Made by a program: the position numbers and the translations under genes
Origin: a virus
Lineage: Duplodnaviria; Caudoviricetes
Length of the DNA: 37,551 bases
Direction: 5' to 3' (one strand)
Virus record (IMG/VR): IMGVR_UViG_3300046747_000816
Coordinates: 1 to 37,551 of that record
Shown here: piece by piece, positions 1 to 37,551 of the stretch
How the letters are laid out: every line of letters begins with the position of its first letter
How positions within the stretch are numbered: position 1 is the first letter of the stretch
The notes under the pieces: generated by a model
Told to the model about the DNA's origin: nothing
Seen by the model: only the letters and a program-made list of their open reading frames with translations
Databases searched by the model: none

Positions 1-927
1 TCACGCTGCCGCCTCCTCTCCGGGGAACACCAAATCGCCAAGCGCGTCTTCTTCCGAAGGCAGCGCCCACGACGGGAACTCGAGCTCCATCTCGCCGCGC
101 GCGTAGCCGGGAAAATCGCCCGTCTCCTTGCACGCGTTCAGGCGCTGCAGCAGGTCGCGGTACCGCCGGCGCCCCATCTCGTACTCGACGGGTCGCAGCC
201 GGTAGACGCAGACGGGGTGCGGCGCCACGCTCTCGACCGCAATCCAGTAGAAGGGCAGCCGCACGCCCGTGCACGCGAAGTAGCCGTCGATGTAGAGGGC
301 GGCCTGGGCGTGATACTCGAGACGCGCCGATTCCTTCGCAAAGCCGATGGGGTCAGCGTGAATCGTGCTCTTCAGGTCGACCAGAGCGAACGGCTTCTCG
401 TTCCGCACCGCGACCTTGTCCACCCTCCCCTTCATCGCCATCACGAAGCCGAGCAGACCACCCACCGCCGGCTCATCGTGCTGCCAGCGCATTGACACTT
501 CGCGCGGCCCGACCAGGTACGGCTGCGCAGCGGGGCACGAGCGCACCGCCGTCGCGATGGCTGTGCACCAGTCGTGGTCGACCTCGCGCAACGGCACCCG
601 ATTCGTCTGCCGACAGTTCGCCTCGAAGGCTTCGTACGCGTTCGAGCTGCGGTTCTTGTTCGTCTTCGGCCACACCGCGTAAATCGTGCCGTCCGGCGTG
701 AGCGGCATCTTCTCGGCGAAGTGACCGCCGTACTTCTCCGGCTCGAGCGCGGCGACGTGGCCAGCTGCGCCACGGATGAGCAGGTCGCGGTCCTTCTCCT
801 CGGGGTGGTCCTTCGCGTGCTTCCAGTGCGCGGGGCTCTTGCCGATGAGCTTCAGAAGCGACCAGTTCTCGCCCTCGAGGTTGTCGTACTGAGCACGAGG
901 CAAGTCATAGAGCAGGCGCGCGGTCAT
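1..927 (-). CDS. PD-(D/E)XK exonuclease, RecE/exodeoxyribonuclease VIII-like (DUF3799 type)
   Basis: Motifs KGRVD...LVDLKST, YHAQAALYIDG, FYWIAVESVAPH, C-terminal FPGY; N-terminal SLLK..GKSPAHW and G.A.H...LEP. Confidence 0.85.
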   Translation of the reverse strand: MTARLLYDLPRAQYDNLEGENWSLLKLIGKSPAHWKHAKDHPEEKDRDLLIRGAAGHVAALEPEKYGGHFAEKMPLTPDGTIYAVWPKTNKNRSSNAYEAFEANCRQTNRVPLREVDHDWCTAIATAVRSCPAAQPYLVGPREVSMRWQHDEPAVGGLLGFVMAMKGRVDKVAVRNEKPFALVDLKSTIHADPIGFAKESARLEYHAQAALYIDGYFACTGVRLPFYWIAVESVAPHPVCVYRLRPVEYEMGRRRYRDLLQRLNACKETGDFPGYARGEMELEFPSWALPSEEDALGDLVFPGEEAAA

Positions 928-1295
928 TCGATGGTCTCCTCGGTGACTGAAATCTCGTGGGCCGACAGCGAGCCCGGCTCCTCGGCTTCGCGGCGCTCGC
1001 GGTCCCAGCGCAGGTTGTCGGCGTGCGTCAGCGCGGTCTCGTCGTCATCGGCCTGCCGCGTGTCGATGCGGTCGAGCCAGCGCTTCGTGTCGTTCGCGAT
1101 GACGCGCAGCTCGTCAGCGGTCAGCGGCGTGCGCAGTGCAGCGCGGCGGGCACGATCCGCATAGGTCTCGCGCGCCTCGCGCACCGCCGCTCGGACGAAG
1201 GCGAGGTTCAGTCGTTTGTATTCGGGTGAGCCGGTGGGCGCAGCGCGGATGAGGCGCTCGATGTCGCGCGAAGAGAGAGAGGGCTTCGCGGTCAT
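924..1295 (-). CDS. Hypothetical protein (123 aa, MTAKPSLSS...)
   Basis: ATG at 1295 overlaps the upstream TGA; stop overlaps the next start; GC3-rich codons. Confidence 0.7.
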   Translation of the reverse strand: MTAKPSLSSRDIERLIRAAPTGSPEYKRLNLAFVRAAVREARETYADRARRAALRTPLTADELRVIANDTKRWLDRIDTRQADDDETALTHADNLRWDRERREAEEPGSLSAHEISVTEETIE

Positions 1296-1621
1296 TGCCC
1301 GCCCCCCCGCCGAATCAGACGCACCTTCGAGCGCAGTCGCTCCTCGGGCGTCTCGGACACTGGGGGAGCAGCCGACGCGGCCTCGACGATGACGTCGTCG
1401 GGCGGCATCAGCTTGTAGTGAGTGATGGCGGCGTCGAGCGCGGCGACGTGGAGGTTGCCCTCGCGCTCCCACTGCCAATAGCGATCGTGCTCGATGGGCA
1501 CCTGTGTCGCCCAGAAAGCAAGGAAGGCATCACGGATGCTGGTCAGTTCGACTGCCATCGCGAGCGCGGTCAGCCGAACGCCGACCTTGTCGGAAACGAT
1601 GGCAACGGTGCGTGCACTCAC
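1292..1621 (-). CDS. Hypothetical protein
   Basis: GTGA coupling to the upstream gene and ATGA coupling downstream; an alternative GTG lies at 1624. Confidence 0.65.
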   Translation of the reverse strand: MSARTVAIVSDKVGVRLTALAMAVELTSIRDAFLAFWATQVPIEHDRYWQWEREGNLHVAALDAAITHYKLMPPDDVIVEAASAAPPVSETPEERLRSKVRLIRRGGGQ

Positions 1622-2067
1622 CACGACACCCCCAAGTCCATCGGGTCGCGCCCGCCCGAGTCGCGGCGCTCCGCTTCGATCTCCGCGTGCACGTCTTCGT
1701 CGTGGCCCCCGACACAGCCGCAGGTCTCGCAGGGCTCACCGTGGCAGTCGGCGACGTGCTTGCCGTCGAACTCGCCGCACTCGCGGCACTGCGTGTCCTC
1801 GTCGAGCAGCAGCGCCGCCATGCGCTCGGTCGGCACCTCGACGCTGAGCGTGGAGCGGCAGGAGCAGTTGCGCAGTTCAAGCCTGATGTCGGCGCGCTCG
1901 TTGCCGTTCTCGTCGTACTCCGCCTGGTGTCCGTCTCCACAGAGCGGTAGGCGCTCGAAGTCGGCGCGGGTCGCGAAGACGCGGCCGCAGCTGCACGTCT
2001 TGTAGGCGCCCTGCTCGCTGCTCGCTTCGTACTGCTGCTCGACTTCGGTCTCGACGTCTTTGCCCAT
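1618..2067 (-). CDS. Cys/His-rich putative zinc-binding protein, first gene of the leftward operon
   Basis: CSC, CSC, CREC...H...C, CETC...H motifs; GGGAG SD upstream; lies just downstream of the leftward promoter. Confidence 0.75.
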   Translation of the reverse strand: MGKDVETEVEQQYEASSEQGAYKTCSCGRVFATRADFERLPLCGDGHQAEYDENGNERADIRLELRNCSCRSTLSVEVPTERMAALLLDEDTQCRECGEFDGKHVADCHGEPCETCGCVGGHDEDVHAEIEAERRDSGGRDPMDLGVSW

Positions 2068-2102
2068 TTGGTGCGCTCCCGTGTTCCCGTTTTGATACCT
2101 CC

Positions 2103-2132
2103 ATTATTGGTACATGAAATATGGGCTGTCAA
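2103..2132 (-). promoter_or_regulatory. Leftward sigma70-type promoter
   Basis: TTGACA (2132-2127), 18-nt spacer, AATAAT (2108-2103) in an AT-rich intergenic gap. Confidence 0.75.
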
Positions 2133-2180
2133 GTGCCACCCATAACATTTGACCAACAGACATAGCCCATGTATCTTGTG
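2111..2180. promoter_or_regulatory. Inverted pair of candidate operators
   Basis: AGCCCATATTTCATGTA (minus, 2127-2111) versus AGCCCATGTATCTTGTG (plus, 2164-2180): 13/17 identical, each overlapping one promoter. Confidence 0.6.
2149..2177 (+). promoter_or_regulatory. Rightward sigma70-type promoter
   Basis: TTGACC (2149-2154), 17-nt spacer, TATCTT (2172-2177). Confidence 0.7.
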
Positions 2181-2224
2181 ACTGAACGATTGAGAAGTAG
2201 CGGGACCACCTGATGGAGGCCAAG

Positions 2225-2617
2225 ATGCTTGGAGTAAGAACTGCCGCCCCGAGAACCAGACCCACCGTGACCAAAGCGCGGCACAGAGCGTCCCCAACGT
2301 TGCTTCCTCAGCCGACGCGCCCGGACAAGCGCGTCTTCCTGCCGGAAGAGATGTGGTCTGCGCTGTCGCGAGCAGCCGAGTTTCACGAAGAGGCGTTCAA
2401 GAAGATGGGGCGCGACGAGGCCGTGTCGCGCAATCGCATCATCGAGAACTTCCTTGAGTGGGCGCTTGATACTTACTGGGAAGACAAGGGCGGGGAGCCG
2501 CCGGCGACCGGGCCCGAGCGCGAGAAGAAGCTCGCCACGTTCGCCGCGCAGATGCTCAAAGAAGAAGCTGAAGCCGCCGCAGAGTCGCACCCCGAGCCCA
2601 GCAGCAAGAGCCGGTAA
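2225..2617 (+). CDS. Ribbon-helix-helix (Arc/CopG-like) transcriptional regulator
   Basis: KRVFLPEEMWSALSRAA...VSRNRIIENFLEWAL fits a beta-helix-helix pattern; GGAGG SD before ATG 2225 (ORF is open from 2213). Confidence 0.65.
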   Translation: MLGVRTAAPRTRPTVTKARHRASPTLLPQPTRPDKRVFLPEEMWSALSRAAEFHEEAFKKMGRDEAVSRNRIIENFLEWALDTYWEDKGGEPPATGPEREKKLATFAAQMLKEEAEAAAESHPEPSSKSR

Positions 2618-2637
2618 ATCGGCCCCGGAGCGATTTC

Positions 2638-3090
2638 GTGCGTACCCCTGCGCCTTTGCGCGGCCGCGCCGCGCCTGTGTCAGATCCCTCGGCTAAGACG
2701 GCCGTGGCAGCTGAGAGCTGCCCGCCGTCGAGGCGGGAAGGACCAAGTGCCTCGACGAAATACGAAGGCAAGACGGATGTCCGAGATGGACGGGAAGTCG
2801 GGGAGCAAGAAGAAGAAGTTCAAGCTGTCGCTGCTTCAAACGATCAAGCTGTCCAAGGTGAAGCGACCACCGCTTCTCTTGCCCAGCAGGCGACGGCGCC
2901 GATCCTCCTGACGCTCGGCGAGCAGAGGGCCTTTCGCATGGGCGTGCTCGCGGCTGGCGGCGTCTTCGCCGACGCCGCCAAGTACGCGTGCGGCTGCCGT
3001 GAGCGCGTCGAGAACCTGCGCATCGCCATAGCGGGCCGCAGCGTCGAGTGCGAGGCGCCGAAGGAGTGGCCCCAGCGAGGTGGCGGGTGA
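2638..3090 (+). CDS. Hypothetical protein, start uncertain; only the 3' part (about 2880-3090) looks coding
   Basis: GC3-rich codons only after about 2880; the 5' part overlaps the basic ORF at 2747-2911. Confidence 0.4.
   Translation: MRTPAPLRGRAAPVSDPSAKTAVAAESCPPSRREGPSASTKYEGKTDVRDGREVGEQEEEVQAVAASNDQAVQGEATTASLAQQATAPILLTLGEQRAFRMGVLAAGGVFADAAKYACGCRERVENLRIAIAGRSVECEAPKEWPQRGGG
2747..2911 (+). CDS. Small highly basic peptide (54 aa; MPRRNTKARRMSEMDGKSGSKKKKFKLSLLQTIKLSKVKRPPLLLPSRRRRRSS); not in ORF track
   Basis: GGAAGGA SD before GTG 2747 (alternative ATG 2777); GC3-rich codons over 2777-2870. Confidence 0.5.
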   Translation: MPRRNTKARRMSEMDGKSGSKKKKFKLSLLQTIKLSKVKRPPLLLPSRRRRRSS

Positions 3091-3092
3091 GA

Positions 3093-3353
3093 CTACTCCG
3101 CCACCCACTCCTCGCGAGCGCCGGGGCAGGTCATCAGGCAGTCCTGCTGCTCGAGGCGGCACTGCTCTCTGCGCGTGCGCGCTGCGCCCATGCCGGCCAG
3201 GCCGCCGATGTTCTCGCGTGCGGCCTCGCAAGTCTTGGCGATGGCCGTGCACTCGCGCCAGCACTTGCCGCCCTCGTCGGTCTTCGCGACGAACACGTGC
3301 CGCACCATCGTGGGCGCGCAGCTGATCAACAGCATCGCGAAGAGCACTCGCAT
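3093..3353 (-). CDS. Cys-rich lipoprotein
   Basis: MRVLFAMLLISC signal with lipobox; six further Cys in CxxxC-type spacing. Confidence 0.75.
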   Translation of the reverse strand: MRVLFAMLLISCAPTMVRHVFVAKTDEGGKCWRECTAIAKTCEAARENIGGLAGMGAARTRREQCRLEQQDCLMTCPGAREEWVAE

Positions 3354-3356
3354 GGC

Positions 3357-3545
3357 TCACCTCTTCTTCAACTGCTCGTGGGACCACATCGCGAACCAGA
3401 GCAAAGAGACACCGCCGAGCGCCCCGATGGCTGCCCCAGCGCGCCACGGCATGCCGCCGAGCCGCGACAGAGGGGCGTAGATGGCGGCACCCACCGCCAT
3501 GCTGATCAGCGCCAGGTAGGCAGTGCGGCCCGAGCGTCTCCACAT
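3357..3545 (-). CDS. Small two-TM membrane protein
   Basis: Two hydrophobic segments; TAGGGT-N6-ATG leaderless-type -10 upstream. Confidence 0.65.
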   Translation of the reverse strand: MWRRSGRTAYLALISMAVGAAIYAPLSRLGGMPWRAGAAIGALGGVSLLWFAMWSHEQLKKR

Positions 3546-3574
3546 GTCGCAACCCTACTGCGGAGGGCGGCCGC

Positions 3575-3916
3575 GTGACCACGCTCGACGACAGGCTCGA
3601 TCGTCTCGAGGCGAAGATCGACGCGATCGTCGGCGCGCTGGGTCAGCCGGTGGCAGTTGATCAGCCCGAACTGCTCACTCCCGTAGCAGCGGCGAAGGCG
3701 CTCAGCATCTGCACGAAGACTCTGCGCGAGCACATCAAGCGCGGCCTCATTCGAACGGTGGCGGTTGGCAAGAGGTACCGCATTCCTCGCAGCGAGGTGC
3801 AGCGGTTCGCGGCGCCGAAGACTGCTGCCCCTCGAGGGAAACGCCGGGCCGCAGAGACGTACGACGCGCGCGCCGAGTACGAGAAGACGATGAAGCGGCT
3901 CGGGGGGCGACGATGA
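3575..3916 (+). CDS. xis: Excisionase / MerR-like HTH DNA-binding protein
   Basis: LLTPVAAAKALSICTKTLREHIKRGLIRTVAVGKRYRIPRSEV; GGAGG SD; near the integrase. Confidence 0.85.
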   Translation: MTTLDDRLDRLEAKIDAIVGALGQPVAVDQPELLTPVAAAKALSICTKTLREHIKRGLIRTVAVGKRYRIPRSEVQRFAAPKTAAPRGKRRAAETYDARAEYEKTMKRLGGRR

Positions 3917-4122
3917 GCCGCAAGCCGCAAGCCACGCGCCTGGTCCGGGCCCGCGCGAAGCTCCTCGATGCGGCAACCGAGGTCGCGTCGATCATCGGCG
4001 GCGAGCCCGACCAGAGCGATGAGCTCGGCGCCGAGCTGGCTGCGGCGCTCGGCGAACTCTACCGAGCGAACGACGAGTGGCAGCAGGCGCAGGTCGACTG
4101 GTACGCGGCGGGTGGCGCGTGA
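3913..4122 (+). CDS. Hypothetical protein
   Basis: ATGA-coupled to xis; helical 69 aa. Confidence 0.65.
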   Translation: MSRKPQATRLVRARAKLLDAATEVASIIGGEPDQSDELGAELAAALGELYRANDEWQQAQVDWYAAGGA

Positions 4123-4124
4123 CC

Positions 4125-5216
4125 TCAGCCCTTCACGCGCCGCAGGGGAATGACGTTCGTCGGCACGGCGACGTCGACATAGAAGCGCTCGGTCGTGCGC
4201 TTGTCCTTGTGCCCCAGGAAGCGCGCGACCTGCTCGGGCGCGGCGCCGGCCTCGACCGCCCAGGTCGCAACGCTGTGCCGCATCACGCCGAGCCCGAACT
4301 CGGGTACCTCGGCGGCGATGCACGCAGCGACGTGCTCCTTCTGCAGGTTGCGCGGCACTTCGCCCGAGGCCCTGAGACGCTCTGCTGCATCGAGGTGCTC
4401 GCGGTGGGTGATGGGCGTGCGCGCCAGCTCGCCGCCCTTGTGCCGAACCACGAGAACGGCAAGCACGTCGCCGCCCGCTTGGCGAAGCAGCTCGCCGCCG
4501 CGAATGAAGCGTTCGAGCTCGGTCACGTGCCAGCCCGTGGCGGTGAGCAGCAGCAGGCAATCGCGTCGGCGCTGAGCGTCGATGCCGGGCTCGAGCTTGT
4601 CATTCGGAGTGCGCTCGCGCGCGACGTCTTCGGCAGCGGTCTTCGCGAGGTACGCGAGCACGGCCTCGACGTTCTGCCAGGGCACCACCTTCCGCCGCCT
4701 GTGCTTCTCGGGCGAGCTCTGCGGCACCTTCAGGTCGAGCGTCGCGTCTTCGGCGGTGGTGAGCAGGCCTTTCTCGGTGCGCAGCCAGGTGAAGAAGCTC
4801 TTGATAGCGATGATGCGGTGCTTGCGAGCAGAGAGGCCGCTGAGCCCCTCGCGCAGCTGCCGGAGCGTCACCTTGCGCAGGTCGGTGCCGCCGAGCCTGA
4901 GCAGCCACACGGCCAGCTTGCGCCCGTGGTCGCGCGTGTACTTCCGCCCGTTGCCCTTCGCGTTCGAGAAGGTCTCCCACTCTTCGATGAGCTTGTCGGT
5001 CAGCTGCAGCTTGTCGCCGTCGCCACCCCCGGGGTTGTACTCGCCGGGGTTCGTCTCGAAGCGCTCGAGCTGAGCCTTCGCGGCGGTGAGGGTGTGAGCG
5101 CCGGTGCTGACGTGGAAGCGGCGCCCCTGAATCTTGCGCTCGATGATGAAGAGATCGAGCCCGTTCTTCTGCCGGTGGATGTACCCCGGCCAGCCTGGAA
5201 CCCGTCGGCGGCTCAT
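4125..5216 (-). CDS. int: Tyrosine recombinase (phage integrase)
   Basis: VRHKGG, MRHSVATW, FLGHKD and RFY catalytic-type motifs; start taken at MSRRRVPGW, although the frame is open to 5384. Confidence 0.92.
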   Translation of the reverse strand: MSRRRVPGWPGYIHRQKNGLDLFIIERKIQGRRFHVSTGAHTLTAAKAQLERFETNPGEYNPGGGDGDKLQLTDKLIEEWETFSNAKGNGRKYTRDHGRKLAVWLLRLGGTDLRKVTLRQLREGLSGLSARKHRIIAIKSFFTWLRTEKGLLTTAEDATLDLKVPQSSPEKHRRRKVVPWQNVEAVLAYLAKTAAEDVARERTPNDKLEPGIDAQRRRDCLLLLTATGWHVTELERFIRGGELLRQAGGDVLAVLVVRHKGGELARTPITHREHLDAAERLRASGEVPRNLQKEHVAACIAAEVPEFGLGVMRHSVATWAVEAGAAPEQVARFLGHKDKRTTERFYVDVAVPTNVIPLRRVKG

Positions 5217-5222
5217 GCCGGG

Positions 5223-5398
5223 GGTCCACAACAGGTCCACAATGGAGGGAGCACCATGTTCTATGACCCCGAGAGGAATCGAACCTCTGACCTTCGGTTT
5301 AGGAATCGCGCGACGACCGACGAGGGCCAACAGAATCACGAACCTGCAGGGAAGGCGAGGGAGCTGAAAGAACACCTCGTCCACAACAGGGCCACAAC
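5223..5398. repeat. Integrase arm-type direct repeats flanking the att core
   Basis: GGTCCACAACAGGTCCACAA (5223-5242) and GTCCACAACAGGGCCACAAC (5379-5398): four CCACAA units. Confidence 0.8.
5264..5305 (-). other. attP: attP core: 3' half of tRNA-Arg(CCT)
   Basis: TTCCTAA anticodon loop, ACCGAAGGTC, T-arm AGAGG-TTCGATT-CCTCT, acceptor strand CGGGGTC-A; 5' half absent; adjacent to int. Confidence 0.88.
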
Positions 5399-5488
5399 GA
5401 GAAAGGAGGTCGGTTCAGTCGCGCCCGCAGGTGACGCTACATGCCTTGCAGGTAGCTTTCCCGTTTTGGTGACAGCGGGGGTGCGCTG

Positions 5489-6402
<914 letters not shown>

Positions 6403-6403
<1 letters not shown>

Positions 6404-6735
6404 TGGCGCGCATCGCTCGCTCTGCGACGGAGAAGCAACTGGACCTACCGCCGTGCACTGTCTGCGGAGCGCCTGGGCCGCTCGCGTTTTGGCTCGAGCA
6501 GCTGTGCGAGCCGTGCCACGTGCGGTACCTCACCGAGAGGCCACCCGACTCGGCGCTCGAGCTCGCGCACGCCGACGCTCACCCCGAAGACGTCGAAATC
6601 CGCGGCAACCGCACGTACGTCGCCGCCGGCGAGGACCCGCGCTTTGTGCTGTTGAAGCCGGGCGTTTCGGCACGGGTTCTCGAGCAGCACGCGCGGGCAT
6701 GGGTTTCGAAGGCGCGAAAGCCGAGGGCTGCATGA
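6403..6735 (+). CDS. Zinc-finger hypothetical protein
   Basis: TGATG coupling; GGAGG SD; CTVC...CEPC. Confidence 0.7.
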
Positions 6736-7238
6736 GTGGTTGTGGATGCGAACAGTGCGAGCGAGCGCATGAGCGACAGTTGCGCGAGATGCGCGAGAGC
6801 CCCCCCACGGTGAATCCGGTCGACGCTGAGCGCTCTCGCATTCGCGCGAAGCTCATGTCGCCAATCGAGGAAGACTTTCTTCGCGCTTGGCTTGGCGGCG
6901 CACGGCCCGAGGTCGTCGGCGAGCGCCTGAAGGTCGGGCCGTGGTGGATCGAGCCGCAAGCCCACGTCGGTCCATTCCACGTCGACTTTGTGTGCGGCGT
7001 CGACTTCGGCAGCCTGTCGGCCGATCTCGTCGTCGAGCTCGACGGCCACGAGTTTCATCAGAAGACCGCAGAGCAGGTCGAGAGCGACCGCAAGCGTGAC
7101 CGCGCTTTTGTCCGGATCGGCGCGGTCGCGCTGCGCTTCACGGGCCGAGAAATCACGCGCAGCGCGAAGGCGTGCGTCGATGAAGTTCAAGCGCAGTTGA
7201 AGACGTGGGTCGACCGCGCGATCCGGAGGCGGGCGTGA
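6732..7238 (+). CDS. DUF559 / Vsr-like endonuclease
   Basis: SPIE...PQAHVGPFHVDF...LVVELDGHEFH...DRKRDR...LRFTGREI. Confidence 0.88.
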   Translation: MSGCGCEQCERAHERQLREMRESPPTVNPVDAERSRIRAKLMSPIEEDFLRAWLGGARPEVVGERLKVGPWWIEPQAHVGPFHVDFVCGVDFGSLSADLVVELDGHEFHQKTAEQVESDRKRDRAFVRIGAVALRFTGREITRSAKACVDEVQAQLKTWVDRAIRRRA

Positions 7239-7600
7239 CGCTCACCTTCGATCAGCGGCGAGCCGCGTGGCTCCTCGAGACCCAGCGCCGCACGAGCGCG
7301 GCTCAGCGCCGCCACGCCGAGAACGCTGCGGCCGAGCGCGGCGTCGAGTTCAAGGTCGACACATACGATCGGTTCAAGAAACCCGCGCCGAGCAGCACCG
7401 CCGCGGTCTTCGCTGCCCCCGGGGTTCCCCCCTCCCCCTCGGCGGGCGGCGTTGCTTTTCGTGACGAGCGCGACTGGTACGAGCTCCTGCGCGTCGAGCC
7501 CAAGCCGCGGCCGTACATGGAGTCGCGCCGCTGCTTCGTACCCGAGAACGTGCTGATCACCGGCGGCGAACGCTCGTGGCGCTGCGAGGTGCAGCCGTGA
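7235..7600 (+). CDS. Hypothetical protein
   Basis: GTGA coupling at both ends. Confidence 0.6.
   Translation: MTLTFDQRRAAWLLETQRRTSAAQRRHAENAAAERGVEFKVDTYDRFKKPAPSSTAAVFAAPGVPPSPSAGGVAFRDERDWYELLRVEPKPRPYMESRRCFVPENVLITGGERSWRCEVQP
7411..7460 (+). terminator. Possible intragenic intrinsic terminator
   Basis: About 14-bp GC-rich stem with one bulge (7411-7424 / 7437-7451) followed by TTGCTTTTC. Confidence 0.35.
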
Positions 7601-7917
7601 TCATGGTCGACGAGCTGCGCCTGTTCCCCGGCGCGAAGCCGCCGTTCCATCGCGGGAGTTGCCATCTGACGGTGTGGCCGCAGGCATTCGCCGATCTTGT
7701 TCGCCTCCACGACTTCGCTGCGCAGCTCGGCATGAAGCGGGAGTGGTTCCAGCGGCACCACAGCGCGCCGCACTACGACCTGACGCCGGCAAGGCGCGCT
7801 GACGCGCTGAAGCTCGGCGCCACGTTCGTGCCGGCCAAAGAGCAGGCACGGCGTCGGAAAGCGACCACGTCCACGCAGCACAGCAGCATGCAGTCCAACC
7901 CGCAGCACCCGAGGTGA
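7597..7917 (+). CDS. DUF4031 family protein
   Basis: MVDE...CHL...LHDFAAQLGMKREWFQ...PHYDLT...RADALKLGA. Confidence 0.85.
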   Translation: MIMVDELRLFPGAKPPFHRGSCHLTVWPQAFADLVRLHDFAAQLGMKREWFQRHHSAPHYDLTPARRADALKLGATFVPAKEQARRRKATTSTQHSSMQSNPQHPR

Positions 7918-7922
7918 GAACG

Positions 7923-8267
7923 ATGGGACGTCAGCAACAGCTCAAAGGCATGGAAACCGCGACCGGGGACGACGAGCTCGACGCCTTCGCGGAAGCGTTC
8001 AAGCGCAGTTCGAAGAAGCGCAAGGCGGCGCAGGACGCCGAGCTCGACGCGCGCTCGGTGCTCATCGACGCGATGAAGAAAAAGAAGCTCACGGTCTACG
8101 AGGACCGGCGCGTCGACCCGCCGCTGCTCGTGACGCTGGTGGCCGCCGAGAAGGTCAAGGTGCAGGCCATCGACGAAGAGGCAGATGCGGACGACGACAG
8201 CGACGTCGAGGTCGCTGAGGCCAGCGCACAGAAGGCCTCGAAAAAGAGTGCACCGGCGGAGGCGTGA
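7923..8267 (+). CDS. Hypothetical protein
   Basis: GAGGTG SD; strong codon bias; charged helical protein. Confidence 0.75.
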   Translation: MGRQQQLKGMETATGDDELDAFAEAFKRSSKKRKAAQDAELDARSVLIDAMKKKKLTVYEDRRVDPPLLVTLVAAEKVKVQAIDEEADADDDSDVEVAEASAQKASKKSAPAEA

Positions 8268-8662
8268 TGCCCAACACCTTCCGCGAAATCGTGGGAGAGG
8301 CCATCGGCGAGGCGTCCATGTGCTGGGCGCCTCCGCCGACCGGCGAGTTCGACTCCACCCGCGCATCAGCACTGATCGACCGAATCGACAAGGCCCACCT
8401 GGCGCAGTTCACGCCCGACATGGGCCACGAAAAGACCTTCGAGGAGCAGCTGCGCTCTCTGCTGAACACGTGGAGCAAAGAGAGCACATCGAACACCCCC
8501 GACTTCGTGCTGTGCCAGTTCATGGCGCGGAGCCTCGACGCGTTCGATAGCGCTGTGAACGCGCGCGACCACTGGTACGGCTTCAAGCCGTTCGACGCGA
8601 ACGCGCCTACCAACACGCCGCGCGCAACCTTCGCCGACATCGGGGGCACTGAACCGCGATGA
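8267..8662 (+). CDS. Phage hypothetical protein
   Basis: TGATG coupling; AIGEASMCW and SNTPDFVL...RDHWYG motifs resembling other small phage proteins. Confidence 0.75.
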   Translation: MPNTFREIVGEAIGEASMCWAPPPTGEFDSTRASALIDRIDKAHLAQFTPDMGHEKTFEEQLRSLLNTWSKESTSNTPDFVLCQFMARSLDAFDSAVNARDHWYGFKPFDANAPTNTPRATFADIGGTEPR

Positions 8663-9339
8663 CCGCGTACCGCCTCAATCTCCCCCCGAGCACCAACAAC
8701 CTGCGCAGACCGGCACTGTTGTCGCCGGTCTGGTGCTCGGGGTGTGGCCGCACCGTGCACGGCCGCGCCGACATTCGCGAGGTCTCGACGGGTGAGGCGA
8801 AGGCGTTCAGGAAGCACGCGCACTCGAGGCTCCCGCGGGCGTTGCTCGCGGGGCCCGTCGAGGTGCTCGCAACCTACTACCTCGAGACCCTCTCGTCGGA
8901 CGGCACGAACCGAACGAAGGCACTGCACGACGCGCTGCAGGAATTTCTTTTCTACAACGACTGCCAGGTCGCCGAGGTGCACGAGGTCTACCTCTTCGCC
9001 GACAAGCACCACCCGCCCGGCGTCGTGTTTGAGGTGGTGCCCGCCACGGACCCGAAGCACGCCGAACGCGCGCGCCGGCTCGCTGCCTCGAAGGTTCAGC
9101 AGCGCGCGAACGAAGCCGCACAGCCGAGACTTTTCGCAGAACCCACCGAGGGTGGTCCATCGAAGGGCACCGATTCGAGTCCGGTGAAACCCTCGGATGC
9201 GCGGGCGGGCGCTGTTCTTGGGGCGCCCGGCCCGCGTGCAGTTTTCCCCGAGCCGTTGCAGCAGCGACTCAACCGGATCGCGAGGCCTGCAGTCGTCTCG
9301 CACCGGCCACCCGACGACGAACCACCGGAGGCAGCATGA
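8659..9339 (+). CDS. rusA: RusA-like Holliday junction resolvase with CxxC insert and long C-terminal tail
   Basis: LPPSTNN, GPVEV, DGTNRTKALHDAL, NDCQV. Confidence 0.8.
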   Translation: MTAYRLNLPPSTNNLRRPALLSPVWCSGCGRTVHGRADIREVSTGEAKAFRKHAHSRLPRALLAGPVEVLATYYLETLSSDGTNRTKALHDALQEFLFYNDCQVAEVHEVYLFADKHHPPGVVFEVVPATDPKHAERARRLAASKVQQRANEAAQPRLFAEPTEGGPSKGTDSSPVKPSDARAGAVLGAPGPRAVFPEPLQQRLNRIARPAVVSHRPPDDEPPEAA

Positions 9340-9647
9340 GACGAGCAGCGGATCCGAAGGCCGAAGTGATCAAAGCACTCAAAGAGGCGCAGGAGCTCTT
9401 GAAACTCTGTGGCCCATCGGCTTTCCGCGCGAAGGCGCTTGCTGAGCGTCTGCTGCCGGAAGACCCGTTGGTGCTCGACCTGTGTGAGCACCACGGGTTC
9501 GGCGCCGTCATGGATTCGGCCGCTCGGCAGTGGGCCCTGAGGAGCGGGCTCCGTGGCCACAACCACACCACTGGGCCGGCGGGCGCCTCGGTCGAGCGTG
9601 GGCTGAAAATGATTCGGTCTGCGCTCCGGCACGCGAGGCGCCTGTGA
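9336..9647 (+). CDS. Hypothetical protein
   Basis: ATGA/GTGA coupling; GGAGG SD. Confidence 0.65.
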   Translation: MRRAADPKAEVIKALKEAQELLKLCGPSAFRAKALAERLLPEDPLVLDLCEHHGFGAVMDSAARQWALRSGLRGHNHTTGPAGASVERGLKMIRSALRHARRL

Positions 9648-10003
9648 ACCTCAACGAAACGCAGCCACCACCGAAGCCAGGCAAGGCGCCGCACACCATC
9701 GACCTGGTCGTCGGTGACCTCTGGCAGCGCAAGCAGTTCGGAATCGCGAAGTACGGCCGCGCGCACCAGTGGGACAACGGGCGCGACCACCTGGTCGACG
9801 GGTACCAGGAGGTGCTCGACCTCGCGTGCTACCTGCGCTCCGAAATCGAGAGGCGTCGCTCGATTCGCGCCGAGGCCCTCGAGGAGGCGGCGCAGCTGCT
9901 CGACCGCGTGCCCGGCTTCGCGTGCGGTGCCGACGTCGGGCGATGGCTGACCGAGATGGCGAAGGACATTCGGGCGCTCGCTCAGAAGGGGCCACAACGA
10001 TGA
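9644..10003 (+). CDS. Phage hypothetical protein, possibly all-alpha NTP-pyrophosphatase-like
   Basis: R..FGIAKYG...NGRDHLVDGYQEVLDLACYL; GTGA coupling. Confidence 0.7.
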   Translation: MNLNETQPPPKPGKAPHTIDLVVGDLWQRKQFGIAKYGRAHQWDNGRDHLVDGYQEVLDLACYLRSEIERRRSIRAEALEEAAQLLDRVPGFACGADVGRWLTEMAKDIRALAQKGPQR

Positions 10004-10140
10004 AGCGCGCGCACCTCACGTTGATCAACGGCGGCCCGTGCCCGTGCGAGGCGTGCCGCACACAGCGATGGCTCCTCGCCGTCTCGCTGCTCACGCTCGC
10101 CGCAGTCGGCGCTGTCTGGCTCCTCCTGGGGACCGCATGA
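10000..10140 (+). CDS. Small single-TM protein with CPCxxC
   Basis: ATGA coupling at both ends; C-terminal hydrophobic helix. Confidence 0.6.
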   Translation: MKRAHLTLINGGPCPCEACRTQRWLLAVSLLTLAAVGAVWLLLGTA

Positions 10141-10478
10141 ATACCGCGCGAAGCAGGCGGGCGGCATACGCGTGGGTCGCGCACGCACTCCAGCAGGCGA
10201 TCAGGAACGCTGGGGAGCCAGCCGCTCCCGGTGTCGCGTCAGAGGTCGAGCGCATTCTACGGGCCTTCTGCGAAGCCGCTGCCGTGGAGGACGAGATTGG
10301 CGTTGATGAGGCGCTCGCGAACCCGCTGATGAGTCGCGACGCGCAAGGCAAGTGGTCGGTTCAGTGCTTCACGTGCGAAGCGTGGCTGGGGCCATTCGCG
10401 ACCTCTGACGCGATGGAGGAGGTCTACGCAGCACACCTCGACTCGCACGCATTGCGGCGGGAGGCGCTCGCGAAATGA
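10137..10478 (+). CDS. Hypothetical protein with C-terminal C2H2-like motif
   Basis: CFTC...HLDSH; ATGA coupling. Confidence 0.65.
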   Translation: MNTARSRRAAYAWVAHALQQAIRNAGEPAAPGVASEVERILRAFCEAAAVEDEIGVDEALANPLMSRDAQGKWSVQCFTCEAWLGPFATSDAMEEVYAAHLDSHALRREALAK

Positions 10479-11026
10479 GCCCGTACGCCACCGCCGACCT
10501 GTTCCCAGAAACGGTGCTGAAGCCGGCCGACGACCCGAACAGCAGGTTCACCACGCGAGAGTTCATGGTGTGGATCAAGGCGACCGTCGCTGCCGAGCTG
10601 TGCCTGCGCGAGGGCGCGAACTTCGAGTTCGATCTCGACCCCTTCGCGCACCCGGAGTCGTGCTGGGGCCTCGAGGGCTGGACGAAGGCAGACGACGCAT
10701 ACCCGCGGCAGATGTTCGGCCGCTCGTTCCTGAACGGCCCATGGAACGAATGCGCGCAGGTCACGCAATGGGTGGTCGACCAGCTGCCGCGGAACTTTCG
10801 GCTCAGCTTCTGCGCTCAGGTGCTCCCCGGCAACCGGCAGGAGCAAGACTGGTGGCAACGGCTCGTCGAGCCGATTCGCGACCGTCGTGACCGCAAGGGC
10901 ATCGTCGTCACTTCGCACTACCCGCCCGGCCGTCAGAACTACGGCGTGCCCGGCGCGCCTCTCGCCGACGGGTGGGGCACAGGGCTCAACGTCAACAGCC
11001 TTCTCCTGATCTGGCGGTGCACGTGA
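10475..11026 (+). CDS. Phage Dam-like DNA N6-adenine methyltransferase with atypical NGPW motif
   Basis: RFTT, FDLDPFA, TKADDA, SFLNGPW, VLP....DWW layout. Confidence 0.75.
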   Translation: MSPYATADLFPETVLKPADDPNSRFTTREFMVWIKATVAAELCLREGANFEFDLDPFAHPESCWGLEGWTKADDAYPRQMFGRSFLNGPWNECAQVTQWVVDQLPRNFRLSFCAQVLPGNRQEQDWWQRLVEPIRDRRDRKGIVVTSHYPPGRQNYGVPGAPLADGWGTGLNVNSLLLIWRCT

Positions 11027-11439
11027 TGGTCGCGCAGCTCAGTCTCTACGACGATCCCACGCTGCCGCTGCCGCTCTCTGGCGACATCGCCGAGCAGCTA
11101 CGTCGGCTCGACGTCTCGACTCGCGTGTGGCTCGACCACATGCTCGACCTGGGCTTTGAGCTCGAGGTCATCGGCGACTGGACCGCAGAGTCGCGACGCA
11201 TCACGGCCGCGAATCGCTATCTCCGGCCCCACATCATCACGACGGCACGCGGCCGCCGGCGCGGGTGGATGCGGCCGGTGCACCCCGGTGAGAGGGGCTG
11301 GCTGAAGATGGGAGACCCGCCCGTGTGGTGGACCTTCGTCGGCTACGAGCCGCGTCTCGAGAAGCAGATCGGCGCCGGCCGTCGCACACCGCACGAGAGC
11401 ACGAAGGCCCGGCACTGGCCGAAGGGAGCGACACCATGA
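11026..11439 (+). CDS. Hypothetical protein
   Basis: TGATG coupling. Confidence 0.6.
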   Translation: MVAQLSLYDDPTLPLPLSGDIAEQLRRLDVSTRVWLDHMLDLGFELEVIGDWTAESRRITAANRYLRPHIITTARGRRRGWMRPVHPGERGWLKMGDPPVWWTFVGYEPRLEKQIGAGRRTPHESTKARHWPKGATP

Positions 11440-11651
11440 GAGGCAAATCCGTCCACATCGCAGCAGGCCCGCTGTCGTACCGCGAGCGCATCGAGGCCCA
11501 CTACGCAGCGAACCCCTGCTCGAGCCTCCGGGAAGCCTGGGAGGCCACCGGTGCCCCTCGTGCGACCGTCATTCACGTGCGGAAGCGCCTCATCGCGGCC
11601 GGCAGACTGAGGCCTACGCACACAATGGCCGACGCGCTGCGCGCGGTCTGA
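11436..11651 (+). CDS. Small HTH DNA-binding protein
   Basis: NPCSSLREAWEATGAPRATVIHVRKRLIAAGRL; GGGAG SD; ATGA coupling. Confidence 0.65.
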   Translation: MRGKSVHIAAGPLSYRERIEAHYAANPCSSLREAWEATGAPRATVIHVRKRLIAAGRLRPTHTMADALRAV

Positions 11652-11653
11652 GC

Positions 11654-11669
11654 GTCACCACGTGGTGAC
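11654..11669. promoter_or_regulatory. Perfect 16-bp intergenic palindrome
   Basis: GTCACCAC|GTGGTGAC. Confidence 0.55.
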
Positions 11670-11701
11670 AGCGGTCGAGCGTCGGGTTACCAACATCAGG
11701 C

Positions 11702-12025
11702 GTGCCAGCCACGGTACGCACCTGCGACATCGCCGAGTGTCCCAACGAGTCGCGGAAGGCCGGTCTCTGCTGGACGCACCTATGGAGACGTCGCAAGGGC
11801 CTCCCGATGTCGACGCCCGTGCGCAGGTACGTGCGCGACCCCAAGCAGGGCCTGCTCCGCGCTATCGATGACTTCCAAGAGGCGGTGGAGGCGTACGACT
11901 CCCCGGGCACCAAGAACACATGGGACCTCGCGTGGCGCCGCCTCCTAATGGCCATCGCCTACTACCGCCACAAGCAGCTCCGCCGCCGCCCTTCCTCAGA
12001 ATTCCCCCCCGCCAAGACAGGCTGA
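11702..12025 (+). CDS. Zinc-binding basic protein (C-x4-C...GLC-x2-H), candidate late regulator
   Basis: CDIAEC...KAGLCWTH; last gene before terS. Confidence 0.65.
   Translation: MPATVRTCDIAECPNESRKAGLCWTHLWRRRKGLPMSTPVRRYVRDPKQGLLRAIDDFQEAVEAYDSPGTKNTWDLAWRRLLMAIAYYRHKQLRRRPSSEFPPAKTG
11996..12023 (+). promoter_or_regulatory. Late promoter motif copy 1 (before terS)
   Basis: TCAGAATTCCCCCCC...CAGGCT; fits AGAAT-N18-GCT. Confidence 0.7.
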
Positions 12026-12029
12026 GTGC

Positions 12030-12419
12030 GTGGCGAAGGACACCCTCACCGTGCGACAGCGTCGATTCGCCGACGCGTACAACGGCAACGGCACCGAAGC
12101 CGCCAGGAAAGCCGGCTACCGAGGGTCGAACGGAACTCTCGCGGTCACCGCGTACCACCTTCTAAGAATTCCTAAGGTCCGGGAGATCATCGACGCGCGC
12201 GAAGAGGGCGTGCTTCGTCGGCTCGTTCTCACGCGCGACGAGCGGCAGGAACGGTGGAGCGCGATCGCCTGCGACCCAGACGTCCCTGTGCGGGATCAGC
12301 TCAAGGCGCTTGAGGCACTCGGCAGGACCGAGCGCGACTTCGTCGACCGCTTGGAGCACGCGATTGAGGGCAAGACCCTCGAGACGCTGGTGCTTGGCTC
12401 TTTCAAAGAGGAGACGTGA
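12030..12419 (+). CDS. terS: Terminase small subunit
   Basis: LTVRQRRFADAYNGNGTEAARKAGY...AYHLLRIPKV...LKALEALGR. Confidence 0.92.
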   Translation: MAKDTLTVRQRRFADAYNGNGTEAARKAGYRGSNGTLAVTAYHLLRIPKVREIIDAREEGVLRRLVLTRDERQERWSAIACDPDVPVRDQLKALEALGRTERDFVDRLEHAIEGKTLETLVLGSFKEET

Positions 12420-12682
12420 TGCCCCTGCTCGCTGTGCTCGCCCGCTGTGTCCCCGGCTGCGATGGCGGACCCAACCCCATCTTTTGCGACAAGCACTGGC
12501 CGCTGCTCGAGGAGCCGCTGCAGAAGGCGCTGGTCGCGGAGTGGAACCGGCTCCGCCCGCCCACCTCAATGACTCCGCACTTGGCCACGCTGCTCAAGAC
12601 GGCGAGCGCCGCCCTCGAGCTGCAGCTGCACGGCGCGGGGAAGCTCCACGACACCGGAGGGAAGACGCATGCCCTTGTCTAA
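12416..12682 (+). CDS. Hypothetical zinc-binding protein
   Basis: C-x3-C...FCDKHW; coupled to terS. Confidence 0.6.
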   Translation: MMPLLAVLARCVPGCDGGPNPIFCDKHWPLLEEPLQKALVAEWNRLRPPTSMTPHLATLLKTASAALELQLHGAGKLHDTGGKTHALV

Positions 12683-12815
12683 GGGGAAGAGCGAGAAGGC
12701 CATCGGCCGCAACATCGCTGAGCTCATGCACAGCGGGCGACCACAGCGGCAGGCCATCGCCATCGCGATGCGCGTCGCGGGCAAGCCGAAGCCGAAGAAG
12801 CCGAAGGGCAAGTGA
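12669..12815 (+). CDS. Small basic phage protein (MPLSKGKSEKAIGRNIAELMHSGRPQRQAIAIAMRVAGKPKPKKPKGK); not in ORF track
   Basis: GGAGGG SD; fills the gap before terL; the QAIAIA motif is typical of small phage packaging-region proteins. Confidence 0.8.
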   Translation: MPLSKGKSEKAIGRNIAELMHSGRPQRQAIAIAMRVAGKPKPKKPKGK

Positions 12816-12818
12816 AGC

Positions 12819-14252
12819 GTGCTGACGGCGTCCGAATCGAAGGTGCGGGAGTGGCGAGAGAAGCCACAGCTCTTCGTGCGCGAGGTGTTCCACGTGACGC
12901 CGGACCCATGGCAAGACAAGCTGCTCGAGGCCTTCCCGCGCCCGGACCTGAACCGCTTCGCCGGCATCGCGTGCAAGGGCCCCGGGAAGACCGCGGTCGA
13001 GGCCTGGCTCGGCTGGAACTTTCTGCTGACACGGCCACACCCGAAGGTGGTGGCCACGAGCATCACCGGCGACAACCTGCGAGACGGCCTGTGGACCGAG
13101 TTCGCGAAGTGGCAACGCGTGAGCCCGCTGCTGCAAGCGGCCTTTCAGTGGACCTCGGGGCGCATCTTCAACAAGAGCTCGCCAAACACGTGGTGGGCGA
13201 GCGCTCGCACCTGGCCGAAAGACGGCGACCCCGAGCAGCAGGCGAACACTCTCGCCGGTCTGCACGAAGACTTCCTGCTCTTCCTCATCGACGAGGCCTC
13301 AGACATTCCGCGCGGCGTCGTGACCGCAGCTGAGGCGGCCCTCACCGGCGGCAAGGAAACGAAGCTCATCGTCATGGGGAACTGTACGCAGACGGACGGA
13401 CCCATCTGGCACGCGGCCCAGCGGCCAGAGCTGTGGTTCACCGTGCGCATCAGCGGCGACCCCGATGACCCGGAGCGCTCGCCCCGCATCAACATCGACG
13501 AGGCCCGCCGGCAGATTGCCGAGCACGGAATCGACTCGTACGTCGTGCGCGTGAACATCCTCGGGAAGTTCCCCGACCGCGCCGACGACAAGCTGCTCGA
13601 CGCGCGTGACTGCCAGCTCGCCCAGGGTCGCGACGCGAAGCAGGACAGCTTCGGGCACCTGCCGCTCGTCATCGGCTGTGACCCTGCCCGCTACGGCTCC
13701 GACTCCACCGTCATCATTCGTCGGCAGGGCCGCATGTGCTGGACACCCCGCGTGCTGAAGCAACTCGACACGGTGCAGACCGCAGAGCAGCTCATGGGCG
13801 AGCTCGACAGCGTCGACGCGGACGCGGCCTTCGTCGACGAGGTAGGAATCGGCGCTGGCGTCATCGATACATGCCGCTCCCGCGGCTACGGTAAGCGCAT
13901 CTTCGGAGTAAATGCCGGCTCGAAGGCGCGCGAAGAGACCCGCTTCGTGAACCGCCGCGCTGAGATGTACTGGCACACGGCAGACTGGGTCCGGTCCGGT
14001 GGCTGCCTACCCAAAGACGACCTGCTCGCGGGCGAGCTCGCCGCGCCGCACTACGACTACGACCCGAAGCAGCGCGTTCGGCTCGAGCCGAAAGACGACG
14101 TGAAGGCGCGTCTCGGTCGCAGCCCGGACCGCGCCGACGCGCTCTCGCTCACCTTCGCTTCGCCGGTTCGCCGGCAGGAGCGCCAGCGTGCCGCAGGGCC
14201 GAACGCCGGCTCAGGCAGCCTCAACGACTACAACCCTCTTGGAGGTGCGTGA
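12819..14252 (+). CDS. terL: Terminase large subunit
   Basis: Walker A-like CKGPGKT, Walker B FLIDEA, MGN coupling motif, nuclease GCDPARYGSDST and SPDRADAL. Confidence 0.95.
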   Translation: MLTASESKVREWREKPQLFVREVFHVTPDPWQDKLLEAFPRPDLNRFAGIACKGPGKTAVEAWLGWNFLLTRPHPKVVATSITGDNLRDGLWTEFAKWQRVSPLLQAAFQWTSGRIFNKSSPNTWWASARTWPKDGDPEQQANTLAGLHEDFLLFLIDEASDIPRGVVTAAEAALTGGKETKLIVMGNCTQTDGPIWHAAQRPELWFTVRISGDPDDPERSPRINIDEARRQIAEHGIDSYVVRVNILGKFPDRADDKLLDARDCQLAQGRDAKQDSFGHLPLVIGCDPARYGSDSTVIIRRQGRMCWTPRVLKQLDTVQTAEQLMGELDSVDADAAFVDEVGIGAGVIDTCRSRGYGKRIFGVNAGSKAREETRFVNRRAEMYWHTADWVRSGGCLPKDDLLAGELAAPHYDYDPKQRVRLEPKDDVKARLGRSPDRADALSLTFASPVRRQERQRAAGPNAGSGSLNDYNPLGGA

Positions 14253-14551
14253 TGGGCTACAACATGAACAACGTCGCCAACCCTGACGGTGCGCTCAACG
14301 AGCAGGGCGAGAGCAACCGCGTGGCGCGCGCGCCGTGGTCGAAGACGTCGCAGGCTCGGCAGCAGGCCTTCGCGGACCTCGGAGAGGGCAGCCTGCCGCC
14401 ACAGGCCCCCGACGCGACCGACGCGGCCGTGCAGAAGAGCCGCACCTCCGGGCTGCTGCTTTCGAAGGCGGGGCGCGGCCGCTCGAGCACGTTCCTGGGC
14501 TCAATGACGGGCGAGCCACTGCTCGGCAAGACGATGTTGGGAGGGTACTGA
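14252..14551 (+). CDS. Hypothetical virion-associated protein preceding portal
   Basis: GGAGG SD; GRSSTFL...KTMLGG ending; position between terL and portal. Confidence 0.75.
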   Translation: MGYNMNNVANPDGALNEQGESNRVARAPWSKTSQARQQAFADLGEGSLPPQAPDATDAAVQKSRTSGLLLSKAGRGRSSTFLGSMTGEPLLGKTMLGGY

Positions 14552-14552
14552 C

Positions 14553-16298
14553 GTGGACATCGCAACGCCTTCAGCACTCTCGAAGCGGCAGCAGTACCTG
14601 CGCCGCCTCGGGCAGTTCAAGAACGAGCGACAAAGCTGGGATCCGACGTACAAAGACATTCGCGACTTCATCGAGCCGTACCGTGGGCGCTTCCAGAGCG
14701 ACTCCGAGACGAACCGCGGTGAGCGCAAAGACCAGAACATCATCAACTGCGAGCCCGGTCTCGACGTCGAGATTCAGGCGGCGGGTCAGGTCGCTGGCAT
14801 CACCAACCCCTCGTCGCGCTGGTTCAAGACCTCGACGCCCTACCGCGAGCTCAACGAGCTCAAGAGCGTGAAGATGTGGTGCGCCGAGGTCACCGACCTG
14901 ATGTTGCAGGCGTATGAGAAGAGCAACATCTACGACTCGCTGCACACGCTCTACGGCGACATCAGTCCGTTCGGCACCGCGGTGCTGCACATGGACGAAG
15001 ACGACGAGGAGATTTTCCGCGCCTACGTCTTCCCGCCGGGCACTTACTACCTCGCGAACAGTCCGCGCTTGCGCGTCGACACATGCTTCCGCGAGCTCCG
15101 CATGACGGTGCATCAGCTCGTGAAGGAGTTCGGGCTGAAGAAGTCGAAAGACGGCCCAGGCGTGAGCATGCAGGTGGCGGCGATGTACGCACAGGGCAAC
15201 TACGACGCCTGGGTGAACGTGATGCACGCGATGCAACCGAACGGCGACATGCAGTACGGGCAGATTGGCGCGCGCGGAATGAAGTTCTCCAGCTGCTGGC
15301 TCGAGCGCGACGCTGGCGAAGAGGCCGGGTTTCTGCGCGAGGGCGGCTACGAAGAGCAACCCTTCATGGCTCCTCGGTGGAGCGTCGTGGGTGTCGACGT
15401 GTACGGGCGCGGACCTGGGCACAGGGCGCTCGGCGACATCAAGGCGTTGCAGCTCGTCGAGCGCCGAGAGCTTCAGGCACTCGAGAAGCTGGTCGACCCG
15501 CCCATGAACATGCCCGAGCACTACCGCGACCTGCAGGTGTCGCTGCGCCCGGGCGCGCAGGTCTACACCGACGGCATGCGGCCGAACGACGGCGCTCGAC
15601 CGGCGCTCACCATCGACCCGCGCGCGGTCGAGTATGCCGAGGCCCGCGTGCGCGCTGTCGAGCGCCGAATCGCGAAGTGCTTCCACGCTGACTTGTGGAT
15701 GATGCTGGCCCAGGTCGAGGCCGGGAAGATGACCGCGACCGAGGCGCAGCTGCGCAAGAACGAGGCGATGCTGCAGCTCGGCCCGATGCTCGAGCGCTTC
15801 CACAACGAATGCCTCCGCCCGATGAACCGGCGCGCCTTCAACATCATGATGCGCCGCGGGCTGCTGCCGGAGCCCCCGAAGGAGTTGCTCGGCGTCGAAC
15901 TGCGCGACGAGTACATCAGCATCCTCGCGCAGGCCCAGAAGGCGGTAGGCATTCAGGGTATTCGCGAGGTGACGAGCTACGCCCTCGAGCTCGCCGACGC
16001 CCAGGTGAAGCTGGGGCAGCCTCCGACAGCGCTCGACAAAATCGACGTCGACGAGGCCATCGACCAATACATCAGCATGGTAGGCGCTGCCCCGAGCATC
16101 GTTCGCAGCGACGAAGAGGTGCAGGCGGCACGGCAGGCGCGGGCGCAGCAGCAGGCGCAGCAGGCCAAGATGCAGCAGATGCAGCAGGGCGCCGACACCG
16201 CGAAGACGCTCTCTCAGGCGGACACCGAGGGGGACAACGCTCTCACCCGCGTGCTCGGCGCGCTCGGGGTTCAAGGCGGCACAAACCTGCCATCGTAA
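14553..16298 (+). CDS. Portal (head-to-tail connector)
   Basis: FGTAVL, PRW...YGRGPG..ALGDIKALQ, MTATE, LGP.LER, EYISILAQAQ, Gln-rich tail. Confidence 0.95.
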   Translation: MDIATPSALSKRQQYLRRLGQFKNERQSWDPTYKDIRDFIEPYRGRFQSDSETNRGERKDQNIINCEPGLDVEIQAAGQVAGITNPSSRWFKTSTPYRELNELKSVKMWCAEVTDLMLQAYEKSNIYDSLHTLYGDISPFGTAVLHMDEDDEEIFRAYVFPPGTYYLANSPRLRVDTCFRELRMTVHQLVKEFGLKKSKDGPGVSMQVAAMYAQGNYDAWVNVMHAMQPNGDMQYGQIGARGMKFSSCWLERDAGEEAGFLREGGYEEQPFMAPRWSVVGVDVYGRGPGHRALGDIKALQLVERRELQALEKLVDPPMNMPEHYRDLQVSLRPGAQVYTDGMRPNDGARPALTIDPRAVEYAEARVRAVERRIAKCFHADLWMMLAQVEAGKMTATEAQLRKNEAMLQLGPMLERFHNECLRPMNRRAFNIMMRRGLLPEPPKELLGVELRDEYISILAQAQKAVGIQGIREVTSYALELADAQVKLGQPPTALDKIDVDEAIDQYISMVGAAPSIVRSDEEVQAARQARAQQQAQQAKMQQMQQGADTAKTLSQADTEGDNALTRVLGALGVQGGTNLPS

Positions 16299-16323
16299 GA
16301 ATCTCCCCCAGCGGGCCGACGCT
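16296..16323 (+). promoter_or_regulatory. Late promoter motif copy 2
   Basis: TAAGAATCTCCCCC...GACGCT. Confidence 0.7.
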
Positions 16324-16333
16324 TTGCCTCACC

Positions 16334-16822
16334 ATGCGTCGACCCTCCGCGTTCCTCCTGTTCGCCGCCGTCGCAGCCGCTTCGGTCTTCATCACCACCC
16401 ACCCGGCTCACGCACAGCAGCGGTGCGGAACCAACAAGCTCTGCATCGGCGACAAGAGCACCGAGATTCACATGAAGGGCCTGACGTACTTCGAGGGGCC
16501 CGACTCGGCGAATGACGGCGGCAACGGCGTGGTGTTCAGCGGGCGCGGCACTCTGATTTACGACTTCGCTTCACTCACCTCGACCTCGGCGGCGCTCAAC
16601 ACCGTCTGCGCTGAGAGCTCCGCGGGCACGGCGACCGGGTGCAGGTTCGGGGACCAGGTCCTTCTGGGCATCGATCAGGCGCCGGTGAACGCGTTCGGCA
16701 CTATCTCGGCCTACGTCAGCGCGGCCGACCAGTTCAAGGTGCGAGCGTGCGCGGTCGGCGTCACCGACGGCGGCACGTTCGACATGCCGGATGCCTCGTA
16801 CACCGTGCGCTGTGTACGGTGA
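16334..16822 (+). CDS. Signal-peptide-bearing beta-rich protein, head decoration/spike-like
   Basis: MRRPSAFLLFAAVAAASVFITTHPAHA signal; 6 Cys; YDFASL...G.RFGDQV...SAYVSAADQFKVR. Confidence 0.75.
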   Translation: MRRPSAFLLFAAVAAASVFITTHPAHAQQRCGTNKLCIGDKSTEIHMKGLTYFEGPDSANDGGNGVVFSGRGTLIYDFASLTSTSAALNTVCAESSAGTATGCRFGDQVLLGIDQAPVNAFGTISAYVSAADQFKVRACAVGVTDGGTFDMPDASYTVRCVR

Positions 16823-17151
16823 GCGACGAGCCGCTCGACGCGGCCGGGCGTGACCTCAAGCTCGAGGCCGAGCAGCGCGACGCAGACCTGAAGGCGGTTG
16901 TCGACACGCCAGCGGGTCAGCGGCTCCTCGCGCGAATTCTCGACAACTCGCGCTTTGGCCGTGCCAGCTACGCGGGCGAGCTCACGCACGCGACCGCCTT
17001 CAACGAGGGCGTGAAGCGAATGGCCGATCTCCTCGACGCCGAGGTGCGGCGCGTGTCGTTCAATGCATGGGTGCGCGTGCACCTCGAGCTGACCGCGCTC
17101 AGGGCCCCTCATCAGAATCCCCCACAGCCGGTTGACGCTTCCCACCAATGA
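16819..17151 (+). CDS. Bbp19-like head morphogenesis protein
   Basis: TPAGQRLLARIL...TAFNEG.R; located between portal and scaffold; GTGA start. Confidence 0.8.
   Translation: MSDEPLDAAGRDLKLEAEQRDADLKAVVDTPAGQRLLARILDNSRFGRASYAGELTHATAFNEGVKRMADLLDAEVRRVSFNAWVRVHLELTALRAPHQNPPQPVDASHQ
17112..17139 (+). promoter_or_regulatory. Late promoter motif copy 3 (before scaffold/capsid)
   Basis: TCAGAATCCCCC...GACGCT. Confidence 0.7.
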
Positions 17152-17840
17152 GCGACGGCGCCGGCGCAGACGCGAGCGAGACCACGGTCGGCGGCGGTGC
17201 CGATGCTGCCGCGGTCGCCGCAGACACAGCGTCGAAGGGTACCGAGAGCACGCTCGTCGGCGGCAGCGAGAAGCAGGCCGCTGGCGACAAGGGCGCAGAA
17301 GGCACCACCGAGAAGGCTGGCGAGAAGAAGGCCGACACGAAGGCCGAAGCGCCCAAGCCGGTCGAGTGGGAGAAGTGGAGCCCGAAGGCCATCGAAGGCC
17401 TCGAGCGCCCCGCCGAGCAGCTGAAGGCCGCCCGCGACATCTTCCAGAAGCACGGTTTCTCAGCGGAGCAGGCGCAAGCGGTCGTCGACCTGAGCGACTC
17501 CTTCGCTCGCGAGCAGGCGCAGTCGGACATCGCTCACCTCGAGAAGGTGCAGACCGGGTGGCGCGAGTCCCTGAAATCGGACTCCGACTACGGCGGCGCG
17601 CACCTCAAGTCGACCGCCGCCGATGTTGAGCGCGTGATGAAGCGCTTCGACGGCCGCCCCTACATGGCGGAGCTGCGCCGCGACCTCAACGAGACGCGGT
17701 TCGGTGACCACCCGGGCCTCATCAAGCTGCTCGCCGACCTCGGGAAGTCGATGCGCGAGGACAAGGTCATCACCGGCACGCAATCAGGCTCGTCGCAGAC
17801 TTTCCTCGACCAGCTCTACCCGACCTCGGCGAAGTCCTGA
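17148..17840 (+). CDS. Capsid scaffolding protein
   Basis: Disordered acidic N-terminus; GFSAEQAQ, GDHPGLIKLL..LGK.MRED, LYP ending; precedes capsid gene. Confidence 0.85.
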   Translation: MSDGAGADASETTVGGGADAAAVAADTASKGTESTLVGGSEKQAAGDKGAEGTTEKAGEKKADTKAEAPKPVEWEKWSPKAIEGLERPAEQLKAARDIFQKHGFSAEQAQAVVDLSDSFAREQAQSDIAHLEKVQTGWRESLKSDSDYGGAHLKSTAADVERVMKRFDGRPYMAELRRDLNETRFGDHPGLIKLLADLGKSMREDKVITGTQSGSSQTFLDQLYPTSAKS

Positions 17841-17854
17841 AGGAGAACTGACGA

Positions 17855-18853
17855 ATGGCAACCGAAGCCGCCAACACCTCGCTGCCCACCCTGCTCGATG
17901 CTGCACGTCTGAAGGACCCCGACGGCAAGCAGGCGAAGGTCATCGCCCTTCTCCAGGGCCGAAACGCGTTGCTCGAGGACGCAGTCGCCGTCGAGTGCAA
18001 CCGCGACACCGGCTACCAGTGGACCGTCGACACGGAGCTTCCCAGCGTCGAGTGGCGCCCCGTCAACGCGGGCGTCGCGCCGAGCAAGGGCACCTCGAGC
18101 CAGATGGTCGAGACGTGCGGCCTCCTCGAGACTTCCAGCCAGGTCGACATCGAGTTGCTCAAGCTCGGCAACAACGAGCAGGTCATCCGGTTCGACCAGG
18201 CGCGCAAGCACCTGACCGCGATGAACCGCGAGCTCGAGCGTGCGCTCGTGTACGAATCGCAGAAGGACCACCCCGAGCGGCTCACCGGCTTCATTCCCCG
18301 CTACACCTCGCTCAGCCAGAACTGGCACGAGCAGATCATCAGCTCGCAGATTTCGCACTCGGGCAGCGACGGAACGTCCGTCATCGCCGTGTGCTGGGGC
18401 CCCGACAGCTGCCACCTCATCTACCCGAAGGGGACGGTGGGCGGCGTCGAGCACAAGGACATGGGCGAGCAGCGCGTCACCGACGCGGCGGGCAAGCGGC
18501 TCACCGTGAAGGAAGACGTCTGGACGGCGCGCCTGGGGCTCGCGATTCCCGACCCGCGCTTTGTCGCGGTGCTGCGCAACATCGATACCGGGGCGATCGC
18601 GAAGACCGGGAAGCTCCTCATCGAGGACATGATTTCGCTGCAGGAGCAGATCGAAGACGAGAAGATGGGACGCTGCGCCTTCTACTGCAACCGCCTGGTG
18701 CGCACGTACCTGCGGCTGCAGACGGCCGACACGGTCGCCGGAGCGGGCCCGGTCCACTTCGACGAAATCGGCGGCAAGAAGGTGCTGATGTTCGGCGGGT
18801 GGCCCGTGCGGCGCTCCGACGAAATCCTCAACACCGAGTCGTACATCAGCTGA
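17855..18853 (+). CDS. Major capsid protein (BPP-1-like)
   Basis: PTLLD, N.LLED, LP...WR..N.GV.PSK, PERLTG..PRY, G.PVRRSDEILNTE; AAGGAG SD. Confidence 0.93.
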   Translation: MATEAANTSLPTLLDAARLKDPDGKQAKVIALLQGRNALLEDAVAVECNRDTGYQWTVDTELPSVEWRPVNAGVAPSKGTSSQMVETCGLLETSSQVDIELLKLGNNEQVIRFDQARKHLTAMNRELERALVYESQKDHPERLTGFIPRYTSLSQNWHEQIISSQISHSGSDGTSVIAVCWGPDSCHLIYPKGTVGGVEHKDMGEQRVTDAAGKRLTVKEDVWTARLGLAIPDPRFVAVLRNIDTGAIAKTGKLLIEDMISLQEQIEDEKMGRCAFYCNRLVRTYLRLQTADTVAGAGPVHFDEIGGKKVLMFGGWPVRRSDEILNTESYIS

Positions 18854-18875
18854 GAGCGCACAAGGAGCCACGCAC

Positions 18876-19346
18876 ATGTACATCGATGCCGCCAACCGCT
18901 TTTCGGACGCCCAGAGCCTCGCGGGTGTCGCAGCGGGCACCGCGCTCTCGGAGAAGAGCATTTACGTCGGAACGGCTGCGACCGTGCCGGGCATGACGTC
19001 TGCGACGCCGGTGAACGACCCGGGCCGTGGCGGAGAGAAAGAGATTCTCTGCCAGGTAGTGGAGGACTTCGACAGCGCGGGCGACGACACGACGCTGTTC
19101 GTCGAGCTCGTGCAGGCCGACGACGAGGGGCTGACCACGAACCTCGCGGTGCTCAACCGCACCCCCATCATCGCGCAGGCCACGATGGTGAAGGGCTACA
19201 ACTTCCGAATGGGCACCGTGCCGCCGGGCGTCAGTCAGGCGTACCTGGGCCTGCGGTTCAACGTGGGCACTTCAACGCCGACCGCCGGGAAAATCACCGC
19301 GGGCCTCGTCGAGTCGCTGCGCGAGGCTTCACTGAGCGCGATGTGA
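18876..19346 (+). CDS. Capsid cement/decoration protein (Bbp16-like)
   Basis: MYIDA..RFSDAQ...YLGLRFNV...TAGKITAGLV; follows capsid gene. Confidence 0.85.
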   Translation: MYIDAANRFSDAQSLAGVAAGTALSEKSIYVGTAATVPGMTSATPVNDPGRGGEKEILCQVVEDFDSAGDDTTLFVELVQADDEGLTTNLAVLNRTPIIAQATMVKGYNFRMGTVPPGVSQAYLGLRFNVGTSTPTAGKITAGLVESLREASLSAM

Positions 19347-19365
19347 GCTGAAGGAGAACACGACC

Positions 19366-19713
19366 ATGGCCGCCGCCGACAAGACCCCCGCCGCCCCGCC
19401 GACCGCCCCGCCTGCCGCCCCTGCGGCGAAGGCGAAGCGGTACCTCGTCACCGCGAACTGCTACCGAGACGAGCTCGGCGGCTTCCACAAGCGCGGGAGC
19501 TACGTCACGATTCCGGCCGGCTCGAAGGCCGTGCCCTCGCAGACGTGGACCGAGGTCGACGACAACGGCAGGCCCGTGGTCGGCGGACAGGTCGCGAAGC
19601 CGATCGCCAAGTTCGTCGAGTCGAAGAAGGCTCTCGCCGCTGGCGGCGTCGGTGCCGACCCGATGGAACGACTCACCAGCGCCCTCGAGAAGCTCGTCGG
19701 CTCGAAGGGCTGA
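19366..19713 (+). CDS. Hypothetical virion-region protein
   Basis: AAGGAG SD; Pro/Ala-rich N-terminus. Confidence 0.75.
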   Translation: MAAADKTPAAPPTAPPAAPAAKAKRYLVTANCYRDELGGFHKRGSYVTIPAGSKAVPSQTWTEVDDNGRPVVGGQVAKPIAKFVESKKALAAGGVGADPMERLTSALEKLVGSKG

Positions 19714-19732
19714 TTCCGAGAGGAGGTAGCCC

Positions 19733-20356
19733 GTGCCCACAGCGGAAGCCGCCGTGTGCAACGTGGCCCTCGTCCGCATTGGGCATACGCAGCTGCTCGA
19801 GAGCCTCTCCGGCAGCGACGTCGTCTCGAAGACGTGTGCCGCGCTGTTCCCGTTCACGCGTGACCAGCTCCTGCAGGCGCGCCCTTGGCCCTTCGCCACG
19901 CTCCGCCGTGCGCTCGCCGTGCTGGCAGACGATGCGGCCGACGACGAGCACCGCGACGGGTGGGACTTCACCTACGCCCTACCCGCCGACTGCATCGCCC
20001 CGCGGTACATCTGGAACGGCGGGCAGGAGAACCCCGGCGAAGACCAGACCATCCCCTACCGCATCGAGTCGTCACGCGACCTGAAGAGCCGCGTGTTGCT
20101 CGCGAACTTCGACGACGCGCAGCTCGTCTACACGGCGAAGGTGGTCGAGGTGCCCAGGTGGGACCCCCTCTTCGCCGAAGCAGTAGCCATGAAGATGGCG
20201 GCAGACCTCGCGCTGGGCATCGCGAAGAAGCCGCAGCTCGGGCTCGAGTTGATGCGGGCCTTCCAGATGTCGCTCACCGTCGCCTCGGCCTCGGCGGGGA
20301 ACCAGCAACAGGCGCTGCCGCGGCCAGAGAGCATCTTCGAACGCGGGAGGCTGTGA
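19733..20356 (+). CDS. Tail tubular protein A / head-tail adaptor
   Basis: VCNVALVRIG, PWPFAT.R, WDFTYALPADC, WDPLFAEAVA; GGAGG SD. Confidence 0.88.
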   Translation: MPTAEAAVCNVALVRIGHTQLLESLSGSDVVSKTCAALFPFTRDQLLQARPWPFATLRRALAVLADDAADDEHRDGWDFTYALPADCIAPRYIWNGGQENPGEDQTIPYRIESSRDLKSRVLLANFDDAQLVYTAKVVEVPRWDPLFAEAVAMKMAADLALGIAKKPQLGLELMRAFQMSLTVASASAGNQQQALPRPESIFERGRL

Positions 20357-22843
20357 GTGCCCGCCATTCGGCAGACGAACTTCAGGGCCGGTGAGCTCTC
20401 CCCGCTGCTGTGGGGGCGCACCGACCTGCCGGTGTTCGGCGCCGGCCTGCGCACCTGCCGAAACTTCTTTCCGACGAAGCAGGGCTCGCTGATGTCGCGA
20501 CCTGGCACCACCTACGTGGGCGGCGCGAAGGGCGTCGATGACCCCGGGCTCGGCGAGCGAGACGGTGGGCAGGCGCGGCTGATTCGCTTCGACTCTGGCG
20601 ACGAGCTCTACGAGTCGTACGCCCTCGAGGTCGGTTTTCGGTACATGCGCTTCATCGCGAACGGCGGCATCGTCGAGAGCGTGCCCGGAACGCCCTACGA
20701 GATTGCCACCCCGTGGAGCAACACCGAGATTTGGGAGCTTCAGTACGCGCAAATCGGCGACGTGCTCGTCATCGTGCACCCGAATCACGACCCGTACGAG
20801 CTCGTGCGGCACGGACATACCGACTGGGAACTGAGGAAGTTCCGATTCAAGGCGTACGAGCCGTTCGACACTGGGCGCGTGGGCTTCACCGTCGTCACGC
20901 CGGACAACTGGGCAGCGTCCACCATCTACGTGCTCGGCGCGATGGTCGCCAACGGCGGCAAGGTCTACGAGGCCATCGCCACGACCGGAGACCAGAAGTC
21001 GGCGGGCTCCGGCGGCCCGGCCGGAACCGGCGAGGTCATCGTCGACAACCACGTGACGTGGAGCTTCGTCGGCATCGTGAATCAGACCGACACATCGCAC
21101 CTCGGCCGCGAGTGGCAATGGCGGTGGACCGCGCTGGTGCGCGACAACGAGACCAACGCGCTCTACGAGACGCTGTCGCTCCCCGTCACCGAAGAGTTCG
21201 ACGGCAGCGACTACGACGACTCCGCGGCACCCATCATCGACTTCTTCGCCATCTACCCCGACATGCCGGTGCGGCTGCGGCGACCAACCACCGCCAGCCT
21301 CGGCAGCCCGCCCGAGGGCTCCGATACGTACACCATCGAAGAGTTCCTGCTCTACCGCGGGCGCGGCGGGCTCTTCGGCTTCATCGGCAGCACGAAGACG
21401 ACCGAGTTCATCGACTTCGGTGACGCGCCCAACTACGCGGTGCAGCCGCCGCAGGGAAACGAGCCCTTCGGAGACGCGACCGAGGCGACCGGAGTCCCAG
21501 CGCCCTTCGACACCCGGCGGCTCGACCGGCCATCTGCCGTCGCCTTCTTTCAGCAGCGCATCGTGTTCGGCGGGCTCACGCGGTCGCCGCAGGACGTCTT
21601 CGCCTCGAAGACGGGCGACTTTCAGAACTGGGACGAGAGGAAGTACCTCGATTACTCGGGTGAGCCCCTGCACTTCCAGCTCGCGGCGACGCGCCGTCAG
21701 AAGATGCGCTCCTTTGCGCGCCTCGGCCGCTTCCTCCTGAGCCAGACGAGCGCGGAGCAGTGGTACATCGGAGGAGTTCAGGGGAGCCCGCTCGACTTTG
21801 ACAGCGTCGACGCCGACGTCATCGAGCCGATCGGCTCGCTCACCATCGGCGCATTGCTCATCGAGGGCGCGGTGCTCTTCGCCCGGGCCAAGGGGTTCGG
21901 CGTTCGCGCGCTGATGCCGGGCGGGCAGAACGAGTCACCGTTCAGCGGGGTCGACGTCTCTGTCACAGCGGAGCACCTCTTCCGCGGCAAGAACAAGGGA
22001 ATCGTCGATTGGACCCACCAGGAAGACCCGTTCGGGCTCACATGGGTGGTGCGCGAAGACGGGCAGCTGCTCTCACTCACCTTCACGAAAGACAGCATCG
22101 GGTGGGCGCACCACGACACCGACGGCGTCGTCGAGTCGGTGTGCTCCATTCCCGAGGGCACCGAAGACGCGGTCTATCTGGTGGTGGTGCGACAGGTCGG
22201 CGACACCTACAAGCGGTACATCGAGCGCATGACGTCGCGGGTTCTCTACGAGGGCCCCGCTCTCGACGACGAGGGCAACGTCACGCCCGCAGACGACATC
22301 TGCATCGACTGCGCGAAGCGGTACTACGGGGCTCCGGCGCGGCACATCACGGGGCTCGACCACCTCGAGGGCCGCGACGTCTGGGTCATCGGGCCGCACC
22401 TCGACCCGTTGGGGCCCTTCACGGTCGCCAGTGGCGCAATCGACATGGGCGACGTGGTGCCGGCGAACGTCACCGCAGAACTCGGCGTGGCTGCGCTCCT
22501 CGTGTACGTCGGGCTGAAGTTCACCTGCGACCTCGAGACGCTCGACATCGCGAGCAGTGACGCGCGGCTCAGGCAGAAGACCGTCTCCTTCGTGGGCTTC
22601 GAGGTCGACGAGACCCGCGGCATCAAGGGCGGCATAGACTTCGACCACCTCGACGAGTTTGACCGGCGCGACCTCGACGGCGGCTACGACCCCATCGGGA
22701 ATGCGACCGCGCTCGTCTACCGGCCCGTGCCTGCTGAGTACAACCAAAGCGCTCGACTCTGCCTTCGTCAGGACTTGCCTCTTCCCATCACCGTGATTGC
22801 TGTGACGCGAGAGGTCGACGTTGGGGGCTCAAGTGGCCTCTGA
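20357..22843 (+). CDS. Tail tubular protein B / nozzle
   Basis: QTNFRAGELSP.L.GRTD, RPGT, YAQIGDV, PSAVAFFQQR, SKTGDFQN, GWAHHDTDG, LDHLEG, QDLPLPITV. Confidence 0.9.
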   Translation: MPAIRQTNFRAGELSPLLWGRTDLPVFGAGLRTCRNFFPTKQGSLMSRPGTTYVGGAKGVDDPGLGERDGGQARLIRFDSGDELYESYALEVGFRYMRFIANGGIVESVPGTPYEIATPWSNTEIWELQYAQIGDVLVIVHPNHDPYELVRHGHTDWELRKFRFKAYEPFDTGRVGFTVVTPDNWAASTIYVLGAMVANGGKVYEAIATTGDQKSAGSGGPAGTGEVIVDNHVTWSFVGIVNQTDTSHLGREWQWRWTALVRDNETNALYETLSLPVTEEFDGSDYDDSAAPIIDFFAIYPDMPVRLRRPTTASLGSPPEGSDTYTIEEFLLYRGRGGLFGFIGSTKTTEFIDFGDAPNYAVQPPQGNEPFGDATEATGVPAPFDTRRLDRPSAVAFFQQRIVFGGLTRSPQDVFASKTGDFQNWDERKYLDYSGEPLHFQLAATRRQKMRSFARLGRFLLSQTSAEQWYIGGVQGSPLDFDSVDADVIEPIGSLTIGALLIEGAVLFARAKGFGVRALMPGGQNESPFSGVDVSVTAEHLFRGKNKGIVDWTHQEDPFGLTWVVREDGQLLSLTFTKDSIGWAHHDTDGVVESVCSIPEGTEDAVYLVVVRQVGDTYKRYIERMTSRVLYEGPALDDEGNVTPADDICIDCAKRYYGAPARHITGLDHLEGRDVWVIGPHLDPLGPFTVASGAIDMGDVVPANVTAELGVAALLVYVGLKFTCDLETLDIASSDARLRQKTVSFVGFEVDETRGIKGGIDFDHLDEFDRRDLDGGYDPIGNATALVYRPVPAEYNQSARLCLRQDLPLPITVIAVTREVDVGGSSGL

Positions 22844-23324
22844 GCTTCAGGTGGTGCCGGCGAGGCTCGAGCACGCGATGCAGTTCGCTCCGATGCTGCG
22901 CGCTGGCGAGCTCGACGAGCTCGTGGCCCAGGGCTTCCCATCTGCCGAGCAGGCGCTCGTCGACGGCATCTGCGACTCCGACGAGGCGTGCACCGTGTTC
23001 GACGGCGACAAGCTGGTGGCGATGTTCGGGGTCGCGCCTGACCGCACAGCGCAGGTGACAGTCGTCGGCGGGCGTCGCGTTGGGGTCGTCTGGTTCCTCA
23101 CCGGCGAGGGCTTCCAGCGTTCCGTGCGCCGCGGTCTTCGTGTCGCGCGGCGGGCCGTCGCCGCGATGCTCGGCCTCTACCCGGTGCTCATCACCGTCAT
23201 TGATGCTCGCTACCTCGGGGCCGTGCGCTGGGCGCGATGGCTCGGCTTCACCATTGGTATCGCGGTGCCGTGGGGGCCGCTCGGTATGCCATTTCACCCC
23301 GCTGTGATTCGGAGGCCTGCATGA
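22833..23324 (+). CDS. T7 gp13-like / GNAT-fold virion assembly protein
   Basis: LR..ELDE, VAMFGV, VWFL, AVRWARWLGF; located after the nozzle gene. Confidence 0.75.
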   Translation: MASELQVVPARLEHAMQFAPMLRAGELDELVAQGFPSAEQALVDGICDSDEACTVFDGDKLVAMFGVAPDRTAQVTVVGGRRVGVVWFLTGEGFQRSVRRGLRVARRAVAAMLGLYPVLITVIDARYLGAVRWARWLGFTIGIAVPWGPLGMPFHPAVIRRPA

Positions 23325-23785
23325 GCGGCATCTTCAGCGGAGCATCGGACATCGTGGGCGCGGGCTTCCAACTCGACGCCGAGCAGAAGCAGAACAATCG
23401 AGACCTGCAGCGGCAAAACCTGGCCTCCGATGTCGGCACGGAGCAGGCCCAGGAGAAGGGCAACTACCAGGCGGCGCAGATTCGGCAGCAGGTGGCGCAA
23501 CTCGGGGCCAAGCAGCGCACCGCATACGCGAACAGCGGCGTAGACTCGACCGTGGGCACCGCGGCACAGGTCCAGGCGAACACCTCGATGCAGGGCGAGC
23601 TCGACGCGCAGATGGCGAAAAACAACGCCGCGCGCGAGGTCTGGGGCTACCAGCAAGCGAAGAAGCAGGCCCAAGAGGACTTCCAGGCGAAGAACGATGC
23701 GGCAAGCCGCAAGGCGGCGGGCACTGTGGTGGGTGGCGCAGGGAAACTCGCAGGCGGCGTGGCTTCGCTCATGGGTGGCGGATGA
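23321..23785 (+). CDS. Small internal virion (ejection) protein, T7 gp14-like
   Basis: QRTAYANSGVD, NNAAREVWGY, Gly/Ala-rich ends; GGAGG SD. Confidence 0.8.
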   Translation: MSGIFSGASDIVGAGFQLDAEQKQNNRDLQRQNLASDVGTEQAQEKGNYQAAQIRQQVAQLGAKQRTAYANSGVDSTVGTAAQVQANTSMQGELDAQMAKNNAAREVWGYQQAKKQAQEDFQAKNDAASRKAAGTVVGGAGKLAGGVASLMGGG

Positions 23786-25554
23786 AGGTCGAGGGCTACG
23801 GCGAGCAGAAGGTCGGCCCCGAGCAGGCACGCGTGCCGGTCGCCGGCGTGCCGCGAGAGACCGGCTTCGAGGCCATCTCGCGCGCCGGAGCTGGGCTTGA
23901 TGCAGCCGCCGGTGCGGTTGAGCAGCAGTACAACAAATACCAGCACGAGGCCGCGGTCACCGACGCCCGCGACGCGCTCACTCAGCTCGAGCAGCGGCAG
24001 ACGGCACGCATGTACGGCGACACGACCGGCGTCTTGCCGACGACTGGCAACCGTCTGGGCGAGCCTGGAGACCAAGGCACCTCGACCGAGGGCTTCCTCG
24101 CCACCCGCGGCAAGTCGGCTGCGGAGCAGAGCAGCAAGGTGCTCTCCGACTTCGACGGCGACGTCACCGACATCAGCGACAAGCTCTCGAGCCCAGCCGC
24201 CCAGAAGATTTTCCAGGCCGAGGCGAAGGGCCGCTACGCGGAGATGCACCGCGCGGTCGAGGCGCACGTCAGCCGCCAGGTTGAGCAGGCGAAGGCCGAC
24301 AGCCTGGCCGCGGCTTCCGATGAGGCGGTGCGTGCGGCCGCTGTCGACCCGGGCAACGATGGTCTCGCACAGGACCGCATCGCAAGCGTGGTGGGCGCAG
24401 CTCACGGCATGGGCGGCAGCGAAGACGCCATCAACACGAAGACGCTCGAGGTGCAGCAGCGCGTGGCGATGGCGCGCATCGATGCGCTCCTCGCGCGCAA
24501 GGACGTGCAGCGGGCCGAGGAGGTGCTCGACGCGGGCAAGTGGGCGTTGGGCGCGCAGCTCGACAACTACAAGGACAAAGTCGCGAAGGTGAAGGGCATC
24601 GTTGAGACCGAGCGCTTCGTCACAGACGCCGTTCAGCACGCTCGCCTCCCGAGCGGGCAGGTCGACGAGTCGGCGGTGTTGCGCGCTGTCGACGCGATGC
24701 CCGACGAGGCGGCCCGAGCGCGTGCCGAGCCCATCGCCGCGCAGCACCTGCTTCGCGCCAAGAAAGCGTACGAGGCCGACACGCAGCAACTCGTGCAGCA
24801 GTCGCGGCAGATGGTCTTCGAGCAGGGGTGGGCGAGTTTCTCCGCATCGCCGCAGGCCGAGCAGCTCTTCATTCGGAACCGCGAAGAGTTCGATGCGATG
24901 CGGAACCGCGACGAGAAGGAGCTCAACGCGCTCGAGCGCAAGCAGCGCATGCGCTCAAACAACCGCGCGGCCATTCGTGAGCAAGGTGAAATCGACAAGA
25001 CCGCGCAGGCCGAGTGGGGCACCGAGCTCGCTCGCGACACCAACGCCTCGCTGAAGGATTTTCTCGCCGACCACCCGGGGTTGAGCAAGCACATTCCCGC
25101 GACGCTCGAGAAGCAGCAGGCCGTGCAGCAGAAGGTCGAGAAGGCCGGCCTTGCCGAGCACCAGAACGCATTCGTGTCCGACTACATGGCGGAGGCCCGC
25201 TACCGCATGCCTGCCTTCACCGGCAAGCCGGCCGAGGTGAAGCAGCAGGAGCGCGATTGGGAGCAGGCACAGCGCGACGCGGCCACGAACGTGTACACGC
25301 GGCAGATGGAGCAGAACGGCGGTAAGGCGCCCACCGCGAAGGAGCTCGACGCGGAGAAGGCGCGGCTGATTCTGAAGCTGCCGCCGGTGAGCACCGACCC
25401 CGCGCAGCTGCAGCAGCAGGTCGACGCGATGAATCGGGTACTCCGCGGTCCGCCATCGAAGGCGCCGCCTGTGCCTACTGGCATCTTCAAGACCGACAAG
25501 AACGGCGTGCGCTGGGAGAAGCTGAGTGACGGCACCGCGCGGCGGGTGAAGTGA
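23782..25554 (+). CDS. Internal virion (ejection) protein
   Basis: Ala/Gln-rich helical 590 aa between the small and giant ejection genes; GFLATRGKSA motif. Confidence 0.8.
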   Translation: MKVEGYGEQKVGPEQARVPVAGVPRETGFEAISRAGAGLDAAAGAVEQQYNKYQHEAAVTDARDALTQLEQRQTARMYGDTTGVLPTTGNRLGEPGDQGTSTEGFLATRGKSAAEQSSKVLSDFDGDVTDISDKLSSPAAQKIFQAEAKGRYAEMHRAVEAHVSRQVEQAKADSLAAASDEAVRAAAVDPGNDGLAQDRIASVVGAAHGMGGSEDAINTKTLEVQQRVAMARIDALLARKDVQRAEEVLDAGKWALGAQLDNYKDKVAKVKGIVETERFVTDAVQHARLPSGQVDESAVLRAVDAMPDEAARARAEPIAAQHLLRAKKAYEADTQQLVQQSRQMVFEQGWASFSASPQAEQLFIRNREEFDAMRNRDEKELNALERKQRMRSNNRAAIREQGEIDKTAQAEWGTELARDTNASLKDFLADHPGLSKHIPATLEKQQAVQQKVEKAGLAEHQNAFVSDYMAEARYRMPAFTGKPAEVKQQERDWEQAQRDAATNVYTRQMEQNGGKAPTAKELDAEKARLILKLPPVSTDPAQLQQQVDAMNRVLRGPPSKAPPVPTGIFKTDKNGVRWEKLSDGTARRVK

Positions 25555-28500
25555 TGGCCGACACGGCACCGATGTTCGACGACATCGAGGGTTCGGCCGA
25601 CGCGCCCGCGACGGCCCCCAGCTTCGACGCGATCGAAGACGTCAATGGGGTGCAGGTCGATTCACCCCCTCAGGCCAGCGCGCAAAATCAGCCTCAATCG
25701 CCCGCGACCGAATATGCGCCCGTTGACTTCGCACAGCAGCTGAATGCACCGGCCGAGGTCGAGCCCGCGCTGCTGCCTGACCCGAACAAGGGGCTCTTTG
25801 AGGACGCCAATCGCATTCGCTCCATCTTCAGCGGCCCCACTGCGCCGACCACCGAAGACGGCGTCGACAAGCACTCTCAGATTCTGCAGCTGCGGCAGCG
25901 CACCGGGCTCTCGTACCAAACCATCGCGGAGAAGCTGCCCGAGTTTCAGAAGCAGTGGGAGCTCGCGCAGACGGACCCGGTCGAGTGGGTGCGCCACAAC
26001 CCCCAGCTCGCCGACTACGTGCTGCGCAACCCCGAGGCCGGAACGATGGTTCCGTACGACCCGGGGCTCGACAAGGTCTCGAAGGCGCTCAACGCCATCA
26101 CCGGCTTCATCTTCCCGAGCGCGGCCGACGTCGAGGCCGTGCGCCGCGCCACCACGTACACGGACCCGTTCACCGGCAAGAAGAGCGTGCCGGGAGCAGG
26201 CAGCGCGGTCGACGCCGCAGCCACCTCAGAGTCGGTGCACATCAAAGAGCCGCAGGCGGGGCTCGCGAGGCAAGACGAGAAGAGCAAGGCCATCAATGAG
26301 AGCACGTTCGGCGGAGCGCTCGCCGTCGGGCAGCGCGAGAAAGAAGCCGTCGCCGGCATCAACGCGAACCTCACATGGTGGGAGATTGGGAAGCGCCGGC
26401 ACGCCCCGGGCGAGCCGAAGCCCACGGCGCTGCTCGAGCAGCAGGCGCTCGACTTCGAGTCCAACGCGCAGCCCCGAGACTTGCAGCAGGGCGAGGTGGG
26501 CAAGGTGCTCTCGAGCGCGGCCAGCGGAGCGGCCTCGAGCATCATGGCCACCGGCGACATGCTCAAGGGCGCAACGGGCGGCGCGCTCATCACCGGCACC
26601 ATCGGGGCCGGCATCACACTGCTGGGCACCCGCTCGCCCGCGCTCGCCCGCGCGGCCTTCCTCGAGTCGGCTGGCGTCGGCGCGAAGCTCGGCGGCAAGG
26701 GCGGCGCGTACGCCTTCACCGTGCGCGCTGAGGGTGGCGCCTACTACCGCGAGCTGCTGCAGGCGAAGCGCGACGACGGCTCTGCGGTGCCTGAAGACGA
26801 GGCTTGGGCCGGCGCGATGATTGTCGGCAACCTGAACGCGGCCATCGAGGTGGGCACCATCAACCCATCGCTCGCCGTGTGGGGCGGCGTCGGCGAGCTC
26901 ATCAAGAGCGGCTCGCGCAAGGCGGCCGTCGCCGAACTGCTGAGAAACGGCGCGTTCCGCAACGCCTCGAAGCGCCTCGCGAAGCAGTGGGCAGAAGCGA
27001 CGCTGACCGAGTCGGGCGAGGAGACTCTTCAGAATCTCACGAAGCAGGCGGCCAGCTACTTCCTGGGCACGCAGAAGGAGGTCAGCCTCGCGGAGGGCGT
27101 GAAAGAGGGGCTCGAGGCCGTGCCGTCGTCGGCGCTGCTCGCGACCACCGGCGCAGCCTCGCAGCACATCCAGTCGTCCGCCTTTCAAGCGGTGACCGGC
27201 GTCGGCGGTGCGGTGACCGACGAGATGCGAGCTCGTGCGGGCCTCGAGGTGTCGCAGCACCTGCAGCGCTCCGACGACGCCCACCAGTCCGCGGCCATCG
27301 TCCACGAGCTCGCCAACTTCGACGTCCACGACAGCCCCGTCACCAAGGCCGACCCCGAAGGCATCGCACAGGCGCTCCAGAGCGGCGGCCTGGGTCCGAG
27401 CCTCTACATCACCACCGACGCGTACGTGAAGTTCAACCAGGGCGCCAAGGTTGACCTGGAAACGGCGGCGAAGCGCGACCTCGGCCCTGACGGCTACCAG
27501 CGCCTCAAAGAGGCCGTGGCGACCGGGCAGCCCCTGGAAGTGCCATCGGCGAAGTACCTCGCCGACTGGTCGACCGAGCAGAAGCAGGCGCTCGAGCCGC
27601 ACACCACCACCCGCGCAGACCTACCCACGCCGGCGGCTGTCGACAAGAAGGAGTTCGACGGCAAGGTGCAGGCGCTCCTCGACGCCATGGAGAAGGGGCC
27701 GGTCGAGCCCGAAACCCCCGGTGAGGCCGCGTTCCTCGACGTCGCAGAAGCGCAGCTCGAGATGAGCAGCAACGATGGGGACCCGCAGAAAGCCCGCCAG
27801 AAGATGGAACTCATGCGCGCCACCGTGCGCGTGTACTCAGAGGTCTTCGGTCAGAGCGCCGACGAGCTCTTCAAGAACTTCGCGCTCCACGTGAGCGCCG
27901 GCCTCGACCCCACCATGGAGGAGGTGCTGCAGGCCAGGAACGAGAAGCTCAGCGCCACCGACCGAGCCGAAGAGCTGTTGCGCGACGAAGGTACGGGCCT
28001 GCCGAATGAGGCGGCAATGGCCGCGACGCGTGCGCCTGAAGGCAAGCCGCTCGTCGGCCACCTTGCGGTCGAGGGCTTCAAGTGGCTCAACGACCAGGTC
28101 GGTCACGACAAGGCCGACCTCCTCGCGCGCGCCGTCGGCGTGGCGCTGAGCGGTGTCGCTCAGCCGTTCAAGCTGGGCGGCGCGAACTTCGGCTTCTACG
28201 TGAAGGACCAGGCCGAGCTCGACAGCATCGCCGAGAAGGTGCGCGCCGCGATGCCTGCCCAGCTGCGCGGCTTCGACATCACCGCGGCCGTGGGCAAGAC
28301 GGTGGGCGAGGCCAGTGCTCTGAATCAGACGAACATCGACCAGGCGGTGAAAGAGGGGGCTCGCGCGAACACCAGGCCACCGCACCCCACCCTTCCCGGC
28401 GAAAGCGCGAAGGCGGAGCGGCCGAAGGGGCTGCCTGCCGATCTCGCGCCAGAGTCCCTCGCGTTCCCCGAGAACAAGGCGTCAGGCGTCATCGCGCCTG

Positions 28501-31500
28501 AGGCCGTCGAGTCGGTGACGAAGCTCACGCCAGAGGACTACTTCAAGCGTGCCTACCGGGACCCGGTCACGGGCGAGTGGACCGAGCGCGCGTGGAAGGC
28601 GATGCGGCGCAAGGCGCACGTCGCGATGATTGACGTCGCCGGTCTTGGCAACGTGAACGCGGCGCTCGGCAAGGCCGGCGGCAACGAAATGCTGCGCCGG
28701 GTCGGCTTCGAGGCGCAGTCGATTGACGGCCACCGCGTCGACTTCACTCACCTGCACGGCGACGAGTACTGCGCTCAGAGCGATGACCCCGTCGAGCTCG
28801 AGGGCTTCCTTGATCAGCTGCGCGCCAACCTGTCGACGCAACCTCTGGTCTACACAGACCCCAAGACCGGCAAGTTGAAAGCGCAGCCCATCGCGTTACA
28901 TACTGGCCTCGGTGAGCGAACTCTTGAAGCAGCAGACGCAGACCTCAACGCCAAGAAAGCAGCCGCTCGTCGAGCCCGGGAAACTGGCCTCGTTCGTCGC
29001 GGGAGTGAACATGCTGGATCCGGACGTGCCGCCGGAAGTGAAGCAGGCGGCGCTGCGAGAGCGGAATCGGGATCCGGTCGCAGCCATGAAGAAAAACCCG
29101 GCGGAGTACCAGAAGCTCTACGCGGAGCTCCGGGCGACTCCGGGGTACGGGACCGACTTTCTGTAGAAGAGCAGCAGCTCGACTTCCTCAAGTCGAAGGC
29201 CGCGAACGCTCGCGCACCTGAGGCCAAGAAGGCGTGGCGCGAGATGCTCGCGTGGGCCGAGGGCGACCGCAAAGGCGAATTCCCTTCAGTGCCCTGGCGC
29301 TTCGAGAGCGCCGCGTGGGCCGCGGTGGGATTCGGTGACCCGAAAGGTTTCGCGGGCAACGAGGCCGGCACGGACCTGCGCAAGGCGATGGGTGGTCGAG
29401 GCCGCGTCAACAACGCGCGCAACAAAGACATCGGGCTGAGCGGCAACGCCCGCGACATGGCTGATCAGCGCAAGCGCGTGCCCGGCTCACAGGGCTTCTT
29501 TCAGGAGCCGAACGAGACGACGCTCTTCTACGACATGAGCCCGGAGCCCCAGCGCTTCGAGCAGTCGAACAAGCAGACCGAAACGCCAGCGTTCAAGAAG
29601 TGGTTCGGCGCGTCGAAAGTGGTCGACGAGAGCGGGCAGCCACAGGTCGTCTTCCACGGCAGCGCATACACGGGCGCTCCTGGCGCCGAAGCCTTCAGCG
29701 AGACGCTGCAAGACAAGACGGCGCTGTTTGGGCCCGGCTTCTACTTCACGGTCAACCCAGACGTTGCCAGCACCTATGTCGACAAAGAGGCGACGGCGAT
29801 CGGCAAGAAGGGGGAAACACCCGGCGTGGTTCCGGCGTACCTGTCGATCAGCACGCCGTTCGACGTCGACGCGCACGCAAGCGCTCTGGTGCCACAGCTG
29901 AAGAAGTTCAGGGCCAAGACGCCGCCAGCGACCATCAAGCGAATGATCGACTCGGCGCTCAAGGACGAGACGGGCATCGGCAGCGCTGATGGCGTCGGCA
30001 CGTGGATCGACAACACGGAGTGGGCCTACCGAATCGCCGATGGGATGAAGAAGACCGGCGACGAAATCGCTCGCCCACACTTCGACTACATCCTCTCAAA
30101 GGCGCGCGACTACATCGTCAAGGGCATCACGTCCGGCGAGTTCGAGACGGGCGAAGACGTGATCAAACACATCGAGCACAACGTGTTCGAGGTCATGCAA
30201 GACCACGCCGGCAACGTTCGCCAGGTGCTCGAGATGCTCGGCTTCGACGGCATCACGCACACGGGCGGTGGCCGACTGGGTGGCGGCGACAAGATGCACA
30301 AGGTGTGGATCGCCTTCAAGCCGACGCAGATCAAGTCTGCGCTCGGCAACAAGGGCACCTTCGACCCCAACAATCCCAGCATTCTGGAGTCGGCGGGCAA
30401 GAACAAGGGCGAGGGCCCGCGCGGGCACACCGAGATTTTCAACGAGGGCCTGCGCCGCGTCTACAACGTGGTGCTCAACCCGAAGGCAGACCTGTCGACG
30501 TTCCTTCACGAGAGCGCGCACGTCTTCCTCGACCTGATGAGCAACCTCGCGTTGCGGCCGGATGCGCCCGATCGCGTGCGCACCGACTTCGCTGCGGCGC
30601 TGAAGTACCTCGGCGCGAAGAACGCTGAAGACCTCAAGCTCACCACCGGCAAGGAGGACGACCCCGCCCGCCTGCGCCACGAGAAGTGGGCCACCGCCTT
30701 CGAGCGCTATCTCTTCGAGGGCAAGGCGCCGAGCGTGAAGCTCGAGGGCGCGTTCGCTCGCTACCGCCTGTGGCTCTCGCGCGTCTACGGGCGCGTCGAG
30801 GCGGCGGTGCCCGGCGCTCACATCAACGACGACATCAGGCGCGTGTTCGACCGGATGCTCGCCACCGACGCGGAAATCGACGAGCAGAAGAAGCGCATGG
30901 GCCACGTCGCACCGATGGCGGCGAACGTGCTCGGCCTCACTCCAGAGCAGTTCAAGGCTCACATCGAAGCGGGCATCGAGGCGACCTCGCACACGCGCAA
31001 GCGGGTCGACATGGCCGTCGCGAAAGATGTGCTCCGCGAGAAAGAGGCGTGGTGGAAGGAAGAACTTCGAGCCGAGCGCGAGAAGGCGAAGGGCGACTAC
31101 GAGCAACTGCAGGCGCGGCAGGTTCAGCAGGCGCTCGCGAACAAGGGCGACATCAAGACCGGCCCGCTCGACAAGGCGAAGGTGGTCGCGGCCATCGGTG
31201 CGCCGGCGGCGAAGAAGTTGGGCGCGGCGGCGACGAAGACCGGCGGCGCGGACCCCGGCCCGATCGCCGAGTTCTTCGGCTTCAAGACGGTCGAGGAGAT
31301 GCTGAAGGCGCTGCTCGAGCTGAAGCCAAAGAACGAATGGGTGAACGAGACGGCCGACCAACGCATGGCCGAGAAACACCCCGAGCTGCTCGCCGAGCGC
31401 ACGAAGCTGCAGCAGATGGTCGACGCCGGCCTGCACGGTGAGCTCGACGCGAAGTACCTCGAGCGCGAGCTCATGCTGCTCTCGGCCAAGATGACGGTGC

Positions 31501-34322
31501 CCGGTCAGCCGCTGCACGCGGCACAGGTGGCGCCCATCGAGACCGCGAAGGCGGCGGCGAAGCAGAGCGTCGAGACCCGCTCGGTGCGCAAGCTCGACGC
31601 GAACGCAGCCCTCGAGGCCGAGCGGCGCGCGGCGACCGCGGCGCTCAAGGCTGGGGCTGCGGGGAACGTGGCGAAGGCGTTCAACCTGTACCTGCAGCGC
31701 ATGACGAACTTCTACGCGTGGAAGGGCCTGCTCGCTGCGCGCGAGATGCGCGACGCGTTCCTCGACCTGGCGGGTGAACTCGGCAGTCAAAAGGGCATGT
31801 CGCGGCTCGGCAAGGGCTCGCCGGTCTATCGAGACCAGGTCGCCGCGGCGCTCGGTGAGCTCGGCTTGGGCGAGGAGACCGGGGAGCCGTTCTCACCCGA
31901 CGCTGTCGTTACACAAATGCGCGCCGACACAGACGCGGGCCGCACGGTGGTGGAGTCCATCGACCCCGAGGTGCTGAGGTCCATCTTCGCGAAGGTGGCT
32001 CGGTACGGTCGAGGTCGGCCGAAGGGACTGCAGTACACGGTGCTCACTGTCGCTGAGCTCCGACACGTGAAGGACATGCTCGAGAGCATCAAGGCTGCCG
32101 CCAAGAACGTCTCGACGGCCGTCGTTGACGGCAAGCGCATCGAGTTGCAGGAGGCCGTCGACCTCACGAAGGCGGCCATCGAGCGCTCGCTGCCTCCCCT
32201 GCCCCCGCGGCCCGAGCGCGGCGCAGGCGGGCCGTCTGATGAGCTGTCGACCTTTGGGTCGTCCCTCGATGCGATGCAGCTACGCATCGAAACGATGCTG
32301 CTCCACTGGTTCGGCGGGGTGGAGAACTACGCGTGGAAGGCCATCGGGAAGCCGCTTCAGCAGGCGAAGCACGTCGAGGTCGACCTGTTGCGCGGACCCG
32401 TGAAGCAGCTGCTCGACGCGGCGAACAAGATTCCTTTCGCGGTGCTCAAGCGAGGCAGCGAGCTGATCGACGGCAACGCCCTCTTTCCCGGCTCGACGGC
32501 CGTCATGAACAGCATCGGCCTCGACAACCTCAACCGCCGTTGGCAGTTCGTCGAGTTGCTCAAGCACATGGGCAACGAGTCGAACAAGAAGAAGCTGCTC
32601 GAGGGCCGCAACATCACCGAGCAGCAGGTATGGGACGCCGCGCTGAAGCTGGGCATCACGAAGGAAGAGTACGACTACGTGCAGGCCACGTGGGACGCGG
32701 CGGAGTCGCTCAAGAAAGCGGCTTTCGACCTCGAGGAGAAGGACACCGGCATTCGGCCCGAGGAGGTGGTGGCCTCGCCGTTCAGCACGCCGTTCGGTCA
32801 GTACCGAGGTGGGTACCACCCCATTGCTTACCACCCGGCAACGCAGGTCGGGCAGCGCAACGAGCTCTCTCTCACACCGCAGGGCTACGCGTCGGTCGGC
32901 ACAAGCAACGGCTCGCTTATCTCGCGCGTGGAGGACTTCACCAACGTCGTGAGCCTTGACCCGTACCAGATTCAGCGGCACCTGTTGATGACGGTGCACG
33001 ACATCGCCTTTCGCCAGCCGCTGCGCTCCGTGGCGCTGGTGGTGCGGAGCAAGCCGGTGCACGCGGCATTGGTCGCTCGCGTCGGCGAGGCCCGTACCCG
33101 GGCGATCGAGAAGTACCTCGAGGACATCGGTCAGCAGCGGTCCGTCGAAGAGCCGAAGGTGTTGTACGCCACGATGCAGGCGCTCCGCGGCGTCATGTCG
33201 GTGAGCGTGCTCGGCTACTCGTTCGCCAACGCGCTCGAGGACGCCGTCACCGGCGTCGTGGGTGCGATGCCAGGCGGGAAGATCCAGCCACAGCACTGGG
33301 CCGCAGGCATGAAGGAGGTGATGGGCTCGCCTGTCGACAAGGTGAATCAGTACGAGGCCGAGTCGGGCGAACTGCGCTCGAGGCACAAGAGCCTCACGCG
33401 CGAGTTGAGTTCAGCCACCGCGAAGTGGACCTCGACTCTGCCAGCGGCCGCGAAGGTCGCCACGTCGTACGTGAAGGACCACGCCTTCGTGATGCAGGAA
33501 GCGACAGACCGCATGGTCTCGGCAGGTGTCTACGCTGCGGCGAAGCGGCAGGCTCTTGCGCAATACGAGCTCGCACCGACCGATGCGCAAGTCGCGCTCG
33601 CCATCGAAGAGGCTGAGGCGACGGTGCGCCTGCTGATGCCTTCGGGGCACGTGGTCGACTCGTCGATGCTGATGCGGAACAAGGGTCTCGCGGCGAGCAT
33701 GTTCATCTTCTTCCGCTTCTGGAACACGCAGTACAACGTGAGCCGAACACTCACGGGGCGCGACGTCTTCGCCGGGAAGGACTTCAAGGCGCTCGCCACC
33801 ATGGGCGGGTTGCTCTTCGCGAACGTGTTCGCCTATTCGATTCTCGGCTCACTGGCTCGCGGGCAGGGGCCAGACAAGGGCGAGGGCTGGGCGATGTGGT
33901 TCGCGCGCAAGATGACCACGGGCTCGATGGCGCAACTGCCCGTCTTCGGCGAACTCTCGGAGTACGTCTGGTGGAAGGTGTTCGGCGGCAACAAGCACGA
34001 GCCGCGCAACAACTCCATCGCGGGGATGACGTGGGCCATTGCCGAGCTCATCGCGAAGGCGTCGAACGGGGACGCCACGGCAGATCAGCGCCTACTCGCG
34101 CTCGCGAAGCTCGGCGGGCTCACGACGGGCGTTGTGCCGAACCAACTCATCAAGTCGGCCTCGTACCTGCTCGGGCTGCAGTCGGGAGAGTTCCACCCGC
34201 GCGGACCTGGCGACATCGTTGGCGGGGTGCTCTACGGGCAGAACAAGCACCCGGCCTCGAACCTCGCAACCATCGCGCAGGACCTCGCCTCTGGCGAGCC
34301 GCTGGGCACAGGCCCGCGGTAA
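25551..34322 (+). CDS. Giant polyvalent ejection protein: two GGDEF-like domains, ADP-ribosyltransferase-like domain, HExxH metallopeptidase, helical C-terminal region
   Basis: 2923-aa ORF in the T7 gp16 position; GGDEF-like at about 27981-28350 and 28557-28965; ART-like at about 29571-30386; STFLHESAH around 30507. Confidence 0.9.
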   Translation: MMADTAPMFDDIEGSADAPATAPSFDAIEDVNGVQVDSPPQASAQNQPQSPATEYAPVDFAQQLNAPAEVEPALLPDPNKGLFEDANRIRSIFSGPTAPTTEDGVDKHSQILQLRQRTGLSYQTIAEKLPEFQKQWELAQTDPVEWVRHNPQLADYVLRNPEAGTMVPYDPGLDKVSKALNAITGFIFPSAADVEAVRRATTYTDPFTGKKSVPGAGSAVDAAATSESVHIKEPQAGLARQDEKSKAINESTFGGALAVGQREKEAVAGINANLTWWEIGKRRHAPGEPKPTALLEQQALDFESNAQPRDLQQGEVGKVLSSAASGAASSIMATGDMLKGATGGALITGTIGAGITLLGTRSPALARAAFLESAGVGAKLGGKGGAYAFTVRAEGGAYYRELLQAKRDDGSAVPEDEAWAGAMIVGNLNAAIEVGTINPSLAVWGGVGELIKSGSRKAAVAELLRNGAFRNASKRLAKQWAEATLTESGEETLQNLTKQAASYFLGTQKEVSLAEGVKEGLEAVPSSALLATTGAASQHIQSSAFQAVTGVGGAVTDEMRARAGLEVSQHLQRSDDAHQSAAIVHELANFDVHDSPVTKADPEGIAQALQSGGLGPSLYITTDAYVKFNQGAKVDLETAAKRDLGPDGYQRLKEAVATGQPLEVPSAKYLADWSTEQKQALEPHTTTRADLPTPAAVDKKEFDGKVQALLDAMEKGPVEPETPGEAAFLDVAEAQLEMSSNDGDPQKARQKMELMRATVRVYSEVFGQSADELFKNFALHVSAGLDPTMEEVLQARNEKLSATDRAEELLRDEGTGLPNEAAMAATRAPEGKPLVGHLAVEGFKWLNDQVGHDKADLLARAVGVALSGVAQPFKLGGANFGFYVKDQAELDSIAEKVRAAMPAQLRGFDITAAVGKTVGEASALNQTNIDQAVKEGARANTRPPHPTLPGESAKAERPKGLPADLAPESLAFPENKASGVIAPEAVESVTKLTPEDYFKRAYRDPVTGEWTERAWKAMRRKAHVAMIDVAGLGNVNAALGKAGGNEMLRRVGFEAQSIDGHRVDFTHLHGDEYCAQSDDPVELEGFLDQLRANLSTQPLVYTDPKTGKLKAQPIALHTGLGERTLEAADADLNAKKAAARRARETGLVRRGSEHAGSGRAAGSEAGGAARAESGSGRSHEEKPGGVPEALRGAPGDSGVRDRLSVEEQQLDFLKSKAANARAPEAKKAWREMLAWAEGDRKGEFPSVPWRFESAAWAAVGFGDPKGFAGNEAGTDLRKAMGGRGRVNNARNKDIGLSGNARDMADQRKRVPGSQGFFQEPNETTLFYDMSPEPQRFEQSNKQTETPAFKKWFGASKVVDESGQPQVVFHGSAYTGAPGAEAFSETLQDKTALFGPGFYFTVNPDVASTYVDKEATAIGKKGETPGVVPAYLSISTPFDVDAHASALVPQLKKFRAKTPPATIKRMIDSALKDETGIGSADGVGTWIDNTEWAYRIADGMKKTGDEIARPHFDYILSKARDYIVKGITSGEFETGEDVIKHIEHNVFEVMQDHAGNVRQVLEMLGFDGITHTGGGRLGGGDKMHKVWIAFKPTQIKSALGNKGTFDPNNPSILESAGKNKGEGPRGHTEIFNEGLRRVYNVVLNPKADLSTFLHESAHVFLDLMSNLALRPDAPDRVRTDFAAALKYLGAKNAEDLKLTTGKEDDPARLRHEKWATAFERYLFEGKAPSVKLEGAFARYRLWLSRVYGRVEAAVPGAHINDDIRRVFDRMLATDAEIDEQKKRMGHVAPMAANVLGLTPEQFKAHIEAGIEATSHTRKRVDMAVAKDVLREKEAWWKEELRAEREKAKGDYEQLQARQVQQALANKGDIKTGPLDKAKVVAAIGAPAAKKLGAAATKTGGADPGPIAEFFGFKTVEEMLKALLELKPKNEWVNETADQRMAEKHPELLAERTKLQQMVDAGLHGELDAKYLERELMLLSAKMTVPGQPLHAAQVAPIETAKAAAKQSVETRSVRKLDANAALEAERRAATAALKAGAAGNVAKAFNLYLQRMTNFYAWKGLLAAREMRDAFLDLAGELGSQKGMSRLGKGSPVYRDQVAAALGELGLGEETGEPFSPDAVVTQMRADTDAGRTVVESIDPEVLRSIFAKVARYGRGRPKGLQYTVLTVAELRHVKDMLESIKAAAKNVSTAVVDGKRIELQEAVDLTKAAIERSLPPLPPRPERGAGGPSDELSTFGSSLDAMQLRIETMLLHWFGGVENYAWKAIGKPLQQAKHVEVDLLRGPVKQLLDAANKIPFAVLKRGSELIDGNALFPGSTAVMNSIGLDNLNRRWQFVELLKHMGNESNKKKLLEGRNITEQQVWDAALKLGITKEEYDYVQATWDAAESLKKAAFDLEEKDTGIRPEEVVASPFSTPFGQYRGGYHPIAYHPATQVGQRNELSLTPQGYASVGTSNGSLISRVEDFTNVVSLDPYQIQRHLLMTVHDIAFRQPLRSVALVVRSKPVHAALVARVGEARTRAIEKYLEDIGQQRSVEEPKVLYATMQALRGVMSVSVLGYSFANALEDAVTGVVGAMPGGKIQPQHWAAGMKEVMGSPVDKVNQYEAESGELRSRHKSLTRELSSATAKWTSTLPAAAKVATSYVKDHAFVMQEATDRMVSAGVYAAAKRQALAQYELAPTDAQVALAIEEAEATVRLLMPSGHVVDSSMLMRNKGLAASMFIFFRFWNTQYNVSRTLTGRDVFAGKDFKALATMGGLLFANVFAYSILGSLARGQGPDKGEGWAMWFARKMTTGSMAQLPVFGELSEYVWWKVFGGNKHEPRNNSIAGMTWAIAELIAKASNGDATADQRLLALAKLGGLTTGVVPNQLIKSASYLLGLQSGEFHPRGPGDIVGGVLYGQNKHPASNLATIAQDLASGEPLGTGPR
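28875..28904 (+). promoter_or_regulatory. Candidate internal promoter for the nested ORF
   Basis: TTGAAA-N18-CATACT, 7 nt before GTG 28912; locally AT-rich. Confidence 0.5.
28912..29166 (+). CDS. Nested overprinted ORF in the +1 frame (84 aa, or 51 aa from ATG 29011)
   Basis: GC3 bias moves from the host frame to this frame over this interval; own promoter-like element; GGGAG SD before the internal ATG. Confidence 0.6.
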   Translation: MSELLKQQTQTSTPRKQPLVEPGKLASFVAGVNMLDPDVPPEVKQAALRERNRDPVAAMKKNPAEYQKLYAELRATPGYGTDFL

Positions 34323-34604
34323 TCAGCACCCGCCAGCAGGGCAGCAGGTCAACCCGTAGTCGGTGCAGGAAGCGGAGCGCGTACAGGAAGCGGGAGCGGC
34401 GGCGCGCACCGTCTGCTCGACAGATGCCACCGTTCCCTCTTCGCAATAGTTCTGGCTGTACGGTTGTCGCGAGCTTCCCCCATCGACGCCGCTGCAGGTC
34501 TCGAAGCCCGAGCAGCCAAACTTGCGGAAGGAGCCAGCATCCCCACCGCCAGCGCCGGGCGGACCACACGCAATCAGAAGCAGCATGAGCAGAGCGCTTC
34601 GCAT
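34323..34604 (-). CDS. Cys-rich lipoprotein (antisense moron-like gene)
   Basis: MRSALLMLLLIAC lipobox; 8 further Cys; TAGGCT-N6-ATG upstream. Confidence 0.8.
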   Translation of the reverse strand: MRSALLMLLLIACGPPGAGGGDAGSFRKFGCSGFETCSGVDGGSSRQPYSQNYCEEGTVASVEQTVRAAAPASCTRSASCTDYGLTCCPAGGC

Positions 34605-34621
34605 CTCTTGAGCCTACCTCG

Positions 34622-34649
34622 TAAGAATCCCCCCTACGAAACGCAAGCT
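34622..34649 (+). promoter_or_regulatory. Late promoter motif copy 4
   Basis: TAAGAATCCCCCC...CAAGCT. Confidence 0.7.
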
Positions 34650-34657
34650 GTCGCCGT

Positions 34658-35359
34658 GTGACGGTCGAGCTCACCCACAGCGAGGTGTCCTACGACGGCA
34701 ACAACGTCACCACCGCGTTTCCGACCACCTTCAGGTTCCTCGAGAATGACCATCTCGACGTCGACCTGAGCACCGACGGCGGCACCACATGGACCGCGCT
34801 GGTCGAGGGCACCGACTACGAGGTGAGCGGAGCGGCCGACCCAGAACCGGGCGGCACCGTCACGCTCACGGGTCACGGCGCACTCCTGAGCGGCGAAAAG
34901 CTCCGCATCCAGCGAAACACCGACGACGTCCAGCCGACGACGTTCGGCGCCTTCACGAGCTTTTCCGCCAGCTCGCACGAACGCGAACTCGACCGCCGCA
35001 CCCTTCGCTCGCAAGAGCTCGAGCGACGCATCGCAGCGCTCGAGGCCCTCGGCGATCTGGTGAGCGTCTCTGAGATTGCCGACGCCGTCGCCGTCGACGA
35101 AGAGCTCAGCCCGTCGGGCTCGGTCACGGAAATCGAAGATTTCTTCCCGTTTACGGTCGTGGTGCCGAACGGCGAGAACGCGCGCGCGGCATGCCTCTAC
35201 GTGCTTGACGACGATCAGCTGAGCCCCGTGCCAGCTCCTGTCATCGCATGGAAGCCGGGCCCCGCAGCCAACCGCATCACGATTCTCCGCATCGATGGGC
35301 TGTCGGTCTCGGGTAGCGAAACGCAACCCTACCACCTGAAAGGGTTGGTGTTCTTCTGA
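34658..35359 (+). CDS. Tail fibre anchor/adaptor (T7 gp17 N-terminal-like)
   Basis: YDGNNVTTAFP..FRFL, GTDYEVSG, GGTVTL, LRIQRNT, HERELDR.TL..QEL. Confidence 0.85.
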   Translation: MTVELTHSEVSYDGNNVTTAFPTTFRFLENDHLDVDLSTDGGTTWTALVEGTDYEVSGAADPEPGGTVTLTGHGALLSGEKLRIQRNTDDVQPTTFGAFTSFSASSHERELDRRTLRSQELERRIAALEALGDLVSVSEIADAVAVDEELSPSGSVTEIEDFFPFTVVVPNGENARAACLYVLDDDQLSPVPAPVIAWKPGPAANRITILRIDGLSVSGSETQPYHLKGLVFF

Positions 35360-36789
35360 TGACCCCCATTCTTCTTCTGCCACTCGTCGCGCTCGCTGAT
35401 GTCACATTTCACCAGGGCAGTGCGACGCCAACGAATGTCCGCGACATTCAGTGCGCGTCTGATGGCGGCATCTACTGCACGCGCAATGGCAGCGTCTCGT
35501 CGGGCACTCTGAGCTGCTCGAGCGCGACCTCAACCGAACGCGGCTGTGTCACGCCGACCGCCCAGACCTTCGCCGGAGACAAGACCTTCACCGGTTTCGT
35601 GAAGAGCCCAACTGTCGATGCGGGCATCGTGGCCGTGGGCACGATGGACCTCCGTGGAAACACCATCACCGGCGGATCGTCTGCCAGCCTCACAATCACC
35701 AGCAACGCCACGGACTCGGTGACGTCCAGTTCCACGGCTGCAATGACATTCGCTCTCGGGGCGGACATCACCAGCAGCGACTTGGGCTGGAAGTTCAAAG
35801 ACTCGTCTGGCAACACTCGCATGTCCGGCACCGAGTCTGGAACGTGGAACTTCACCACGGTCGTCACCGACACCGGGGCCGCCACCGTCGCAGGCACCAC
35901 CTTCGCGTTGACGACGGGCAGCGGCGGAGCCAGCTCGGGCGTTACGGTTGGCGGCACTGGCGGAAGCGTCACGGTGCAAGCCGGCACTGGCGGTGATTCT
36001 GCTGGCGCCGCCTTTGGTGGCAACGGCGGTGCCGTCTCAATCACAGCGGGCCCTGGCGGTGCTGACAACGGTGCTTTCCCAGGCGGCTCCGGCGGGGCTC
36101 TGACGCTCACTGGCGGCGCCGGAACGGGCGGCAACACGGCCGGCCCGGCGTCGCTGGTGGCCGGCGCGGGCGGCTCATCGAGCGTAGACCATGCGGCCAG
36201 CGCGGGCGGGCTCGCCAGCGTGACCGGCGGTCGTGGTGGCCATGGCGCTGCCGGCGGCGCCGCGCAGGCGGGCGGCGGAGTTACCATCACTGGCGGTCAG
36301 GGCGGGAACACCCTCACCGGGTCCGGCGCTGGCGCTGGCGGGGCGCTCACGATTCAATCGGGCGGCGGCGGTGTGGCGGGCGCAGGAACGGGCGGCTCTG
36401 GCGGCGCCATCACCATCGACACCGGCTCGAGCACGGGAGCCGCGACGGCTGGCACCGTCGACATCGGCATCACGAACGCAGGCACCATCACCATCGGCCG
36501 CTCAGGGCAGTCGACCGTTGTGAACGGCTACGGAGTAGCGACGACGCACGGCACCACCGTGCTCGCGATCGAGAAGGGCGCCACGGCGATGACCTCGAAC
36601 GAGCTCGCGGTCACCTTCGCCACCGCCTTCGGCGCAGCGCCTTCGTGCAACTGTACACACGTGAACACGAGCAACACGAACGCGTGCAACATCAAGTCGG
36701 GCTCGGCACCCACGACCGCGGGCGTCACCTTCGCCGTGGCCTCTGGTGGCACCGACGTCGTCGACTGGATCTGCATCGGCACCAGGTAG
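35359..36789 (+). CDS. Glycine-rich tail fibre/adhesin with short signal-peptide-like N-terminus
   Basis: GG.V/L.ITxG.GG repeats; AQTFAGDKTF fibre motif; C-terminal VTFATAF.AAP...VDWICIG domain. Confidence 0.8.
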   Translation: MTPILLLPLVALADVTFHQGSATPTNVRDIQCASDGGIYCTRNGSVSSGTLSCSSATSTERGCVTPTAQTFAGDKTFTGFVKSPTVDAGIVAVGTMDLRGNTITGGSSASLTITSNATDSVTSSSTAAMTFALGADITSSDLGWKFKDSSGNTRMSGTESGTWNFTTVVTDTGAATVAGTTFALTTGSGGASSGVTVGGTGGSVTVQAGTGGDSAGAAFGGNGGAVSITAGPGGADNGAFPGGSGGALTLTGGAGTGGNTAGPASLVAGAGGSSSVDHAASAGGLASVTGGRGGHGAAGGAAQAGGGVTITGGQGGNTLTGSGAGAGGALTIQSGGGGVAGAGTGGSGGAITIDTGSSTGAATAGTVDIGITNAGTITIGRSGQSTVVNGYGVATTHGTTVLAIEKGATAMTSNELAVTFATAFGAAPSCNCTHVNTSNTNACNIKSGSAPTTAGVTFAVASGGTDVVDWICIGTR

Positions 36790-36791
36790 CG

Positions 36792-36819
36792 TAAGAATCT
36801 CCCCCACGGGCCGGACGCT
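36792..36819 (+). promoter_or_regulatory. Late promoter motif copy 5
   Basis: TAAGAATCTCCCCC...GACGCT, 6 nt before ATG. Confidence 0.7.
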
Positions 36820-36825
36820 GAGTCC

Positions 36826-37197
36826 ATGCGAAAGCTCGGGCTCTTCCTGCTGGTGGTGGGTGCCGCGGTGCTCGCCGATGAGTACAACGCGAACGGTACC
36901 ATCGTTCAGGGTACGGGCATTCAGAGCGCCACCGGGCTCAACGCCGACGACTCGTACGCGATTCAGTGTCCGAACCTCGATGCCGGCCAAGGTCAGCAGG
37001 TGTTCTACCGCCCGGGTGGGTGCACGGGCTGTGTGACTGACGCCGGACTCGGCGACACGCTCCTCGACTTCACCAGCAATCAGGACCCCTACCCGGTCCG
37101 CCTGCGCGGCGGCATGTCGGCGATTCACCTCCGCGGCTTCAACGCGAGTGACGCCATCTGGTGCACCGTCTCCACGAAGTCTCAGACACACAACTGA
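36826..37197 (+). CDS. Signal-peptide-bearing small beta protein
   Basis: MRKLGLFLLVVGAAVLA signal; 4 Cys. Confidence 0.8.
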   Translation: MRKLGLFLLVVGAAVLADEYNANGTIVQGTGIQSATGLNADDSYAIQCPNLDAGQGQQVFYRPGGCTGCVTDAGLGDTLLDFTSNQDPYPVRLRGGMSAIHLRGFNASDAIWCTVSTKSQTHN

Positions 37198-37206
37198 GGA
37201 GTCGTC

Positions 37207-37551
37207 GTGCTCGGTCTGCTGATCACGCTCTCGCTCGCTGGGTCACCTACGGGCGATTGCGAACGCGTGCGATGCGCTCGAGACCGCACTCGCCCCGACA
37301 CAACGCATGTGACGGTTTGCCCCAACACGGCCGCCTGCGACTCAGGCAACAACCTGCTCTCTGACAAGACCGACTTCACCGGCGCGTCATGGTCGACGTT
37401 CTCACCCGGCACGACCATCACCGTCAGTTCAGCATCGACGGCGGTCATCGACGGGCAGACTGTACCGACGAACCGGGTGCAGTTCGGCGCGGTCGCCGCC
37501 GCTCAAGAAGCGTCGCTGTATCAGAACTTCGGCAGCTGCAAGAAAATCACG
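37207..37551 (+). CDS. Partial spike/fibre-like protein with signal-peptide-like N-terminus (runs off the window)
   Basis: GAGGAG SD, GTG start, MLGLLITLSLA, Cys cluster, NNLLSDKTDFTGASW resembling head-spike fibre motifs. Confidence 0.7.
   Translation, partial: MLGLLITLSLAGSPTGDCERVRCARDRTRPDTTHVTVCPNTAACDSGNNLLSDKTDFTGASWSTFSPGTTITVSSASTAVIDGQTVPTNRVQFGAVAAAQEASLYQNFGSCKKIT

Follow-up and report, generated by a model that had tools for sequence, protein, structure and literature searches.

In diguanylate cyclases such as PleD and DgcR (PF00990), each domain has all catalytic residues and a dimer has two metal centres. The model of the competent DgcR dimer, in the available part of PMC8041772, shows contacts D183–Y286 and H187–D282 between the domains, and K179 acts on the substrate of the other domain. 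The Hypr GGDEF cGAMP synthases such as GacA are symmetric homodimers with Ser or Thr at the base-reading Asp position (PMC6456294). Cas10 has tandem palms, the first degenerate and the second metal-binding, with one centre at the interface; the accessible text of PMC11734703 assigns the metals to Palm2 and the attacking ATP to Palm1. The mCpol/OptS (Panoptes) system of host defence makes unusual dinucleotides in phage–host conflict with a homo-oligomer that has a GGDEF-like palm and no GGDEF signature, and Ser/Asn swaps alter its products.

Iyer et al. 2017 (PMC5512222) described giant phage and conjugative-element proteins in which GGDEF domains are joined to ART and further cargo, and proposed interference with host nucleotide responses. 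The available portion of that paper treats the GGDEF domain as a maker of cyclic dinucleotides and does not mention a tandem pair or a functional split. In the papers listed, the known means by which phages counter nucleotide signalling are sponges and nucleases.

We analysed a window of 37,551 nucleotides (IMG/VR record IMGVR_UViG_3300046747_000816, whole stretch), in which a giant protein has two consecutive GGDEF domains, here D1 and D2. An earlier note had read them as an intramolecular pair with complementary losses and knew of no characterised example. This stands for the split pair, which we did not find in the literature searched, but not for GGDEF domains in delivered polyvalent proteins or the interference idea, both of which the available text of PMC5512222 already contains. 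With some confidence, we propose that D1 and D2 close face to face as a single-chain, one-centre enzyme that, upon delivery into the host, would make a dinucleotide from two purine nucleotides.

Table 1. Features of the window (plus strand; amino acid numbers refer to the giant protein).
Feature	Position	Strand	Basis or residues
Podoviral morphogenesis block	14553..22843	+	PHROGs 332, 458, 212, 394, 376
Portal/head-tail adaptor gene	14553-16298	+	PHROGs
Protease gene	17148-17840	+	PHROGs
Major head gene	17855-18853	+	PHROGs
Tail protein genes	19733-20356 and 20357-22843	+	PHROGs
Three upstream internal-virion genes	22821-23324, 23237-23785, 23782-25554	+	phrog_308, phrog_418, phrog_1044
T7 gp14-like gene	23237-23785	+	Pfam T7_gp14 E 0.0012, below cut-off
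Lysin-like-domain gene; IVP-C candidate by position	23782-25554	+	
Giant polyvalent internal virion protein, IVP-D (T7 gp16)-type homologue	25551..34322	+	2923 aa; single ORF
GGDEF domain 1, D1 (aa ~805-945)	27963..28385	+	K844, N847, D848, H852, D856 kept; A839 at metal Asp; signature GGANF
Pro-rich linker and helix (aa ~946-995)	28386..28535	+	Ordered in model, pLDDT 83-96
GGDEF domain 2, D2 (aa ~996-1140)	28536..28970	+	D1028, H-L-H-G-D-E-Y (1067-1073), D1129, N1133, K1136
ART-PolyVal ADP-ribosyltransferase domain (aa 1359-1604), second cargo domain	29625..30362	+	Pfam PF18760 E 1e-15, 59.2 bits vs cut-off 31.2
HExxH motif HESAH (aa 1653-1657), start of conserved C-terminal part	30507..30521	+	Sequence

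The GGDEF pair lies in a homologue of internal virion proteins

By sequence comparison, the giant ORF is homologous to Bbp10 of BPP-1, an internal virion protein of the T7 IVP-D type. Residues 1618-2899 matched phrog_9880 (E 3.5e-183), and Bbp10, which is listed as an IVP-D homologue in Table 2 of PMC4819975, matched with an E value of 4e-22 over 45% of the C-terminal 1283 aa. The gene sits after the tail tube and other internal virion genes in the window, the position of an IVP-D gene. Delivery with the virion, as proposed previously, thus gains support from homology and gene order. The ORF had no match to an HD domain or a Cas family, and its neighbours are virion genes. A single chain contains the GGDEF pair, ART-PolyVal and HExxH, as in polyvalent proteins; the H, E and H of the last motif were near-invariant in an alignment of 23 proteins.

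Both domains have a predicted GGDEF fold

Pfam GGDEF (PF00990) matched two stretches of the whole ORF (27.3 bits against a cut-off of 23.8, E 3.5e-6) and scored 34.7 bits on the fragment against the same cut-off of 23.8. TIGR00254 was below its cut-off (19.1 vs 37.4), Atlas feature matches were GGDEF clusters (0.97-0.98), and the PADLOC models matched neither domain. The motifs were RDEGTGLPN (aa 811-819), AVEGFKWLNDQVGHDKAD (aa 839-856) and KLGGANF (aa 874-880) in D1, and RDPVTGEWT (aa 1003-1011), DVAGLGNVNAALGKAGGN (aa 1028-1045) and HLHGDEY (aa 1067-1073) in D2. When aligned with PleD, A839 corresponds to D327, and K844, N847 and D856 correspond to K332, N335 and D344. The odd residues are not assembly errors because a contig from a second study, spanning 27900-28816, showed 0 differences.

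The predicted models showed the GGDEF fold in each domain. D2 matched a GGDEF fold with Z 15.6 (rmsd 2.2 Å, 136 aligned), and D1 alone matched one with Z 14.1 (rmsd 3.6 Å, 140 aligned) and another with Z 14.0 (rmsd 2.3 Å, 127 aligned). GTP cyclohydrolase III, whose chemistry is hydrolytic, is a two-domain protein related in fold (Z 11.2, rmsd 2.6 Å, 106 aligned). The single metal centre might belong to a signal-destroying enzyme or sink, which would hydrolyse an NTP between the alpha and beta phosphates with water, or open or bind a host dinucleotide across both pockets, as an anti-defence measure. Two base pockets and one metal centre are also compatible with dinucleotide binding, and other domains of polyvalent proteins were proposed to degrade defence nucleotides in the available part of PMC5512222. 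We regard this reading as unlikely: diguanylate cyclases give the best fold matches (Z 14-16), ahead of GTP cyclohydrolase III; the conserved Lys/Arg at the triphosphate (161/162 relatives) and the cross-acting Lys/Arg (158/162) are residues of the synthesis reaction; and two invariant metal acids would be superfluous in a pure sponge.

The closest phage relative found was the stand-alone GGDEF protein APL99421.1 of Bordetella phage CN1, from the YuA-like phages. Its match to the D1 profile spanned 141 columns (probability 99.3, E 6e-21) and took in both the short helix at the start and the basic tail at the C terminus. Unlike the module, it is a single 152-aa domain that has all catalytic residues and lies outside the virion gene block. 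A protein of this type is likely the kind of ancestor that preceded the duplication.

Residue losses are complementary across the family

The earlier note had asked whether homologues would show complementary rather than random decay. We aligned 162 non-redundant relatives in 352 columns, and the whole complementary pattern was present in 141 of them. D1 retained the cross-acting Lys/Arg in 158 relatives, Asn in 159, His in 159 and Asp in 133, and D2 retained the metal Asp in 162, the G-D pair in 162, Glu in 161 and the phosphate Lys/Arg in 161. Eight positions of one centre were kept in 133-162 of 162. In the mirror centre, the metal Asp was found in 7 relatives, His in 6, the helix acid in 7 and Asp in 38. 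No relative (0/162) had the metal Asp and the signature acid together in D1, so that the residues which a canonical diguanylate cyclase unites in one domain are divided between D1 and D2. The ten best-conserved of the 352 columns were motif positions of the catalytic centre or their neighbours; in the DxxTGLxNRR motif, Arg occurred in 34 relatives at 820, in 104 at 821 and in 35 at 1012. These alignments support losses that are complementary, conserved and non-random. D1 and D2 keep opposite halves of the catalytic residues and are therefore likely one self-contained enzyme.

The complementarity sets the Lys, Asp and His of D1 against the metal acids of D2 and does not consist in loss of the D2 Lys. 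The claim that D2 has lost this Lys and has Asn at the guanine-specifying Asp holds for the protein at 25551-34322, but not as a family rule: position 1033 was K in 102, R in 24 and G in 21 relatives (K/R in 126/162), and position 1045 was D in 125, N in 35 and T in 2. As a point against the one-centre reading, the D2 Lys/Arg and an acid at D1 position 879 (96/162) are often retained, although a mirror centre without any function would require neither.

The base pockets of both domains are retained, by N847 (159/162) with D, N or Q at 856 (162/162; N89/D66/Q7) in D1 and by N1036 (142/162) with D or N at 1045 (160/162) in D2, so two nucleotides would fit. Each pocket switched between Asp and Asn about 20 times across the tree. 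The altered base-reading position in part of the family and the Asp-type signature GDE[YF] resemble Hypr enzymes, but Hypr enzymes have Ser or Thr there (PMC6456294) whereas the module has Asn or Gln (Thr only in the two D2 cases), with independent pockets in place of a symmetric homodimer. The Asn at 1045 therefore does not establish a mixed product.

Retention of the pocket of D2 itself speaks against a cyclase for cyclic mononucleotides, in which one NTP would bridge the interface with its triphosphate on D2 and its base on D1, as in the pseudo-heterodimers of class III adenylyl cyclases. Human soluble adenylyl cyclase aligned across both domains (Z 9.5, rmsd 6.3 Å, 249 aligned), and mCpol and Cas10 place the base and triphosphate of one ATP on different protomers. 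The soluble adenylyl cyclase match is, however, loose and ranks under the single-domain GGDEF matches, and we consider this reading highly improbable.

One of two contact sets between the domains is conserved

The AF2 model had a pLDDT of 94.4 and a pTM of 0.87. By structural alignment, D282 and Y286 of DgcR fall on 1129 and 1133 in D2 and on 922 and 926 in D1. An active diguanylate cyclase dimer is proposed to have two symmetric sets of contacts, of which the family conserves only one. The pair 848/1133 was D/N in 93 relatives, K/E in 7 and R/E in 2, and these charge swaps may represent few independent events. Together, the model, the contact set and the swaps agree with the proposed intramolecular arrangement, and D1 would likely close face to face on D2.

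Covariation was computed without near-invariant columns, whose scores pseudocounts had inflated. Among 17,423 inter-domain pairs, the top two were 856-1069 (z 10.5) and 848-1132 (z 10.0). The 856-1069 coupling was not significant after tree correction (3.5 pairs the same way and 0.1 opposite, median p 0.25). A pocket anti-correlation that would force a mixed product found no support: 856 and 1045 changed the same way in 1.6 pairs and oppositely in 1.5 (p 1). The base pockets thus vary independently, and no one product is implied. Position 958 of the linker covaries with D1 positions 841, 842 and 878.

Internal virion proteins such as IVP-D are present in several copies, and D2 retains the metal acids, its base pocket and usually K/R1033. 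D2 of neighbouring ejected chains might therefore pair as an ordinary diguanylate cyclase, leaving D1 as a scaffold or nucleotide sensor. This is very unlikely in our view, as D2 mostly has neither the cross-dimer His (6/162) nor the Asp (38/162), both of which D1 has; K/R1033 is absent in 36 relatives, including the protein at 25551-34322; and covariation couples D1 with D2.

Proposed mechanism

Starting from the observed fold, residue pattern and host protein family, we took the catalytic steps of the intramolecular one-centre enzyme by analogy from diguanylate cyclase chemistry. D2 would bind one NTP with Mg2+ through D1028, D1071 and K1136, and N1036 with D/N1045 would read its base. D1 would hold the base of the second nucleotide (N847, D/N856) and offer its ribose hydroxyl, K844 would reach the alpha-phosphate of the D2-bound NTP, and D848 and H852 would latch onto the last helix of D2 (N1133/D1129). 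A general-base role was proposed for the Glu at 1072 of D2 (PMC6456294), and this role of the corresponding Glu is disputed in the available part of PMC8041772. With no metal site in the mirror centre, one round would make one bond. The expected product would be linear pppNpN, with G in most members (140/162 have an Asp pocket); a cyclic product would require re-binding in a flipped pose, as in DncV/cGAS and Cas10. The module has no partner to find, no sensor domain and no RxxD inhibitory site (none in D2), and it would therefore be active on arrival, before phage gene expression.

Compared with PleD and DgcR, which it resembles in the fold of each domain, motif positions and proposed cross-contacts, the module has two unequal domains in one chain, neither complete alone, and one metal centre instead of two. 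Its D2 signature is H-x-[HS]-G-D-E, with His or Ser at the first Gly of the PleD signature and His at the Arg position in 152/162. Metal acids in the second palm only are a feature shared with Cas10, and the module is likely a one-centre nucleotidyltransferase with a Cas10-like division of labour. Unlike Cas10, it has no HD domain or CRISPR complex, and its pockets are of the diguanylate-cyclase Asn/Asp type. Whole-model Foldseek alignment to Csm1 fitted poorly (408-441 columns, rmsd 16-18 Å), and Csm1 was not among the 50 structure matches listed. The module appears to be a duplication separate from Cas10.

Repeated rounds, or a non-NTP partner in D1, could instead make it a Cas10-like polymerase or ligase that builds oligonucleotides of more than two units or cyclic oligomers, forms unusual linkages, or makes nucleotide conjugates. 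The domain order and split are those of Cas10, which elongates and cyclises according to the accessible text of PMC11734703; a type III-D2 Cas10 is reported to make SAM-AMP (PMC13294483), and mCpol makes 2'-5' linkages. D1 has no conserved triphosphate site (K/R929 in 82/162), and the D2 signature departs from PleD. Yet both domains are nearer to diguanylate cyclases than to Cas10, and the D1 pocket keeps the purine-site Asn and Asp/Asn, which makes this reading distinctly unlikely.

In myxobacteria, the purpose of the one-centre dinucleotide synthase would most likely be to disturb the c-di-GMP/cGAMP signalling of the host or its nucleotide-triggered defence. If true, delivery of a synthase by the virion would run opposite to the use of sponges and nucleases, and would take effect before phage gene expression. 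More tentatively, and on balance doubtfully, myxobacterial phages and plasmids may inject a ready-made single-chain synthase in which duplication of a GGDEF domain arrived anew at the Cas10 layout. Its product would not be a known end product of any GGDEF enzyme, but a dinucleotide that is linear and contains G, a compound with an odd linkage, or a longer oligomer. Right at the start of entry, the synthase would provide counter-defence by synthesis, either blocking effectors that nucleotides activate or supplementing an inhibitory signal like that of Panoptes.

The module, about 350 aa long and modelled with confidence, is a naturally occurring, half-active GGDEF pair held together covalently. 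It could yield the structure of a substrate-loaded competent GGDEF dimer, for which the DgcR and GacA papers had to rely on models, and could decide which residues work across the two halves. The repeated switches between Asp and Asn in the pockets provide a ready set of variants in which to look for new nucleotide products.

Distribution of the module

Tandem-module matches in bacterial genomes were from Myxococcota. Among 50,697 GenBank phage records, none covered 80% of the module, and no cultured carrier was found. A plasmid search with P0070 matched only the DUF3991/Toprim part, in 5 of 72,556 records. Single-sequence scanning of viral contigs gave no relatives; profile scans did.

The IVP-D C-terminal part was matched by 126 of 149 module proteins. 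Others carry DarA_C, InPase or Toprim, and the module also occurs in DarA-type and plasmid Toprim-type proteins. Further domains in relatives were PBECR5, LPD22, ddrB-ParB, N4 vRNAP, InPase, DarA_C, GNAT and Toprim. A tail tube B homologue was present in 29 of 36 module-bearing loci (L002-L017 and L025-L044; L018-L024 were left out as single GGDEF matches), and several of the remainder are short contigs.

Identity and fold of the two GGDEF domains

Translation of the giant ORF placed the GGDEF motifs of both domains where the earlier note had read them from the DNA (27981..28965), and Pfam GGDEF scored above cut-off on two stretches of the protein; nucleotides 27900–28816 showed no differences from a contig of another study. 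AlphaFold modelled the pair, D1 (aa ~805–945) and D2 (aa ~996–1140), with pLDDT 94.4 and pTM 0.87 (23 sequences), and D1 alone with pLDDT 91.4. When the predicted models were compared with 48,161 solved chains, diguanylate cyclases were the top matches for D2 (Z 15.6, rmsd 2.2 Å, 136 aligned) and D1 (Z 14.0, rmsd 2.3 Å, 127 aligned), which supports a GGDEF fold for both. In the alignment of D1 with the diguanylate cyclase PleD, A839 fell on D327, and K844, N847, D848, H852 and D856 fell on K332, N335, D336, H340 and D344, respectively.

Complementary residues across the family

Of 1.84 billion representatives searched, 403 matched at E 0.001 and 167 at 1e-10; the best 150 were used. Protein searches and 36 loci yielded 197 sequences, 189 with both domains; removal of 8 partial sequences and of 27 that were at least 70% identical to one retained left 162 (149 proteins and 13 loci), a set biased towards sequences most like the query. 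The locus-search pattern contained GDE, so the locus rows are circular for that motif. Among the 149 proteins, 127 were at least 2000 aa long and 126 matched the C-terminal part of IVP-D, the T7 gp16-type internal virion protein.

In the two-fold GGDEF dimer, as described in the sections consulted of PMC8041772, each centre combines the metal acids and phosphate Lys of one domain with a Lys of the other, and the model of the cyclase DgcR adds the contacts D183–Y286 and H187–D282. By structural end registers, which presume an ungapped last helix, DgcR D282/Y286 correspond to 1129/1133 in D2 and 922/926 in D1. Centre A, with its metals on D2, retained D1028 (162 of 162), D1071 (162), E1072 (161), K/R1136 (161) and K/R844 (158), together with the cross-domain contacts D848 (133), H852 (159) and D/E1129 (161). 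In its mirror, centre B, D1 carried Asp at 839 in 7 sequences, an acid at 879 in 96, an acid at 922 in 7 and K/R929 in 82, and D2 carried K/R1033 in 126, Asp at 1037 in 38 and His at 1041 in 6; both D1 metal ligands occurred together in 0/162. The complementary losses proposed for this one protein are thus conserved among homologues and not random, the whole pattern being present in 141 of the 162. Judged from these alignments, the pattern is a conserved division of labour, not decay.

In D1, the family signature reads K-x-G-G-D-F or R-x-G-T-N-F and so is shorter by one residue; D2 lacks the RxxD site (G at 1060 in 135/162). Positions 848/1133 were D/N in 93 sequences, K/E in 7 and R/E in 2. 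The top inter-domain covarying pairs, 856–1069 and 848–1132, ranked 11 and 15 of 44,079; the former occurred as D/H (48), N/S (81), D/S (14) and N/H (8), and its coupling was not significant once tree-corrected (median p 0.25). Residue 879 covaried with 839 (S/D 68, T/N 42), which suggests that a hydrogen-bonded pair has taken the place of the former D1 metal site.

Base pockets and proposed activity

Both base pockets are retained across the family. The Lys loss and the Asn at the base-reading position reported for D2 are present in the window protein (G1033, N1045) but are not family traits, with G in only 21/162 and Asn a minority state (35/162). This Asn also differs from the Hypr substitution, which is Ser/Thr; the portion consulted of the source does not cover the effect of Asn in a GGDEF pocket (PMC6456294). 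In mCpol, an Asn/Ser swap at one base-contact position is described as altering the products (PMC12657218, in part). D1/D2 pocket pairs were N/D 68, D/D 50, N/N 20, D/N 15, Q/D 7, N/T 1 and D/T 1, with about 21 (D1) and 24 (D2) changes on the tree; the two states did not track each other in a covariation test of the 162 sequences.

We consider it somewhat probable that D1 and D2 form a one-centre dinucleotide synthase working on arrival in the host. D2 would bind an NTP with Mg2+, the ribose OH of a second nucleotide in D1 would attack it, and K844 would reach over the interface to stabilise the attacked phosphate. E1072 is a possible base, a role proposed for Glu in PMC6456294 and disputed in PMC8041772, as far as the parts consulted go. 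A single round would give pppNpN; a cyclic product would require a flip, the step by which DncV and cGAS close the ring, or re-binding in the manner of Cas10, for which the excerpt of PMC11734703 places metals on Palm2 and the attacking ATP on Palm1. The enzyme would be active on arrival because it has no sensor domain, no RxxD site and a built-in partner. Among the rival readings, a hydrolase or sink seems unlikely and a longer-chain or non-NTP ligase slightly more so; pairing of D2 between chains is improbable, and a cNMP cyclase is the least probable.

Carriers, cargo and hosts

The window, an entire virus record (37,551 bases, G+C 65–69%), was classed as a provirus, 86% complete. Soil and rhizosphere metagenomes contained near-identical DNA, with at least half of the words found in three runs, of which one may be the source.

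Features of the provirus on the window
Feature	Window position	Protein position	Strand	Basis or content
Podoviral block	from 12030		+	Profile annotation; order: terminases, portal, protease, major head, two tail proteins, three internal-virion genes, giant ORF, tail fibre
Giant ORF	25551-34322	2923 aa	+	
ART-PolyVal domain	29625-30362	aa 1359-1604	+	Pfam; C-terminal of GGDEF pair
Short ORFs only	34323-34657			~330 bases between giant ORF and tail fibre gene; no Pfam match

BPP-1 Bbp10 is among the 49 of 50,697 GenBank phage records that the C-terminal 1283 aa of the giant ORF matched. In the portion consulted, PMC4819975 counts Bbp10 among the IVP-D homologues and describes cytoplasm-destined domains on such proteins. 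We infer that the protein would be delivered with the virion because of this homology and the gene order. The ART-PolyVal domain has a long insertion (246 aa across a 140-position profile).

Other cargo in 42 Pfam-scanned proteins included PBECR5, LPD22, ART-PolyVal, ddrB-ParB, N4-type virion RNA polymerase, InPase and GNAT; one relative, P0112, combines the polymerase (aa ~1709–2453) and the GGDEF pair in one chain. Carriers of other kinds also bear the module, namely DarA_C proteins and 640–780-aa proteins with a C-terminal Toprim domain, the latter related to DUF3991/Toprim proteins of plasmids. In P0155, P0161, P0164, P0166 and P0147, a second virion carrier, the module is joined to a GNAT, InPase or DarA_C domain, the last of the P1 antirestriction head protein type. 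A clade of 457–778 aa with an N-terminal module (P0061, P0064, P0067, P0068, P0070, P0083, P0086) has Gln at the D1 pocket and a Toprim domain in two scanned members, and looks plasmid-borne. In loci L004, L017, L036 and L010, the D1–D2 linker is 40–90 aa longer, with motifs unchanged where examined.

A GTDB scan gave 14 loci: 7 module-bearing giant ORFs and 7 single GGDEF matches. All 7 of the former were titled Myxococcales or Archangium-type. A scan of 401 genomes from their phylum showed the module in 7. No module turned up among 401 genomes from the phylum to which a Trichloromonas genome belongs, in a run without positive control. c-di-GMP has a role in myxobacterial motility and development; the module might be aimed at host c-di-GMP/cGAMP signalling or nucleotide-triggered defence.

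Novelty and origin

GGDEF domains have been described before in polyvalent proteins, with the suggestion that they interfere with host nucleotide responses (PMC5512222, in part), and the alignment figure and supplements of that paper could hold a tandem example. Literature searches for phage GGDEF domains in tandem or in virions found no paper describing this module, as judged from titles and abstract openings of mostly non-subscription literature, and the portions consulted of PMC11461919 and PMC7824862 contained nothing relevant. The split pair is a real and conserved variant that seems to be undescribed.

Among phages, the nearest relative found was a Bordetella phage CN1 protein with one intact GGDEF domain, which the D1 profile matched at E 6e-21 across 141 columns. 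A review (PMC10333796, in part) describes a phage YuA protein that is short and consists of GGDEF only. The simplest origin would be duplication of a compact GGDEF domain followed by role splitting. Proteins with one GGDEF domain from Actinomycetota and Chloroflexota (L018:10001-10438; L021–L024, from 10001) combine a D2-like H-L-S-G-D-E-F signature with all other catalytic residues, and are possible relatives of the ancestral domain.
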